Part shown: positions 1-64,000 of the stretch, piece by piece
Position numbering within the stretch: position 1 is the stretch's first letter
How the letters are laid out: each line of letters opens with the position of its first letter
DNA from: an uncultured virus (IMG/VR IMGVR_UViG_3300037322_000284)
Lineage: Duplodnaviria; Heunggongvirae; Uroviricota; Caudoviricetes
Virus record (IMG/VR): IMGVR_UViG_3300037322_000284
Length of the DNA stretch: 64,000 bases
Strand: one strand, 5' to 3'
Program-made: the position numbers and the translations under genes
Notes under the pieces: generated by a model
Seen by the model: the letters and a program-made list of their open reading frames with translations, nothing else
What the model was told of the DNA's origin: nothing
Databases searched by the model: none

Positions 1-252
1 GCAATTATTTAAGGCTCCACTCACCCACGCACTACGAGGCACTAACTGATTATTTGCAAAACCACTCATACTCCCAGCCGAAAGATTATACTTAGCTAGC
101 GCAGCACTCTTAGTCATACATTGATTAGAAGTTACATGTGATTGCCCTGCATTTAAAGTGAATCCTAAAGTTGACGCTTGCGTAAAAGTTACCATTTGGT
201 TTGATGCTTGCCCAAAAGTAAATACTGTAAATAAGATTAATAAGTACTTCAT
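1..252 (-). CDS. Partial ORF (runs off window), tail-associated hypothetical protein with signal-peptide-like N-terminus
   Basis: ATG at 252 overlaps the tail fibre stop; reads MKYLLILFTVFTFGQASNQMVTF... open to base 1. Confidence 0.7.
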   Translation of the reverse strand, partial: MKYLLILFTVFTFGQASNQMVTFTQASTLGFTLNAGQSHVTSNQCMTKSAALAKYNLSAGSMSGFANNQLVPRSAWVSGALNNC

Positions 253-3200
253 TATTTAGCTTTTAATAGTTCGATTTCTTTCTCTAAATTCCTTATTTTC
301 TCAACTAAAATTTCTATGTAGTTAACGCTTAAATACCCCTTATCGTCTTTATTAACTTGGTCGGGGTTTGTTGCTCTTACTCTTTGCGCTACGTAACCTA
401 TGTGTGTTTTATCGTCTCGTTTGTCTTTCCAAGTGTAATAAATTACATCTCCATCACGTTTAATGATGTTTTTTAAACGCCTGTCTGATGATTGGAAAAA
501 TGATGTTGCCGTTACTGTTCCAGTAAACAAACCATTGTTATTTGTGTCAATTGTAAAAATATCGCTAAATGTGTCTGAAGGGTTTATAGTAGCGTTGTTG
601 CTTCTAGTTAAAACAAACGGAGAACCCGAAGAAACCGCTAATTTCCCGACAAATCCCCCTTTTTTAATTAAAGCAATATCCCCATTATTCCCCACTCTAA
701 TCATAGTATTGTCTTGACTTGTAGTCAAGTTTCCACTAAACTTTCCATTACCTACAACGTCAAGTCTTTCTGTTGGGTTGGGTTGGTTTATACCTACGAA
801 GCCGTTTTCGTTGAATCTTGCAACTTCTCCTGATGCTCTTGTAAAAATTAAACTGCCTTGACCACCATTAGCCCAGCTGTAATTTAACGTTGTGCCCGAA
901 GCATTATCAACCCCATTAGTTATTATTGAAAATATTGATTTATTGGTTCTTAAACTAAATTCTTTACTTACACCGCTTGCAAAATTACCCAAAAACAAAT
1001 CCCCATTAATGTTTTGGTTTCCTGTTAATTTTACAACATCGGTTAGGTTATTACCCGAACCTATAAAGTTAGTTGCTGTTACTGAACCACTAAATAAGCC
1101 TTGACCATTTAGTTGAATTACTTTATCATTTGTGGAAGGATTAATAATAACCCTCCCATTACTTTGCAATTCTTGTCCAATTCCAAGTAATAAGTTTGAA
1201 TTAAAAAAAACACTATTTGCAAAAAAATCAAAATTAGCAAGCCCTCCAGAAGTATTAATAGCGGTAATTGATCTTCCATTTGTTCCACCAATGGACAACC
1301 TTCCAGAATCACCAAACACTACAAGTCTACTTGCTTGATTGAAACCACTCTTTAACTCAAGATTACCATTTATGCTTTGATTTCCTGTAAATGAATTCCC
1401 GCCTTGTAAATTAGCTTTAGAACTTAAAACTGTTTCTAACCCTATTACCGTTGCAATTGCTTGTACCCCTGTATGCGTAGCTCTATCTCTTAACTGTGCA
1501 TCGGTGCTATTCGCTGTTGCTCCTGTAGTTATGCCATTTAGCTTAACTTTATCGCTGGCAATTAATAAACCAGCCTCTGTAGTTGTCGCTTGTGGGATTG
1601 TTGCTCCCGTGCCTGTCGATGAATTAACATTTAAAGTGTTTGCTGTAATTGTGCCTACAGATAAATTAGTGGCTCCCGCCCCTGTTGATACAACAACGTT
1701 TCCGTTACCTAATAAAGATTCTCCGTTAACGGTTTTTATTGTTGTTCCTGAAACTAAAGTGTTTTGTTTAGAGTTAAATGTATTCCAATCAGTGGCAGTA
1801 AGTGCTCCAGCATTAATATTACTAGCATTTTGAATACTTATTACTGGCGAAATCCCACCGCTTGATATTATTGGAGAAGTAGCTGTTACTTGAGTTACTG
1901 TTCCTGATCCAAGTGTACTTAATCTACTGTTGAGGTATTCTTTTGTTATTGCAGCTTTTCCTGTTTCTGCGTCAATTAAAGCGTTTGTAACAGAAGGTAA
2001 TGATACAGAACCTAATTGAGTCTTTTTAAACGCTACGTTTCCAATACCATCTGCAATAGTTATTGTATTTTCATCTGTTGCTCCTATTCCTATTACTTTT
2101 CCTAAAATTACATTCCCAGAACCAGTGGTTAATCCTGTAATTCCCCCTTCATTAGGAGCTAAGATCATATTGTTGTTTCCCGTTGTAATTCCTCCTGTAC
2201 TAGGTTGGCTTGTTATTATTACGTTTCTATTACCTGTTACAGCGGGTCCTGATGCGTTTCCTATTGCAATATTAAGGACTCCTTCAATGTTTGTTTGCAA
2301 TGCACTTATTCCAATAGCGGTATTACTATTTCCTGTTGTGTTAAAATAAAGAGCCCCGCTTCCTAAAGCTAAATTTCTTACTCCTGATGTATTTGATAAT
2401 AAAGCAGAAGATCCTATTGCTAAATTTAAATTCCCAACTGTGTTTGTCCATAAGCTAAAAGACCCTATTGCTGTGTTCTCGAAACCAATAGTGTTTTTAG
2501 TTAAAGCGTTAGAGCCAAATGCAAAGTTAAATGTTCCTGTAGTATTGTCTCTAAGAACTTCAGTGCCGTATGCAATGTTGCTTCTTATGTTACTATTACC
2601 TCTTCCAATTCTAATTCCATTAATTAGTTTATCAACTCCTCCAAGTTCTTGAAGAACAGTGTTGTTTACTAATCCTGTGTCAGAGATTGAAGCATCAGGA
2701 ATTACAACATTGCTGTTTAACGCTTGTCCATTAATTGTAATTGTTTTGTCAACTTTACCGTTTAAAACTGTTTCTAACCCTACTATTTGCGCAATAGTGT
2801 GTGAATGACCTATCAACGAATATCGTCCATCTATGCTTACGCTAAGTATCTGGCCCTCACTTGTAATAGCGATTAAAACACCATTATTATTTGCGTTGAA
2901 AGTTAATGAGTTAATTACGTCATCTGGATATTCTATATTATTATCCAAAAAAGTTGCTGTAAGTATTGTACCATCCTGTCTAGTTAACGTAATAGTCTTG
3001 TTTGAGTCACCTGTAACACTTACTGAGTTTATTTTTTCAGCAAATGAAGCAACTATTCTTGAGTCGTTTAGATTAGCTTTTTCTGATATATCTTGATTGA
3101 AAACTCCTGCTAAACGTGTAATTTCAGAGTCTAATATTAAAGACTTATTCAAAACCTTATCAACTTTAAGATTTGGGTTAATTCCTACTAAAGTTAAATA

Positions 3201-4163
3201 ACCTATACCTCCGAACTCCCCATTGCTAAGGTATTTTAAATGGACGTTGCTATTAAAAGGTACTACTAAATCGCCCTCAGCAAAATAAAATCTTATATTA
3301 TTTGTTCCAGTAATGGATCGTAAGGTAAGAGGCCCGCCAGTACTATTTCTTACGTAATAATCTTTTCCATATTGAATTTTATCCGAAGGTATCGTAAAGC
3401 CTGTTAATGAAGTAGCGTTGTGTATAAGAAGAGTCGTTGCTAAACTATTTACTGAAGTAAAATCTAAAGGGCCTCCATTACCAAATACATTAAAAGATGA
3501 TGTGTCTAATGTATTTGTACTAGCTACAACATTGCCAAAAATATTGACAGAACCAAGTGCTAAGTACCCTTCATCAATAGAAGGAGTTGTTGATGATATA
3601 GCATCTTCATTACCTTGTTTTATACGTATAATATTATCATTAGTTACTTGTAATAAGTCGGAACGATAGAATCCGTTTGTTGCTGGTACTATGGTGTTAA
3701 TAAATTCTACGTTGTTAAAAATAGCTTGATTTATTCTCCACTGAAACTCATTCGCATTTATTGTAATGTTTAACCCGTTTAAAAGAATATTTCCATATTC
3801 TAAAATTATATCAGGAAATTGAATTGAATTTTCTAAATCCTGAGCTGTTATATACCCCGCATCATTTAATAGCTGGGATACGTTTGATCCACTTTGAAGT
3901 GCTGTGTTTATAGTGTTTAATAAAGAGGGTTTTATATTTATTGTCTTGTCTTTTAGCCCTGTAATTATTAAATTACTGTCCGTGTTAGATATGTTATCTA
4001 TCCCACTAATTGCTGTTTTTAACGAGTAAGGTATACCTTGTAAATCAGTAACGTATAATTCAAAATTATTTTCTCCTGCCACTTTTAAAGCAATAATCGA
4101 ATTTGGCTTTAAGTTTTCAAGAGAGTCTTCTTTATATGCAAATACTTGTTTTTTATTTACCAT
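252..4163 (-). CDS. Tail fibre/spike protein with C-terminal intramolecular chaperone (peptidase S74-like)
   Basis: 1303 aa, G/T/N-rich; tandem NxAxGxxAL..NTxG beta-repeats; C-terminal SSDRRLKN...GYVAQ...VNY motif and coiled coil. Confidence 0.85.
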   Translation of the reverse strand: MVNKKQVFAYKEDSLENLKPNSIIALKVAGENNFELYVTDLQGIPYSLKTAISGIDNISNTDSNLIITGLKDKTINIKPSLLNTINTALQSGSNVSQLLNDAGYITAQDLENSIQFPDIILEYGNILLNGLNITINANEFQWRINQAIFNNVEFINTIVPATNGFYRSDLLQVTNDNIIRIKQGNEDAISSTTPSIDEGYLALGSVNIFGNVVASTNTLDTSSFNVFGNGGPLDFTSVNSLATTLLIHNATSLTGFTIPSDKIQYGKDYYVRNSTGGPLTLRSITGTNNIRFYFAEGDLVVPFNSNVHLKYLSNGEFGGIGYLTLVGINPNLKVDKVLNKSLILDSEITRLAGVFNQDISEKANLNDSRIVASFAEKINSVSVTGDSNKTITLTRQDGTILTATFLDNNIEYPDDVINSLTFNANNNGVLIAITSEGQILSVSIDGRYSLIGHSHTIAQIVGLETVLNGKVDKTITINGQALNSNVVIPDASISDTGLVNNTVLQELGGVDKLINGIRIGRGNSNIRSNIAYGTEVLRDNTTGTFNFAFGSNALTKNTIGFENTAIGSFSLWTNTVGNLNLAIGSSALLSNTSGVRNLALGSGALYFNTTGNSNTAIGISALQTNIEGVLNIAIGNASGPAVTGNRNVIITSQPSTGGITTGNNNMILAPNEGGITGLTTGSGNVILGKVIGIGATDENTITIADGIGNVAFKKTQLGSVSLPSVTNALIDAETGKAAITKEYLNSRLSTLGSGTVTQVTATSPIISSGGISPVISIQNASNINAGALTATDWNTFNSKQNTLVSGTTIKTVNGESLLGNGNVVVSTGAGATNLSVGTITANTLNVNSSTGTGATIPQATTTEAGLLIASDKVKLNGITTGATANSTDAQLRDRATHTGVQAIATVIGLETVLSSKANLQGGNSFTGNQSINGNLELKSGFNQASRLVVFGDSGRLSIGGTNGRSITAINTSGGLANFDFFANSVFFNSNLLLGIGQELQSNGRVIINPSTNDKVIQLNGQGLFSGSVTATNFIGSGNNLTDVVKLTGNQNINGDLFLGNFASGVSKEFSLRTNKSIFSIITNGVDNASGTTLNYSWANGGQGSLIFTRASGEVARFNENGFVGINQPNPTERLDVVGNGKFSGNLTTSQDNTMIRVGNNGDIALIKKGGFVGKLAVSSGSPFVLTRSNNATINPSDTFSDIFTIDTNNNGLFTGTVTATSFFQSSDRRLKNIIKRDGDVIYYTWKDKRDDKTHIGYVAQRVRATNPDQVNKDDKGYLSVNYIEILVEKIRNLEKEIELLKAK

Positions 4164-4495
4164 TTTATTTCATCTTCCCACTCAAAAGGTTGTGAGTAGT
4201 AATTATTAATGTCTCTATACTTTGTTTGCGCCACTTTTAGATCGACTACTACTATGTTTTCATCTCCTAAAGCACCTCTCAATTTTTTATCTATAAACTT
4301 CTGTAACTCACACTCTTTACTTTCTAATATTCTACCTAGTAAATAAGAGTGTAAAAATTCTTCTCTATTATAGTTAGATTGTATTTTAAATCTTTTTTCG
4401 GCGAAATTTAAATCGGCTTGAAAATTTAACTTTTTAGCGTGAGTTTTTATTAGTTTATCTCGATTGTAATTTTCTATTTGTTGTTGTCCAGCCAT
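4157..4495 (-). CDS. Hypothetical protein
   Basis: 112 aa ORF tightly coupled in the late operon. Confidence 0.6.
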   Translation of the reverse strand: MAGQQQIENYNRDKLIKTHAKKLNFQADLNFAEKRFKIQSNYNREEFLHSYLLGRILESKECELQKFIDKKLRGALGDENIVVVDLKVAQTKYRDINNYYSQPFEWEDEIKW

Positions 4496-4499
4496 GATT

Positions 4500-5039
4500 T
4501 TAAAAACAATTTACACATTCAACATACTTATTTAGCATTTTTTTAGCTTCCTCAAAAAATCTTTGTGCTTTTACAAAATCTCCCAACATAGCGTGTGATT
4601 TAGCTACTTCTAATATCCCTTTAATTTCCACCATGTAATACAAGAAGTCTTTTGAGTCAAAATCTAATCCATACTTAATCATAACTTTGCTGTACTCAAT
4701 ATCAAACCTATCCGTCTTTAAATAAAACTTAGTTCTATTTAAATCTTCATAACTTGACAATAATTGTATGGTATATATTCCATCGGGTAAATCAATATAC
4801 TCCTCGTCTTTACAATTTGCTGTTAAACAACTTAATCCTAAATTATTAGAATTAAATATGTTTATTTGTTTTTTACTAAAAGAAAATGCTTTTGTTTTAG
4901 AAGACCCTGGTGTTGTTACTTTTATGTATGCAGGTTGGTTTTCAGAGTACACCCAGTCGGAAAAATCTGCAATTTTTAAGTGTTTTGGACTATCTGAGAA
5001 TACTGTAAAATTTATATTTATATTTCCTATTATTTCCAT
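4500..5039 (-). CDS. Hypothetical virion-associated protein
   Basis: 179 aa ORF in the structural operon, contains LPDGIYTI beta-rich segment. Confidence 0.6.
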   Translation of the reverse strand: MEIIGNININFTVFSDSPKHLKIADFSDWVYSENQPAYIKVTTPGSSKTKAFSFSKKQINIFNSNNLGLSCLTANCKDEEYIDLPDGIYTIQLLSSYEDLNRTKFYLKTDRFDIEYSKVMIKYGLDFDSKDFLYYMVEIKGILEVAKSHAMLGDFVKAQRFFEEAKKMLNKYVECVNCF

Positions 5040-5043
5040 TTTC

Positions 5044-5340
5044 TTAATTATCTAGTTGTTTCCACATTATACCATTCCAGCCAAAGAAGTTATTTCCAGA
5101 GAACCTTATTGTTCCTACACCTGTTGGTGGTACTGGTATAGTTGCTCCATTTAATATTCCTGAAATAGTTGGAGCTTTTACTTCTTCTAGTTTTTGAAAC
5201 ATCTTTTTAAGCCTATTAGGTAAATCAAATTCTATCAGACCTTCTCTAAGCTCCTCTAGAGTACTATCATCATATATACGATTTAACCCCTTAAAAGGGT
5301 CTACTCCGTTTGTGTTTGTATAGTTTAAAAAATTACTCAT
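5044..5340 (-). CDS. Hypothetical protein
   Basis: 98 aa ORF ending GTIRFSGNNFFGWNGIMW, a motif common in tail-associated proteins. Confidence 0.55.
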   Translation of the reverse strand: MSNFLNYTNTNGVDPFKGLNRIYDDSTLEELREGLIEFDLPNRLKKMFQKLEEVKAPTISGILNGATIPVPPTGVGTIRFSGNNFFGWNGIMWKQLDN

Positions 5341-5982
5341 TTAAAATTCTATTAATACTTTACCCCCTACTTGTCTTTCCGTAGTGGCTCCGCCAATTAT
5401 GTTAATTTTGCCAACCCTTACTCCAACATTTACCTCAAAGCTTGAATTTACATTTGGGCTTAGTGAATGGTTGTAACCTCCGCCCGCTAAAAAATTAAAA
5501 TTATCTCTTTTTACAATAGTGTTAGTTATTGTTTTTTCTTGTACGATAACCTCTCTTTCTTTTACTTTATAATCCGCACGTATATCTTTTAACTCACCTT
5601 GTACTTTTGTCCAAACTTTTAAATCGATATTTTTATCTGAGAAATCTGTTACGTTTTCTTTTTGCTGTATCGATTGGATGTATAATATTTGTTTTAAGCT
5701 ATCATTAGCTTTTAAATATTTGTCGGAAAGTTTTCTATCTACAGGGTGTGTTGTGTATATTATTTTATCTTTGTAGACAATTGAATCTGTACCTTTGCTC
5801 GGCAGTTCTGTTATATTATCAGGTTTTAGTGTCCCTATTATTTCTGGTATTTTTACTGAAACATCTTTTATGTCAACTTTTGTAGCCTCTTTAGTGATGG
5901 TGTTACCTTTTATTAAAAACAAAATTATCACAACTAAGATAGCTATGATAATGTAGTTTAGGTATTTTTTTATAAATTCCAT
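5341..5982 (-). CDS. Membrane-anchored lysis accessory (spanin-like) protein
   Basis: N-terminal TM helix (YIIIAILVVIILFLI), C-terminal beta-strands, directly downstream of the endolysin. Confidence 0.5.
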   Translation of the reverse strand: MEFIKKYLNYIIIAILVVIILFLIKGNTITKEATKVDIKDVSVKIPEIIGTLKPDNITELPSKGTDSIVYKDKIIYTTHPVDRKLSDKYLKANDSLKQILYIQSIQQKENVTDFSDKNIDLKVWTKVQGELKDIRADYKVKEREVIVQEKTITNTIVKRDNFNFLAGGGYNHSLSPNVNSSFEVNVGVRVGKINIIGGATTERQVGGKVLIEF

Positions 5983-5985
5983 TTT

Positions 5986-6729
5986 TTAATATTTTAATTT
6001 TTGTCCTATAAGGATTATATCCGAATTTAGACTGTTTTCTTTTTTTAACTTTGTGACAGTTGTTTTTAATTTGGTGGCGATTTTTATTAGATTATCTCCC
6101 CCTACAACTGAATAAAATTTAAATGTTGGTAAACTAGTTGGTGTTTTTACAGTTGGTAACAATCCTTTTCTGTCTGGGGATGTATAGTTTCCATACTCTT
6201 TCATTGCGTCAAAGCAAGGACATTCTTTAATTCTTTCAAAAGGTGCTATAATACCGTTGCCATCTTTATCTTTAGAAAAATCCCTATGCCCCACCATAGA
6301 TAGGTTTTTATTTATATCTTTTCCACTTTTAGTACACCAAGATAAAAACTGATCTATTACAACTTCAAACGAGGCTTTTTGAGCCACTGTTCTAGTATCC
6401 TTACCCTTATATATATTTTGTCCTTTTTTATCCTTACCTATAACTTCTATTCCACCTATATAGCATATTGATACGCTATTTGAGTTGTTACCAGCTACAC
6501 CGTTTGTGATAAATTCAAAACACTTACCATCATTATAATTTTCTATGTATCCGTTTTTTGCTGTATTATCATTTAAATACCAAATTTTACCACTGGTTTC
6601 AACTATTACGCTGTAACCTTTACTACGCCATTTTAACCCTTCTCTCCAAAAATTTTCTATTCCTAAAACTCCTGAAAATCCTGCGGAAGTGTGAAATATT
6701 AAATTATCTACTTGTATCGCTTTTGGCAT
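5986..6729 (-). CDS. Endolysin: N-acetylmuramoyl-L-alanine amidase (T7-lysozyme-like) with C-terminal LysM
   Basis: IFHTSA, SICYIGG, GHRDFS, KECPCF zinc-amidase motifs; YSVVGGDNLIKIA...ILIGQKL LysM. Confidence 0.9.
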   Translation of the reverse strand: MPKAIQVDNLIFHTSAGFSGVLGIENFWREGLKWRSKGYSVIVETSGKIWYLNDNTAKNGYIENYNDGKCFEFITNGVAGNNSNSVSICYIGGIEVIGKDKKGQNIYKGKDTRTVAQKASFEVVIDQFLSWCTKSGKDINKNLSMVGHRDFSKDKDGNGIIAPFERIKECPCFDAMKEYGNYTSPDRKGLLPTVKTPTSLPTFKFYSVVGGDNLIKIATKLKTTVTKLKKENSLNSDIILIGQKLKY

Positions 6730-6943
6730 GACTATGTTCTTTTATTTCTTTAATTATTTTCTTTGTTTCATTTATTGTGTCCTCCACTTGTACTGTTCTG
6801 ATATAAAGTGCAGTTTTTGTAAAGTCCTCTTTTGTTGCTTCATTAAGTTTTATAATGTCAACTTTTGGATAACTATCTTGTTTAGGCGAAACTGTAAATA
6901 AAATTACAATCATTCCAAATATTGATATCAATGTTCCTTTCAT
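6704..6943 (-). CDS. Small membrane protein of lysis cassette
   Basis: 79 aa with N-terminal hydrophobic helix, overlaps endolysin start. Confidence 0.5.
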   Translation of the reverse strand: MKGTLISIFGMIVILFTVSPKQDSYPKVDIIKLNEATKEDFTKTALYIRTVQVEDTINETKKIIKEIKEHSHAKSDTSR

Positions 6944-7278
6944 TTTTCTACTTTAATATTTTTTACTTCTCTATAGTTTTCTCTGGACTCTTCTTCGAGT
7001 TTTTCAACTCTTTCTCTAAAGTACTTCTGTGCTTCTTCGGTAATTCTAAATTTTTCTCTCTCTTGTTCCGCAATCTTATTATGTAGAATATCGATATTAG
7101 TGTTATATCTATTGTCATTGTTAATAATAATTCCATCTAATTTATCAACTTTATTACTAAGTTTATAATTTATAAAAGCTTGAGTTCCGATAACTATTAC
7201 AACCAACGCTATTATTAATTGTTTAGTTGTTAGTAAAATAAAAAATTTTAAATACTCCATTACTGAATTTGGGGTCAT
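6940..7278 (-). CDS. Putative holin / membrane coiled-coil protein
   Basis: TM helix followed by coiled coil, upstream of endolysin. Confidence 0.45.
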   Translation of the reverse strand: MTPNSVMEYLKFFILLTTKQLIIALVVIVIGTQAFINYKLSNKVDKLDGIIINNDNRYNTNIDILHNKIAEQEREKFRITEEAQKYFRERVEKLEEESRENYREVKNIKVEK

Positions 7279-7446
7279 TTATTTTTTAGGTTTTTAAGTG
7301 TTATTTATTCTTTGGATATTAATAACAACACTCATTAATTGTGAGAAAAGGACAACTAAAAATATAATTGCCCCTTTTTCACAAACCAAAGAAAAAAGAA
7401 AATCTTTAATTAACAAGAGGTTTTTATACCCCTTGTTTTTGTGTTA

Positions 7447-9678
7447 TTATATTGCTACATTAGGTGCTGGTATACCTACCTTTGCAGCTAATTTACCAAG
7501 TACTGTCTCTATTGCTTGGTGCTTACCTTGTTCTACAATTATCATAAAATCGTGAGTGATGTTTGATCTACCCCCAGCCATTTGAGATAAAGTTGTATCT
7601 TGATACTGAACGTGGTATTGTACCATTCTTTTATTGTATCCTAAGATTCTCTCTTGAGAAAGGTTAGTTCTTGCAAAAAGATTAGCATGAAACACTTTTT
7701 TATTAGTGTAGTGTTGGTTCCCCATACGCTCAGCTCCAAACAAATCTTGGCTAAGGTTATCCACATCTTGTGCAGTCTCTACTCTAACTACTTTTGCAAA
7801 TTCTTGATCTACATCATAAGTAGTTCCTGTGTAATTTAGGATATCATCTTCTCTCCATCCGAATGATGCTGAACGAACTTTTAAAGATGTTTCCATAAAT
7901 GGAATGAAATCTTCTTCGTGAGCTTCTGGATATAAGAAAAACGGTTTACCTTTTACAAAAATACCCATTTTAGCTGTATCAGATGGTGCAGTTTCTGCCT
8001 CTTCCCAATATCCATCTCCAAAAGGTAAGGGTGCTTCTCCGTAGAAAGGTTGTAAATAAATAGGCGAACATTCACTACATACTAAGTTTGTACTAACTGA
8101 TGTAGAATAAACTCTTTTACAACCACCTGTTTGTGTAGCTGTTGGTGATACTAAAACTCCTACTGCTTCTGTTAATCCACCCGCAACTGCTACAATAGAA
8201 GGAAATACTCCTGTTGGTGCTGTAATTGTTATAACAGCTCCTGTTGAAGTTACTGTGGCTTCTGCGTTTGCTAGAATATTTGGTGCATGTGCTAAAACAA
8301 ATGCTGCTGCTGTTGCTGTTAAACTAGTGATAAATGCAGTTGTGTAAGTTACTCCGTCAATTACTAAAGATGCGTCACCTGATGCTCCTGTTAGTGTCAC
8401 TGCTCTTGTAGATACACCAGTTAAACCTCCTTCAACTATTGTTAACTCAGGATAAGCTGCTTGTAATTCTGCTAATCTTGTTTGTCCACACTCATTATCT
8501 TTTAAGATAATTTTAAACTCTTTAGTGATAGCTGTACAAATTTCTCCATCTACCCAAACAAAGCTCTCAGTTCCTGTAAAGTTACATACATCTTTGATCT
8601 CTCCTACAATAGAAAGTTCTGCTGTTACATTTGCATTTAAAAAAGTTGTTCTTTGAGCGTTTGTCAACTGAGTGTTTAAAACTACAGAGTAAGTTCCTTT
8701 ACCATCTTTGTTTCCAAATTTAACTGCACTTGAAGCAACAGCTGTTGGTAACGCTTGTACTGTAGCTACAGAGTTTGTACCGTCATCTTCTAAAGAAACA
8801 TGATAAACATATCCCCCTTCGAGTAAGTTATATCCTGCTTGACAATCTGCACAGTCTTTTCCAATAACATCTACTGACACTTTTGAATAATTAGCTAAGA
8901 CATCTGAGACTTTACGCAAAATTGTATAAGTTGTTACTCCGTTTTGTCTGTCAGTTTTTACTACTTTGAATAGCGGGTATTGTGCTTGAATATCTCCTAA
9001 GTCATTTGAATCGCCATTATCTTTTATAGAGATAGTAGAAAAAATTGAATTTACTCCAACCGCTTGAGTTGCTTCACTATCAATAACTCCAATTTCTAGG
9101 AATTTTGAAAGTTTATCCTCTGTTGATGCCCAACCAGATGCTGTAGGAATTAAATCATCATTAAGTTCTTTTACTACTCTTCGGATAACTTTTTGCATAG
9201 TTTCTCCAACTCTTCTTGAAACCCTCTTTTGAATTAGGTAAGATTCTCGTCCAAAGAACATAGAAGCAACTTGACCATAGACCATAATGTCCATTGCTGC
9301 TGATTTACCCTCTGGGATAAATAGAGCTGTGTCTGCGTTGATTCCATCATACCCTACTTCAAGGTTATCTACTTTTAGAGTTACGTGGGAAGGTGCGTAA
9401 GCTTTAATGTCTACAATGCTTCCAATAGGAAAATACCCTGTTGATTTAGAAGACACTTCTTTAATTCTTAGGTTAGATGGTGTTGTTACCTCACCCACTT
9501 TGAAAGAGATTAAATCTTTTGCTGTCATTCCTGCGAAATCAGAAATTACTTCAGCTCCTAGTCCTTTTATAGCTTTATTTTTGACAACTGCTAGTTGCCC
9601 TTTTGCTAAGTTCCCTGTATACCCACTAGTTAAAAGTGATGTTACTACTACAGGTTTTGTAATTGCTCCGTGTGGCAT
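7447..9678 (-). CDS. Virion structural protein (crAss-like auxiliary capsid protein position)
   Basis: 743 aa with an Ala/Thr-rich Ig-like insert; third gene downstream of MCP, as in the crAss-like capsid module. Confidence 0.6.
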   Translation of the reverse strand: MPHGAITKPVVVTSLLTSGYTGNLAKGQLAVVKNKAIKGLGAEVISDFAGMTAKDLISFKVGEVTTPSNLRIKEVSSKSTGYFPIGSIVDIKAYAPSHVTLKVDNLEVGYDGINADTALFIPEGKSAAMDIMVYGQVASMFFGRESYLIQKRVSRRVGETMQKVIRRVVKELNDDLIPTASGWASTEDKLSKFLEIGVIDSEATQAVGVNSIFSTISIKDNGDSNDLGDIQAQYPLFKVVKTDRQNGVTTYTILRKVSDVLANYSKVSVDVIGKDCADCQAGYNLLEGGYVYHVSLEDDGTNSVATVQALPTAVASSAVKFGNKDGKGTYSVVLNTQLTNAQRTTFLNANVTAELSIVGEIKDVCNFTGTESFVWVDGEICTAITKEFKIILKDNECGQTRLAELQAAYPELTIVEGGLTGVSTRAVTLTGASGDASLVIDGVTYTTAFITSLTATAAAFVLAHAPNILANAEATVTSTGAVITITAPTGVFPSIVAVAGGLTEAVGVLVSPTATQTGGCKRVYSTSVSTNLVCSECSPIYLQPFYGEAPLPFGDGYWEEAETAPSDTAKMGIFVKGKPFFLYPEAHEEDFIPFMETSLKVRSASFGWREDDILNYTGTTYDVDQEFAKVVRVETAQDVDNLSQDLFGAERMGNQHYTNKKVFHANLFARTNLSQERILGYNKRMVQYHVQYQDTTLSQMAGGRSNITHDFMIIVEQGKHQAIETVLGKLAAKVGIPAPNVAI

Positions 9679-9705
9679 AATTATTCTTGTTTAAATTTTT
9701 GTTGT

Positions 9706-10368
9706 TTATTTTTGTGATCTTAATGTTTGTAATTGGAATCTTGGATTATTTTCGTTTATGTCTGAATTAAATACCATCAACGATATTATATCATCTAGAG
9801 ATTTATCATCCCATTCTATTGGAAAATCTTTATTAAATTCTGATTCTGGGTTTTCTTCGTCGAGAAGGGTAAGTTGATTTGGGTAGCGATAGTAGTTTAA
9901 TAAGATTTCGCTAACTGAAAAGGTTTTGTCGGTGTAGATTGACAACCTATTGGAGTTTATTGTGTATGGTGCCTCTCTCCATTCGAAAGAAGGTTTGTTA
10001 AACTCGTCTTGTAATATTTCGCTTAGATTCTCTGTTCTTACTTCAAATAAGTAAATTAGATCTCTGCAATTTTCTTTTTTAGCTTTTGCTCTAACGTCTG
10101 CTAAATCAAAATAATTTGGAGGTAATTTAAAATTGTATTTATCCTCCTCTTTGGATGCATAAGGTATATTCTCATCTAAAACTAAAAAGTTCTGAACATA
10201 CCTTACATCATCTACTCCTCTTTGTTGCAAGTGCAACGTTAGAAATTTATTTTGACTCTCATTAAACAGTAAACTAATTCTATAATTATCTGTAGTTATA
10301 TTATCGTTTGTGCCATTTTTTTCAGCTTTAATAATATATCTCTCTTTTACTTGTTCGAATGTTGCCAT
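9706..10368 (-). CDS. Putative tail ring/adaptor protein
   Basis: 220 aa, 'LFNESQ..F', 'FKLPPNYF', 'LNYYRYP' patterns and synteny with crAss-like ring proteins. Confidence 0.55.
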   Translation of the reverse strand: MATFEQVKERYIIKAEKNGTNDNITTDNYRISLLFNESQNKFLTLHLQQRGVDDVRYVQNFLVLDENIPYASKEEDKYNFKLPPNYFDLADVRAKAKKENCRDLIYLFEVRTENLSEILQDEFNKPSFEWREAPYTINSNRLSIYTDKTFSVSEILLNYYRYPNQLTLLDEENPESEFNKDFPIEWDDKSLDDIISLMVFNSDINENNPRFQLQTLRSQK

Positions 10369-10378
10369 TAATTATTTT

Positions 10379-11362
10379 TTAAAATACTTCTCTCCTCACT
10401 TGTGGATTTTCATCAATTAAGGCTTGAATTGCTTTATATTGTCTTGAATCTGTTTTTAAACAGAATAGTGCTGCATCTTGTAGAGTTAGTCCTAAAAATT
10501 CTCCACCCTCTGTTACAAATCCTCTTTTATCTTTTTTAATCTTTCTTAAAGAGAATAGCTTTTTGATGACATGGAAAAACTCCATTTTTGTTTGTCCAGC
10601 CTCTGTTTCATACTCACCGCATGCATCTAAGAATCTTTCTGAAAAATCAACTCCTGTACCTTTATCATTAATTATTTCAAAGTACATTAATTTAAGATCA
10701 TCTGCTTTTACTTTTGTAGTATCTTCTCTACCAACAAATTGTAAAACTAAATCTAACTTATCTTTATCCGTAGTAGCTAATATTGAAAGTTTTTCAATCG
10801 CTGAAAGTCTTAGTTTAGTACGCTCTTTATTTTTAGTTTTAACTAGTAAAGGATTAGATATTGTAAATTGAGCTCCACTTCTATAAAATGGATTTCTTTC
10901 ATTCTTTTCACAAGCCACACCTTGAATTATAATTTGAAAAAGCTCAAATAATTGTTGTGGGTCACTTGTGTCAAATTCTTTATTCACATAAGCCTCATAT
11001 CTATATTCTTTCCAAAAATCATTATTAGCTGAGGGTTCTAACTTTACATTTCTAAGATCTTCAAAAGGTGTTAGTATTTGCCTTTTATATGCACTTACCC
11101 ACTCTGCTTTCTCCTCATCTTTGTAATTATTTAAGCAATTTGAGCCCTCATAAAAACCTGTATCATATAAATTTTTTACGTTGTCAAAATAAACGCAGTC
11201 CATAACACCACTTCCTGTAAAAGGGAATTTTGTGGCTTCTATTTTTTTTAATGCGTCTGGTGCTGTTCCGTCAAGTTTATGGTCTAAAGTATATTTCTGA
11301 CCAATTTCGATTTGAGAATTACCAATTTTAAGTATCTTTAATTCTTTCTTTTGTATTGCCAT
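10379..11362 (-). CDS. Conserved-position protein downstream of MCP
   Basis: 327 aa ORF; synteny only. Confidence 0.55.
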   Translation of the reverse strand: MAIQKKELKILKIGNSQIEIGQKYTLDHKLDGTAPDALKKIEATKFPFTGSGVMDCVYFDNVKNLYDTGFYEGSNCLNNYKDEEKAEWVSAYKRQILTPFEDLRNVKLEPSANNDFWKEYRYEAYVNKEFDTSDPQQLFELFQIIIQGVACEKNERNPFYRSGAQFTISNPLLVKTKNKERTKLRLSAIEKLSILATTDKDKLDLVLQFVGREDTTKVKADDLKLMYFEIINDKGTGVDFSERFLDACGEYETEAGQTKMEFFHVIKKLFSLRKIKKDKRGFVTEGGEFLGLTLQDAALFCLKTDSRQYKAIQALIDENPQVRREVF

Positions 11363-11435
11363 TATTCTTTTTCTTTTGGTTAATTTTGGAATTTGTATCC
11401 TCCGCTTTGGACAGAGGACACTTCCCTTTTATTTA

Positions 11436-13160
11436 TTATCTGATACCAGACATTCTATTTTTTAATTCAATCATTACAAATTTACTTGGGTCTGGCATCC
11501 ACATTGCTCCAAATCCGTAGATAAAGAATCCTTCTGCCATTAACTTACTAGAGGCTACAACGTCAGAAGCTCTTTTAGAACTGTATCTACCATTCTCTCT
11601 ACCCCAAACAATTGGATTTCTTTCAGGACGTACTAAGTACATATTACTTGACGCTTGCATTTCACCACCAAGTGATTTTGTACCTTCAGGTAAAATTGAA
11701 TTAGATGAAAATCTTTTGTCGGTTACATCCCAAACATACCCTGAATAAGTTGTGTGATCTTTACCACCTGGATTAATTCCTCTTACTCTTACGTCAGTGT
11801 ATCCGTCTAGGTGGTCTAAAGTTCTGTCTTCTGTTGCCATTAAGTTACCTACTCCTGGAATATAAGCTTTTGCAAATTTAACTGGTGCTACAACTAAAGC
11901 GTCTAAAGATCCTGTAACAGGGTTTACAGGTAATATTCTATCGGAACCTAGTAACGGTGCAAGATTAATAATTTGTGCTTGTGCATGTTTAGCAATAATT
12001 GATTGGATGTTATCATACAATTCAGAACCTGCTTCAATATTTAAGAATGTATCTTCAACTCTTGAATCATTATACATGTAAACATAGTTTCTAACTTGAG
12101 CTGCATCTGTTTCTGTAAATCCACCTTTTCTGTTGTAAGTAAAGATTTTTCCACGTCTCATTTGTTGCCAAGCTCCTTCATTAAATTCTATAACTCCTTT
12201 TGAAGTTGAAACTTTAGCGGCAGGCATAAACATTAATGAACTATTAAATCTCTCATTAAATGAACGGATTGTCAAAAGTTCTAAGATATCTGCTGCTGTT
12301 GTGATGCTTCCGCCTGACATTTTTTGAGCACTTACAATAGCTAAATTAGTATCTGAAATACCTGCTGCTTGCAACTCTGATAAATAAGCTTGAGTGTCTG
12401 CTGTTGTATAGCCAGAATTCAATTTTAATGAGTCTGCTTTTCCTGTAAACCAGTGTTCTGCTCCTTGTCCACTACCTAGCTTAAATTCACATTCCATGTA
12501 GTTTGTAGCGTCTGGTAAATGTGGAATACCTAATTTTTCAGAGTATTCTGTAATCATACTGTTCGAAGCTACTTGGTAAACAACATCTGATTTTAAGTAG
12601 TGTACTGGGTAAGCTAAGTTTTTATCATTTTCAGAACCAACTAACGATACATAATGCTCATAACCACTACCAATGTAAGTTGGTTCTGGGCTTTCTGCTA
12701 CCATTAAAAACATTCCAAATGCTTTATCTACTGTAAGTGTTTGAAAAGGTGATAGTTTTTTATTTAAAACTATTCGGAAACTAGTTCCATCAACACCTGC
12801 ATATCCTTCAGGAGATTGGTCAGAGGTATCTTCTACAGTTCTAAAGCAGTTATCTGTTTCGATAGCCATTTTATACTTAAATCCTCCGTCTTGTCCGTTA
12901 ACTGTCAATACAGCATTTGAACCTACTACTTTTTTGTAAAGAGAACTTGAAAATGAAGTTTTCTTCATTACTTGTTCGTCCCACTTGTTTTGTAACATAA
13001 TCATGTTACGCATAGGATCTAGTTCCACAAAAGAGGATAGTAAGATACTTGAATCTAAAAATCCTTGTTGGGCTTGTATCATATGCTCTCCTCTAACGGG
13101 TGCCACACTCATGCTTGAAATAGCAGCTCCGTTGATAGCTAAATTTTGATTTGAAATCAT
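11436..13160 (-). CDS. Major capsid protein (crAss-like)
   Basis: 574 aa; TerL-portal-scaffold-MCP order; C-terminal GAMWMPDPSKFVMIE typical of HK97-fold crAss-like MCPs. Confidence 0.8.
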   Translation of the reverse strand: MISNQNLAINGAAISSMSVAPVRGEHMIQAQQGFLDSSILLSSFVELDPMRNMIMLQNKWDEQVMKKTSFSSSLYKKVVGSNAVLTVNGQDGGFKYKMAIETDNCFRTVEDTSDQSPEGYAGVDGTSFRIVLNKKLSPFQTLTVDKAFGMFLMVAESPEPTYIGSGYEHYVSLVGSENDKNLAYPVHYLKSDVVYQVASNSMITEYSEKLGIPHLPDATNYMECEFKLGSGQGAEHWFTGKADSLKLNSGYTTADTQAYLSELQAAGISDTNLAIVSAQKMSGGSITTAADILELLTIRSFNERFNSSLMFMPAAKVSTSKGVIEFNEGAWQQMRRGKIFTYNRKGGFTETDAAQVRNYVYMYNDSRVEDTFLNIEAGSELYDNIQSIIAKHAQAQIINLAPLLGSDRILPVNPVTGSLDALVVAPVKFAKAYIPGVGNLMATEDRTLDHLDGYTDVRVRGINPGGKDHTTYSGYVWDVTDKRFSSNSILPEGTKSLGGEMQASSNMYLVRPERNPIVWGRENGRYSSKRASDVVASSKLMAEGFFIYGFGAMWMPDPSKFVMIELKNRMSGIR

Positions 13161-13169
13161 CTGCGTTGT

Positions 13170-14276
13170 TTATTTATTTGTATTTAGTATTTCTTGTGTA
13201 TATTCTTCTAAAGATGAGCTACTTAATTTAGGAGCTCTAGTTTTATTCAAGTTCAACGTTAATAGTGGTTTAACTTTACCTTCTAACTTAGCTTCTAATA
13301 CTTTTTTAGAGCTTATAAACTTTTTAAAACTGTCTGGGTTATTTAAGAAGTAATTTAATTCGGCAAACTTTTTTGGGTCTTTTACCGCCTCAAAATATAA
13401 TTTATCCGTGTTGGATATTTTATCTTCGTCTAATTTAGTTGCGTTGTCAACTAATTGTTTTTGAATGTTATCTGGTATATTCCATTCTTTATAAGTAGAG
13501 CTTAAATTCTTTCTTAGCTCCTTAATGTTTTGTTTTTCTGCTTCAACACTTTCTAATTGACCAATTCTCTTAGCTTCTATAGCATCATTGTGTATGCTTA
13601 AATGTTGATCTAAAATGGTGTTGGCTTGGTTTTCTAGTTCTCCATCTTCAACTAAAGCTGCAATTTGAGCTTGAATCACTTTTGGTTTTAAACCTCTTTG
13701 TTGTAAATCGTGTCCAACAATATTTATTTGTACTTGTTCGTCGTCAATATTAGTTTTAAGTTGAGTCAGTTGATCTATTGCAGTTACATTCTCTCTAATT
13801 AATTCTTGAATGTCTCCCCCTGATCTTCTTATTTCAATAAGCTTTTTAGTGGTTTCATCTAATCCATCAACAGATACGTACTTTTCTTTTTTCTGTTTCT
13901 CTTTCTCCTCTTTCCAACCTTCCAAAATCTGCTTGTAGCCTTCTTCTGTTAAGTCTGCGATTTGATCTAAGTAAACATCTTCCTCATCTACTGTAATTGT
14001 AAAATTATCTATAAAGCCGTCATCTATTAAAGACTTTAACCTTTTACTATAATCAGAAGAAACTTTTGGTTTTTCCTCTTCTTTTGGTAGTTCCTGTTTA
14101 GGCGGTGTTGGTAAAACTTGTGCGTTATCTATAACTTCTAAATCTGTTTTTACATCCTCCTGCTTTACTTCTGCTGGAGTTTGTGTTAGATTGTAATCGT
14201 TAAATATTTGAGCTACTAAATCAGAAGAAACTACTTCTGCTGTTGTGTTTGTGTTTTCCATTTTTTCTTGGTACAA
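13170..14276 (-). CDS. Putative capsid scaffold protein
   Basis: Acidic, coiled-coil-rich 368 aa ORF between portal and MCP; own promoter at ~14271-14304. Confidence 0.6.
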   Translation of the reverse strand: MYQEKMENTNTTAEVVSSDLVAQIFNDYNLTQTPAEVKQEDVKTDLEVIDNAQVLPTPPKQELPKEEEKPKVSSDYSKRLKSLIDDGFIDNFTITVDEEDVYLDQIADLTEEGYKQILEGWKEEKEKQKKEKYVSVDGLDETTKKLIEIRRSGGDIQELIRENVTAIDQLTQLKTNIDDEQVQINIVGHDLQQRGLKPKVIQAQIAALVEDGELENQANTILDQHLSIHNDAIEAKRIGQLESVEAEKQNIKELRKNLSSTYKEWNIPDNIQKQLVDNATKLDEDKISNTDKLYFEAVKDPKKFAELNYFLNNPDSFKKFISSKKVLEAKLEGKVKPLLTLNLNKTRAPKLSSSSLEEYTQEILNTNK

Positions 14277-14362
14277 AATTATTATTTTATTCTTTTATGT
14301 GCAATTGTGTTAAAGTCGTTGTAGTGTTTGACAAAAATTTTTGTCAATTACATTTTTTGTTT

Positions 14363-17152
14363 TTAGTTTTTATTTGTAGTTGCTATTTGTAAATCAATTT
14401 GTTTCATTGCACCTCTTTGTTCTATCTCCTGTCTCTTAATTTTTAACTTCTCTGATTCTATTCTCTTACTTGTATCATCCATATCCATCTTTCTAGATAT
14501 TTCTTCTTGTTTCATTTGCATGTCAGCTATGTGTACTTCTCTTTTAAAGTTTGTTTCATAAGCCTTTGTTATGTCAGCTATGTTATCCTCTTTAGTTGAT
14601 GCGGTATCTCTTCCTATAGCTGTTAAATACGCTTCTTTATACTGCCACTCTCCTTTTATGTTAGCTAACTCTACCTCATGTGCTTGTAGATCTTCTCTAC
14701 CTTCTCTAACAGACTCTAATTGTTTAGTTAATTGACTATCTTCAAATTCTCTTTGTTGTTGTTGATTTGCTTGAGTTCTTGCTCGCATGTCTCTTCCATA
14801 TTGTCTTAAATTTAAAACTATAGGATTTGTAAATATATCTACTAAGTCTCCAAAATCTTTTTGTATGGTGTTGTCATTTAATAACATTTGTTGAAGTCCT
14901 TTCACAACCGCCCTATCTTTAGAAGTAGATGCAGGCATAACCGAAATTCTTCTTAAAGGAAAGTAGTCAGGATCTTCAGCTAATATGTCTATAAAGTTAT
15001 TTGTCCCATCACTATTCTTAACCATTCTATTCGAGGACTTCCCATTAACTTCACACTGTTGTGCAATAGCTATATGCAACTCATTAGACTTAGATTTTGA
15101 AGTATTAAACTCGTCAATAATATTTGACATTAAAGCATAACTTGCTGTTGCTTGTTGACTTACCCCTTCTGCTGTTTCGTACTTTGTGGGGGAGCCTATC
15201 ATTTGAGGCGTGATACCTACTTGTTGAAAACCTTGCTGTTTGAAATATTCAGCCATTTGTTGCCTGTACTGAACTTGTGATGCAAAAACAACTTCGTTTC
15301 TTTGGAATATATTTGGATAGACAGAGCTACCTTGTATGTTACTTCTTGATGGATCAAGTGGTAATAACTTGGTTGATTTAATTGTATTCATTATAGAAAA
15401 TAAAGCTTCCTCAGTTGTTTCGTCTTTATATTCTGCGGGCAGTGTATTTATATCTATTGAGTAGAATGTACCTGGTTCATCTGCTAAAAGTTCGCCAATT
15501 TGATTCAAACAGATGTTATGCAACTGTTGATACGGAAATGCTTTTGTTATTGCTGACTTTCCAATAAGCCCTCCTACAGGGTGTTTTACTTGGTAAATAT
15601 TGCTATCTCCTGGAATTTGTTGTTCTAATGGATCACCCCCTAAAATTAAATCTTCATCCATTATTATGGAATTATTAGATTTGATTACAACCATGTAACG
15701 TGAATGTGGTTTATAGTGCCATGTTAAAGTATTCACATGTTCCACTAAAGTATCCTCTTTTAAAGACTTTTGTAGTTCTTGTAAAGATATTGTTTTCTTA
15801 ACTTTAATTTCGTTTTCCTTAATAAACTCCTTCATTAAGTCTTCCGTAACTGTTTCTACATCTATAGCTCCAACTTCATTTTCGTATATTAAAACTCCGA
15901 ATTTTTCCATTGAAGTCCAGTAAACCTCCATAACTTCTACAGTTGCATTACTAACTTGTATATCACTTCTCAGCTCTTGGCTAAATCCTCTACCTGTAGC
16001 ATTAAAATCTGTACCTGCTCTTGGCATCCAATCGTTTACAACTGTGCCGTCTTCTTGTTTGGTGTATCCTATTGGTGCTCCTAAAGCACTTTCCATTTGT
16101 AAATTTAAATTGTGATCTAAATAATTATGGAAGGGCATTATTAAATTCTCTGCAAAAGGTGCAACACCACCTGCTCCGAAAGGCGTTATTCCAGATTTAT
16201 ATTCAGAACCTTGTCCCCAAAAATCTCCAATTTTTTCTTGTTGCTTTTGATTCATCATATAGCCGTACTTAGATAGAGTATCACTAACTGACATCTCTGT
16301 AAGTCTACCTATAAATTCTGCATCTTGTGGGTATTTAGTATTTGAGTATTCTGAAAAGAAAACTTCTTCTACTTGCCAATCTTCTATGTCGTAGTAATCA
16401 TATCCAACTCTGTAGTGTCTAAACCACCTACCTGTTAAAATATAATCAACAAGACTGTTTTTATCAGCTTCCTCTAAATGAAACTTTTCTTTATCTGCCG
16501 TTAGTACATTACTAGCCCACTCTGTTGCAATAATCTTAAAATTCTTCGATAAATCTTTCTCAATTTGTTCAGGTGTTAAGCTTTTTACTTCTGCATCTAA
16601 TTGCGCCAAATATTGTTGTTTCTCTTCTTCCGATTGAAACTCTTGTTGGTTGGGGTTTATACCCCTCATTATAAGAAGCTTGTCTATACTCCGTTTGAAT
16701 ATAGCTTTAGCGTATTGATTTAACCTCTCAGTCTTTTCTCGGATAAAATCGTTTGTGTAATATTCATCAATTGATTGTACTCTATACTGACTATCCATTT
16801 CTCCAAAAACACTTTTTATAGCATTGGAAATAATACCAAGAAAATCAAAGTGTTTTAGATGTGTTGGAGCACCTACATCAGAGGTTAAAGTTTTATAAGC
16901 TTGAGTTGCTTCGTTTGTACTTAAAGTACTCTCTATGTCTACAGAGCGATATACAAACTCTCCCTCTGTCATTTTTCTTATATCAGAAAACACAGAATTT
17001 CTTCTTCTTTGTCTAGTTGCTTCAAAGTATAGAAAATCCGCATTAGCTTGCAACCAAGCGGGGGTCTTCTTACTTTTTGGAAGTGTCTGTACAGGAAGCA
17101 TCCTTTGTGTGGCACCTCCATTGATTTTATTTAGTACGTTATATTCTTGCAA
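14363..17152 (-). CDS. Portal protein
   Basis: 929 aa; N-terminal 'QTLPKSKKT..W', FPYQQLHNI, GITPQMIG, C-terminal coiled coil; follows TerL. Confidence 0.85.
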   Translation of the reverse strand: MQEYNVLNKINGGATQRMLPVQTLPKSKKTPAWLQANADFLYFEATRQRRRNSVFSDIRKMTEGEFVYRSVDIESTLSTNEATQAYKTLTSDVGAPTHLKHFDFLGIISNAIKSVFGEMDSQYRVQSIDEYYTNDFIREKTERLNQYAKAIFKRSIDKLLIMRGINPNQQEFQSEEEKQQYLAQLDAEVKSLTPEQIEKDLSKNFKIIATEWASNVLTADKEKFHLEEADKNSLVDYILTGRWFRHYRVGYDYYDIEDWQVEEVFFSEYSNTKYPQDAEFIGRLTEMSVSDTLSKYGYMMNQKQQEKIGDFWGQGSEYKSGITPFGAGGVAPFAENLIMPFHNYLDHNLNLQMESALGAPIGYTKQEDGTVVNDWMPRAGTDFNATGRGFSQELRSDIQVSNATVEVMEVYWTSMEKFGVLIYENEVGAIDVETVTEDLMKEFIKENEIKVKKTISLQELQKSLKEDTLVEHVNTLTWHYKPHSRYMVVIKSNNSIIMDEDLILGGDPLEQQIPGDSNIYQVKHPVGGLIGKSAITKAFPYQQLHNICLNQIGELLADEPGTFYSIDINTLPAEYKDETTEEALFSIMNTIKSTKLLPLDPSRSNIQGSSVYPNIFQRNEVVFASQVQYRQQMAEYFKQQGFQQVGITPQMIGSPTKYETAEGVSQQATASYALMSNIIDEFNTSKSKSNELHIAIAQQCEVNGKSSNRMVKNSDGTNNFIDILAEDPDYFPLRRISVMPASTSKDRAVVKGLQQMLLNDNTIQKDFGDLVDIFTNPIVLNLRQYGRDMRARTQANQQQQREFEDSQLTKQLESVREGREDLQAHEVELANIKGEWQYKEAYLTAIGRDTASTKEDNIADITKAYETNFKREVHIADMQMKQEEISRKMDMDDTSKRIESEKLKIKRQEIEQRGAMKQIDLQIATTNKN

Positions 17153-17225
17153 AATAGTTTTCTTTTAATTTGCAAATTTAAAATTTTTATTATATATGTG
17201 CAAATCTGTTAAATTGGTTGTAAGA

Positions 17226-19880
17226 TTATCTCCTTTTTTGAAAGAAAGATCTCCTATTATTTTGTGTAAAGAATTGTAGTTTTTTCTCAGTTTTTACTAC
17301 TTCTGGTTCGTGTTTTTTTTCTTGTTTCCTTTTATAATTTTCTGGTATCCAGAATTGTGCGTGTCTTAAATAGTGGGCATAACCGTAGCATCCCATTGCA
17401 CTAGTTATACGATCCACATTTAAATTGTCTGACCAGTTAATAATTTCCTCAAGTAGTCCTAGGTCATCAATTAACTGTACACCTTTCATAAGTTTGATGC
17501 TCCCATCTTCTTGTTCTATTTCATGTACTTCATTACACTCTTCAACAAATAGGTCAAAAAGAAACTTTTTAGATGTCGTTGGATTCCATCCAGTTTTTCT
17601 TTTATTGTTATTTGGGATATTAAAACTTGAAGAAAAATCTAAGCTAGGTGCTAAATATTTATCTGCTAGTTGTCGTCTTTCTAAAAAGTCTTTTATCCCA
17701 TAGTTAAAGTTTTCCCCAAAACAAGTTGTTTCTAAGTTGTAAGCTTCCATTAGTAGTTGCCACTTCTCCCAAACAGTTGAGTGATTTTCTGGTCTAAATG
17801 ATATTGAAGCCACAATTCTCTTTGAAAATATATCTCCTAACACTTCATTCTTTTTAACATAGAATGTAGAGACAGAAGATGTTGCAGCATCATCAGATGC
17901 ATAATCATCAAAACCAGCAGTGTACATACCCCAAGGTGGTTTTGTTTCTGGTATATCCTCAAATATGAGAAATGGTGCGTCTATTATCCCACCTCTATGT
18001 GGAAACGGAGCTAATTCTTTATTGGATTTATTTGCTCTTATTTTTCCTTCACTGTCTCTAAACACATCCATCCTCCTATCCCATAAACCTGTTTCTAGTA
18101 AGTAAGCCTTGTGTGCCTTTGCTTCATTTACTGGGAATCTGTTTCTTGTTCCAGATTGTGTTATCTCTGATGGCTTCAGTGGTGCGTATATAGTTGTCTT
18201 GTGTAACTTTATCTTATCTTTAGATACCGCTTCTCTCTCTGCTCGTATTTTTTCGTTGGCTTTTTCCCAATCAGTTACTTTGATTTTTATTTTCCTAAGA
18301 GACTCACTTTCAGGTTTTCCTAAATAGTCTGCTAATGTGCTTTCCACTTTAGGCATATCCACCCTGCATTGACCTGGAATAAATGTACCAAAAGGTTTTA
18401 ATTTATCTTCTTCCCAAGTTATCTGTTCTGGAGCTATACCTCTCTCAAGTATATCCCATCTCATTGGTAATATTTCATAGGTTTCAGGGTCTAGTAGTGC
18501 TTTTATACCGTCAGATGATAACTCTTCTGTTCCTGCTGTTCCTGTTAACATTCCGAAACATCGTATTGTTCCGTCATCCCCTACCATTGCGGGTATTACC
18601 CCTTCTAAAGATTCTAAAAAAGTACTTTTTAAACATTCATCATAAACTAAAACATCGGGGGTAAAACCAGCAAATATTTCTTTATTGTTCCCTGAATCTG
18701 TATTTATAATATTTAAAGTTGATAATAATATTGTTTTATTTCCTTTAGTTTTAATACCTAATTCAACTTTTTTATCCCAGTCATTGGTTACATTATACAC
18801 TTTAAATGCAGGATTTTTATTCAGGTTATCTAGTTTAAAGTTTTTAGCTAATTGTCCTAAATCTTTTGCGGATGCCCCTGCGCAAAGTAATGTTTCTTTA
18901 CCTATCGTGGCGGAATAGCCAAGTAGACTAGCCTCCCCTGTACTTTTTGCAACACGACGGCTTGCCCCAACGAATAGAAATTTTATACTTTCCATTTCTT
19001 GTATCGCCCTATTTTCAAACAACATCCAATCACTATCTCTAAGTGGAGGATTCATTTTAAAATCTTTTGAAACATATTTTTTTTGAACCTCGTTCCATAC
19101 CTTTCTTGGAATAGAGGCTACAAAAATGTTCATGTGATAGTAAGCCCACCCCGATATATATACTCCGTCTATTTCAATTCCATTTTCGAGTTTTTTAAAT
19201 TCGTCCACATAAAATTGTAGTGTCTCTTTTGTTTGCTCAAAATAGTGTAGATTTATATCCCATTTAGGTACATTATCCATGTATATTAACATCTCGTTAT
19301 TTGGAGGTGTCGTAAAATCTATCTCTTTATACTCTAACTCTTTCAGTATTACTTCTGAATATTCAGGGAGCTCTATAAGAATTTTATGCATTGATAGAGG
19401 TGCTTTTGCATCTGACAAAAATTCAACAGTATTTAAATTTTCATCCCCAAACTTAATATCCAGAGATTCTACAGCATCGTCAATAGCATTGTACTTTTTT
19501 TGAAGAGTGTTATGGAAATCCATCTCCTCTAATTTTAAATCGTTTGTGGATATTTCGTCTAAAGAAAAACCGTTAATATAAGTATCAATTCTGTCCATGT
19601 GGGTGTTGATAACTTTATTAACGTGCGCCACATACTTTTTAAATTGTGGCAGTCTGTGATGTTGGTTTGCTTTTTTGGAAAAAAATTTTAATCGGTCTAT
19701 AAGAATAAGTACAGATTGGTCTTGCACCATAAACTCTTCTTTCTTTGGGTTTATTACTTTTCCGTTCTCTAATATTGTTATTTTACCAAGAATTGTCCAA
19801 TCATTATCTTTAATATATTTTTCGGTCTTTAAAAGTGTACTAATATACTTTTTAATATATTCCTCTACATATTGGCTCAT
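17226..19880 (-). CDS. terL: Terminase large subunit
   Basis: YISGWAYYHMN, ASRRVAKS Walker A-like, VLVYDE Walker B, GTAG coupling motif, AGFDDY and NVDRI nuclease acidic residues. Confidence 0.9.
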   Translation of the reverse strand: MSQYVEEYIKKYISTLLKTEKYIKDNDWTILGKITILENGKVINPKKEEFMVQDQSVLILIDRLKFFSKKANQHHRLPQFKKYVAHVNKVINTHMDRIDTYINGFSLDEISTNDLKLEEMDFHNTLQKKYNAIDDAVESLDIKFGDENLNTVEFLSDAKAPLSMHKILIELPEYSEVILKELEYKEIDFTTPPNNEMLIYMDNVPKWDINLHYFEQTKETLQFYVDEFKKLENGIEIDGVYISGWAYYHMNIFVASIPRKVWNEVQKKYVSKDFKMNPPLRDSDWMLFENRAIQEMESIKFLFVGASRRVAKSTGEASLLGYSATIGKETLLCAGASAKDLGQLAKNFKLDNLNKNPAFKVYNVTNDWDKKVELGIKTKGNKTILLSTLNIINTDSGNNKEIFAGFTPDVLVYDECLKSTFLESLEGVIPAMVGDDGTIRCFGMLTGTAGTEELSSDGIKALLDPETYEILPMRWDILERGIAPEQITWEEDKLKPFGTFIPGQCRVDMPKVESTLADYLGKPESESLRKIKIKVTDWEKANEKIRAEREAVSKDKIKLHKTTIYAPLKPSEITQSGTRNRFPVNEAKAHKAYLLETGLWDRRMDVFRDSEGKIRANKSNKELAPFPHRGGIIDAPFLIFEDIPETKPPWGMYTAGFDDYASDDAATSSVSTFYVKKNEVLGDIFSKRIVASISFRPENHSTVWEKWQLLMEAYNLETTCFGENFNYGIKDFLERRQLADKYLAPSLDFSSSFNIPNNNKRKTGWNPTTSKKFLFDLFVEECNEVHEIEQEDGSIKLMKGVQLIDDLGLLEEIINWSDNLNVDRITSAMGCYGYAHYLRHAQFWIPENYKRKQEKKHEPEVVKTEKKLQFFTQNNRRSFFQKRR

Positions 19881-19882
19881 AT

Positions 19883-21055
19883 TTATGTTATTTGTTTTAT
19901 TGGTAATTTCCTATTGTAACACTCTTGATTACCTGAAAACTTTAATTTTGGGACATACTTATACTCCCTATTCTCTATTTTTAAATCTTCCTCTTTTTTT
20001 GAAGCTTTTCTTCCATCATCAAACACAAAACATTTAATAATTTTATAATTGTAAGGTATTACGCTTTTATTAGGAAACCTATTCTTAATTGTTGTGAAAG
20101 TCTTCCCTATTTTGTAAAACTCTTCTTCATCGTTCCAACACTTTATCAAATAAACTTTAAAACTGTCAAAGTTTTTAGATTTTTCAGCACCTTTTATCCA
20201 ATCACTATATTTCCAACCAGTGTTACTTTCTAAAACTCGTAAATCACCACACTTCTTACACCCACTTCCACTTAAGTGTATATTTGGTTTTTGTTTGAAA
20301 ATACCGTGGTTATCTATTTTACACTCTATCTCTACTTCACTATTACTTTTTACGTAAATTGTTTGAGAGTAGTCATAAAAGTTGCTATGTATTTTATTAG
20401 CTTTTTCAATAAATTGATCGTTTGTCATAATTCTACTCTGAGACTTTAACGCATTTCCACAAGATGGGCATCCACTACCTTTTAAGAAATTATTTACATC
20501 TTTAGTAAAATCACCATGTATTCTACATGTAACTGTTATTTTTGTTTTTGAATCAGTATATAAGGTTTTACTGTAATCATATCTATCTCCGTGTTTATCT
20601 ATAAATTTTTGTAATTGTATAGAGTGGTCTTTTTTTAGATTGTTTCTCCTAACTATTTCTCCGCATTCAGAGCAACCACATGTTCTTAAGTGTACTTCAG
20701 GTGTAATATTAATTTCACCATGTGTTTTACATGAAATTTTTACCTTAGTAAATTTATTGATAAAAACAACACTAGAATAGTCATATTTATCTTTGTGTTT
20801 TAATATAGACTTATTTAAAAAATCAAAATATGTTAATGAATTACATATCCCAGTCTTTTTACTTCCGCATTTTCTACATCCTCTACCACTTAAATGTGAA
20901 TTTGGAGTTTGCTCAAATCTATGTTTTAATTTATTACAGGTTATAAACACTTTATCCGAATCCTTTACATAAACCACTTCACTATAATCGTACTTATCCC
21001 CATGTATGGCTGTTGCGTCTCTTATGAATTCCTCTCGTGTTTTCTTCTTTCCCAT
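19883..21055 (-). CDS. Homing endonuclease-like protein: four zinc-ribbon repeats plus GIY-YIG-like C-terminal domain
   Basis: Repeats of H(G)DKYDYS..CxxH(G).F...GCxxC; C-term VYLIKC..FYKIGKT. The ATG at 21076 lies inside the mini-IS end, so 21055 (MGKKK) is the likelier start. Confidence 0.75.
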   Translation of the reverse strand: MGKKKTREEFIRDATAIHGDKYDYSEVVYVKDSDKVFITCNKLKHRFEQTPNSHLSGRGCRKCGSKKTGICNSLTYFDFLNKSILKHKDKYDYSSVVFINKFTKVKISCKTHGEINITPEVHLRTCGCSECGEIVRRNNLKKDHSIQLQKFIDKHGDRYDYSKTLYTDSKTKITVTCRIHGDFTKDVNNFLKGSGCPSCGNALKSQSRIMTNDQFIEKANKIHSNFYDYSQTIYVKSNSEVEIECKIDNHGIFKQKPNIHLSGSGCKKCGDLRVLESNTGWKYSDWIKGAEKSKNFDSFKVYLIKCWNDEEEFYKIGKTFTTIKNRFPNKSVIPYNYKIIKCFVFDDGRKASKKEEDLKIENREYKYVPKLKFSGNQECYNRKLPIKQIT

Positions 21056-21069
21056 ATTAATTATATTTT

Positions 21070-21211
21070 TTGACATACTCCCACAGCTAAAGCAAGTGAG
21101 ATTCTTGAAAACGCTTAAACTATTGCCTTACGTTACCTCCAAAGGAAGATGCCCCTTCCAAATACCTGTTCGTTTAAAGCCCCAAGTGATAGGGTGTTCT
21201 TGAACGAGGTC
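21070..21211 (-). mobile_element. Non-autonomous mini-derivative of the tnpB element (partial left end fused to right end/omegaRNA scaffold)
   Basis: Reverse complement reads cctcgttcaagaacaccctatcacttggggcttta (=27755-27789) joined to aacaggtatttggaaggggcatc...gggagtatgtcaa (~29068-29168, few substitutions). Confidence 0.92.
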
Positions 21212-21229
21212 ATAAAACAACAAAAGAGG

Positions 21230-21655
21230 CTACGAAAGCCCCTGTTTATTTTGTTCTTGTGCTATTGCAATGTCCACTTGTTGTTTTTTGTAGGCATCGT
21301 ACAATCCATTGTCTACTATTTCTTTTTTGCCGTTCTTTACTGCGAAAGTATACTTGACATCAAATCCTTCTAGTTCTTTTACAATCTCCTTTGGTATTTC
21401 TATAATATCTTTAGCTAAATTATAATAATGAAATAACCTAGTTTTAATCTGCATAAAATCTATATTTAGCGGATGAAGGTACCCTACGGTATCAAAAAAA
21501 AGTTCTGCATAATCTTTTGGAGTTTCCATTTCAAGGACTCTTTCTGCCATTGAACTCCTTTTATTACCCATATCTTTTGTTTCCGCTTCAAGGAATAATT
21601 TGAAGTCTAGATATTCTTTAAACGCCTGTTCTATATCTGTTTGTATTTTTGACAT
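21230..21655 (-). CDS. Hypothetical protein
   Basis: 141 aa ORF; its 3' end forms a hairpin plus T-tract. Confidence 0.6.
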   Translation of the reverse strand: MSKIQTDIEQAFKEYLDFKLFLEAETKDMGNKRSSMAERVLEMETPKDYAELFFDTVGYLHPLNIDFMQIKTRLFHYYNLAKDIIEIPKEIVKELEGFDVKYTFAVKNGKKEIVDNGLYDAYKKQQVDIAIAQEQNKQGLS

Positions 21656-21669
21656 TATTCTTTTATTTC

Positions 21670-21876
21670 TTAGTCTGTGTAAAATGTATCTGAGTAGTAG
21701 TCACTCTTTATGGTAGTTTTCAAAGCATCATATATCTCTTGATTGGTTAGATCGTAAAACTTTTTCTTTGCTGTCTTTTCTATTTGTGTTAGCTTTTCTC
21801 CCGCCGAAAATCCGTCATTAATGCAAAATAAATCTCCTATCAATTCTGCTATAGCCCCTTCTAATTTTAATTGCAT
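21670..21876 (-). CDS. Hypothetical protein
   Basis: 68 aa ORF coupled in operon. Confidence 0.5.
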   Translation of the reverse strand: MQLKLEGAIAELIGDLFCINDGFSAGEKLTQIEKTAKKKFYDLTNQEIYDALKTTIKSDYYSDTFYTD

Positions 21877-22190
21877 CTCCCTGTTAATTTAATTAATCCT
21901 AATTGTACGTTTTTATATTTTACTACCACTGTTTTTGCAAAGTTCATATCACAATCTTTATAAGTCAACTTTACAGACAGTCTCTGTTTATCTAAGACTA
22001 AATTGTTGTTTGTGGTACAACCACATTTTGGTTCTATAGTAAATAGTGTTGAGTCTTCAACTCCTGATAGGATTAACTCTACTGTTTTATCCTCAGCCAT
22101 TTTTACACTGCCCATATCAACTGTAAACAGTATCCCCTCTTGTGTGAGTGTGTATTTATTTGTAATTTTTTCTACTGTCATTGTTTCCAT
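21867..22190 (-). CDS. Ig-like protein (DUF1573-like)
   Basis: PKCGCT motif and beta-strand pattern. Confidence 0.55.
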   Translation of the reverse strand: METMTVEKITNKYTLTQEGILFTVDMGSVKMAEDKTVELILSGVEDSTLFTIEPKCGCTTNNNLVLDKQRLSVKLTYKDCDMNFAKTVVVKYKNVQLGLIKLTGRCN

Positions 22191-22570
22191 TTATTTTTAG
22201 GGCAAATTTCTAAATCCTCCATTGTTTTATAATATATGCTACAGCTTGAACAGGCTAAACAATTTCCTAAATTATCTTGATCTAAAGTTCCACAAATCCA
22301 GGAATAAAAATCTGATAATTTTATAATAGCTTTCTTATTCCAAGGTATACTTTCTGAATTTTTAGAATTGAATGGACATGTATTACATACCAATCTTCTA
22401 CCTCTTACTTTTTCTGTTACCACTTCTTTTTTAAAGCGACTTCTAATTATAATTAAAGCCGTTGAGAGGGGAGTTGAAAAAAGGTTGCGGAAACTAAGCC
22501 CACTATATAAATCGCTAAAAATGCGACAAAAACTTACCCCTCTCTCTTGCTTTTTCTTTTTACTTATCAT
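22178..22570 (-). CDS. Cys-rich (zinc-binding) hypothetical protein
   Basis: CNTCPFN, CLACSSC, CPKNKW. Confidence 0.6.
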   Translation of the reverse strand: MISKKKKQERGVSFCRIFSDLYSGLSFRNLFSTPLSTALIIIRSRFKKEVVTEKVRGRRLVCNTCPFNSKNSESIPWNKKAIIKLSDFYSWICGTLDQDNLGNCLACSSCSIYYKTMEDLEICPKNKWKQ

Positions 22571-22886
22571 CTATTTTTAATCTTTGGTGCCCACTTAAAT
22601 AATGATGTAGTTGCATTTCTGCTCTTTTATAAATTGGGCTGTCTATTGACTTTTTTAAATTATCTAGCTTTAACCTTTTATGTAAAAATGTGCAAAAACC
22701 TTTTAAATTAAATCCCATTTTTTCTGCACTGTTATCTTCTAACTTGTAGAGTATAAATTTATATAAAGCTCTGTAAAGATCTTCAGCATCCTCTCTTGTC
22801 ATTCCTTTTCTTCTTGCGGAATACCTATCTATTAAATCTTGCTCGGTAAAATAATCTAAATAATTCTTTACTCCTTTGCTTTCCAT
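22560..22886 (-). CDS. IHF/HU-like DNA-binding protein
   Basis: Two helices then FNLKGFCTF turn resembling the HU 'l.gfG.F' motif; crAss-like phages encode such genes upstream of TerL. Confidence 0.45.
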   Translation of the reverse strand: MESKGVKNYLDYFTEQDLIDRYSARRKGMTREDAEDLYRALYKFILYKLEDNSAEKMGFNLKGFCTFLHKRLKLDNLKKSIDSPIYKRAEMQLHHYLSGHQRLKIDDK

Positions 22887-23221
22887 TCTAACATTAGTAT
22901 TGATTTACTGTCATTATTTAAATACATAGTAAGTAGGTTTTCAAAATTTTCATGCAGCCTTTTGCCGTTCCTCGCATTTAAATCTACAAAAATACCTTTA
23001 TCACTAAGTCTTTTTACTAACTGTCCGTAATTCTCTTTTGTAGTTTTATAATTAATCATAAAACTTTTTTTAGATTTATCATTAACTCCGCCACATCTTA
23101 AAACTTCACATAATAAATCTAGTTCTCTTCCTGTTACATTCTGAAAGCAAAATAGACACATTGTATGAACAAATTGTCTAACCGCTTCTATTCTATTGTT
23201 AGACGAATTTAGTTTTAACAT
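22868..23221 (-). CDS. Hypothetical protein, possibly winged-HTH
   Basis: TGRELDLL...YGQLVKRLSDKGIF pattern. Confidence 0.5.
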   Translation of the reverse strand: MLKLNSSNNRIEAVRQFVHTMCLFCFQNVTGRELDLLCEVLRCGGVNDKSKKSFMINYKTTKENYGQLVKRLSDKGIFVDLNARNGKRLHENFENLLTMYLNNDSKSILMLEWKAKE

Positions 23222-23526
23222 TTAGCAAATATTATTTTATGATTAAGTAATAAATATTTATTTTCAAAATTCTCTGAGTTTTTAATCCTTATAGGTGTTA
23301 AAAAATCTTCTCTAATTAATACCGAGTCTCCTTCTTTCAGTTCTTTTTGCTCTTTCCCGATTTTAAGAACTGTACATTCTACTAACTCTCCTTTCTCTTG
23401 ATTAACTGCCGTTTGACTGAATACGTTTTGTTCCGAAGAACCACCTTCTACTTGCGAGGTCTTTTTTGTAACTATAACTTCTTCGTTTAAGAATTCCAAC
23501 GTCTCTAAAGTTATCTTCATTTTCAT
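23215..23526 (-). CDS. GroES-like co-chaperonin
   Basis: 103 aa; FLNEEVIV...CTVLKIG..LKEGDSVLI...KYLLL..IIFA matches the Cpn10 layout. Confidence 0.65.
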   Translation of the reverse strand: MKMKITLETLEFLNEEVIVTKKTSQVEGGSSEQNVFSQTAVNQEKGELVECTVLKIGKEQKELKEGDSVLIREDFLTPIRIKNSENFENKYLLLNHKIIFAKC

Positions 23527-23785
23527 CTATTTTATTTAAAATTTCTATTATTCTTTTTCTTATTGGTTTTACGTGATATCCGTGCATTGCAACTCTAGTT
23601 AGTATCTTTTTAGTGGGTTTGTAATAAAACCAAACTAATACTCGCCTATTTTGGAAATCATTTAAAATAACTACTGTTGTACTTTCAAAATTGTATATTT
23701 GAAGTCCCTTTTTCTTTCTCTTATGCGACATTCCTTTCGCATATTTCATCATAGAAAAAAGGTATTTAAAATATTTGTCTAACAT
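23402..23785 (-). CDS. Hypothetical basic protein
   Basis: First ORF after minus-strand promoter at ~23802-23836. Confidence 0.45.
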   Translation of the reverse strand: MLDKYFKYLFSMMKYAKGMSHKRKKKGLQIYNFESTTVVILNDFQNRRVLVWFYYKPTKKILTRVAMHGYHVKPIRKRIIEILNKIDENEDNFRDVGILKRRSYSYKKDLASRRWFFGTKRIQSNGS

Positions 23786-23801
23786 CTTTTAGTATTATTC
23801 T

Positions 23802-23912
23802 TTGCAAATATATAATATTGTTTTTTAATACACAAGTTTTTTAACAAATATTTTTAATAGTTACAAATTTTGTCAAACATTTGTGAGTTAATAATTTTAT
23901 AACTACCTTTGC
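23802..23912. promoter_or_regulatory. Divergent Bacteroidota sigma-type promoters at the strand switch
   Basis: Minus: TTG...TATATTTG; plus: TTG...TACCTTTG (-33 TTG / -7 TAnnTTTG consensus). Confidence 0.65.
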
Positions 23913-23932
23913 CTTATCCAAAATAAGAGAAA

Positions 23933-24205
23933 ATGTATTACGAACAACAAAAACTAGGATACACCGAGTATAGAGAAGTAATCCTAGATAATATATCGAG
24001 GCTGGTAGTCAATGAAAGCTATATGTCAAATAATGAAGATGCGTTCGAACACATAGTTTTTAAAAGTTATGAAAAGTATGCAAATTCTAAAACCGAGAAT
24101 TATACAATCAATCAAATAGTATCACTCTTAAATATTTTTTTAGACAGTCTTATAAGATATGAAATGGATAATGAGCTTCCTGAAGATTCAATAACAATAG
24201 CTTAA
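23933..24205 (+). CDS. Hypothetical protein
   Basis: 90 aa ORF after promoter. Confidence 0.6.
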   Translation: MYYEQQKLGYTEYREVILDNISRLVVNESYMSNNEDAFEHIVFKSYEKYANSKTENYTINQIVSLLNIFLDSLIRYEMDNELPEDSITIA

Positions 24206-24488
24206 ACAGCATGAAAACAGATATAATTTTAGGGTAATAATAGTGCCTGCATATTAATTAACTTTCTTTGTGTGTGCACTTTAAAATATTTTTTACCAAA
24301 ATGGTATATAAATTGGTCAGAGATTTATTCTTGCAATCGTATTACCTAAAGATACGCATCTAACTTACGGAGTTAAATCAAAACCCTTTCCCTGTCCGTA
24401 TAAAGAGTTTAAGGCACTCAGACGTTGAAGCGCCTAGCGGGGCGGTAATTAATAAAGTGCAAGTGAGTTAAGGGGTGTCTCACAAAAA

Positions 24489-24559
24489 TGATTTATGGTG
24501 TAATGGTAACACAACTGTTTTTGAAGCAGTCATTTTAGGTTCGAGCCCTGATAGATCAA
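24489..24559 (+). tRNA. tRNA-Gln(TTG)
   Basis: Acceptor tgattta/tagatca, D-arm gtg-taatggtaa-cac, anticodon stem actgt/gcagt with loop ttTTGaa, T-arm ttagg-ttcgagc-cctga. Confidence 0.85.
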
Positions 24560-24799
24560 CTAAATAACTGTCTTTTTATTAGGTGGTTAAAAAATTAATT
24601 CATAAATTTGCTCGTTGGTTTAGTTGTGCCGTAAAACAACCATTAGAATTTAAAATAAAATGTTTATAAGTGATAGCGACTACTTACAAACTAGACAAAG
24701 AAAGATATAATAAGCTTTGAAAGCTCTTTAATTAAAAAATCCCTTTGTAGTCGCTTTAAAAGGGAATTTTTGATTTTAGGGCTTTCTGCATTTTATATT

Positions 24800-25633
24800 A
24801 TGAACAAAAAAGTTTACATTAATAACGCTGAGTATAATACTTTCTTCAACACACCTAATGTTGATTCAGATAAGTTATGCGCTGTTTTTACTCACTTACG
24901 TGGGAACAAGAATGGAAATCGCCGTTATTCACCTAAAGGTAAACTTAAACATTTCTCTCTTCTTAGAGAATTTACTGGAATGTCAAGACACGCAATTGAA
25001 ACTTATGTACCAATTTTAATAAATATTGGCGTTGTCACTTTAAACAGTGATGGTGGTGTTTCTGTTATGGGTTTTAACAGTACTTTTAAGAAGCTTAGAA
25101 CGTCTGAAACTCGTATAATACATATTCCAATTGAAATGTGTAAATCGTTCTTAAAAACGGCTGTAAGTGTTGGTTCAGTACGTATCAAAACAAATATTAG
25201 AAAACAGAATAAACAAATAGACTTAAAGGAAACGCAGACTAAACTACTTAAAAAATATGTTTATCAGCAACAAAATCCTACAAAATCAATTCTGTCAAAG
25301 AAGGAAACTTCGGCGGTAGGTAAGATTATTGAAAGATTTGGTTCGATAAATGAATTCACTAAAGCTTATTGCGAAGAAGTTATCCTAAGTCAAAACGGAT
25401 TTACTAACCTTAATGGGGGAGTAGATGGTAGATATTTTAAAAAACAGTTATTAGCAAGTGGATTTATAGAATCTAAAATCAGAACAGAAAAACTTACAAA
25501 TGCAATTCAGTATCCAGAATACCTAAAGATTAAAACTACTATCATCAGTTCTGTTGGTAATGGTGTCTTTTGGTGCCCCTCTGATAAATGCGTCTATAAG
25601 TACTTAGCTAGTTCTTTGGTTTGGATTAAATAG
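24800..25633 (+). CDS. Hypothetical basic, probably DNA-binding protein
   Basis: ATG at 24800; HTH-like LLREFTGMSRHAIETYVPILINIGVV. Confidence 0.6.
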   Translation: MNKKVYINNAEYNTFFNTPNVDSDKLCAVFTHLRGNKNGNRRYSPKGKLKHFSLLREFTGMSRHAIETYVPILINIGVVTLNSDGGVSVMGFNSTFKKLRTSETRIIHIPIEMCKSFLKTAVSVGSVRIKTNIRKQNKQIDLKETQTKLLKKYVYQQQNPTKSILSKKETSAVGKIIERFGSINEFTKAYCEEVILSQNGFTNLNGGVDGRYFKKQLLASGFIESKIRTEKLTNAIQYPEYLKIKTTIISSVGNGVFWCPSDKCVYKYLASSLVWIK

Positions 25634-25762
25634 GAATAGGGAAAAGAGTTTTTTTTTAAGTAGTAGAGAATTTTCAGCAAGTTGAAAATAATATAAAATA
25701 AATTTGCAAGACAAAAATAAAATAATTACATTTGTATTGTAAAAAAAATAAATTAAAAAATT

Positions 25763-26035
25763 ATGTTTTTAAACACACAAACTATGAATATACAAGATGA
25801 ATTACAAAAAATCCATAATCAATATGGGATAAGTGAAAAAGCAAATTACGAAATACAAAAAATATTTGATTTTGAAATTTATAAATTTAAGATAAAGGCA
25901 GACAAATGGGATAAATTAGGAGAAGAGATAGGAGCTTATTATGAGAGCGATGAAGATGATGAAGAATGGAATGAAGATGAGGGCTCTTTATTAGATATTG
26001 GAGAAGCCGCATCGAGTGCTTATGGTTATCTTTAA
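25763..26035 (+). CDS. Hypothetical acidic protein
   Basis: Follows TTGCA...TACATTTG promoter at ~25703-25733. Confidence 0.6.
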   Translation: MFLNTQTMNIQDELQKIHNQYGISEKANYEIQKIFDFEIYKFKIKADKWDKLGEEIGAYYESDEDDEEWNEDEGSLLDIGEAASSAYGYL

Positions 26036-26115
26036 CCATTATAACTAAGTTGAAATATGGCAAGAAGCAAAACACCGTTTTAATGGAGATTTAAATAAGC
26101 TTAAAAATAAAACAA

Positions 26116-26415
26116 ATGAAATTAACTTATACAGTACAAAAGATTGAAACTATAGAAACAGATATTGACCTCCCAATCTACATCTACACATAAGGAGAAC
26201 TTTTAGATGAAGAGTTTCATAAATGGGACGGAACAACAAAAACAAGTGTTATTAGAGGATGGAATGAACTTGCAATCAGTATTTCTACAACACCGCCAAA
26301 TATATACCCATCCACTTTAGAAAAATACCTTGTAACAGAGGAGATATTTAATGAAGTATTTAAAGAAGCTTTAGGGCAAATAAATCCAATAAAAACAGGT
26401 AATGAGAAATTCTAA
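26116..26415 (+). pseudogene. ORF interrupted by single in-frame TAA (26191-26193)
   Basis: MKLTYTVQKIETIETDIDLPIYIYT*GELLDEEFHKWDG...GNEKF*, frame open on both sides. Confidence 0.55.
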
Positions 26416-26443
26416 TTTTCCGCAAAACAAATAAAACATAAAA

Positions 26444-27170
26444 ATGGAATACATAAGAGAGAGTTGGAGTCAATACTCAGAAAGGTTAAAATCATACGAT
26501 TACACTCAAGAGCAAATTGAAGCAGTAAGAATAGTCAGAGAAGAAGCAGAACAAGTGCCAAACGAAATGTTTGACGAGCTTGTAAGACTAGGAGTAATTG
26601 AGAGAACAAGAAAATTAAAGAAGAAAAGAAGTCTTTATGTCTTACAGGATGGGAAAATAGTATATCTTGAGCATTTTAACAAGCAACTGGAGTGGTGTGG
26701 ATATTTTAAAGAGAGAGAAGATGGAGAATAGGTGTTATATGCTTGGTGAAGCTGAATTCTTTGAAACATTTGAAGACCGTTTCTTTTATTTTATTTTCGG
26801 CGAAAAAGAGATTAAAACAGGATTTTTAGAAAGCTTAAATCTAAATAAAAGATACAAAGAAGTAACAGAGAAAGAGTTAAGAAGAGAGATCAATATAAGA
26901 TTACGATATTTTACAAGAGATAAACTTGCACAGTAATAATAAAAGAACTATCTTTACACAAAGAAACATAAGATGACAATAGAACATTTATTAGAAGAGC
27001 ATAAATTAGCCAAACTAGAAACTTGGGAACAGTTAAACGAATTAAAACAGTTTGACACTTCTAAATTTTCGGCGAAAGAAAAAGAAGAAATAATATTATC
27101 ACTAATGGAACTTCAAATGGAATATTCTATGAGGAATTTATTTGTAAGCGAATTAGAAAGTTTATTGTAA
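26444..27170 (+). other. Three small hypothetical ORFs (26444-26731, ~26721-26936, 26973-27170)
   Basis: Co-directional compact ORFs. Confidence 0.55.
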
Positions 27171-27367
27171 CATAGGAGTTTTCTGATACTTAGGTGATGT
27201 AGTTAATGTATAATAAAATTTAGAACTATGAAAACAAGACCTATAGAAATGGCTGAACTAGAGATAATACTTTTAAGATTTAAAATAATGTTAGAGGAAG
27301 AACCTGATAGATACACCATTCAAGAGTTCATAGAACAAGAGGATTTTAGAAGAGATTTGTTTCCAAA

Positions 27368-27739
27368 GTGAAAGAATCTAAAATAATTATAAAACAGTTC
27401 TCTGATAAATCTTCTAATTTTTGGGTAGACTTCGCACACTACTCTCTAAATGAAAATAAAGAAATAATTTGGTGTTCGGGCGAATCCGCCACAAAAGAAA
27501 AAATAGAGTTTTTAGAGGCATATATAAAAAGAAACAACAAAGTATTCAAAGAAAGAGAGAAAGTAGCTGAGATTAAAGATTATGATGCTCTATTTACGTT
27601 TGGTAAGCATATTAATACTAAAGTCGGAGATGTGTTTCTAAAAGATTCGACGTATTTAAAGTGGGCAAGGGATAATTACATTTTTAAGTCGGGCGAAGAA
27701 AAGTTGAAAGAACAGATTATAAAGGTATTAGGAAAATAA
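27368..27739 (+). CDS. Protein with exodeoxyribonuclease-X C-terminal/DUF3820-like motif
   Basis: FTFGKH..KVGDV....YLKW. Confidence 0.55.
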   Translation: MKESKIIIKQFSDKSSNFWVDFAHYSLNENKEIIWCSGESATKEKIEFLEAYIKRNNKVFKEREKVAEIKDYDALFTFGKHINTKVGDVFLKDSTYLKWARDNYIFKSGEEKLKEQIIKVLGK

Positions 27740-27880
27740 AAACAGCATTATTACCCTCGTTCAAGAACACCCTATCACTTGGGGCTTTAGCCGAGGGATG
27801 AATTGAACTTGTTACAACCATTGTCAAAGAGTTGCGTATTAAATATTATTGTATTACCTTTGTATCAATAAAGTATAACT

Positions 27881-28009
27881 ATGGAAAAGAGAGAAAAAAT
27901 AGTGCCTGTTAGAGTTTCTTTAGAAGAAGAGAAAACCTTAACAGATAAAGCTAAAAAGATTGGATTAAAATTATCAACATATTTGAGACTTGCTGGATTA
28001 GAAAAATGA
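27881..28009 (+). CDS. Small ribbon-helix-helix (CopG/MobC-like) protein inside the IS
   Basis: MEKREKIVPVRVSLEEEKTLTDKAKKIGLKLSTYLRLAGLEK; ATGA overlap with tnpB. Confidence 0.7.
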   Translation: MEKREKIVPVRVSLEEEKTLTDKAKKIGLKLSTYLRLAGLEK

Positions 28010-29118
28010 TTAAAACTTATACCTATAAACTGTACAATAATGAAAAATACTCATCAAAATATGATGAGCAAATATCAGTATGCAGAATGGTGTATAACGT
28101 AGCAAAAGAGGTAAAAGAAGAGTCTTACAAGAAAGGTGTAAGTATTAACGGATTTGCCTTATCAAAACAACTTACGGAAGCTAAAAAAGAATTCCCTTGG
28201 TTAAAAAAAGTACACAGTCAAACACTTCAAGCTATTTTAGAAAGACTTGAGGAGGGATATAAAAAGTTTTTTAGAGATTTAAAAGCGGGAAAAACTTGTA
28301 GTAAACCTAATTGGGCTAAAAAAAGCAAATTTCAAACACTAACATTTAAACAAAATGTAAAAAGAACTGTTCAAGGATTTAAGTTACCTGGTTTTGGAGA
28401 AGTCAAAATATTCAACAATGAATATTTTTTTGACGGAATAATAAAACAAGCTAAACTAACTAAAAAAGCTGATGGATTATATTTGAATGTAATTGTAGAA
28501 ATTGAAAATATTAAAAGAGAGAATCAATCTAATAATATTATTTCAATTGATATGGGGATTACAAGATTTTTAACCACCTCTGACGGAGAAGTAATTGAGA
28601 ATCCTAAACACTTATTTAAAAAGATTAAAGAGTTAAGGGTTACTCAAAGAAAGTTAAGTAGGAAGTATCAAAAAGGTAAAAAACAATCTTTAAATTACTA
28701 CAAACAAGTGAACGTAGTTGCGAGATTACATAAGCAAGTTTCAGACACAAGGAAAGACTTTTTACATAAAGTTACTACCGATTTAGCAAATAATTACGAC
28801 TTAATAGTTGTTGAGGATTTAAACATTCAAAAGATGGTTAAATCTTCTAAACTAGCTAAACATATTTTAGATTGTAGTTGGGGTATGTTTTTTGAACTTT
28901 TAAAATCAAAGATAGAAGTTGTTAAAGTTAATCCTGCGTACAGTTCTCAAGAATGTTCAAAATGCGGGCATACTTGTAAAGAAAATAGACCAACACAATC
29001 TATATTTAATTGTGTAAAATGTAAACACACAGCAAATGCGGACGACCAAGCTTGTATAGTGCTGTTAAACAGATATTTGGAAGGGGCATCTTCCTTTGGA
29101 GGTAACGTAAGGCAATAG
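28006..29118 (+). CDS. tnpB: RNA-guided endonuclease TnpB
   Basis: KTYTYKLY N-term, SIDMG (RuvC-I), VVEDL (RuvC-II), CSKC..CVKC zinc finger, NADDQA (RuvC-III). Confidence 0.95.
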   Translation: MIKTYTYKLYNNEKYSSKYDEQISVCRMVYNVAKEVKEESYKKGVSINGFALSKQLTEAKKEFPWLKKVHSQTLQAILERLEEGYKKFFRDLKAGKTCSKPNWAKKSKFQTLTFKQNVKRTVQGFKLPGFGEVKIFNNEYFFDGIIKQAKLTKKADGLYLNVIVEIENIKRENQSNNIISIDMGITRFLTTSDGEVIENPKHLFKKIKELRVTQRKLSRKYQKGKKQSLNYYKQVNVVARLHKQVSDTRKDFLHKVTTDLANNYDLIVVEDLNIQKMVKSSKLAKHILDCSWGMFFELLKSKIEVVKVNPAYSSQECSKCGHTCKENRPTQSIFNCVKCKHTANADDQACIVLLNRYLEGASSFGGNVRQ

Positions 29119-29185
29119 TTTAAGCGTTTTCAAGAATCCCATTTGCTTTAGCTATGGGAGTATGTCAATACATGGAGGAGGGTTT
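29068..29185 (+). ncRNA. TnpB omegaRNA (reRNA) scaffold plus flank-derived guide
   Basis: Overlaps tnpB 3' end; hairpins ggaagg-ggca-tcttcc and ccca-t...a-tggg; ends at TCAA (29168); boundaries approximate. Confidence 0.7.
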
Positions 29186-29193
29186 AGTAGAGT

Positions 29194-29631
29194 ATGAAGA
29201 AATATAAAAAATTAGATTATAACACAAAAGATTTAGAAAGTTTGAGTACTTCCGATTTAAAAAAAGTTTGTGATTATTCTTTAAGACACTACTTATTAGC
29301 TAACCAAGAGTCAACTTATTATTTTTGCCCACTAAAAGAAAAAAACTATTCTACTGATAAGATGCATGTAGCCCATTTTTATGATAGAGGTATAATGTCA
29401 ACTCGTTATGATTTAAATAATTGCCACTTAATTTCAAGTCAATCTAATACGTGGGATTCTCAAATTCCAAAAGAAGGTTACAAGTCTCTACACCATTATG
29501 AATATGAAATATGGTTACATCAAAAATTAGGTGAAAAAAAGTTTAAAGAATTGTTGTGTAACTCAAAAAAATTGATTACATTTGCAAAAGAAGATTATAT
29601 AAAGCTAATTAAAAAGTTTAGAGATGAGTAA
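29194..29631 (+). CDS. NinG-like recombination endonuclease
   Basis: HVAHFYDRG...TRYDLNNCH motif. Confidence 0.7.
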   Translation: MKKYKKLDYNTKDLESLSTSDLKKVCDYSLRHYLLANQESTYYFCPLKEKNYSTDKMHVAHFYDRGIMSTRYDLNNCHLISSQSNTWDSQIPKEGYKSLHHYEYEIWLHQKLGEKKFKELLCNSKKLITFAKEDYIKLIKKFRDE

Positions 29632-30040
29632 TGAATCACACCCTTTTCATAAATTAATGTCTTTTGTTGAAGAGTATAATGAAAATAGAGAAAGCTTCAA
29701 TATGGAAAAGCTACAGTTAATGAGAGAAGATATTGCAATTAATCTTCTTTTACTTTCTGACAGTGTTAGTCAAACTATTGCTAACGCAGAAAGTAAAGAC
29801 TATGATAGAAAACGATTTTATGCACAAAGAGAAGAACATTATAGAAATGAAATAGACGAAAGAACAGGTAAAAATTACAATGTAGCTGATTCAGAGAGAT
29901 TAGCGAGATTAGATGCTAAAGAGATTGATGAAGCTTGCGCTTTTGCATATAAGCAAAAAGAGAGGGCGAGGTTAACAGTCATAGCTATTCAACAAATCTT
30001 GAACTCAATTAGCGGACGAATTTCTAATTACAGTAAATAA
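29624..30040 (+). CDS. Hypothetical helical protein
   Basis: 138 aa coupled ORF. Confidence 0.6.
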   Translation: MSNESHPFHKLMSFVEEYNENRESFNMEKLQLMREDIAINLLLLSDSVSQTIANAESKDYDRKRFYAQREEHYRNEIDERTGKNYNVADSERLARLDAKEIDEACAFAYKQKERARLTVIAIQQILNSISGRISNYSK

Positions 30041-30960
30041 TGTATCCTCAACAAAAAAATCACTCCCAATTTAAAGAGGAGTTTTTTAATAAAAGCACAA
30101 AATTTTCCGAAAAAACCCTACGATTTATAACAGAATACGAAAATGTCAAAAAGCACTTATTGGTAGAATTTGAGGACTACGTATATAAAATAACCCCTAA
30201 TAATTTATTTAAAGGTAAGGATCTGAATATAATGTCTTTGTTAAATAAAGAAAAGTATATAGAAAAAGAACTTCTAAAGTTAGGTATAAACTTAAAAATC
30301 GTAGAAGCAATAATATTTAAGAAAATAATATTTGAAACTAAGTATGGAAAATGTAAATTACCGTTTGATAAAATAAAAAAGTTTTCAAAACCTAACATAT
30401 CTTCAGCTATAAAGAAAACCGAGTTTATGATTAATGAGTTTACAGAGAAACATGGTAATAAGTATAACTATACGGGATCTGTATTTATAAACGCTATTAC
30501 AGAAGTAGATATTATTTGTAAGTTGCATGGGGTTTTTAGACAAGGGTATCCTCAACATAAAGCAGGTCAGGGTTGTCCGAAATGTGCGGGCATATCTAGA
30601 AAAGAAAAAACAGTTGGTAATGGGGGATGGGGTCACAGAGATTGGGAGATAACAGCTGAAAAATCAAGCAATTTCGACAGTTACAAACTTTATATAATTA
30701 GGGTATTTAATGATGAAGAGTCTTTTTACAAAATAGGTAGGACATATAGAAAAATAAAGAAAAGATTTGCTGGATTTATTTATAACTATGAAGTAATACA
30801 AATAAGGGAATCATTCACACCCGCTAAAATATATTTTTTAGAAAAAGTTTTTAAGGAGTATAATAAAGAATTTAAGTACGAACCAAAGAAAAAGTTTCAC
30901 GGTTACAGAGAGTGTTTCTCAAAAATAATAGATATAAATAATGGCGAAGAAATTAGTTAA
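30040..30960 (+). CDS. Homing endonuclease-like protein (same family as 19883-21055)
   Basis: HGNKYNY..CKLHG.F..GCPKC and LYIIRV..FYKIGRT...FHGYRECF. Confidence 0.7.
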   Translation: MYPQQKNHSQFKEEFFNKSTKFSEKTLRFITEYENVKKHLLVEFEDYVYKITPNNLFKGKDLNIMSLLNKEKYIEKELLKLGINLKIVEAIIFKKIIFETKYGKCKLPFDKIKKFSKPNISSAIKKTEFMINEFTEKHGNKYNYTGSVFINAITEVDIICKLHGVFRQGYPQHKAGQGCPKCAGISRKEKTVGNGGWGHRDWEITAEKSSNFDSYKLYIIRVFNDEESFYKIGRTYRKIKKRFAGFIYNYEVIQIRESFTPAKIYFLEKVFKEYNKEFKYEPKKKFHGYRECFSKIIDINNGEEIS

Positions 30961-31942
30961 AGACGGAGAAGAAGAATTAACAGCAATTGAAAAAATGTAT
31001 TTAAAGTATAATAAGACTGAAAATATATTTAACCCACCAACAGTAGATTTAGGGGATATTGATGTTTCAGTAGAACGATTAAAAAATCCCTTTCTATCAT
31101 TTGATAGGTATTTAGGTGGAGGTCCTGCTTACGGAAAAATTACAACTTACTCGGCTTTTGCCTCTTGTGGTAAAACTTCTTTGGCCTTAGCTTTTGCGGG
31201 AGTAAATAAAGATAAAGTTATTGGTTTTTGTGATAATGAGTTTAATTGGAGCGATTCTTCTTACATATGGATTGACAAGTACTTTGGTATAGAAAAGGAA
31301 AGAATACATGTACTACAACCAACATATCTTGAGGAAGGTGCAGAAATGGTTGAAGATTTATGTAATGTAGCAGATATTGTTATTTTTGATGGGTTTGATT
31401 CACTTGCCCCTAAAGCAGAATATCAAGCAACAATGGAAGAAATGCAAATGGGGCTTCAAGCTCGAGCATATAAAAAATTCTTCAGAAAAACAATGGGTAA
31501 AATATATAAAAGCAAAGCATCACTTGTAGTCACAAATCATTTATATGAAAATATTGGAAATGTATTTGAGCCTTTTAAAGAACCAGGTGGTAGAGCGATA
31601 CATGATTTTGCAAGTCAGAAATTATACCTTACTAGAAGTAACACAAAAGACAAAGAAAAACAAACTGTAGGACAAGATGTAAACGTAACAGTTAATAAGG
31701 ATAAATTATCAGGGCATAGAGGAGCAAAGTTTTCACTACCTTATAATAATAGAACAGGCTTTGATATAGAAATGGATATTTTAAATAATGCGTTAGATTT
31801 AAAAATAGTTCAACAGACAGGGGCTTGGTATGCTTATGATGGCACAAAAATTGGTCAAGGTAAGGATAATGCAAGAGACACATTGAAAGATAATCCTGAA
31901 TTAATGTTAGAAATAGCTAACCTCTGTAGAGAAAAATTTTAA
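30941..31942 (+). CDS. recA: RecA/UvsX-like recombinase
   Basis: ASCGKTSLAL Walker A, VIFDGFDSLAPKAE, MGLQAR, PGGRA, GAWYAY..KIGQGKDNA. Confidence 0.92.
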   Translation: MAKKLVKDGEEELTAIEKMYLKYNKTENIFNPPTVDLGDIDVSVERLKNPFLSFDRYLGGGPAYGKITTYSAFASCGKTSLALAFAGVNKDKVIGFCDNEFNWSDSSYIWIDKYFGIEKERIHVLQPTYLEEGAEMVEDLCNVADIVIFDGFDSLAPKAEYQATMEEMQMGLQARAYKKFFRKTMGKIYKSKASLVVTNHLYENIGNVFEPFKEPGGRAIHDFASQKLYLTRSNTKDKEKQTVGQDVNVTVNKDKLSGHRGAKFSLPYNNRTGFDIEMDILNNALDLKIVQQTGAWYAYDGTKIGQGKDNARDTLKDNPELMLEIANLCREKF

Positions 31943-32075
31943 TATAGAAGCATAACAAAAAAGCGAAAAAAGGTTCGTAGTAGCTTCCCACCAAACCAAG
32001 AACCTCGAAAAACTCACTAGAAATAAGGAGAGTTGTTAGGGTGGGAATTTTTTAAATAAATAAAACAAAAAAATT

Positions 32076-32255
32076 ATGAAAAAATTACTATTATTCCTCT
32101 TAGAGGTAACAGGAGAAATTTCAGTTCAAAAAACTGGAGAAAAGGCTTTAAAAAGTGGTTTGTATAGAAGTGGTAAGCAAGTAATTCCATTAGCTAAGTC
32201 AGAACGGTTTCCACCTAGTGAGGATAATGTTTGGAATTTAGTTGTTTCTGTTTAA
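32076..32255 (+). CDS. Small YjzC-like protein (not in ORF track)
   Basis: 59 aa: KTGEKALKSGLY...IPLAKSERFPP. Confidence 0.55.
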   Translation: MKKLLLFLLEVTGEISVQKTGEKALKSGLYRSGKQVIPLAKSERFPPSEDNVWNLVVSV

Positions 32256-32286
32256 TTTTTTCGGCGAAAAATAAAAAAACAACAAA

Positions 32287-32670
32287 ATGACAGACGTAAT
32301 TTATATTTACTTTATAATTAATGCTTTTATAGCAGGATACACCTATAAAGATACCTATGGTTGGGAAACTAAGTTAACTTCTATTTCATACACTTTTTTT
32401 GCTTTGCTAGTAGGAATACTATTTTATATAATATTATTTATTATTAATGCCTCTGCTCCGATATTAGGATGGACTCATATAGAGATCAAATTTCAATACA
32501 GATTTCATTTTACGAAATATTGGGATAAAATACTTTTAGACGATAATTATTCTCCGATATACAAAACATTAGAAGATAAATTAGAAAGGGCTGAGAAACT
32601 TACGAGAGGTAGTTCAAAACAAGTGAGAAGGCACAATAAAAAAGTAAAAAATAGATATGAAAAACTTTAA
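32287..32670 (+). CDS. Membrane protein
   Basis: Two hydrophobic helices. Confidence 0.6.
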   Translation: MTDVIYIYFIINAFIAGYTYKDTYGWETKLTSISYTFFALLVGILFYIILFIINASAPILGWTHIEIKFQYRFHFTKYWDKILLDDNYSPIYKTLEDKLERAEKLTRGSSKQVRRHNKKVKNRYEKL

Positions 32671-32806
32671 ATAGTGCAGAAAATGGTTAGGGGGGTAATC
32701 GGTACAAACATGAAAACACATTTCAGTTACCGTGTTTATATTTTGATTATTTTTGGGCAAAGTATGGAGAGATTAATAGATACACAAAGGTAGTAGAAAC
32801 AGAAAG

Positions 32807-33235
32807 ATGGCAGTAAAAAAGAAAGAAACAGTAGAATGGACTTATAATAATATTATAGTAGATAACATTTTAAAAACACCTGAAGGTTCCCTAGCATTCA
32901 TTTACAAGATATCTTTACTTGATGGCACAGGTCGTTATTATTATGGCCGTAAAACTATGTGGAAGCCACGCTATACGAGCGGTAAAAATAAAGGAATAAG
33001 TAAGGGGTTGTATGTTTGGCGAACTTACTGTGGTTCATCAAAGGAACTTACGGAATTAATCAAGGGTAATACACCTTACAAAAAAGAAATACTCAAATTC
33101 TGTTTCTCAAAAGCAGAAACAACTTATGAAGAAACTAAACAAATACTTTGCGGGGGAGGTTTGACAGACCCTCTATGTTTGAATTTTTGGATAAAAAGTT
33201 TGATTTACTCTAAACATTTAGAACCAAATAGTTAA
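32807..33235 (+). CDS. GIY-YIG family endonuclease
   Basis: FIYKI...YYYGRK...WRTYCGSS..L...KKEIL. Confidence 0.75.
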   Translation: MAVKKKETVEWTYNNIIVDNILKTPEGSLAFIYKISLLDGTGRYYYGRKTMWKPRYTSGKNKGISKGLYVWRTYCGSSKELTELIKGNTPYKKEILKFCFSKAETTYEETKQILCGGGLTDPLCLNFWIKSLIYSKHLEPNS

Positions 33236-33512
33236 ATTCCCGCAAAAAAAATAAATAAAAATGACAGAAGAACAGTATTTAATAATGGTAGGAATAAGAA
33301 GTATTGAGTATGAATACTCAGATGAAGAGTTATTCAATAACTTGGAATACTTTAAAAAGTGTCACAGACGAGGATTAAGTGCATATAAAGCATTACTTTT
33401 TCTGTTTGATGAGTGGAGTTTTCCATCGGATTAAATTTCCGAAAAAAGTAAGCTAAACAATTGCACAGCTAAAAAACATTACTTATATTTACTGAAATAA
33501 ATAAACATAATT

Positions 33513-34160
33513 ATGAAAGAACCGAACAGAGTTAGAAAATTAGAGATTAAGTATAATTTACAATTAAATGAAGAGCAAAAAGAAGCTAAAAGATTAATTT
33601 TAGATAACCAGATTGTAATAATTACTGGGCGTGCGGGATCGGGCAAAAGTTTGGTGGGAGCTATTACAGCTTTAGATTTTTTAAGTACAAAACAATGTGA
33701 TAAAATTTTAGTTACGAGAAGTGCAATAGAAGTAGGAAAATCATTGGGATATCTTCCTGGAAATTTAGATGACAAATTTAATGTGTATATCGAAGCACTA
33801 CTAGAAAATTTATACAAGTGTGCAGATAAGTCTAAAATAGACGAGTTTGTGAAAGATGGTAAGATACAAGGATTACCTGTCCAATATATTAGAGGTAAGA
33901 CAATTGATGATGTTTTATTAGTTGAAGAGGCTCAAAACTTAACAGTAAAAGAGATGGAAGCAATTTTATGTAGATTAGGTAAAACAGGTAAGATAGTAAT
34001 TAATGGAGATCAAGCTCAGCGTGATATAACAGAAACTTACACAGGATTAGATTTTGCAATTAAGTTATCTAAAAATATTAAAGGTATAAATCATATCAAA
34101 CTTAAAGAAAACCATAGGAGTGGATTAGTTGGAGAAATTTTAGATTATATTTATAAATAA
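33513..34160 (+). CDS. phoH: PhoH-like ATPase
   Basis: GRAGSGKS, LGYLPG, YIRGKT, EEAQN, RLG, GDQAQRD. Confidence 0.93.
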   Translation: MKEPNRVRKLEIKYNLQLNEEQKEAKRLILDNQIVIITGRAGSGKSLVGAITALDFLSTKQCDKILVTRSAIEVGKSLGYLPGNLDDKFNVYIEALLENLYKCADKSKIDEFVKDGKIQGLPVQYIRGKTIDDVLLVEEAQNLTVKEMEAILCRLGKTGKIVINGDQAQRDITETYTGLDFAIKLSKNIKGINHIKLKENHRSGLVGEILDYIYK

Positions 34161-34197
34161 ATTTGCAAGTTAAAAAGTAAAGTTGTATATTTGTAGA

Positions 34198-34401
34198 AGA
34201 TAAAAACAAGCTGAAATACAAGACGTAGCATTAGATGTAGAATTGACTTTGAAACAAAAGGTTGTCTAATGTTATAACTCTTAAACTAATAAAGAGTGTG
34301 TTCTTGTGCTAGGAAGTAGTAAGTAAGTGCTCCATTGATATCAGGGTTGAGGAGCTCCTGAATTATTTTCAACGGTTGGAATGTTGACTTGTTTTTTATC
34401 T
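34198..34401 (+). ncRNA. Putative ~200-nt multi-stem ncRNA
   Basis: Starts just after promoter 34162-34193; closing stem agataaaaacaag/cttgttttttatct; internal stems tagcattagat/gtctaatgtta and actctt/aagagt. Confidence 0.55.
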
Positions 34402-34610
34402 TTTTTGCGGAAAATTAAAATAAGTAAATACGAACCTTCTTTGGTGGAAGACAGACACATAATATGAGTTTATTATTCTCGGTAGAGAGTTCAAGATGAA
34501 ATTGCTTGTAAGAAGTTTTACTTAAATATCGGTTACATCCCCTCGAATAGTATTCTTGGACTGACCCACGTTGCTTGTTTAACCGAGAGTGTCAAGTGGG
34601 TTTATTTTTT

Positions 34611-34710
34611 GGAGTAAAAGGGTTGTGTGATGATTTTAGGTAGGCTAGGACAAACTAGATGGCTAATGATATGTAGCTTAACACTGGGGGGTTCGATTCC
34701 ACCTGCTCCA
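34611..34710 (+). ncRNA. tRNA-like RNA with atypical core
   Basis: Acceptor ggagta/tgctcc + A, T-loop ttcgatt; two internal hairpins, no canonical D or anticodon arm. Confidence 0.5.
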
Positions 34711-34765
34711 CAAAATAGACCACAAGAGGATTGACAAACAGTAAGGGTTTGTAAGTGGTAAAGTT

Positions 34766-34836
34766 TAGTCAATAGCTCAATTGGATAGAGTGGGGGATAA
34801 AACTCAGGGATATTGTTTCAAGCCCAATTTGACTAC
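34766..34836 (+). tRNA. Degenerate tRNA / tRNA-like element, anticodon unassignable
   Basis: Perfect acceptor tagtcaa/ttgacta, D-arm gctc-aattggata-gagt, shortened anticodon arm, imperfect T-arm. Confidence 0.55.
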
Positions 34837-34951
34837 CTATTCCAATCCCAAGGAAGTAAATAAAAGGAGAGATTAAAGTTGTTCTCACAAGACAACCGTT
34901 TGCGGAAAGACGTGAAAGATTCTGTGACTAATAGGAATAGACTATTCTTAA

Positions 34952-35158
34952 TTCGTGATGGTGTAATTGGAAGGCACGCCTAAAGTTAAGTCGGTAGGTG
35001 GTAAGGGCAATAAGAGGAGTATAATGATAGGTGGGAGTAATTAACCTCTGAACTGCCAAAGTTAACTATTATTACAAATTGAAATGACCCAAAAGTGGAA
35101 ACAAGAAGTGTACATTACTTGTGAAAGCTCCGTGAAGGTTCGAGTCCTTCTCACGAAA
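34952..35158 (+). ncRNA. tRNA-like RNA with ~130-nt structured insertion
   Basis: Acceptor ttcgtga/tcacgaa, D-arm gtg-taattggaagg-cac, T-arm gaagg-ttcgagt-ccttc; 207 nt total. Confidence 0.7.
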
Positions 35159-35427
35159 CATCAGTTACTTAATTTGAACATGGAAAGTAACAGACATTGT
35201 AGAGTTCAATCTAGTGAATGTTAAGTCTTAATCACGCAGAATTAAGGAGAGTACTTAGGGTAGGCATGTGCCAAACTCTCATTTTTAAAAAACATATACA
35301 CTCACAATTATGAAAATTTCAGGAAATGGCTTTACTTACTTTGTAGAGTGGGAAAGATTAACAAAAAATGGAGATTGGATAACTAAAGTTAAAGACTTAG
35401 AATTAAGAGCAACTAAAATTAAAAGTA

Positions 35428-36003
35428 ATGGAGAGTAATGCTAGGCATTTTATTGGTAACGTTGAAGTAGATAAAGAGGATATTAAAAATTGTACAACTA
35501 GTGCCACAAAAAAGAGTGGAAAGTCTATAAGTACAACTATGTTTCTTGATGAGGTATTAAGTGAGTTATTTTCAGATTGTAATAATACAAGAAAAAAAGA
35601 TAACAAGTATGATGAAAAAAATTGGGGAGTACTAAAAAATAACTTTAAAGGTTCTGTTTTTGAAACAACAGAGCATCCACTAAAAGAAACAAAGGGTGTT
35701 AAATATAATGATGGTAAATTACCTCTAGATATTATGCTAACAAGACAGTTCCCAAAAGCTTTAAATGCAGTGTGTCAAGCAACTATGTTTGGACACAATA
35801 AGTATAAAGATACAGATGTCGATTTTTTAAATTTTAAAAAAGTATTAGGGGGGAGTCAAACTTATGCGGATGCTTTACAAAGACACAGTGTTGACAAAAG
35901 TGTAATAGATTTAGACAGTGGATTGCCTCACATCTTTCATAAATGCTGGAATGCATTAGCAGAACTTGAATTATGGATTGAAGAAAATAAATTTGCACAT
36001 TAA
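35428..36003 (+). CDS. dATP/dGTP diphosphohydrolase domain (DUF5664-like) protein
   Basis: GVKYNDGKLP...FGHNKY...YADALQRH...SGLPHIFH..WNAL. Confidence 0.8.
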   Translation: MESNARHFIGNVEVDKEDIKNCTTSATKKSGKSISTTMFLDEVLSELFSDCNNTRKKDNKYDEKNWGVLKNNFKGSVFETTEHPLKETKGVKYNDGKLPLDIMLTRQFPKALNAVCQATMFGHNKYKDTDVDFLNFKKVLGGSQTYADALQRHSVDKSVIDLDSGLPHIFHKCWNALAELELWIEENKFAH

Positions 36004-36041
36004 AAAATAAAACACTAACTTTGCTTAAATAAAAATAACAG

Positions 36042-36491
36042 ATGGGAAGACCTAGAATTTTATACCTGACAGTGGTAAACTTTGTACCTAATGAGCAAGG
36101 ACAAGCAAGAATAGATAAAGAAATAGCAAAAGAAGACGCTCAAGATGAAGTGCATGGATTTAGTAAAGCGTGGTACGAAGATCAAGGGTTACGCCCACCA
36201 AAAAATCTAGCCTCAGAAAAGTCTGAAATAGATGAAAATGGACTTATGACGTTAAAAAAAGAAGAGATTGAAGAAGAATTTTTAGACTTAATAGTTAATT
36301 ATAGTGAGTTCGAAAGTTGTGAAGATAACTCAGAAGGTTTTAGTTTTTTAGAGCTTAAATCAGGTAAAGGTTATACGGTTGTTGAATCAGCAGAAGAGAT
36401 TTACGCACAGATTTTCCTAATGGATCAAAGTATTTTAGATAGAATAATAAGTAGAATAAAACAAGCAATAAGCACCCTAAAACGGGAATAA
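36042..36491 (+). CDS. Hypothetical acidic protein
   Basis: 149 aa after promoter at ~35992-36023. Confidence 0.6.
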   Translation: MGRPRILYLTVVNFVPNEQGQARIDKEIAKEDAQDEVHGFSKAWYEDQGLRPPKNLASEKSEIDENGLMTLKKEEIEEEFLDLIVNYSEFESCEDNSEGFSFLELKSGKGYTVVESAEEIYAQIFLMDQSILDRIISRIKQAISTLKRE

Positions 36492-36509
36492 CAATTAAAT
36501 TAAATTAAA

Positions 36510-37235
36510 ATGGCAGCAGAAAACAATGCACAAAGCTCAGGTCGTAAGAACTATTATGGAGTTAGTTATGGTAAATTATCTACAAAGGTTAAAGACATCC
36601 CTGAAGGTTACACAGAGATTACAGAAGCAGATTTGAAATCTAAAACACAAGCTGTGGAACAATTAGATTTACGTAGTAAGTACGTAAACAAAGGTAAAGG
36701 GGACTACCAATACCAAGTGTTTTACGATAGTTTGATTGGTAATATTACAGCGCAAGAAAAGTTTACAAACGATAATGGAACAAATTTAAATCTTACAGTT
36801 TTAGATAAAGATGGAGATGAAAGTATTATTCAAATTAAATTCTATTCTAAGTATGCGGAAAATATTCTAAATCGCTTATTGAATACAGATACAGCAAAAC
36901 AGATGGTATTTTTTCCTTATGCTATCCCAAACACTTCGGAAATTAATGGAGAAAATAAAACGTACTACACTTCAGGTATTTCTTTAAGAGTTGATGGTAG
37001 CAAAGTAGAGCCTAAATATAAAGATAAAAGAACAGATTCAAAATCTTTACTACCTGACACAGAGCAAGTAAAAGTACAAGGTAAGATGACCACAAGTAGA
37101 GACTCTCGTTTAGACTTTCTTTATGAGGAATTCTCCAAACATTTTAAAGGTGCTACAGAGACTCCTAAAGCAAAAGCTCCAGAAGCTAAGACTGCTCAAC
37201 AAGCATTTGAACCAGCAGATGATTTACCTTTTTAA
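36510..37235 (+). CDS. Putative single-stranded DNA-binding protein
   Basis: Beta-rich core, low-complexity linker, C-terminal DDLPF tail. Confidence 0.7.
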   Translation: MAAENNAQSSGRKNYYGVSYGKLSTKVKDIPEGYTEITEADLKSKTQAVEQLDLRSKYVNKGKGDYQYQVFYDSLIGNITAQEKFTNDNGTNLNLTVLDKDGDESIIQIKFYSKYAENILNRLLNTDTAKQMVFFPYAIPNTSEINGENKTYYTSGISLRVDGSKVEPKYKDKRTDSKSLLPDTEQVKVQGKMTTSRDSRLDFLYEEFSKHFKGATETPKAKAPEAKTAQQAFEPADDLPF

Positions 37236-37238
37236 AAT

Positions 37239-38312
37239 ATGGAAGACAAGGTAAAAAGATTTGTGGAATTATCAATTAAATTCACAAAAAAAGTAGATGA
37301 TCTATTTAATAGTCCTAATACTGATATTACTAGTATTTCAGGCACTCTTATGAATTATACAGGCACTGTTATGAATTGTATGGTTACCCTTAGTGCAGAC
37401 TCTTCTCAAAACTTTGTAGAAAAGTCAAGGTCTGAAAAAATGCAGGAACAAACGGACGGATTAAAACTTTTGTCGGACGAGTATGATGAATACTTACACC
37501 TACAAAAGAACTTATTAAACTATTACAAATCGTTAGAAAATTTAAATGGAAAATAGAGAGTTAGTAAACCCGTATGAATACTCATACGAACAAGATCAAT
37601 TGATTTCAATAAACGCTAATGCTGTAACTGTTATAATGCAGTTCTTACAGCAAGTAATTGAAAAAGAGCCCTCAGTAGGTGCCTTAAGAGTATACCCTAA
37701 AAAAGTAGACGAGATTAAAGATGAAGATGGTAACTTATTAAAAGTTGCTATTGATTGGGCGGAACACACAGCAAACAGTTTCTTTTTTACTGCTGCTGAG
37801 GAAAATGGAGCTGTACCTATAACCACGGAGATATCTCTTAAAGCAAACCAATTACTTTTTGCACTCACACAAATACACCAAGATAATATTAACAAAGGGA
37901 TTGCTAAAAAATCAGAAGAAGTAAATGGAGAAGGAGTTTTTAAATCATAATCACTATTTAAACTTTATAAAAAAAATGTTAAAAGCTACTTTTGTCGGTT
38001 GGGAGACTTACAAAGGTAGCAAAACATTAAAAGTGATAATAGACGGCAAAGTGTTTCCTATGAAGTTAAGTGATGGAGATATAACGGAAGACACGTACAG
38101 ACAACTAATAACAGAACTAATGACCCCAAATGAAAAGGAATAGCGAAGATTTTAAAAAATTATACACGTGCCTAAGAGAAACAGAAGAGTTACATCAAAT
38201 GTTTAGAGGTATGAGTGGAGATTGGGAAAAAGATAAAAATAAATTTATAGAGTCACAACTTATAATTGAGGAAATGGCGAATATAGTAGATATAGAGTAT
38301 GACCAAGAGTAA
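37239..38312 (+). other. Four hypothetical ORFs (37239-37556, 37546-37950, 37925-38143, 38130-38312)
   Basis: Overlapping, translationally coupled ORFs. Confidence 0.6.
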
Positions 38313-39843
38313 TAATATTTTAATTGACGATTACAAGAAATTAGACGCTGGTTTTTTAGAAGCGTGTGACGCTGTAGCAAGGACTTTAGGAGTGGAAGGA
38401 AGATTAGCTATATTAGATAACAACACAGACCCGCCTATTGTAACAAAAGATGGTGTAAGTGTTATGAAGCACATAAGGTTCTCTAATAAAACCATGAATT
38501 TTGGAGCTTTACAGGCAATTGCAGGTGCGGCTAGAACTTTAGAAAAATCAGGAGATAGTACAACAACAACAGCAGTTTTTATGCAAGGTTTTTTAAGAAA
38601 ACTAAAGCGTGAGCACTTTAATAAGGCAGTTGAGAGAGGAATTTATAAAGGAGTTGAAGAAGTTTATAAAAAATTGGAAATTCTTAGTAAAAAAGCCTCA
38701 AAGTCAGACTTAAAGCGTATTGTAAAAACCGCTTGTAATAACGACGAAGATTTAGCCAATATTATTATACAAGCTTTCGACTATGCAGGTAAAGATGGCA
38801 TAGTAGAGTGTATTCAAAATAAAGACAAAGATAAAACAGAGTTTGTGAAGCAAGATGGGATGCTTTTAGATTCTCACGGGTATACATCACCTTTCTTTAT
38901 AAATAGAGAAGATAAAACGGTTTGTTTTGATGGGCAGAACGTTGGAATAATTTGTTCAGCCACTTGGGAGTACAGTTCTAAAATTATAGACTCTGTTAAG
39001 CATTTTTATTCTGAAAATAATAAAAAAACACCACTTGTGATTTTCTTAGAAAGACCTCACACAGATATGACTGATAAGCTTGTAGGAATAAAAGAAGTAG
39101 GTTATAATGTTTGTTGTGTGGCTACTAATGGGTATAATGAGTATGAAAGTCAAACGTTACTTGAAGATATCGCAAACTTTACAGGAGCTTCGGTTTATAA
39201 TCCTAGAGATTTAGAGAGTAAAGTTATTTTTGGATTAGCCGATAAGGTGGTTATTGATATAAATTCTACAAGTATTGTAGTTGAAAATATTCCACAAATT
39301 ATTAAAGACAAAGTAACAGCTTTAGAAAAAGCCGATAAAAAAGATAATAGAAGAGTTAAGAGACTTAAAGGAAAAGCCTCAATCATTGAAGTTGGGGGAC
39401 TAACACCAAGCCAGCAAAAAGAAACCTTTGACAGAGTAGAAGATGCAATTGCTTCAGTTAAAACTACAAATGTTGAAGGGTATATTGCAGGAGGGGGGAG
39501 TACCTTAGTTTATATTTCAGGCATAATGGATACTAAATTAGTATCTAAAGAAGAACAAAGAGGGTATGATTTGGTTAAAGTAGTTTTAAAAGAACCCTTT
39601 CTTAAAATTCTAAGCAATGCCAACAGAAGACAAAGCTTTTTTGGAAAACCTTATCTTAAGTCCTGTAGTAAATATGGATTTGGGTATAACGCCTCAACAG
39701 ATGAAATTGCAAACCTTATAGATGATGGAGTGATTGATTCCAAAAAGTCTATTAGGATAGCCTTAGAGTCAGCTACCGAGAGGGCAATTCAAATGTTTAA
39801 TATTTCCGTCATTGTTCATTTTCCTCAAGAGATGACTTTATAA
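38299..39843 (+). CDS. groEL: Phage chaperonin GroEL-like
   Basis: TKDGVSV, GDSTTT, DRVEDAI, EGYIAGGG, GVIDS. Confidence 0.92.
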   Translation: MTKSNNILIDDYKKLDAGFLEACDAVARTLGVEGRLAILDNNTDPPIVTKDGVSVMKHIRFSNKTMNFGALQAIAGAARTLEKSGDSTTTTAVFMQGFLRKLKREHFNKAVERGIYKGVEEVYKKLEILSKKASKSDLKRIVKTACNNDEDLANIIIQAFDYAGKDGIVECIQNKDKDKTEFVKQDGMLLDSHGYTSPFFINREDKTVCFDGQNVGIICSATWEYSSKIIDSVKHFYSENNKKTPLVIFLERPHTDMTDKLVGIKEVGYNVCCVATNGYNEYESQTLLEDIANFTGASVYNPRDLESKVIFGLADKVVIDINSTSIVVENIPQIIKDKVTALEKADKKDNRRVKRLKGKASIIEVGGLTPSQQKETFDRVEDAIASVKTTNVEGYIAGGGSTLVYISGIMDTKLVSKEEQRGYDLVKVVLKEPFLKILSNANRRQSFFGKPYLKSCSKYGFGYNASTDEIANLIDDGVIDSKKSIRIALESATERAIQMFNISVIVHFPQEMTL

Positions 39844-39929
39844 ACAAAAGCGAAAGCAAGTAAGAATTAATTTCTGAAAGTTTTCGCTTTTTTGTTTGCA
39901 CACATTAAAAAAGTTTACTACATTTGTAT

Positions 39930-41788
39930 TATGATAATTAGAGTAGAGAATATTAAAGATAGCGATGTAGTCTTAGTAGTTAGTGAATTAGATAAATATA
40001 TTGGTAAAATGTATTTTTACGAATTTGTAGAGTGTTTAGATGATACAAGAGAGCCTATAGAAGAGGATGAACATACCTGGTGGTTCGTAGATAAAGTAAA
40101 AATTAATAAATTACTGAAAAAATGATAGACGAGTGGAAAAGATTAAGTGGTGCAATAATAAGAGAATTTGTAGAAGTTTATTTTGACGGATTATGTGATT
40201 ATTATTGGATAAACGATGATTATCAAATTTTTAATGTGAGCGACTATTATTTTAATTTTTCTGATGCGAGGTATTGTTTGGAAAACGAAGTTGAAGTAAA
40301 TAAATTATTTGAATGGTATAACTTTTCACTTGAAACAAGCGGAGAAGGTGGTAGAGTGCTAAGTTTAGGTGATTATCTAATAGCTCCAGAGGAAAGAAAG
40401 CTAATAGAAGAGGAATATCTAATAGAATTGAGAAATAGGGTTGAAAATGCAAAACAAGCTTTAGAAAACGCAATAATAAATCAAAATGACAGACTTACAG
40501 TTTAAAACAATATATGACACATATAAAAACAATAATTTTGACTTGTGTTATAATTATTATTTAGTGGAGGCACCAATAAAAGGTCATCCTGTCATATCAC
40601 AGGCGCAGTTTCAAGAAATGTTCCAAATATGGATAATGATGTCAAATATGGGAGACGTGGTAAGTGGTTTAAATAATGGTGTAGAAAGTTTAAAAGTAAA
40701 ACATAAATTATGAAATGGACAGAACCAAAACCGCCCACAAAAGGTGTAAGCTACTATGACCACACAACTTGTCAAACACCTTTAGGTAGATGTAAAGTGG
40801 AGTGGAAATCTTGGAAAAATTCTCCTGACTATGATTTATATTTTGAAGATGAATATATCACTTTTGCTTACACTTTAGAAGAAGCAAAAGAGATGGCATT
40901 GGAGTATTTAATAAACACTAAAGATAATTTAGATAAATTTTTGGCGGAAAAAGTTAAAAACAAAGAATGATACAAAAATTTAAAATAACAACAGAAGTTG
41001 AAATTGACATACAAAAAATATTCTCAGATAACATAGAAGGATATAGACAAGATAATATTATCTCTGACGATGATTATATTATACAATCAATTTATGAAGT
41101 AATAAGAGATGGTTATATAGAACAGATAAAAGATAAATGTGAAGGTAAATTTCTAGATATGTATGATGACATTAAACACCATAAAGAAGTTGATATAATA
41201 ATTGGAAAAGAAATTATTAAAAATCTTAAAATAGAATTAACATGAAAAACTTACCCGAAGGAATGATTACGGATAGAGATGATAACGTTTATTACGACAC
41301 AGAAAAAAAGCAGTTCTACATTATTGAATGGGAAGATACTGGTAATTCAGACGTACCAACTAGGTATTACTTATAACTAAATTTTCGGTAAAAATATGAC
41401 AACAAACAACAACAAAGCAAGACAAATATTCTACGACCACATAATAGCCAATCATAAAACTATAAAGATAAAACCAGGTAAATGTAGATACAATTATAAA
41501 TGTCAAATGAACGCCGTACACGAAGCAAAGAAAAACAAACATAAGAAAATAGCAATGTGTGTTTACATGGACGGAGGAAATCCCAACATACACTTCATAA
41601 ATTACCACAAAGGAAAATACACTGACAACACTTTAGGACAGTGGAGCAAATGTTACAATTACTATTTCATAAAATGGATAGATGAAGCTGACATGTGGAA
41701 TGTGGATGCAATATTTACAGCTTTTAGAAAAGACTTGAAAAATATGTTGCCTTGGTGGATTAGAATGACAAGTGATTATGAATGTTAA
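39930..41788 (+). other. Run of small hypothetical ORFs (39930-40125, 40122-40505, 40486-40713, 40710-40970, 40967-41245, 41396-41788)
   Basis: Coupled ORFs behind TTTGCA...TACATTTG promoter at ~39895-39925. Confidence 0.6.
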
Positions 41789-41796
41789 AAGATAAA

Positions 41797-41830
41797 AAAG
41801 GGTGTATTCTATTTGAGTACACCCTTTCTC
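41797..41830 (+). terminator. Intrinsic terminator-like hairpin
   Basis: aaagggtgtattc-tattt-gagtacacccttt directly after the 41788 stop. Confidence 0.65.
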
Positions 41831-42533
41831 GTTTTAGACGTTTTAAGAGCTTGTAATTACATAAACTATATACAACCTAAATAATTGTATGTATAGGCTA
41901 TAAAAGGGTAGGAGACACCCCCCTTTTTTTAGAGTTGGAAATTATATGGAGTGGGAAATACTAGGAGGGCTTTTTGTTTGGCGAAATGTTATTTACTCGG
42001 GTCTGTCGGTTACCACTTAGGCTAAATAGCCCAACTAAATTTTAGACTTTAGGAGGGTACCCCCACTTATGTATAAACCAAAAAAGATCGTGCCTTAGAA
42101 TTGATATTTTTACTTTTCGTTTCAAGTTTTATTTTTGTTGTTTGTGTTACTTTGTTTTGTTGTTCATTACTTTGTTATGTTGTTTAGTTGTATTACATTT
42201 TCTGTTTTCTTTTCTTTTTTGCGGGTATTTTAGCCTTATATTAATATAATTATGCGTGTATATACGAAATTCTTTTTTAATAAACAAATTTATTTTTAGC
42301 TTTTTATCTTTAATGTTGTCGTATCTTTGTAGTGTTGGAATTAACCAACAAATTTAATACTTATATCTTATGATTTCACTTGTTTATACTTTCGCCTCGT
42401 CTAAATGTTTTACAAAAAACAAACCTTATAAAGTTAAGGAATCGGACGAAAAAAACTATTTTATTGCTATTGATAATCAAGGCGATGAAGTTTATGTACT
42501 AAAATCTAATTTTAATCTTTAAAAAATAATATT

Positions 42534-42998
42534 ATGTACTTCACAAACTGCAATACAATTGACGAGGCAAAAAATGAATTTAGAAAACTTTGTTTAATTT
42601 TGCACCCTGATAAAGGGGGGAACGCCTCGGAGTTCATAGCAATGTATAACGAATTTAAAGCATTTAAACCACGTGAACGCAAAGAAAACGAACCCGAATT
42701 TAACGCCGATGCTTTTTATAATTTGGTTCAAAAGTTTGAAAATTTTGAGGGGTTAATCATTAACTTTGTAGGCTCTTTCATTTGGTTAGAGGGTGAAACA
42801 AAGAAACACAAAGATAGTTTGAAAGCTATTAAATTAGACGGTTTTAAACCTTTGTTTTGGGCAAAACTTAAAAAAGCGTGGTTTTATTCGCCTTTAGAAT
42901 ATAAGAAAAAAAGCGGTAAAGTAATTGATTTAAACACTATTAAAAATAAATACGGTTGCACTACCTTTCAAGCAAAACAAACTTTTAAAATTAATTAG
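42534..42998 (+). CDS. J-domain (DnaJ-like) protein
   Basis: FRKLCLILHPDKGG (HPD motif). Confidence 0.85.
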   Translation: MYFTNCNTIDEAKNEFRKLCLILHPDKGGNASEFIAMYNEFKAFKPRERKENEPEFNADAFYNLVQKFENFEGLIINFVGSFIWLEGETKKHKDSLKAIKLDGFKPLFWAKLKKAWFYSPLEYKKKSGKVIDLNTIKNKYGCTTFQAKQTFKIN

Positions 42999-43224
42999 TA
43001 AAATGGTTTAACCGTTCCAATTAAAAACGGTTTATCATTATGAATACATTACTATATTTTTTCATCTTTTTAATATTTGTTTATTTGTTTCTATGTAATG
43101 AAAATAGAAATTTTGAGTATAAGAATTTTTTTAGGTTTATTATATTCCTTATTTTACTCTTTTTTTGCGCAAAAATTGATAGTTCAGTAAGTTAATTTTT
43201 AAAGTTTATACAACAAAATAAACT

Positions 43225-46200
43225 AATAAACAAATTTTATATAAACTAATTTTAAAGTACATTTGTACTGTAATCATTAAATAAATATAGTTATGAATAT
43301 TCCAATAGGTCAAATTAAAATGTTTTTAGTAACTGGTAAAGATAGAAGCGGTAAAAGGTTTAAGATAGAAAGCACTAGCTATTCCTATGTATGTATGATT
43401 AACATATATAACGGTTCAGTTTGGGCGGTTTTGGATAGCGGTAAAAGAAAACTTCTTAAAAGAGTTTACAACTAGTTCATACAATAAAAATAATTAATAA
43501 ACAACTTTTTTATAAAAAACTTTAATAGTACATTTGTACTCTAATCATTAAATAAATAATACCATGAAAACGTTAATAAAAAAATTCAGCAAGTCAATTT
43601 TAGAAGTGAGAATAACAACTGAAAGAGGCTATTTTAGTGTAACAGGTAACTACTATGAAAAGTTACCAAAAGGGCAAAAATATTTTGACTACAAAGATTT
43701 TAACGGTTCAAAATTTGAATTTGTTGAAGGGGGTTGTATTCACGAACGTATATTAAAAACCTTTCCAAATTTACAGAAGGCTGTCAACTTACATTTATCT
43801 AATTTAGAGGGTGAACCTTTACACATGATTGCAAACGGTATGTATCACTACGGTATAAACCCACAAACGGCAAAAAGTTATTTAAGGATAACAGATGAAG
43901 ATTTTGAGGGCGTAAAAAATGAAAAGGATTTAGTATGTTTATTTCCTAAATTATACCTACAATATAAAGCGGAATCTTTAGAGGTTATGCAAATTATTAA
44001 CGACCTTAAATAAATAAGCTATGCAACTACCTAAACAGTATTTTGTTCTTTATGGAGGCAAATATAACAACGAGAAACAAAAGTACACCAATGATGAAAA
44101 TACAGCCTTTAATTGGTCGGTAAAGTATAGTGGAACAGTTTACATAGATACACGATATAAAGCAAAAGTTAGATTGTATTGGTATCTTTGGCGTAAAAAA
44201 GAGTATAACGATTAAACAAATAAAAACGATGATAAAAAGCGAACAAACAGTAATTTTTGGCGAAAAAAGATTGAAACAAAACTTTTAAGAAAGCAATCAG
44301 GATTAAACTACCTACTTTTAAAGGATGAAAACAAACAGTACTACATACATAGACTGAGAGACAAAAAAACTGTTTTAATATGTTCTAATAATGAAGCAGA
44401 AGCATTTATTTTGTATGGTTTAAGTGATAACAGAGATGAAGTAAAGCAACTATTCATATAACAAAAATAGCTAATAAACAAATTTATTTTTAAAAATCTT
44501 TTCTTTACATTTGTAAGGAATTAAAAAACTAACAAAATGATACAAAAAATAAACAAAGGAGGTTTTATATACTTTCAATTTGATACGGTTTATTATTGCT
44601 TTATTGCATTTTCTTTGTCCGCATTATTAAACCAACTACCAACGGAATTTAAAAATATTTGTTTAACACAATTAAATTAACAGTTATGTATAAAAATATA
44701 ATCTTCACAGTAATACTAGTAGTTATAATTGTAACTATTCACATAATAACACCAATACAATACAAATAATGAAACATTTAAAAAGACAAAGTACAAAGCA
44801 ATATAATTTACTAAAGAACGAGCAAACAAATATTTATTTTGTTGAGTGTTTAAATAGTGGCAAGGTTGCTAAAATTGGCAACAAAGAAAAAAGCGAATCA
44901 TTTATTATTTACGGAATTAAAGAGAGCCTAACGGAATTAAAACAACTAAAATTTAATTAATATGAGCACAGATAACATAATATTTGAAAATATTGATACA
45001 CCCAAAGAAGTAGCTATTAAAACAACGCAAATATTTGCGGGATCAGATAACCTCAAAAAAGAATTAAAGAAGCTAAAAGTTGATTATACAAAGGTTTACA
45101 GAGGGGTTAAAGTTGTGTACATTTTAAGGGGTGCAAGTATTGGACGTATTGAAGTAGTTTTAAAATAATGAATTTAGTAGTAGCAGTTACAAATATCTTA
45201 TGTAAGAGGGTAACAGAGGAGGAGGCAAAAGAATTTGCTTTAAAAAATTACGGTCTTTTAGCTTGTTACATTAGAGCGAGACAAATAGATAAACTAATTA
45301 AAAAATAGTAAGTTATGAAAAAAATAAGCAAATTAAATATATTAAGTTGGGGGGTAAGTGTTCAGATAAAAAATAGACCCTCAAAAGTAGCTATTGGAAT
45401 GGCTTATACTAATGAAAGAAGGGCAAGAGTAAAGGGAAAATCTATATTTTATCACCACATAATAACAAATAATAAATGTAGTCCTGAAAGTAGAAGACTA
45501 TCAGTAAGAGGCAGTTTAGATACTTTAAATATTGTTAACTCTGTGAGTTTATATAATTACAAGAGGTTTAAAAATAAACTACCTCAACAAAAAAAAGCAA
45601 GTAATGACTATTTTAAAAAACTTTTAAACTTAACTTTGTAATTTTTTCGCAAAAAAATAGAAACTATGAAAACGAAAATAATAGGAGTAGCATTTATATC
45701 TTTATTTGTAGGTGCTATTGTAGGGGCAAAATGTATGCAAACTGATTTAGAAATTTATACAAATGATAATATTTATTTTGTGAATGGTTTAACGGTAGAA
45801 AATGAAGCCAACACAACTATATTACATTTTAATAGTAAAGCTGAATTAAAAGAGTATATAGGCACGATAACAGCTAATGAAAGTAATACAGTTGAAAGTC
45901 AATTTATTTGGAATGATGACAGAGAGAGCATACCAACTGACGGTAGTAAAATAGTTTTAGAGTTCACGAGAGATAATAAGATTTATTTAGGTACGGTTGA
46001 AGCTAAAGAGTAATTTTGCGCAAATAAGAATAAAAAAGTTAATAAACAAATAAAATATTAATTATCTTTACATTATCTTTGTAAGGAATTAAAACACAAA
46101 CGTTATGACTAATAAATTAACAGAAGTACAAACCAACTTACTGAATAAAGTAAAATTATATATAGGTAAAAATAGTCCGATGGCTTACGATAGACTTAAA

Positions 46201-49200
46201 ATATTGTGTGAATTTAAAAGTTTTGATAGTACATTTAATGTATTGTTAAATAAAGGTTACGTTAAAAATCATAAAACAAACGACTTTACAAACCAATTTA
46301 AACTTTAAAGTTATGAATTGGGTAAACATTTAAAACGTTTAAGTTGTAATTTTTGGCAAAAACAATAAAACAAAAAAAGTTAATAAACAAATATATTATT
46401 AAAAAAGATAACAGTATCTTTACAGTAACAAAAAACACTTAGAAATTATGAAAACATTATCAAATTACACAAAGGTATTATTAGGCTATGATGGTAAAGA
46501 ACCAATTTATTTAACACCTCCAAGTTGGGATTGTGGCTGGTATTGGGGTTTTGGTTATTTAGGTAACAAAAATTGTCATTATCATATTAATGAATTAATG
46601 AAAGATATAAATTTGTATGATGGTTTAAAAAATCATTTTGGTAAAACTTTTTTAATAAGAGAGTCAAATATTTGGGAATTTGCTGAACTATTTAATAGTT
46701 TTTACAAATTACAAAGTGTTGCGGAACTATACAAAACTGGTTGCAGTGGTTTAACAACAAACCCCGCAAAAGAAAGTATTAAAAATACAGATGAAGCGGA
46801 AAGAATTAACAGTATAGTATTACCACAAATTTTTGAAGAGATTTATAAAATTATTGACCTCAACAGTAACAATAAAAAAACATTTTCAAAATTAGTCTCT
46901 TTAAATTTAGAGGGCAATACAGAAAAAGTCATTCAATATATGTTAGACAACAGTATTAAAACGTACGATTTAAAAAGTATTGAAGGACTAACAAAAGACG
47001 ATGTAAGTATAATACATAGATACTATTGGGAACAATACCACGCAAATAAATAATATTAATCAAAGTACAACCCTCAATTAAATAGAATAGTTGAGAGGGG
47101 GGGCAAAAATAAATAAAGATATGAACCCATCACATTTAAAAACGGCAAAGCAACACTTAAAAAATGCTTTTACTACACATACTAACGCTTATGGTATGAA
47201 TGACAAGCCAATGTTATATGAGTACTTAAACGATGTACAAGATAGCATTATTAAAGATTTACCCGCTAGATTAACAGACAGCGAGGTGCAAAGGATTGGT
47301 GACAGTTTGGCAAACTACAATGTTAAGTTAAGACGCGAAATTTAGATAAAAACAGTTATGAACGCACAAGAGATAAAACAAGCGGTTAAAGAAGGTAAAA
47401 GAGTATGTTTAAAAAACTATAATTACCAAATTAAAATGCATCATTATTCCAATGGTGGCGAACAATGGCTAATAACTTGCTTAACTAATAATCATTCAAT
47501 TGGTTTAACGTGGCAAGATGAGGTAACTTTGAACGGTAAAGAGGAAGACTTTTATATAGATTAATTTCGCAAAACAAATAAAAAAACAGTTATGAATTAT
47601 AGCTTAGGAATATATAAAGGAAAGAGCGCAGTATATTGTAAGGAGTCAAAATGCTTCGTTTTATTTGGGGCGAAAAAAGATTTAGAAAAAAGGGTAGTAA
47701 GTTTAAATAAAAATGAAATGAAAACAATATATATCATACAAGACTGGATGGGAAATAGAATGTTTCCAAATAAAGATTTTAAGACCTTTGAAGAGGGGTG
47801 GAACTATATACACGAGAATGTAGATAACAGTTTATTTGAGGCAACACAAAACGATAATGATGATAACTATCAAGAGTACAATGTAATTTCCGCAAAAGGG
47901 AGTTAAAAACAGAAAGATATGACACCAATAAGAACCTTTGAACAAAGAAATAAAATAATAGAAGAAGTAGACAACATAGATACAGTACTAGAGCAATCAG
48001 AAAAAAGAGATATTATATACGGTACTACATTTGAAGCCTTAGAAAAATATAGAGATTATCTATATAACCTAGTAGTAATTTTTGACAAAGTAAGTTTAAA
48101 TAAATAAAGTTATGATAACAAGTAAACTAATAGACAAATACACCTTTGAACGCTTAGAGAATTACAAAGAATTGAGAGTTGATGATTATATTTTAAATGG
48201 GAATACTATAATTATAAATTACAGTTACCAATACAATTGGAGCACCGATAGAAGTTATGGAAACTCTATACAAGTTGAGTTATTAGATTATATAACGTGG
48301 ATGTTTAATCAAAAATAGTTTGTAATTAATTAGGTATTGCGGAAAGTATTTTGTACATTTGTTTAAGAAATCAATGTTTAACGGCTAAAAAACTTATCAA
48401 TGGGGTACATAGCAAGGCAAATAAGCACAAATATAACGTATTATAGCAAGGGAGCAAACAAAATAGCTGATAAAATAGGGTGCAACTATTCAACCATCAC
48501 TAAATTTTTCGCAAAAAGAGAAAATAAGGGTAAAGATAAAGAGATTAAAGGGTACATTATAAGTCAAACAGTTGATTTAGCCTACCAAAACAGAGGAAAT
48601 AACATCAAAATCAATATTTAACGGTTAAAAAGCTTATACAAATGAAAGTAAAAGAGAAAATATCTACCTATTTCGCTAAAGAAAGATTAAAAGAACAGAT
48701 AAAAGATAGAGAACTAATCATAAACGGAATACTAAAAACAATAAAGAACAGTAACAACATAGAAGAACAAATAAACATATTCTTAGAAGTACAAAAACAA
48801 TTCAATCAGTTTATTATAAGCGAAAAACAACGACTAACACACGATGTTAAATGTATTGAAGCCTTTGAGAGTGGGAGTACTATGTAAAACATAATAGTAA
48901 ATTGTTTCACGTGGAACATAATAGTTGGAGATCGCCACCCACCAATTTGAGCCTTTTATCCGCCTACTAATAACCTACAACACAATAATATTACTTAAAA
49001 AAGTGCCAAAATATGAAAATTTTACCTATCTTTGAATAGAGTATGGTAAGTTAATTTAAAACAGTTAGAAATTATGGAATTTAAAATACTAACACCTAAA
49101 GAATTTACAAAGGCTTTTCCAAAAGTGAAGTTATCAGAAGAGTTTTTTAGAATAACTGAGTTTACAAAAGTAGTGAGAATTAAAGGTACTAAAAGGTTTA

Positions 49201-51468
49201 GACCTTTATATGCAAACTATATAGGAGTTTATTATCTTATTAAGGGGAGGGAGTGTTATGTTAAGTAAATTACTGTTTCTTTCTTTTCCCGCCCGATTTA
49301 TTACACTAACAAAAACCTATACAAAGCGTGTAGGATATTAAAACAGTTCATTTAAGCCACTATAATACATATTACTTATATAGTGTAGCTTTTAAAATAA
49401 TAACCCTTTAAAATTAAGATTATGAAAAAAGTAAAAATATACAATAGTTTGCAAAATATTTATCAAACATTAGAATTGAATATTGACTGTATTATAGTAT
49501 CTTTGCCGTTTGGTTTATCTTATAGACGTTTCTTACTAGATAATGGATTAAGTTTGAATCAGTCCTTTTATAATAATGGTTTATTGAGGGAAGTGTTTAG
49601 TAATAAATATCTTTATTCTTAACTTTTTTCGCCGAAAAATAATAGAACAAAAATAATTAAAAAACAAATTTTATTTTACAAACATTTTATATATCTTTGT
49701 AATGTAATACAAATAATTTAACCGCCCACTTGGGGCATAAAAATAAAATTATGAACACAGTATCAATTGACATAGAAGAAAAAGAGTTACCTAACTTCTG
49801 TATAATTAATAAGTATGATTTAGAAAATATGCAAGAGCAAGGACATAAAACTTTGTTAGAAGCATATCCTTTCAAAGCATATAAGAACAGAATGAGTTGT
49901 AATGATTGTATCACAGTTCAAATACCTATTAATGATTATTTATTGTTTAGAGGTTATGGATTGATTGTTTAACCTTAAAATACAAACTATGAATTACGAT
50001 GTAGCACTTGAAAAGTACAGTAAAGGAATTGCACCAAGTGTAAGTACTTTTATTGATGAAGATACAATTTTATTAGGTTATGGAGAACTAGATTATGATT
50101 TTGAATTTCCTTTACCTAAAAATATTATAATAAAAGAATATGGCACTACAAGTTGGAATGAATATTTTAAGTTGAAAGGATTAAATAAATACTTAATTAC
50201 TAACTTAGAAACAGAAGAGCAAAGTATTAGCCCTTATCTTTCAGAAAGAGACTTAATTGAAAGTATGATGATTAATGAAGGTTTTAAATATGAATTAATT
50301 GATTAACATTTAAAAATTAGAATTATGGAAAATCAAGCCAGTAAATATATTTCACACGTTTACAAGCAAGAAATAAAAGAGAAGTCAGAAGTTTTAAAAA
50401 AGAAAACAATTAGCATTAAACAAGCCTTTGGAAGTTACTATATTGATGTTAATACTTACTTTTCAGAAATTGGAGACGAGATTTTAAAATATAAAGATGT
50501 AGGTTATGGAAACGTTTGCTTTTTAGGCAACATTGATGGTAAGACAGTAACACAAGGTTTATTTTATAAAAATTTAGAGATTAAAAAAGAGATTGAAAAT
50601 TTGATTATTTCACTTACTTTCATTGATGAAGATGTAAGACAAGTTATTGACTATATCCATAAAAATAACGGACAACCTAATATACAACATTCTGTACTTT
50701 ACTATTTGGCTAAAAATCAATAGAATAAAAATAATTAATAAACAACTTTTTATTTAAAAAACTTATTCTTATATTTGTAATGAATTTAAAAACTAGAAAT
50801 TATGAGTATCAAATTAGACAAAGAGGATTTATATTTAATAGCAAACGGGGAAGATTTAATTTTTGAGTATCAAGGCAAAAGAGTTGCAGAAGTACTAAAC
50901 AATGGAAAAGTAAAATACTTTGAGAAACTACCAAGAGGTTATAAAGCAGAAATGGAAAGTTTTTTAATGGATATTCAAACAGGAAAAAGAATTGTAGTAT
51001 GAAAAGTGAATTAGCACAGAAATTGGAAACCCTCTTGAACAATATGAGTCAAGAGGAGTTTGATGAAAGTTGGAATGAAATTGTAAAGTTAAAGTTTCCA
51101 AGTAGTTTTCAAGAAGTTGTTGAAAATAGAATAAAAGAACTAGAAAGAGATTGTTATATTGACAAAGAGTTAAAGAAACGGTTAATAAAAGAGAATACCT
51201 TAATCCTTAAAAAACACAAGTTATGAAAGATTTAATTATACAAAAAGCATTAGAAGTAGTAAGAACAGACTTTATGCAATACCCTGACTTTGATGAGGAA
51301 TTAGAGTTTACCTTTAATGATGCTTTAACAGTTCTTTTATCACAGTATATAGATGAGGTTGATAGTAGTGAAATATATGATTTTGTTTCAGCCTTTTTTG
51401 CGGAAAATTAACAGAACAAAAATAATTAATAAACAACTTTTTATTTAAAAAACTTTTCCTTACATTTG
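43225..51468 (+). promoter_or_regulatory. Eight repeated early promoters AATAAACAA-N24-TAnnTTTG
   Basis: Upstream boxes at 43225, 43496, 44473, 46041, 46382, 49659 (variant), 50737, 51428, each exactly 24 nt before a -7 box. Confidence 0.8.
44270..44461 (+). CDS. Paralogue of 44769-44960 with ATT (non-ATG) first codon
   Basis: IETKLLRKQSGLNYLLLKDE..YYI...AEAFILYGL...EVKQL vs MKHLKRQSTKQYNLLKNE..YFV...SESFIIYGI...ELKQL; both 192 nt. Confidence 0.55.
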   Translation: METKLLRKQSGLNYLLLKDENKQYYIHRLRDKKTVLICSNNEAEAFILYGLSDNRDEVKQLFI

Positions 51469-54400
51469 TAATGAATTTAAAAACATATAGAAATTATGCA
51501 AACAGAAATTATCAAAGAAGGAGTTTTAAATGATGATATGCTACATATAGCGGACGAAAACAAAATATTTAAAGGTGGTTATAAAGCAATTTTAGAGCAT
51601 TACACTTTTCAAAATTCATGGAGTAATCGAAAACATTTAAAACGTTTTAAAACCTTAGAAAACGCATATAAATTTATAGATAAAACTTATAATACTGAAT
51701 CTAACCTTATAGACTAAATTACTATGAACACTATTAAAACATTAGCACCGAATCAAATGTACTTCTTTTCAGAAGGTAAAATTGTATTTCAATCTTATGA
51801 CACTATTGTATGTACTATTGAGAATTACGAGAATGGAAACAACCCTATTGTAAAAATTACAGATAACCAACCTCAAAGTAAAACAACGGCTAAATATCTT
51901 AATCAGTTTTTAAATTTGCATATAGGAGTTGATAATTATAAAACCCTTGTTTAAGCCGTTTTTTGCGGAAAATTAAAAAATAGAAATTATGGGCAAAGAA
52001 ATGTTAATCAGAGGGTTTGAAGTAGGGAGAGGTTTAACTCAAGATGATTTTGAGGAGCAAGATTGGAACGATTTAGATGAGCTTTTGGCGGAATTTGGAA
52101 TAGAATATTAAAAAACAATATTATGAGTAAATTTATCAGAGTTACAGTTGTTACTTTCTTAGCTAACAAAGAACAAAAAAATAGAGAAGAGCAAAAAATA
52201 TATGTGAACGTTAATATAATAAAAGAGTTTAGTACAGAACGGGACAGTTACACATATAACGATAAAATATGTACAGTTATTAGAGTTAATTCAGGAGATT
52301 GGGGATATATTGTAACAGAAACGGAAGAGGAATTATTAGAAATGATTAATAAATAGTATTATGGAAAATATAGCTTATGGAGAAACGTTAATCAAACACT
52401 TAGATAATGAAGATTGGGATTTAGCGACTGAGTGTTTAAGTCTGTATGATGGGGATATTATAGGATTTAATCCAAAAAAGGATATTGAGGAATTGTTCCA
52501 ACACATAAGAGGTAGTTTAGATTTTAGGACGGTAACTAAAAAAGAGTTAGAAGAAATTAATAAAAGAATAACATTATGAATATTAAAGTTAACGAAAGAA
52601 CTTTCTACCTTTGGAAGTTAGAATTTTGGTGGGTTGCTTTTAATAAAGAGGAATTTTACCCCGAACAAAGGGAGCATTTATTTAAGAACGTATTTTGGCG
52701 AAAATAAAATGAAAACATACACAAAGATTAAGAGAACAATTCAAACACTTAAAAACTGTTACACGAATCAACATATAAGTAAAGAAACGGTAATAAATTG
52801 TCTTAATAATGACGATTTTCAAACAAGATATGTAAATTATTAATATTAAAACTTAACACTATGAAAACAATAAATTTTAGAAAAGACTTAGCTCAATTAG
52901 AAACAAAAATTGCAAACCGCTTATCAGAATTAAGAGATGAAAATAAAGAGATAATCTTATTTGATAAAAATGAATTAGGCAATGATACACCTGACACATA
53001 TTTTGAAATGAGAAATGATATTACAGGAAATGTATTTGATGTGTTTGTATTAGAAATTACAGATAAAGGAATTTTAGTTGTTGAAAGGGAAGACACTGAA
53101 AAATTCCACACAATAGGTTTATATGACTTATCTTCTACAACGGATAGAATAAATTTAATTGAATTAATTGAGCAAGCTAAATGAGAATACATAAAACAGA
53201 AAAATTAGAACTAATTAGACTTACTATTAAAGGAAATTCACAACCAACAGAATATCTAAACATAATTAATACAAACCATAAAGAAGTAGTTGAATTTTTA
53301 GTTAAAGAGTTTAGCGAATACAGCTTTAAAGGTAAAGGATTTATATCCACCATTGACAGTCGTTATTGTTTAGGCGGAGAAAATGGTAAAAGTCAAAGAG
53401 TTACTTTATATGGAATCAAACCACAAGAAATTGTGAAAATTTTAATAGAAAAGATTAATTAATTGCAAAATGTTGTTGTATATTTGTACAATAAAACTAA
53501 AACAAGTTAGACGCATCTTATTAAAATGGCGTGAATATTATGAGAACAGTTAGAACAAAAGTTTATCAGTTTAATGAGTTAAACGATGAAGCAAAAGAAG
53601 TTGCTTTAAATGATTACAGAAATGAAGACCACGATTTTGGAAATTGGGCAATTGATGATTGTGCATTATTAGAACCACAAGATAGTGAATTGAGAGAATT
53701 ATTTGGAGTAGATTATAATTTTCCACTAATTGAAAACAACAGGATAAATATTTATTTTGATACAGGTAGAAACAGATTTTTAGATTGTTCAAAAGCTATT
53801 GAAATTACAAATGATAAACAATTTTTAAAGTGGTTAGGTATTGATATAGATATTGAGGGTTTAAAAGATATTGAATTTAGCATTTTTACGCCAAGTTTTA
53901 GAAATGCAGATACAACTATTGATTTTGATAATTATTCAAGCGATTTTGATGAGGTTATATTATTGGCACAAAGTAAATTCAATAACCATATTCAAGATGT
54001 ATTGAAAGGAATTGAAGCAGATATTGATTATAGATATTCAGATGAAGCTATAACAGAAGATATTGAAGCAAACGAGTATGAATTTTTAAGTAACGGTAAA
54101 CAATTTTAATTATGAAAGCATTAAGACAACAACACGACAATTTGCAATCAGAAGTTTATAATAGATTTTCTGTATTGTTACAAGAAAGAGAACAATGCGT
54201 TATTTTTTCAACAGACGATGAAAATTATGAGGATAGTGAAATAGTTGATGTTATAGATGAAGTCAACGGAGGTACTTTTTCAGTCTATGTTTGCGGAATT
54301 ACAAAAGGTGGAATGATTGAAACGAGAGATTTAGAGGACGGAAGAAAAGAAGATTTTAGATTTTCAGATTTAGCAAATATTTTAGATAGAATAAATATAG

Positions 54401-57400
54401 TAGAACTTTTAGAACACGCACAAAACAATTAAACTAACAGAAACTATGAACTACTTACTATTTAGCCAAGACCAAGAACAACCAATAAAATGGTTTACAA
54501 AATTCGACAAAGAAGAAATTAAAACAGAAATTATTAACCACTTAAAAGAACATAAAACAGATGTTTTAGAATTTTGCAAAGAGTTTAGTAAAAAAGACTT
54601 AAAAAAGTATGTAGGCTATAATGTTATAGACTTTTACCAAAACAATAAAGAAGTACCTAGTAAGGTAGTTTTAAGAGGTAACAAAGAATATTTTAAACCA
54701 TTAACAAACTAGAAATTATGAAACCAACAACACAACAAATTATAGATTATATGGAACTTCACAATGCAGATGAAGTGGGTATAAACAACCAATGGGATTT
54801 TGAAGATGCAGAATACTTTTTACAGTTCGAAGATGAGTTTTATTATAATCTTTCTGTTTAATCTTTTTTGCCGAAAATAATATTAAAAAATAACTATTTA
54901 AAAAATTAGAAATTATGGGGAGATATTATAGTGGAGATATACAAGGGAAGTTTTGGTTTGGTGCACAAAGTAGCATAGCCGCAAATAGATTTGGGGTTCA
55001 ACATCAAGAACCGTCAGTTGTTAATTATTATTTTGAACAAGATAATTTAGAAGATGTTGAACAAGAGTTAAAAAATATTGAAGAAAGTTTAGGCGGTAAG
55101 TTAAAACTTTTGGATGATTTTATGAATGATGATGCTAGAATAGGATACACGGATAACGAAATTTTAGATTTAGGTATCAGTAAAGAAGAATTTTCTGAAT
55201 ACGCAGATTGGACTTTAGGAATTAAAATAAGAGATTGTATTAAAGAACAAGGAAGTTGTGAATTTGAAGCAGAATTGTAATAGCAAATTAAAAAGGTATG
55301 AAAAGAGAATTAGCAACAATAACCGCATATATTCAAGCGAATGAATTACTTAAGGGCAGTTTCTTTTATACTATTGATGAAGCTTTTAGAATAGCTAAAT
55401 TATTTGTCAAAATGTATGATAAAAATTGTACGTGGGAAGAAGATAGTTATGAAGAAAAGATTGAAGAATTTACGGAGAAGTTTAAAAAACGAAAATATAA
55501 AAAGGTATGAAAACAGTAATAACATTATCAGAGAACTTAGCACACGATTGTAAGTGGGATGCAAAACTAATAAGTGATGTATATTTAGAAGCATTAACAG
55601 ATGCTAACTTTCACACACTTAAAAAAGCATTAGAACCAATTATACTAAAGTATTTTGAAGACGATAACTTATAAAAATAGTAAATGGAAACAGATACATA
55701 TAAAACAGACATTATTTTTAGAGTTTTTAAAAAAGAAGTGATAGCTTTATTTCCTCACGAAGTTTGCGACAGACAAGGTAATGTAACAAGTTACCAACAT
55801 TTAGGACAACATAGTGGAGCAGATTATAAGCACGTTATACAAAACTCTAAAAAAGCAACAGAACAAGAGTATGATAACCTTAAAAAAGAAATGGAAAATT
55901 TAGGGTACAGTTTAAACTTAGTGAGTAGACAAAATAGAAAATATGAAAACAAATTGGCAAGAGTACAAAGCAAAAGATTTTCAAAATCTAAGAGGTAAGA
56001 GAGTTAAATTAGTAAGTAATACTATAGAAACTGTTTCAATGGTAGTGGGAGCTACAATTTATAACACTTCTCACAATGAAATCGACGAATCTTCTATTTT
56101 ATTTTTCGCCGAAAAAGAGGATAAAACAAGGTATTTTAAACTTCAAAAACACTTTGAAACACTAAATAGAATTGACGAGGAGGTTTTAGATGATTTAGAC
56201 TTTGCAATTTGTGACACACTTTCCAAAGTAGAAAGTACAGATGAATTAACTTTAATATTTAAAAAGTTAAAAGAATTAGTTGAAGAAGCAAAAACAAAAT
56301 GTTTAACAGAATCTAAAAAATACATATAATGTTAAGTAAAATAGAAAAAGTACAAGACCATTTAGAGCAAAAAGGTATAGACACTGTTATTGAAAATGAC
56401 ACACTATATGTTTGGATAGGAGACGTAAAATTAGAGTTATCAGACTTTGAAATAAACCACCAAGCAGACGAATATGACAGCTATATGATAGTCGCTATTG
56501 AAGGCATAGAGATATTAAGTGTTGATCTAACTTTTTATCAAAAAGTTGATAGAGACTTATATGATTTTGGGAGTCTATATTTAGAATGTGAGGGGAGAGA
56601 ATTTGTATTTGATGTTTGTAAAACTTCTTTAGGAGATGACGGAACTTCAATAGTATGCGAATTAGAGGTAGATTTAGACACTACACCAAAAACAGATGTT
56701 AAAAACGAGCAGTACGATGGTTCAAACTTATACAATTTAACTAAATATGACTTTTTTAATCCAAATTTAGTAGCTAAAATGTATATTGGAAACGAATATG
56801 AAACAGAGCCAGAATATATTTCACTATTTTTTAGAACGGGTGGTTTAACTTCAGTAGTAAATGTTTTAAACGAGTAATATTATGGATAAATTACCAACAA
56901 TTATGCTTTACTCTAAGTATTTAAGTAAGGCAGTTTTTAAATTTAACTACACAATTGATGAGTGTAGAGATAAGTATGGAATATTCACAATTAGAGATTG
57001 GGAAAAATTATTAAATTAAAACAATATGAAGCTATCAGATTTTACATTTAAGTTTATAGGTCATGGACACTATTTAGTACTCTATACAACGCCCATAAGA
57101 GGGCTAGAGTATCATAAAACAATTACCGATATGAGTTTAATTGACACAACAAAGGGTAATGAGGATGTTAAACAAAAAGATTTAAAAAGATTATATAACG
57201 CAATAAAAAGATAGAAAAATGACAACTTTATTCGATAAATACATAGAATTACAGTCACAAATTATTAAACAATACCATTTTTATATTGGGGAGTTGAGAA
57301 ACGTAAAATTTTACGACGAAGTTGTAGGAGATGTAGACGAATTCATAGATGACTTACAAGATGTTTCAATTACAAATAGGTATGGAACGAACGTAGACCT

Positions 57401-58124
57401 TAGAATTTTAGAAATATCATTGGAAAAGGGTATTCTTGTCGCTGAATATGAAGAGCCTAGTAATCAATACTGGGTAACACTTACAAGTCTTATGGATATT
57501 CACCAAATGATTTACATTGTGATAAGTTTAGAGAATATTTATAATGAAAAACTACTAAATTAAAAACTATGCGTAAAATTAAATTAGATAGATATGTAGT
57601 AAAATTTAAAAAGATGGAAGGTAACAACAGTAATTATAACATATCCGTTCGAGTGTTTGAAGACAAGGAGTTAATTATGGGTTGGCACGTAAAAGAAAAT
57701 TACAAAGAGGTAGATGTAATATCACAATTTTTGTTAGGGGTAGAAGTCAACACAATAAAAAGCACATAAATAAAATCAACAGTATTAATATACCTAATTA
57801 TTATGAACGCAATAACTAAATTAGCAGTAGAGTTTATAGAAAATCATTGGCAAGATATAGATTTAGTAAAGGTTGAACTAACTAAATATAGCAAGCAATC
57901 TTTACTTAAAGAAGTTGTTGAGGATTATTACTTAGCGGGATGGATTTTAATGGAAGTTATGAGTTGGGGCGCAGATAAAAATTACATAGATAAATACTCC
58001 ATAGAGAATAGACAAGATTTACTCATTTTACTTGTTGATGATAAATATTTTAAATTCAATCACTTAACATTTTTACTAGAGGAAACAAAACCTAAATACA
58101 AAACAATTTTATACTATTAAAAAG

Positions 58125-58556
58125 ATGAAAAAACTAATTTTATTAATTTTATTTACAGTATCTTTACAAGCTCAAACAATAACACCTTACATAGGCTATA
58201 GAGCGTTGGAATTAGATTTTAAAATTGAAAAGACTCTTATTTACGGGGTTGGAGTATCAATAGTTGATGCTGACTTAGTGGCTAAAAGGGCAACTAAGAA
58301 TGATGGAGCGTTTAAAGTTCATAATGCTAATACTGATTTAGTTCCCTCTTTATTTTTTCTAATAGGTGCTAATTTTGATGGCTTTCAAATCATTGGAAAA
58401 TTAGGCGGTGCTTACTTTAATCAAATGATAAATAATGAGCAAGAGGTACAAAAAATATATCGATCCGTAGGGGTACAAGTGGGGTATAGGAAGATTTTAA
58501 TTTCCTTTGATAGCAGTAACAGTTTAATGGTGGGGTATAATTTTAAATTAAGATAA
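58125..58556 (+). CDS. Secreted / outer-membrane beta-barrel-like protein
   Basis: Signal peptide MKKLILLILFTVSLQA; alternating beta-strands; C-terminal VGYNF. Confidence 0.6.
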   Translation: MKKLILLILFTVSLQAQTITPYIGYRALELDFKIEKTLIYGVGVSIVDADLVAKRATKNDGAFKVHNANTDLVPSLFFLIGANFDGFQIIGKLGGAYFNQMINNEQEVQKIYRSVGVQVGYRKILISFDSSNSLMVGYNFKLR

Positions 58557-59131
58557 TTATGAAATTAAGAGAAGCAAAAGTAGAGTTTCCTTTAGAAAGT
58601 TTTTTCTACAGCGCAACAGGAAAGATAAAAAGTCCTATAAGAGTAACTAAGTTGAGATATGCCGAGCATGAAGATAGGTACAACAGAGTTTCACAAATAG
58701 AAAATAAGATAGTGGTACTTAGTAATTTAGAAAATCCGTATCAGTATTCATTTAAACACTTAAAACTTAAATTGTCTTTTATAAAAAAGAACATAGAAAT
58801 GTTTAGAGAGAGGAAAGAGATTCTAAGTATGTATAGAGATATTATTGAAAGTAAAGGGGGTGTAATATATTGCTCCGAAACTAATACAACAGCAAGATGC
58901 ATAAAATAACAGAGGAATCAATTTCAGAGGATATTTTTAACAGTTTAATTCCGCAAAAAACGGTGGAAAGAAGTAGACTATTAAAAAAAATTAATGAGGC
59001 TTATCAATATAATATAAAAACATATAATCAAATAAATAGTGGGGACTACAGTGTTTTACAGTCTTTCTTGAAATTACATGAATTAAATTATTAAATAAAC
59101 GACTCTAATCAGGTTATTAAAATTAAATAAA

Positions 59132-59587
59132 ATGTCAATAGAAAACAAAAACGGCAATTGCGCCAAACCGATGCTAGCAGATGTTTTTTTGCTTCGAGAA
59201 TGGATGCCTTTTTCAGACCAAGAAATATCTATTTTTCAACATTACATAATGGATTATTTTTTAGAAAACGAAGATAGTATTTCTAAAAAAGATGTTTACA
59301 TTTTGGCTTGTATGGCTGGAGAAACACAGTATCAAATGCGTTTATTAAAATCAAGAATTTCAGGTGATGGAAATATAGATGAGAAAAATAATAATCGATA
59401 CATAAAAATATTGTTTTCATTTGACAGATTGATTGAATTTGTAAAATCAAAAATGATTGAAGGTTTCAAAACCACAAGTTATAAAAATAAACATCAACTA
59501 ATGAATGAGTACTATTCTTATTTCACAGCTTCAAAAGCAATAAAGGATAGTATTAAGCAGGATTTTGATTTGTACTTCGGTTCTTAA
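59132..59587 (+). CDS. Hypothetical protein, cassette 1
   Basis: 151 aa; N-terminus is encoded across the upstream recombination-site arm. Confidence 0.65.
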   Translation: MSIENKNGNCAKPMLADVFLLREWMPFSDQEISIFQHYIMDYFLENEDSISKKDVYILACMAGETQYQMRLLKSRISGDGNIDEKNNNRYIKILFSFDRLIEFVKSKMIEGFKTTSYKNKHQLMNEYYSYFTASKAIKDSIKQDFDLYFGS

Positions 59588-59667
59588 AATATCTGCTAAC
59601 GGATGGTGCTATGGGCTGGTTTTGTTTTTCACAAAACTTGCTTATAGCACGTGTTACCACTCGTTTT
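59586..59667 (+). repeat. attC-like palindromic site 1
   Basis: TAAC-ggatg-gtgctatgggc..gttttgt..acaaaac..gcttatagcac-gt-GTTA. Confidence 0.8.
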
Positions 59668-59692
59668 TATTAACTAAATTAAAATTATAAAT

Positions 59693-60613
59693 ATGTTTAA
59701 AAAATATCAACATTTAGAAAGATTTGGAACTACAGAAGTTCAAAACATTGAGTTAGGCGAATTATATGTATTCCCAAAAATTGACGGAACAAATGCAAGC
59801 GTATGGCTTCATAATGGAGAAATACAAGCAGGAAGCCGAACAAGACATTTGTCTATCGAACAAGATAATGCAGGTTTTTTAGAATGGGTTTTGAGACAAG
59901 AAAATCTATTAAATTATTTGAAAGAAAACCCAACTCATAGATTGTTTGGAGAATGGCTCGTGCCACATTCTTTAAAAACCTATCGTGCTGACGCTTGGAG
60001 AAAGTTTTATGTTTTTGAAGTTGTCGAAGATAGAATTAATGATGAAATTCAACACGAAAGCGATGAGAAATTTAATTATTTAAAATACGATAATTATAAA
60101 CCGATTTTAGAAAAATACGAAATAGATTTTATCCCTCCAATTGCAGTAATTAGAAATTCAAACTACGAACAATTAGTAAATCAATTAATTAAAAATGATT
60201 TTTTAATTGAAGAAGGGAAGGGTTATGGAGAAGGAGTTGTTTTAAAGAATTACGATTTTAAAAATAAATATGGTCGTAAAACTTGGGCTAAAATTGTAAC
60301 GAGTGAGTTTAAAGAAAAACACGCTAAAGTAATGGGTAAATCTACGATTGAAGGCAAAAAAATGGTAGAGGAAGAAATTGCTGAAAAATATGTGACTACT
60401 GCTTTTTGTGAAAAAGAATATGCAAAAATTGAAAGTTCTGATGGATGGACTTCTAAAATGATACCTAGATTGTTAAACGTAATTTACTACGAAATTGTAA
60501 AAGAAGAAAGTTGGAATTTTGTTAAAGAAAATCGTAATCCAACAATTAATTTTAAAACCCTTCAACACTTCGTTTTTGCAAAAGTTCGTGATAGATTACC
60601 GAACGTCTTTTAA
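59693..60613 (+). CDS. RNA ligase (Rnl2-like nucleotidyltransferase), cassette 2
   Basis: PKIDGTN (motif I), FGEW, FYVFE, GEGVVLK, AKIV. Confidence 0.85.
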   Translation: MFKKYQHLERFGTTEVQNIELGELYVFPKIDGTNASVWLHNGEIQAGSRTRHLSIEQDNAGFLEWVLRQENLLNYLKENPTHRLFGEWLVPHSLKTYRADAWRKFYVFEVVEDRINDEIQHESDEKFNYLKYDNYKPILEKYEIDFIPPIAVIRNSNYEQLVNQLIKNDFLIEEGKGYGEGVVLKNYDFKNKYGRKTWAKIVTSEFKEKHAKVMGKSTIEGKKMVEEEIAEKYVTTAFCEKEYAKIESSDGWTSKMIPRLLNVIYYEIVKEESWNFVKENRNPTINFKTLQHFVFAKVRDRLPNVF

Positions 60614-60758
60614 AATGAGTGGTAACGTCCCGTGGCTTTATTTCAGTTGCGAACTACGGAACCGAGATTTTTCCGCCACCAAAAAACGTAATGCGAAACG
60701 TAAACGTTATTTCACCACTTAATTCGCAATTGAATAAAACCGCTGTTAGCAGTAGTTA
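60612..60758 (+). repeat. attC-like palindromic site 2
   Basis: TAAC-gtccc-gtggctttatttcagttgcgaa...ttcgcaattgaataaaaccgc-t-GTTA. Confidence 0.8.
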
Positions 60759-60821
60759 TATTTTTTACTCGGTTTATTTTACGCACCGATTTTAAGCGTA
60801 GAAATATTTAATTTAAAGAAA

Positions 60822-61262
60822 ATGAAAGTTATAATGAAAATTACCGAAAACAGTTATTCAAAAACAGTTATAATGAATGACGGCGCTAAATTAATCGAAA
60901 AATGGGAAAGAAGCGGAAATGGTTTTTCTCAAACTAAAAACTCAATCAGTTTTGAAGATTCAATTTTATTAGAAGAAACAAAAGAAGCTCTTGATTTTAA
61001 TTTCATGGAGCTGTGCGATGCAATCGAAAATGAAAGTGCTGCAATTTACGATGATGGCGAAATTCCAAAAACTGATGACGGAGTTTTTTTAAAAAGGGGT
61101 GATTCTTTTTTTACCGTTGCTTCAACTATTAGTGCTGGTAAATTTATTTGTGTTCCATTAAAATTAAAATTTCCACTCGATTGGGGTTCTCATGGTTCAA
61201 CTTGTTATTCTTTAAAAGAAAAATGTATTGAAGAATGTGACAAACGTAATGCTTCGGAATAA
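60822..61262 (+). CDS. Hypothetical protein, cassette 3
   Basis: 146 aa; stop codon overlaps the terminal inverted repeat. Confidence 0.7.
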   Translation: MKVIMKITENSYSKTVIMNDGAKLIEKWERSGNGFSQTKNSISFEDSILLEETKEALDFNFMELCDAIENESAAIYDDGEIPKTDDGVFLKRGDSFFTVASTISAGKFICVPLKLKFPLDWGSHGSTCYSLKEKCIEECDKRNASE

Positions 61263-61308
61263 TTACTGCTAACTCATCGCTTCTACCATATTTAATACAC
61301 GACCATCC

Positions 61309-61533
61309 ATGACTATCACTGTAAAATACATAGCAAAACACCGCATAAATTACGCACCGCATTACGTATTTACAAAATGCGGTTTATGTTATAATTGTAG
61401 ATCAGGCAGGTTAATAAAACAAGTGCTGAAAGGATCCACAATAGGGTATGTGATTTTAGGAAAATTCAAATCATTAAATACGCTCAGATCACATTTAGAA
61501 AAAATTACAACAATTAAAAATATTCCTTTCTAA
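61309..61533 (+). CDS. Small basic hypothetical protein
   Basis: 74 aa, YVFTKCGLCYNCRSGRLIKQV. Confidence 0.6.
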   Translation: MTITVKYIAKHRINYAPHYVFTKCGLCYNCRSGRLIKQVLKGSTIGYVILGKFKSLNTLRSHLEKITTIKNIPF

Positions 61534-61716
61534 AAATTAGGGAGTATAAAAAATAAACAGTAAATTTGTAAGATGAAAACAATATATATGGAATGCGCAC
61601 TACAACTCTTAGAAAAAGAATTTGTAAAAAGTTTAATTTCTGCGGGAAAAGTAAAAATAACAGAGGGAAATATTAATTATTTAATTATAGGAGATCAATA
61701 AAAAACAGTAGAAAAA

Positions 61717-62676
61717 ATGAACAACAGAGTAAAAAGACAAGATTTAGAGAAATTATTATTTTTGGATTGCGAAACAGTGCGTAGAAATAATGTTTTAGAC
61801 ATTAACTCAAAAGAGTATGATTTATATGCTTGGAAATTAAGAGATAAGGAAACTTCAAAATTACCACTATCAGACGAGGTTTTGAGACACTACGAATTAA
61901 GCGGTGCTTTAGACCCAGTTTTTAATAAGATAGTTTGCATCACAATCGGTTTTATTAAGGGTGATATTTTATACTTAAAATCTTTATTAGGGGAACAAAA
62001 AGACATTATTACAGAGTTTTATAATATTGTCAATTCAACAGGTTTTATCCCTTGTGGACATAATATTATTTCATTTGATATGCCCACCATTAGACTAAAG
62101 GCATTTGAAAGTAGTGTTGATTTGAACCTATTAAATGAGAGAGTGACAGATAGTGAACAGAAACCTTGGATACTGTCTGAAAATATGTTCGATACAATGA
62201 CCATTACTAAAGGTACTTATTATTACAACTTATCTTTAGATGCGATGTGCTTTTTAGGAGGTGTAGACACCCCCAAAGATGGAATTTCAGGTGCAGATGT
62301 TTCAAGAGTTTACTACGAGGGAGGAATTAAAGAAATATCCGAGTATTGTAAGAAGGATGTAAAAGCAGTTGCTGAATTATTTTGCAACTTACAAGGTAAA
62401 AAAGGCTTTATTAAAAATGTAGTTGATAGGACAGAAATTAAAATGATTGAACAGCCCCTACCAGTAAAGTTATTTAACTTAAAGCAATTAACTCTTGAAA
62501 CTTTAGGCGAACTAAAAGATATAGTTAAAAAGAAAAAGCCGACAAAAAAAGATAAAGAGATTATCTTAGAAATACTTAAAGCTTCTCTTTCAGACATTAA
62601 TCAAGACTTTGGAAAAGTAAAAAACGAGATAGATGTGAATAAAATAATTGAACAACTAAAAACCATTATTGGGTAA
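61717..62676 (+). CDS. DEDD 3'-5' exonuclease (PolB-exonuclease-related)
   Basis: LFLDCET (ExoI), GHNIISFD (ExoII), YCKKDV (ExoIII). Confidence 0.85.
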   Translation: MNNRVKRQDLEKLLFLDCETVRRNNVLDINSKEYDLYAWKLRDKETSKLPLSDEVLRHYELSGALDPVFNKIVCITIGFIKGDILYLKSLLGEQKDIITEFYNIVNSTGFIPCGHNIISFDMPTIRLKAFESSVDLNLLNERVTDSEQKPWILSENMFDTMTITKGTYYYNLSLDAMCFLGGVDTPKDGISGADVSRVYYEGGIKEISEYCKKDVKAVAELFCNLQGKKGFIKNVVDRTEIKMIEQPLPVKLFNLKQLTLETLGELKDIVKKKKPTKKDKEIILEILKASLSDINQDFGKVKNEIDVNKIIEQLKTIIG

Positions 62677-62841
62677 TTACAAACAATTTAATCTATTTGG
62701 AGATTACATTTCTTTTCCTTATCTTTGTGGCTAAGTTTGAATTCGGACGCAAACTAATAAGAAACAGCCTCATTTTAAAGTAATTACATCGTCCGAACTT
62801 GGTGTAGTGAAATTGATGAGGCATTTTTATTTTAAAGACAC

Positions 62842-63022
62842 ATGCCAAAAAAATTTTATATGGGAACAAGAAGAGAAGTTAAAAGAAGATTTAATATTGA
62901 AGAGGTATAAACCTGCATTTTTATTTGGTGGTTACACAGAATGCTATGGAGTTGAAAATTTTAAACAGATATATGAAAAACTTAAAAGAATTGAAGAAGA
63001 TAGAATTACCGAGAAAGTATAA
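62842..63022 (+). pseudogene. Remnant of the zinc-ribbon/GIY-YIG homing endonuclease family (C-terminal tip only)
   Basis: EEKLKEDLILKRYKPAFLFGGYTECY resembles KYVPKLKFSGNQECY and KYEPKKKFHGYRECF of the two intact paralogues. Confidence 0.6.
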
Positions 63023-63704
63023 GGCAACATTACCAAAGTATGAAAAATATAATAATTGGCAAAAGGTTAGTTATTCACAACTAGGTTCAATAAAAGAGTA
63101 TAAGGCAGGTTATATACAAGATTACATCTTAGGGGTTGGTAATGGGGAAGCGGGAATTTTCGCATCGTATGGGAGTGCTGTAGGTGAATACTTTGAAAAA
63201 GGGGAATTTAATGAGTTGCTTTCAGATTTTGATATTGAAACAATTGGTAGAATTAAAAAACATAAGACATCAACATTTGAATCAGAGATTGTTATTGATT
63301 TAGAGCCATTTGGACTTGAAAAAACTTGTTTACAAGGATTTTCTGACCACGAGTTTATTTTAAAGAGTGAGAAGTTTATAGAAGACCTTAAAACAGGAAA
63401 TTCTACTAACATGCAAGATAAGTATGGGAATATGTTAAAATATTATCAAACTCGTATTTATGCTTACCAAAGAGAAAATGAGGGAGAGGTTATTGGAGGC
63501 TGTAAAGTACTGCACTTAGGACGTAAAGGGAATAACACGGTTAGAGGAGATAAAAACTGTCTAAGATTGAATGGGGACATTGATGAGATTGAGACTCCTT
63601 ATAAAAGAGAAGATGTAGAGAAGTACCTTAGAGAGGTAGTAGTACCTAGCTGTGAAGAAATTTCAGATTATTTTCAAGTTTATCAAAAATATTTTGCACA
63701 GTAA
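62973..63704 (+). CDS. PD-(D/E)XK (Cas4/RecB-like) nuclease
   Basis: VSYSQL, GSAVGE, QGFSD..IEDLKTG, QTRIYA; likely start MKNLK at 62973. Confidence 0.75.
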   Translation: MKNLKELKKIELPRKYKATLPKYEKYNNWQKVSYSQLGSIKEYKAGYIQDYILGVGNGEAGIFASYGSAVGEYFEKGEFNELLSDFDIETIGRIKKHKTSTFESEIVIDLEPFGLEKTCLQGFSDHEFILKSEKFIEDLKTGNSTNMQDKYGNMLKYYQTRIYAYQRENEGEVIGGCKVLHLGRKGNNTVRGDKNCLRLNGDIDEIETPYKREDVEKYLREVVVPSCEEISDYFQVYQKYFAQ

Positions 63705-63826
63705 ATAAAATAGTAATATCTTTGTAGAGAAGAAAGAGACGGATAAGAAATAATCCCAATAATTGAGTTGGTGTAAATAGTAAACTTTCTGTTTTAATGT
63801 TTTTGCCGAAAAAATAAATATAAAAA

Positions 63827-64000
63827 ATGAAAATTATAGGCAAACAGAAAAAAGAAATTAAAGACATTATATTTAAAAATTTCTATTTTGTTGAGATAGA
63901 AACTATAAATGATAGTTCTTCGTTGTATGCAGATTTAGATTTCGATGTTCTAGATTTAATAGACTTAATGATGAGAATAGAGTCTCACTTTGGAATCACA
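63827..64000 (+). CDS. Acyl carrier protein-like (partial), lacking the catalytic Ser
   Basis: MKIIGKQKKEIKDII...SSLYADLDFDVLDLIDLMMRIESHFGIT; matches ACP DLGxDSLD..L.M.IE..FGI except S->V. Confidence 0.7.
   Translation, partial: MKIIGKQKKEIKDIIFKNFYFVEIETINDSSSLYADLDFDVLDLIDLMMRIESHFGIT

Follow-up and report, generated by a model that had tools for sequence, protein, structure and literature searches.

The window, by which we mean the whole stretch of DNA analysed (64,000 nt), is part of a large tailed-phage genome with a low GC content (30.6%). Genes for the portal, the large terminase subunit (terL) and a free-standing endonuclease are found on its minus strand, and the leader of the endonuclease gene contains a short element, 21070-21211, which we refer to as the mini. 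A longer element on the plus strand, 27752-29168, is referred to as the full copy. The region around the mini contains the following features (LE and RE, left and right end; positions in the RE are counted back from its last nucleotide, -1).

14363-17152, minus: portal gene
17226-19880, minus: terminase large subunit gene, terL (PHROG 6681, 1.1e-70)
19883-21076, minus: free-standing endonuclease gene (PHROG 681, 9.4e-57; PHROG 559 'HNH endonuclease', 3.6e-47; Pfam DUF4379)
21050-21069, minus: predicted guide of the mini omegaRNA, comprising the endonuclease leader and first codons (sequence)
21070-21211, minus: mini-element, a protein-less internal-deletion derivative of a TnpB element (repeats; covariance-model match at 21070-21173, 85.0 bits)
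21070-21170, minus: RE part (-101 to -1), omegaRNA core (alignment, covariance model)
21149-21153 with 21072-21076, minus: pseudoknot of the mini, loop and tail partner (covariation)
about 21079-21101, minus: stem D of the mini with its UUUA loop; stems B and C are also in the RE part (family structure model)
21144-21159, minus: stem A of the mini (family structure model)
21171-21174, minus: four-base filler at the deletion junction (sequence and alignment)
21175-21211, minus: LE remnant, 35 nt plus GA (21210-21211), in which the LE hairpin is reduced to its 5' arm and loop (repeats, LE comparison)
21212-21215, minus: TTAT, the transposon-adjacent motif (TAM) adjoining the left end (shared contexts; the empty allele breaks here)
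21225-21243, minus: terminator-like hairpin with a T tract, closing the upstream 141-aa gene and directly 5' of TTAT

A repeat search of the window returned two inverted matches, 21065-21170 against 29068-29173 (106 nt, 94%) and 21170-21209 against 27755-27794 (40 nt, 95%). The mini has an RE of 101 nt (29068-29168 = 21170-21070, with four mismatches) and an LE of 35 nt (27755-27789 = 21209-21175), in agreement with the initial annotation, which had described a ~142-bp inverted copy, ~6.5 kb from the full element, that joins 35 bp of left end to ~100 bp of right end. In an alignment of 14 sequences the conservation of the RE ends after TGTCAA in all of them; since every RE of the family stops there, the true boundary is 29168 in the full copy and 21070 in the mini, and the extra 5 nt of the RE repeat match are chance matches within the flanks. 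At three or fewer mismatches the RE 24-mer occurs twice in the window and never in 100 shuffles. In order of coordinates, the mini consists of RE positions -101 to -1, the 4-nt filler, 35 nt of LE and GA, after which comes TTAT on the minus strand. What remains of tnpB is its last 17 codons, and no protein-coding gene lies within the 142 nt. We regard it as confirmed by these sequence comparisons that 21070-21211 is an internal-deletion derivative of the phage's own Arc(RHH)-TnpB IS605-family element. The 19 nt past the mini RE, which had been named as its guide, are indeed the leader and start of the endonuclease ORF beside terL, and the guide has a single exact copy in the window.

The full copy is made up as follows.

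27752-29168, plus: full-length non-autonomous IS605-family element with an Arc-like ribbon-helix-helix (RHH) gene and tnpB, no TnpA; TAM TTAT at 27748-27751
27754-27797, plus: LE hairpin CCCTCG...CGAGGG, then ATGAAT (DNA folds, comparison)
27881-28009, plus: 42-aa RHH ORF, NikA-like/Arc-type, overlapping the tnpB start (ATGA) (Pfam PF21983, 7.3e-11)
28006-29118, plus: tnpB, 370 aa, D-E-D present (Pfam, structure-homologue alignment)
29064-29168, plus: omegaRNA core, overlapping the last tnpB codons and stop (89.3 bits)
29169-29188, plus: predicted guide of the full element (sequence)

The TnpB protein matches three Pfam families (OrfB_IS605, PF01385, 1.1e-27; TNB zinc-ribbon, PF07282, 2.3e-13; PF12323, 4.7e-5). 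It is homologous to ISDra2 TnpB (PDB 8bf8, E = 4e-36; also 8exa and 8h1j) and keeps the D-E-D set, its residues lying opposite D191, E278 and D361 in the alignment to 8bf8; we take these to be the catalytic residues as numbered in ISDra2 TnpB, with positions counted in the alignment. On this comparison the phage TnpB looks catalytically intact. Pfam gave no Y1_Tnp match among the 64 window ORFs scanned, and tblastn of the window with three upstream ORFs, two of which are the Y1 TnpA of L027 and L031 (more distant relatives that carry tnpA), reached a best E of 0.58. With no Y1 TnpA in the window, the full element is taken to be non-autonomous. Its RHH ORF is preceded by TAccTTTG, which resembles the Bacteroidota -7 promoter box (consensus TAnnTTTG), and an RHH ORF with such a promoter-like motif lies upstream of tnpB in most relatives (L008-L010, L019-L021, L023-L025 and L028-L030). 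TTAT precedes the LE in all five contexts of the close group, namely the full copy, the mini, L029, L020 and one metagenome context.

A nuclease and recombination cluster (29194-33235) comes right after the full element; its genes are listed here with other annotated features of the window. The PF18909 domain is linked to phages that replace adenine with 2-aminoadenine.

24489-24559: tRNA gene (Rfam, 59 bits)
29194-29631: NinG/Rap-like gene
30040-30960: second paralog of the terL-adjacent endonuclease
30941-31942: RecA/UvsX-like recombinase gene
32807-33235: SegE-type GIY-YIG endonuclease gene
35428-36003: ORF with a dATP/dGTP diphosphohydrolase N-terminal domain (PF18909, 3.1e-16)
38299-39843: GroEL-like chaperonin gene (PHROG 5725, 5e-74; Pfam Cpn60_TCP1)

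Left end and omegaRNA scaffold of the mini

Nine of the ten full-length LEs fold, by our own reading of the DNA folds, into a hairpin just before (G)ATGAAT, and the stems covary (CCCTCG/CGAGGG, CCCACG/CGTGGG, CCAACG/CGTTGG, CCCCG/CGGGG and CACAC/GTGTG). The LE of L020 folds in a different register, and for L037, an eleventh locus, the fold is of an unrelated stretch, since the motif could not be located there. A CTTTAG motif is common to the LE and RE loops in several loci; similar end hairpins are expected when one TnpA binds both ends, as in the IS608 mechanism. Because the LE of the mini stops inside the loop, no hairpin can form at that end, whereas the RE retains its own. The absence of the 3' arm, together with the ATGAAT that follows it, is borne out by the LE comparison and the DNA folds, and with it the suggestion made at the outset that the mini is probably immobile. 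Having lost the LE hairpin, it is better called PATE-like, or a decayed PATE, than a PATE proper. For an element that cannot move, the task a guide usually has, that of cutting the donor joint after excision, does not apply.

To describe the scaffold, TnpB relatives were gathered from IMG/VR (4 loci), genomes (7) and metagenomes (22), and the 3' ends that reach the RE were aligned. From 14 full copies RNAalifold derived 38 pairs, with compensatory change in 22, and all four well-supported helices fell within the last ~91 nt. Stem A spans -90 to -75, stems B and C together make up a long hairpin around the tnpB stop codon, and stem D is the RE hairpin, with a UUUA loop at -22 to -19. A covariance model (R1) built from 15 sequences matched 23 sequences across 29 sources; in the window it has exactly two matches, the full copy (89.3 bits) and the mini (85.0 bits), and the mini of the related phage fragment G001, described below, scores 87.2 bits. 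Standard pairs fill 95.9% of the pair cells in the 23 sequences, against 74.7% in column shuffles (none of 500 reaches the observed value) and 38-47% with slid partners; the alignment was fitted to the model and favours the structure, a bias that the slid-partner controls share. Both sides of the pair have changed in 24 of the 32 pairs of this alignment.

The loop of stem A pairs with the tail at -7 to -3 in a pseudoknot, all five pairs of which are present in 16 of 18 sequences. It covaries as GGCAA/UUGUC (n = 10), GGCAU/AUGUC (n = 5) and GACAA/UUGUC (n = 1), the second form being that of the window full copy, the window mini, the G001 mini, L018 and L028. In L032 and L033, the most distant of the 18, the loop was missed by the pattern, and by eye they have a four-pair or bulged pseudoknot. 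RNAalifold also put forward a long-range GACA/UGUC pairing (columns 46-49 with 243-246). We discarded it, since it shows no covariation at all and falls in Cys-Gly-His codons, and since the loop-to-tail pseudoknot accounts better for the same tail.

The 5' edge of the module was located independently by comparing synonymous codons across 13 tnpB genes. Their identity, about 0.50-0.55 at baseline, is 0.52-0.54 over codons 342-358 and climbs to 0.79 only in the last codons (357-367); because the rise is confined to the end of the gene, the strongly constrained module is placed from near -95, inside the 101 nt that the mini retains. The minimum free energy fold of the mini reproduces stems A to D, with the LE remnant folding separately. 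Single-sequence folding energies were no better than those of shuffles (z = -0.67, -1.04 and +0.11), and Rfam at the gathering threshold found only the tRNA in the window, with E-value scans of both copies giving chance-level hits far below gathering. The initial annotation had predicted that the retained RE covers the omegaRNA scaffold; by comparison of the 23 members, the whole covarying core, four stems and pseudoknot, does fall within the 101 nt, and as far as that comparison shows no essential 5' scaffold sequence has been lost. The scaffold of the mini appears structurally complete.

A separate observation concerns tnpB codons 322-341 (28969-29028), where synonymous identity is 0.69-0.71 against a baseline of ~0.52. 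The segment is absent from the mini and is divided from the omegaRNA core by a stretch at baseline. A possible explanation is a further constraint acting on the RNA, such as an mRNA segment contacting the omegaRNA as proposed for AmaTnpB; another is simply that the zinc-finger codons are conserved.

Related phages, the empty site and exchange of sequence

G001 is an IMG/VR fragment of 32 kb that differs from the window by 102 mismatches over 9,652 nt, and it carries a mini at the same site with identical flanks. The RE of this mini is identical to the RE of the window full copy at 101 of 101 positions, including the cccat/atggg allele of the RE hairpin, which indicates that the mini is young and that its intactness needs no selection. 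The window mini differs from it at four positions (21084, 21096, 21099 and 21165), and no further difference between window and G001 is found from 20474 to 21601, that is, 611 nt before and 437 nt after. The differences at 21084, 21096 and 21099 are the ctcac/gtggg allele of the full-length element in L018, a metagenome contig whose TnpB is 95% identical. The hairpin change between full copy and mini (cccat/atggg to ctcac/gtggg) is present as first described, and the fourth difference between the two REs, at -96, lies outside every stem. The suggestion that had been drawn from the change, namely that preserved pairing is a sign of selection, is not supported for the mini: the same allele occurs in the full-length L018 element and the other one in the G001 mini. 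The hairpin differences are therefore two family alleles moved by recombination or gene conversion, and de novo compensatory evolution in the mini was rejected on the same evidence. As a cluster, the four differences point to a gene conversion tract.

The full element has itself been mobile within the phage group. Together, L029 (1250-1766) and L018 (1-888) make up a full-length copy, 93-95% identical, at another site in a related phage; their flanks match the window at 58140-59132 (94.6%) and 61263-61517 (91.4%). In G001, two small ORFs occupy the place of the window's full element. We conclude from these differing sites that the element moved, even though no TnpA is encoded in the window. 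G002, a complete relative of 146,490 bp with terminal repeats and a TerL 78% identical to that of the window, shows the order 145-aa gene, hairpin with T run and then terL directly. Both the endonuclease gene and the mini are absent at this site in G002, which has no R1 match and no TnpB, and whose sole endonuclease paralog sits elsewhere. Megablast of 20000-22500 against the GenBank phage collection gave no match.

The runs listed for the stretch are seven, all of DNA and none of RNA, from salt lake metagenomes, and the contigs of four (X1-X4) were examined; the contigs discussed here are single and of low depth. In X4, a 153-nt contig matches 21212-21291 before its sequence departs from that of the window; read on the minus strand, it has the terminator, TTAT and the first 6 nt of the guide, after which come a different leader and start codon. 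This empty site fixes both boundaries, after TTAT and after TGTCAA, and the insertion is therefore precise: in the empty allele TTAT is followed at once by the RE flank, as expected for insertion 3' of TTAT without target duplication. With 6 nt of match, the X4 allele is no target for the guide.

Four loose ends in X3 (at 21070, 21164, 21175 and 21215) fit one short element in another context. Reconstructed from them, it appears to be a second mini, which has an LE with complete hairpin, a 9-nt linker and an RE from -95; with its own flank and guide it would, if real, be a mobilisable PATE of the same element. The other loose ends lead to the full element (21170 and 21175; X2 and X4) and to the left flank of L029 (21216; X1, X2 and X4). 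A contig joint in X1, 19771 to 21742, may represent a relative without the whole block.

An allele that the guide of the mini could cut would have TTAT joined directly to the endonuclease leader. Such a joint is present in no contig of the four runs, where contigs break at the repeat, and the 23-mer of guide plus leader occurs in IMG/VR only in G001, which has the mini. The 20-nt guide of the full element has no IMG/VR match. The best near-match to the mini guide in the window (44948, two mismatches) was rejected, being preceded by AACT and not TTAT. In all, IMG/VR, the window, G002 and the contigs of the four runs hold no TAM-flanked target, a weak negative given that these collections are small and that contigs lose rare variants. 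The search for empty sites and further minis that had been proposed has thus yielded an empty site in X4 and minis in G001 and, by reconstruction, in X3, the X4 allele matching the guide over 6 nt only. The proposal that the phage TnpB cuts the empty allele in co-infecting relatives finds no counterpart here, since an allele with the endonuclease and without the mini was not found in these sources, G002 having no endonuclease at the site and X4 only the 6 nt.

Transcription, a possible second guide and rival readings

The endonuclease likely starts at the ATG at 21055 (MGKKK). Its longest ORF opens 21 nt earlier and in frame, at an ATG (21076) in the RE tail, so that the insertion may have added seven endonuclease codons or may compete with the native start. 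This ATG (21074-21076) is also part of the AUGUC strand of the pseudoknot. The hairpin at 21243-21225 (minus strand) is the only terminator-like site in 20700-21800. No sigma-70-like promoter was found by scanning between this hairpin and the scaffold or in the mini, and no TAnnTTTG motif of the Bacteroidota type was seen by eye in the mini; the promoter region of the full element is deleted in it. The mini shares its strand with the late genes around it. As there is no room for another promoter before the endonuclease and terL, we infer that transcripts pass the hairpin or start upstream of it, and so carry the scaffold in the sense orientation. In G002, terL likewise follows directly after a hairpin with a T run, and read-through must be needed there too.

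The explanation we favour, to which we give an even chance, is that the mini is a young, immobilised PATE-like remnant with an intact omegaRNA module, probably co-transcribed with its neighbours, from which TnpB could load a second guide directed against TTAT followed by the uninterrupted leader. The element would have inserted precisely 3' of TTAT, between the terminator of the upstream gene and the endonuclease-terL leader, and a deletion would then have taken everything from the LE hairpin loop to RE position -101. Read-through transcripts into the endonuclease and terL would carry the scaffold together with the sequence 3' of it; the full copy, at a distance of 6.5 kb, would provide the TnpB that binds this scaffold and trims its 5' end. 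The ribonucleoprotein would thereby gain a second guide, aaaatataattaatat..., and would cut DNA in which the guide sequence directly follows TTAT, which is the uninterrupted site. The phage's own copy would be safe, the element separating TTAT from the target. Consequences would be expected only where a relative with this leader but no insert infects the same cell: the mini would home, taking flanking markers along by co-conversion, or exclusion would result. That the second guide is supplied in trans is plausible.

The strongest rival, which we regard as a serious possibility although we lean against it, is that the mini is an inert young relic of a full-length or PATE copy, not usefully expressed and without a target, its intactness reflecting recent origin and gene conversion. 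The complete identity of the G001 mini RE to the window's full RE fits this well, as do the four clustered differences between the two minis, three of which are the allele of the L018 full copy. The terminator-like hairpin directly upstream, the lack of a recognised promoter, the destroyed LE hairpin and the failure to find a cuttable allele in IMG/VR, G002 or the contigs of four runs also argue for it; furthermore, the last 100 nt would survive most internal deletions, so their retention is unsurprising. However, the deletion left the scaffold complete to within about 6-10 nt of the constrained 5' edge, and the mini, in the sense orientation, is part of a leader whose transcription is required for expression of the endonuclease and terL. 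The second, independent mini of X3 also retains the RE, from -95. Finally, omegaRNAs supplied apart from TnpB are functional in published assays and are standard in genome editing.

A more ambitious form of the second-guide model, which we consider unlikely, is that the immobilised mini is kept as a weapon or drive of the phage, in which a second guide, independent of Arc and supplied by late transcripts that read through, cuts competitors that have an uninterrupted endonuclease-terL junction. On that account the RNA-guided nuclease and the protein homing endonuclease would jointly force the inheritance of the terL-proximal region, and the exchange between mini and full sequences, along with a second independent mini that keeps its scaffold, would be traces of use. 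Less probable still, and in our view improbable altogether, is a cis role in the endonuclease-terL leader, with the structured RNA, or TnpB binding and 5' processing, modulating translation or stability of the mRNA: the remnant does lie between a terminator-like hairpin and a start codon, the longest ORF does open in frame inside the RE tail, and in the part of PMC10278001 on processing TnpB turns its own mRNA into omegaRNA so that mRNA and guide compete, but G002 expresses terL without such an element and the in-frame ATG may be there by chance as part of the AUGUC pseudoknot strand conserved in the sub-lineage.

Relation to known TnpB systems

The concepts on which the second-guide model draws are already published. 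The part of Meers et al. (2023, PMC10055086) that deals with PATEs describes them as often encoding omegaRNAs and as elements that would be acted on in trans by the TnpB of other elements, that is, as protein-less elements giving an omegaRNA to a TnpB encoded elsewhere. Cutting of transposon-less alleles in co-infecting phages, and likewise plasmids, appears as 'transposon non-restorative homing' in Table 1 of a 2026 review (PMC13565253). Like the Geobacillus stearothermophilus PATEs in that part of Meers et al., the mini is protein-less, keeps an RE with the omegaRNA and would depend on a separate TnpB; unlike them as they are described there, it has a truncated LE hairpin, is phage-borne and lies without a promoter in an endonuclease-terL leader. 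With non-restorative homing, as the review tabulates it, it would share the cut of an element-less co-infecting allele and repair from the element-bearing genome. In lying next to a free-standing endonuclease gene, the type of gene behind such exclusion, it would resemble the intronless homing and marker exclusion treated in the review. It differs from the systems set out there in that the proposed drive would act for an immobile guide cassette, whose target allele was found in none of the sources searched. Particular to this locus are the truncated LE, the promoter-less site in the endonuclease-terL leader, the observed empty site and the exchange of alleles between mini and full copies.

The structural section of Nakagawa et al. 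(2023, PMC10097598) gives ISDra2 a scaffold of 116 nt with four stems, a pseudoknot that pairs -5 to -3 with -103 to -105 next to stem 1, and a UUUA loop at -20 to -17, the 5' part from -231 to -117 being unnecessary for cleavage. The phage scaffold also has four stems and a pseudoknot, a UUUA loop on its last stem and an overlap with the 3' end of tnpB. By that description it differs in being about 91-95 nt long against 116 nt and in having a pseudoknot of five pairs at -7 to -3. Its length is within the range of processed TnpB scaffolds in the relevant part of PMC10278001 (79-466 nt, with 106 nt for AmaTnpB), where TnpB is reported to process its own mRNA to omegaRNA. The phage element further differs from ISDra2 in carrying an Arc-type RHH gene and in its TAM.

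That motif is TTAT in the phage element, whereas ISDra2 uses TTGAT. As it stands, the locus is a clean and well-bounded example of such a remnant, with an empty site, a sister copy and, for this TnpB clade of the Bacteroidota type, an omegaRNA model that includes a pseudoknot and is supported by covariation; the omegaRNA model and the TTAT motif could be reused for annotating related elements. Should TnpB load the remnant, a phage-borne TnpB could carry more than one guide, and a guide cassette could outlive its own mobility, a small step toward the CRISPR-like arrangement of one nuclease with several guides. Beside a homing endonuclease gene and terL, this would, if true, amount to natural RNA-guided marker exclusion between phages.

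Arc proteins, of the ribbon-helix-helix type, are described as repressors of IS605-family elements in bioRxiv 10.64898/2026.09.24.754181, and as far as the Arc-TnpB elements are presented in the relevant part of that preprint the full copy resembles them, with its 42-aa RHH ORF placed upstream of tnpB after a promoter-like motif. The likeness concerns the full copy only. Since the mini, unlike those elements, has lost both Arc and the promoter, any expression of it would escape Arc control.

What the first reader, a model, noticed from the sequence alone, without database searches (positions are those of the whole stretch)
34952..35158. tRNA scaffold with a large structured insertion
Acceptor stem, D-arm and T-arm are canonical. 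The anticodon position holds ccta-(12 nt)-tagg followed by ~130 extra nt with further pairing (taatgatag/ctattatta; ggag/ctcc). It is shorter than typical tmRNAs or group I intron-containing tRNAs. It may be a tRNA-mimic ncRNA (decoy for anticodon nucleases, ribosome or synthetase ligand) or a tRNA with an unusual intron.
Basis: partly seen in the sequence, partly recalled or inferred. Interest (0 to 1): 0.7.

Follow-up and report, generated by a model that had tools for sequence, protein, structure and literature searches.

The report
Phage leucine-tRNA look-alike with giant arm
An uncultured phage carries a gene shaped like a leucine tRNA whose small side arm has grown into a 134-base folded domain and whose decoding loop is spoiled, so it is most likely a tRNA mimic rather than a working or spliced tRNA.

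Summary
Window 34952-35158 (+) holds a 7-bp acceptor stem, a canonical D arm, a canonical T arm and discriminator A. At the anticodon position sits a 5-bp stem with a 12-nt loop. A 134-nt insert (35000-35133) lies between that hairpin and the T arm, which is the variable-arm position.

Standard finders miss it, and no Rfam family matches the insert. The body is closest to the tRNA-Leu(UAA) of a related phage (T arm 17 of 17). I therefore read it as a class II tRNA-Leu derivative with a hugely expanded variable arm and a disabled anticodon arm.

An intron is not supported. No excision restores a normal tRNA, and ARAGORN's intron mode gives different "anticodons" in two copies that are 94% identical over the element.

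It lies in a roughly 1.1-kb non-coding unit behind a Bacteroidota-type promoter, with two other anticodon-defective tRNA look-alikes.

Its only full-length relative differs at 13 of 207 positions. None breaks a helix and two pairs changed on both sides. This supports a folded RNA, although folding energy is no better than for shuffled sequence.

The element is confined to one lineage. A natural 394-bp deletion removes its 5' part, so it is accessory.

My best reading is a tRNA-processed, non-decoding mimic or scaffold RNA. A decaying tRNA gene is the main rival.

The parts
34163..34193 (+). Promoter-like site TTGCAA-N19-TATATTTG (Bacteroidota -33/-7 type), 3 nt after the PhoH stop codon; start of the non-coding unit
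   Evidence: it belongs to a recurring TTGCAc...TAnnTTTG set. The pattern has 14 + strand and 7 - strand matches, against 4.5 expected per strand in shuffles. The same motif follows PhoH in relatives L007 and L009. No other such site lies before 35966.
34610..34712 (+). tRNA-like element A (about 100 nt): acceptor TGGAGTA/TGCTCCA and a T arm with GGTTCGATTCC; no recognisable D or anticodon arm
   Evidence: Against G001 there are no substitutions and one indel across 103 positions.
34766..34837 (+). tRNA-like element B: cloverleaf with a mismatched anticodon stem and a 6-nt loop; the T-stem pair G53-C61 is broken in the window but intact in G001
   Evidence: Rfam tRNA scores 29.4 bits in the window and 36.5 bits in G001. 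ARAGORN calls it 'tRNA-???(aa)'.
34952..34958 (+). Element C, acceptor stem 5' strand (TTCGTGA)
34961..34977 (+). Element C, D arm (GTGT AATTGGAAG GCAC)
   Evidence: Scored against 24 tRNAs, tRNA-Leu(UAA) of G010 and the window's own tRNA-Gln tie for best D arm (score 9).
34978..34999 (+). Element C, hairpin at the anticodon position: GCCTA/TAGGT with a 12-nt loop. Alternatively CCTAA/T(CGG)TAGG with a 3-nt bulge and the 7-nt loop AGTTAAG, which lacks U33
   Evidence: folded alone: -4.4 kcal/mol, z -2.28. Invariant in G001.
35000..35133 (+). Element C, 134-nt insert at the variable-arm position. A 16-nt linker leads to base stem 35016-35020/35127-35131 and long stem 35021-35029/35067-35075. 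Four hairpins follow at 35030-35049, 35051-35063, 35089-35098 and 35101-35122
   Evidence: Folds; pair bookkeeping; no Rfam family.
35134..35150 (+). Element C, T arm GAAGG TTCGAGT CCTTC
   Evidence: Identical 17 of 17 to tRNA-Leu(UAA) of phage G010. The pair A-U is U-A in G001, a two-sided change.
35151..35158 (+). Element C, acceptor 3' strand TCACGAA plus discriminator A; no encoded CCA
35247..35286 (+). Terminator-like hairpin GGAGAGU...ACUCUC followed by AUUUUU; probable end of the non-coding unit
   Evidence: -10.5 kcal/mol, z -1.16, weak. The consensus terminator scan found none in the region.
34630..35023 (.). Segment missing in a natural deletion variant. It covers the 3' part of A, all of B and the 5' 72 nt of C
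   Evidence: Metagenome contig L090. Contigs of runs X3 and X4 show a joint 34629->35024, 'skips 394', with 5-nt microhomology.

Best explanation
Element C is a real, unspliced, non-decoding tRNA-shaped RNA gene that descends from a phage class II tRNA-Leu(UAA) gene.

- The normally short extra (variable) arm has grown into a 134-nt domain: one long stem carrying two hairpins, plus two further hairpins.
- The anticodon arm has been disabled. It has either a 12-nt loop or, with a 3-nt bulge, a 7-nt loop that lacks the universal U33.

Inferred mechanism (not shown). It is transcribed from the Bacteroidota-type promoter just after phoH, as part of a roughly 1.1-kb non-coding unit with two other anticodon-defective tRNA look-alikes. 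Its intact acceptor stem, T arm and D-loop/T-loop elbow let host RNase P, 3'-end processing and the CCA-adding enzyme cut it out and stabilise it as an RNA of about 210 nt. The tRNA body therefore acts as a chassis that presents the extra domain.

It may also be a mimic that occupies tRNA-binding host factors. Candidates are tRNA-targeting defence nucleases, or LeuRS, which by recall does not read the anticodon.

It is an accessory gene, not an essential one.
For: Shown here:
1. The anatomy is as described.
2. Ancestry. My covariance model of C was searched over 84 sources (690,669 bases) and over the whole contigs of 20 related phages. Outside C's own lineage and L092, which my pattern search had fetched for its matching 3' end (31.9 bits, tRNA body only), the one clear hit is a canonical tRNA-Leu(UAA) in G010 (33.6 bits, E 6.5e-7).
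3. Among 24 tRNAs scored (23 of G010 plus the window's tRNA-Gln), that tRNA-Leu(UAA) ranks first, with T arm 17 of 17. tRNA-Leu is class II, with its extra arm exactly where the insert lies.
4. Structure is kept. Window and G001 differ at 13 of 207 positions. In a 55-pair model, 0 pairs are broken in G001. Two pairs changed on both sides: C-G to U-A in hairpin 35089-35098, and A-U to U-A in the T stem. Three single changes turn a mismatch into a pair or a G-U wobble into A-U. The first 69 nt are invariant.
5. In 100,000 random placements of 13 substitutions, the chance of at least 2 two-sided changes is 0.0024, and on average 5.2 pairs break. G001's own MFE fold gives the same helices independently.
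6. Transcription context: a promoter of the phage's recurring type at 34163-34193, no ORF of 50 aa or more over the element, the largest + strand coding gap between 24.3 and 64 kb, and a terminator-like hairpin at 35247-35286.
7. The two neighbours A and B share the same defect, an intact top half with no usable anticodon loop.
8. The window also encodes an RNA ligase (PF09414; phrog_548, E 1.8e-48). By recall this is a gene class tied to tRNA repair during phage-host conflict. It is context only.

From print: foreign RNAs embedded in a tRNA scaffold are expressed in vivo in E. coli (PMC3753655, abstract in search listing). Phage tRNAs are proposed to counter tRNA-targeting defences (PMC10264068, abstract in listing).
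Against: 1. No expression data. No RNA run holds the stretch, so transcription, processing and stability are inferred.
2. Folding energy is not better than shuffled sequence. The whole element has z -0.44. The insert alone has z +0.56 in the window and -0.64 in G001.
3. Only two haplotypes of the full element exist in everything I could search, so covariation rests on 2 pairs. My 55-pair model was partly chosen after seeing G001. Under the window-only MFE, 2 of the 13 changes break pairs.
4. It is dispensable. A 394-bp deletion that destroys A, B and the 5' part of C stands in contigs of two runs from two studies and in one metagenome contig.
5. No homologue of the insert was found: not in 80 loci around related PhoH genes, not in 20 whole contigs of relatives, and not through IMG/VR, metagenome or genome pattern scans.
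6. Relatives differ widely in tRNA content. G010 has 21 Rfam tRNA matches, whereas the four closest records have 0-2. This fits a decaying tRNA cluster.
7. In the window copy two helices carry mismatches (A70.C124 and U81.U96), and neighbour B has lost G53-C61.
Confidence: 0.5

Rival explanations
1. It is a decaying tRNA-Leu(UAA) gene. A once-functional phage tRNA was hit by an insertion in its variable arm and by small indels in its anticodon arm. It is now a pseudogene on its way out, like its neighbours A and B, and the RNA, if made, does nothing.
For: - A natural 394-bp deletion removes it.
- It is confined to one lineage.
- Neighbour B has lost a T-stem pair in the window, and both neighbours lack anticodon loops.
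- A related phage keeps 21 tRNAs while this lineage has almost none.
- In run X2 a canonical tRNA 5' half follows position 34609, where element A starts, so the locus is in flux (table 7).
- Folding energy is not above shuffles.
- The segment 34713-35427 diverges 3-8% against 0.2-1.4% in the flanking genes.
Against: - Two two-sided compensatory changes and no broken pair among 13 substitutions (P about 0.002 for the compensations alone).
- The first 69 nt are invariant although the neighbouring spacers differ by about 4%.
- A promoter of the phage's own type is kept in front of the unit.
Confidence: 0.3
2. It is a working tRNA gene interrupted by an intron of an unusual or unknown class. The intron would be removed by self-splicing or by an enzyme pair such as an endonuclease plus the phage RNA ligase.
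For: - ARAGORN's intron mode returns a model: tRNA-Cys(ACA) with a 123-nt intron.
- The phage encodes an RNA ligase.
- A metagenome tRNA with the same acceptor and T arm (L092, 25 of 25 nt identical to G001 at the 3' end) is read by ARAGORN as tRNA(UCA) with a 61-nt insert between positions 32 and 33.
Against: - The ARAGORN model needs an A.G mismatch, two linker bases, U37 and an unstructured 12-nt variable loop.
- In G001 the same program gives tRNA-Asn(AUU) with other boundaries. Neither ACA nor AUU is, by recall, a normal bacterial anticodon.
- No strand complementary to the 5' anticodon-stem strand exists near the T arm. The stem is closed locally, before the insert.
- No Rfam group I, group II or ribozyme match at E up to 10.
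- At 134 nt it is below the smallest group I intron I recall (about 205 nt).
- The host is bacterial by promoter type and by the nearest cultured relatives, Cellulophaga phages. By established knowledge such hosts lack the archaeal and eukaryal splicing endonuclease.
Confidence: 0.06
3. It is mainly a cis-acting processing signal. The three tRNA-like modules serve as RNase P and 3'-processing cut sites ('punctuation') that release other RNAs of the unit: the leader at 34200-34609 and the structured spacers. On this view the insert has no function of its own.
For: - Three tRNA-shaped modules lie in one promoter-to-terminator unit.
- All three keep the top half that RNase P recognises and have lost the decoding half.
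- tRNA-like 't-elements' that define RNA ends are known in plant mitochondria (PMC1920247, abstract in search listing).
Against: - It does not explain why the helices of the 134-nt insert are kept through compensatory change.
- A 72-nt module would do the same job.
- No processing data exist.
Confidence: 0.1

Closest known systems
Class II tRNA-Leu(UAA) of a related uncultured phage (G010; L095:1501-1581)
   Same: - T arm identical, 17 of 17.
- D arm 15 of 19 by eye (TGGTGAAATTGGTAAACAC against TGGTGTAATTGGAAGGCAC).
- Discriminator A73.
- The extra arm lies between anticodon stem and T stem.
- The loop still holds UUAA.
   Different: - The acceptor stem is entirely different.
- The variable region is 134 nt rather than 11 nt.
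- The anticodon loop is 12 nt (or 7 nt without U33) rather than CUUAAAA.
- It is not detected by ARAGORN in default mode or by Rfam at threshold.
tmRNA
   Same: A tRNA-like acceptor and T-arm module that carries a large structured insertion and is processed like a tRNA.
   Different: - ARAGORN's tmRNA mode finds nothing.
- There is no Rfam tmRNA match over C. The 7-bit tmRNA hit at 34690-34700 belongs to element A.
- C3-G70 stands in place of the G3.U70 alanine identity pair.
- C has a full D arm.
- I saw no tag reading frame.
- The insert emerges from the variable-arm position.
- A true tmRNA exists in a related phage locus (L057) and looks nothing like C.
Engineered 'tRNA scaffold' for recombinant RNA (PMC3753655, PMC3401473; abstracts in search listing only)
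   Same: A foreign structured RNA is embedded in a tRNA body, so that the cell processes and stabilises it as a tRNA.
   Different: The engineered insert replaces the anticodon stem-loop. Here the extra domain sits at the variable arm and is natural.
Group I intron of tRNA-Leu(UAA) in cyanobacteria and plastids (recalled)
   Same: The same tRNA species carries a structured insertion.
   Different: That intron lies inside the anticodon (recalled as between U34 and A35) and is more than 200 nt with a conserved catalytic core. Here the UUAA is uninterrupted, the insert is 134 nt, it lies after the anticodon stem, and it matches no Rfam intron model.
Stable RNAs 'species 1 and 2' of the phage T4 tRNA gene cluster (recalled; no sequence or model available here)
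   Same: Phage-encoded small stable RNAs of unknown function, longer than tRNAs, co-transcribed and processed with tRNA genes.
   Different: No homology could be tested. My literature search returned no paper describing them, so the comparison rests on memory.
Bacterial Y RNA-like YrlA (Rfam RF02553; PMC4201824, abstract in listing)
   Same: A non-coding RNA with a tRNA-mimicking module, some copies phage-borne.
   Different: By recall, in YrlA the tRNA-like domain is internal and the RNA ends form the Ro-binding stem. Here the ends form the acceptor stem. There is no RF02553 match in the window region.

Membership tests
Canonical tRNA (Rfam RF00005; class II tRNA-Leu) | 7-bp acceptor stem with unpaired discriminator | tested here: met
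   TTCGTGA/TCACGAA pairs 7 of 7 Watson-Crick, followed by A73.
Canonical tRNA (Rfam RF00005; class II tRNA-Leu) | D arm with U8, A14, G18G19 and A21; T arm with G53-C61 and a T-loop of TTCRA type | tested here: met
   Read. The T arm equals that of a bona fide tRNA-Leu(UAA) 17 of 17.
Canonical tRNA (Rfam RF00005; class II tRNA-Leu) | 5-bp anticodon stem closing a 7-nt loop with U33 and a purine at 37 | tested here: not met
   The 5-bp stem closes a 12-nt loop. The alternative register, with a 3-nt bulge, gives the loop AGUUAAG with G at position 33.
Canonical tRNA (Rfam RF00005; class II tRNA-Leu) | Variable region of 4-5 nt (class I) or about 10-24 nt (class II) | tested here: not met
   134 nt lie between the anticodon stem and the T stem (35000-35133).
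Canonical tRNA (Rfam RF00005; class II tRNA-Leu) | Passes standard tRNA detectors | tested here: not met
   ARAGORN in default mode gives no call. Rfam at gathering score gives no call. In the permissive scan only the T arm scores, at 12.7 bits.
Group I intron-bearing tRNA | Match to group I intron covariance models and a conserved catalytic core | tested here: not met
   No intron family among matches at E up to 10, in 1.4 kb and in 231 nt.
Group I intron-bearing tRNA | Removal of the insert restores a canonical anticodon arm with a conserved anticodon | tested here: not met
   ARAGORN -i gives Cys(ACA) with a 123-nt intron in the window and Asn(AUU) with a 128-nt intron in G001. There is no 3' partner strand for the anticodon stem next to the T arm.
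Archaeal/eukaryal protein-spliced tRNA intron | Bulge-helix-bulge motif at the exon-intron borders, and a host with a splicing endonuclease | tested here: inconclusive
   By eye, no pairing between the two borders would give two 3-nt bulges around a 4-bp helix. No formal BHB search was run. The host is inferred to be bacterial from the promoter type and the nearest cultured phages.
tmRNA | Detection by tmRNA models, G3.U70, and a tag reading frame | tested here: not met
   ARAGORN -m finds 0 genes. There is no Rfam tmRNA match over C. The third pair is C3-G70.
YrlA / bacterial Y RNA | Match to RF02553, with a Ro-binding terminal stem and an internal tRNA-like domain | tested here: not met
   No RF02553 match in the window region. 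The RNA ends form an acceptor stem instead.
T4 species 1/2 stable RNAs | Sequence or structure homology to the T4 rnaC/rnaD products | not testable with these tools
   No model or sequence was at hand. blastn of the whole gap against 50,697 phage records found nothing.

The most novel reading that the evidence does not exclude
C is a natural 'tRNA scaffold'. On this reading, the phage has turned a leucine-tRNA chassis into a display platform for a fast-evolving 134-nt effector domain. The chassis is still recognised by RNase P, the CCA-adding enzyme and perhaps LeuRS, which by recall does not read the anticodon. C is one of a set of three anticodon-less tRNA mimics made from a dedicated non-coding operon. 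Their role would be to decoy or titrate host tRNA-targeting defence nucleases or tRNA-binding enzymes. The same acceptor and T-arm 'top half' recurs in other uncultured phages around inserts of 61 to about 230 nt (L092, L005/L091), so this could be a wider, unrecognised class of phage RNAs.
Probability: 0.2. Interest if true: 0.75.

Novelty: new variant of a known kind. Interest (0 to 1): 0.45.

Why it matters
Phage tRNA genes are usually read as codon supplements or as replacements for tRNAs cut by host defences. A phage RNA that keeps only the processing and recognition half of a tRNA, and uses it to carry a large structured domain, would be different. It would be a natural version of the engineered tRNA scaffold and a new kind of phage non-coding RNA.

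Such genes are invisible to ARAGORN in default mode and to Rfam. Comparable ones may therefore be under-counted.

If it is only a decaying tRNA gene, it still documents how phage tRNA clusters erode: by insertion into the variable arm, small anticodon-arm indels and microhomology deletions.

Tried and rejected
**Searches that found nothing**
- Known RNA families: nothing over the element at gathering score or at E up to 10. A 14.8-bit resemblance to the L19-Flavobacteria leader (gathering score 31.5) is below any threshold, and G001 changes the matched consensus.
- blastn of the 1.27-kb gap against 50,697 phage records: no match.
- blastn against all fetched loci: only the G001 contig.
- Paralogue or antisense target in the window: only 9-15-nt chance matches.
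- IMG/VR pattern scans for the 5' half and for the anticodon-position hairpin (8 other hits, all unrelated, mostly protein-coding stretches by eye): no insert-less allele and no further relative.
- Genome-contig scan for the 3' 21-mer: 1 hit, in a coding region. No cellular tRNA shares this acceptor and T arm.

**Recoding**
- I tested whether C could be a suppressor tRNA. Opening TAA lengthens everything in this AT-rich DNA and so says nothing.

**Expression**
- No RNA holder is listed among public runs.

**Other**
- Loosened split-tRNA scan: swamped by AT-rich false positives.
- The consensus terminator scan found none in the region.
- MAFFT alignment of C with short tRNAs was uninformative because of the length difference. 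I replaced it with arm-by-arm scoring.
- One search failed on a script error and was repeated.
- Literature: 6 searches returned no description of a phage tRNA-like RNA with a variable arm of about 100 nt or more. Subscription journals are not covered.

Full report
**1. What is there**

The window is phage DNA.
- It holds dense short ORFs at about 30% G+C.
- It encodes portal, large terminase and virion proteins, a RecA/UvsX-like protein, PhoH, a GroEL-like chaperonin, TnpB, GIY-YIG and HNH endonucleases, and an RNA ligase.
- The capsid-region protein is distantly like those of Cellulophaga phages phi17:2 and phi4:1, at 31% identity.
- A recurring promoter-like motif, TTGCAc-N19-TAnnTTTG, matches what I recall as the Bacteroidota -33/-7 consensus. 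A Bacteroidota host is therefore likely.

Between phoH (33513-34160) and the next coding sequence lies the largest + strand coding gap of the 24.3-64 kb region. The finding sits in that gap.

At 34952-35158 the sequence shows:
- a 7-bp Watson-Crick acceptor stem (TTCGTGA/TCACGAA) with discriminator A;
- U8 and a D arm, GTGT-AATTGGAAG-GCAC, with A14, G18G19 and A21;
- a T arm, GAAGG-TTCGAGT-CCTTC;
- at the anticodon position, GCCTA-AAGTTAAGTCGG-TAGGT, a 5-bp stem with a 12-nt loop;
- then 134 nt (35000-35133) before the T arm.

In my strict scan of the whole window, only this element and the annotated tRNA-Gln combine a TTCGA-type T loop closed by G-C with a perfect 7-bp acceptor partner. That is 2 of the 7 candidates listed. 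ARAGORN in default mode and Rfam at gathering score both miss the element.

**2. Where the extra sequence sits, and what the body descends from**

The anticodon-position stem is closed locally, before the insert. The insert therefore occupies the variable-arm position, not the anticodon loop.

I built a covariance model from the two known copies and searched two sets:
- 84 sources totalling 690,669 bases;
- the whole contigs of 20 related phages.

Outside C's own lineage there are two clear hits. One is L092, which my pattern search had fetched for its matching 3' end (31.9 bits, tRNA body only). The other is a canonical tRNA-Leu(UAA) in phage G010 (33.6 bits, E 6.5e-7).

I then scored the D arm and T arm against 24 tRNAs: all 23 of that phage plus the window's own tRNA-Gln. 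tRNA-Leu(UAA) ranks first, with an identical T arm (17 of 17). The window's tRNA-Gln is second.

tRNA-Leu is a class II tRNA, with its extra arm exactly where the insert lies, and C's loop still contains UUAA. Read in another register, the anticodon arm is CCUAA/U(CGG)UAGG with the 7-nt loop AGUUAAG. That is a once-normal arm with a 3-nt bulge and without U33.

I conclude that C derives from a tRNA-Leu(UAA)-like gene. Its variable arm expanded about twelve-fold and its anticodon arm was damaged.

**3. Not an intron, tmRNA or known RNA**

- No Rfam family matches the insert, even at E up to 10.
- ARAGORN's tmRNA mode finds nothing, and the third acceptor pair is C-G, not G.U.
- ARAGORN's intron mode does return a model, tRNA-Cys(ACA) with a 123-nt intron. 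It needs a mismatch, two linker bases, U37 and an unstructured long variable loop.
- On the 94%-identical copy in G001, the same mode returns tRNA-Asn(AUU) with a 128-nt intron. A real spliced tRNA would keep its anticodon.
- The genome shows no sign of stop-codon recoding that would call for a suppressor tRNA.

**4. Context**

A promoter-like site of the phage's own recurring type (34163-34193) follows the phoH stop codon. The same motif follows phoH in relatives L007 and L009. No second such site occurs before 35966. A weak terminator-like hairpin with a U run lies at 35247-35286.

The unit also holds two other tRNA-shaped modules:
- A (34610-34712) has an acceptor and a T arm only.
- B (34766-34837) is a cloverleaf with a mismatched anticodon stem and a 6-nt loop. 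It scores 29.4 bits in Rfam tRNA here and 36.5 bits in G001.

All three keep the 'top half' and lack a usable anticodon loop.

**5. Relatives and variation**

The only full-length relative is IMG/VR contig G001, which shares 95% identity over the gap. Run X1 carries the same haplotype.

Divergence between the window and G001 is uneven:

| Segment | Divergence |
|---|---|
| Flanking genes | 0.2-1.4% (third codon positions 0-1.9%) |
| Spacers near C | 3.7-4.4% |
| C's 134-nt insert | 8.2% (11 positions) |
| C's first 48 nt | 0% |

The segment is either mosaic, recombined in from a more distant strain, or fast-evolving.

Of the 13 differences inside C:
- none breaks a pair of my 55-pair model in G001;
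- two pairs changed on both sides (C-G to U-A in hairpin 35089-35098, and A-U to U-A in the T stem);
- three single changes turn a window mismatch into a pair or a G-U wobble into A-U;
- one turns A-U into G-U;
- four fall in one 4-nt hairpin loop (GUAC to ACGU);
- one is unpaired.

Random placement of 13 substitutions gives at least 2 two-sided changes in 0.24% of 100,000 trials, and breaks 5.2 pairs on average.

Caveats:
- Part of the model was chosen after I had seen G001. Under the window-only fold, two changes break pairs.
- G001's own MFE fold does give the same helices independently.
- There are only two haplotypes.
- Folding energies are not better than shuffles.

**6. Evidence that it is dispensable and young**

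- Metagenome contig L090 and contigs of runs X3 and X4 (two studies) carry a 394-bp deletion, 34630-35023, at a 5-nt microhomology. It fuses the 5' part of A to the middle of C's insert.
- In run X2 a contig leaves the window sequence at 34609 and continues with what reads as the 5' half of an ordinary tRNA (table 7).
- G010 has 21 Rfam tRNA matches, whereas the four closest records have 0-2.
- No further homologue of the insert or of the 5' half was found in IMG/VR, the metagenome collection or the genome collection.

**7. Interpretation**

Shown:
- a tRNA-Leu-derived gene with an intact top half and elbow;
- a non-canonical anticodon arm;
- a 134-nt extra domain at the variable-arm position;
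- helices kept through substitution;
- a place in a promoter-led non-coding unit;
- restriction to one lineage, and loss in some strains.

Inferred:
- It is transcribed and cut out by RNase P and 3' processing.
- It receives CCA and accumulates as a stable RNA of about 210 nt that cannot decode.
- The tRNA body then acts as a chassis or mimic.

Two functional directions are plausible.
- Decoy or sponge for tRNA-binding host factors. These include tRNA-targeting defence nucleases, a widespread class (PMC10264068 abstract; PMC13056530 passages read).
- Carrier for an effector domain, as in engineered tRNA scaffolds (PMC3753655, abstract).

By recalled synthetase biology, LeuRS ignores the anticodon and relies on A73 and the tertiary core. 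Leucylation is therefore conceivable but untested.

The main rival, at about 0.3, is plain decay of a tRNA cluster. The compensatory changes argue against it, while the deletions and the narrow distribution argue for it.

**8. Novelty**

This is a new variant of a known kind, a phage tRNA-like RNA or aberrant class II tRNA. My six literature searches found no described phage tRNA-like RNA with a variable arm of about 100 nt or more; subscription journals are not covered. An earlier report of this scan (e1-5391553), which I did not check, describes a 65-nt arm in a T4-like phage.

It surrounds a 61-nt insert in L092 (131 nt in all) and about 230 nt in L005/L091 (303 nt, CCA encoded). Of the distinct sequences retrieved by the strict 3' pattern, 3 of the 3 that have a complete acceptor carry long inserts, and none is a normal-length tRNA. 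A relaxed pattern also retrieved a 71-nt form with an 8-nt loop, L103.

This hints at a wider class. But the pattern itself selected for the shared 3' end, so homology is not established.

Noticed in passing
window 34610-34712 and 34766-34837: Two further tRNA-shaped modules lie upstream in the same non-coding unit. A has an acceptor and T arm only. B is a cloverleaf with a 6-nt 'anticodon' loop. Both lack a usable anticodon loop. B has lost the G53-C61 pair in the window but not in G001.
   Followed up: partly
window 34530-34609; L007:4715-4800: A leader motif is shared with a relative whose PhoH is 85% identical: GAATAGTATTCTTGG.CTGA, then a hairpin enclosing GCTTGTT...ACCG.GAG, then a U run. 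It has no Rfam match. It may be a conserved phage RNA or an attenuator.
   Followed up: no
window 34713-35427 versus G001: Local divergence is 3-8%, against 0.2-1.4% in the flanking genes (third codon positions 0-1.9%). This is a mosaic or fast-evolving patch centred on the tRNA-like cluster. A GIY-YIG (SegE-like) endonuclease gene lies 1.5 kb upstream, at 32807-33232.
   Followed up: partly
L005 (- strand, 1501-1803) = L091: A 303-nt element sits in a phage tRNA array. It has the same acceptor and T arm as C and an encoded CCA. It has no D arm. Directly after the acceptor strand comes a 7-bp hairpin with a perfect anticodon-type loop, AUUCUGA. No Rfam or ARAGORN call was made.
   Followed up: partly
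L092:791-925: A 131-nt tRNA has a 3' end identical to G001's C at 25 of 25 nt. ARAGORN -i reads it as tRNA(UCA), an opal-suppressor type, with a 61-nt insert between positions 32 and 33. Its fold has z -2.4.
   Followed up: partly
L103 (about 71 nt ending at the pattern match); L100 and L104: L103 is a 71-nt tRNA-like gene with acceptor TTCGTGG/TCACGAA and an 8-nt anticodon loop, AAUUUAGA. ARAGORN does not call it. L100 and L104 carry roughly 50-nt 'minihelix' hairpins (acceptor-like stem plus T loop) inside the tRNA arrays of two other phages.
   Followed up: no
L022:4880-5019; L025:5796-5898 (= L028:6339-6441): Other over-long tRNA-like genes occur near PhoH in relatives. One is a 140-nt tRNA-Leu-like gene, about 230 nt after the PhoH stop, with a hairpin of about 23 nt inside the D loop. 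Another is a 103-nt cloverleaf with a 33-nt variable arm. Neither is called by ARAGORN.
   Followed up: partly
run X2, contig leaving the window at 34609 (table 7): In another strain the sequence after 34609 continues as the 5' half of an ordinary tRNA (…TAGCTCAGTTGGTAGAGC…) in place of element A.
   Followed up: no
window 28006-29115; 59693-60610; 38299-39840: TnpB (OrfB_IS605 plus Cas12f-like TNB domain), an RNA ligase (PF09414, phrog_548) and a GroEL-like chaperonin are encoded in the window.
   Followed up: no
window 19883-21076 (-) and 30040-30960 (+): HNH endonuclease-like ORFs abut the large terminase gene and the RecA-like gene. They may be homing endonucleases.
   Followed up: no
window 35310-35438: A small ORF of about 42 aa precedes the 35428 gene. 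G001, X3 and X4 carry an in-frame 27-nt insertion in it, which fits a coding sequence. The truly non-coding gap is therefore about 34161-35309.
   Followed up: no
L057:1601-2023 (-): A related phage locus encodes a genuine tmRNA with tag DDTQEEASYEVELAVAA.
   Followed up: no
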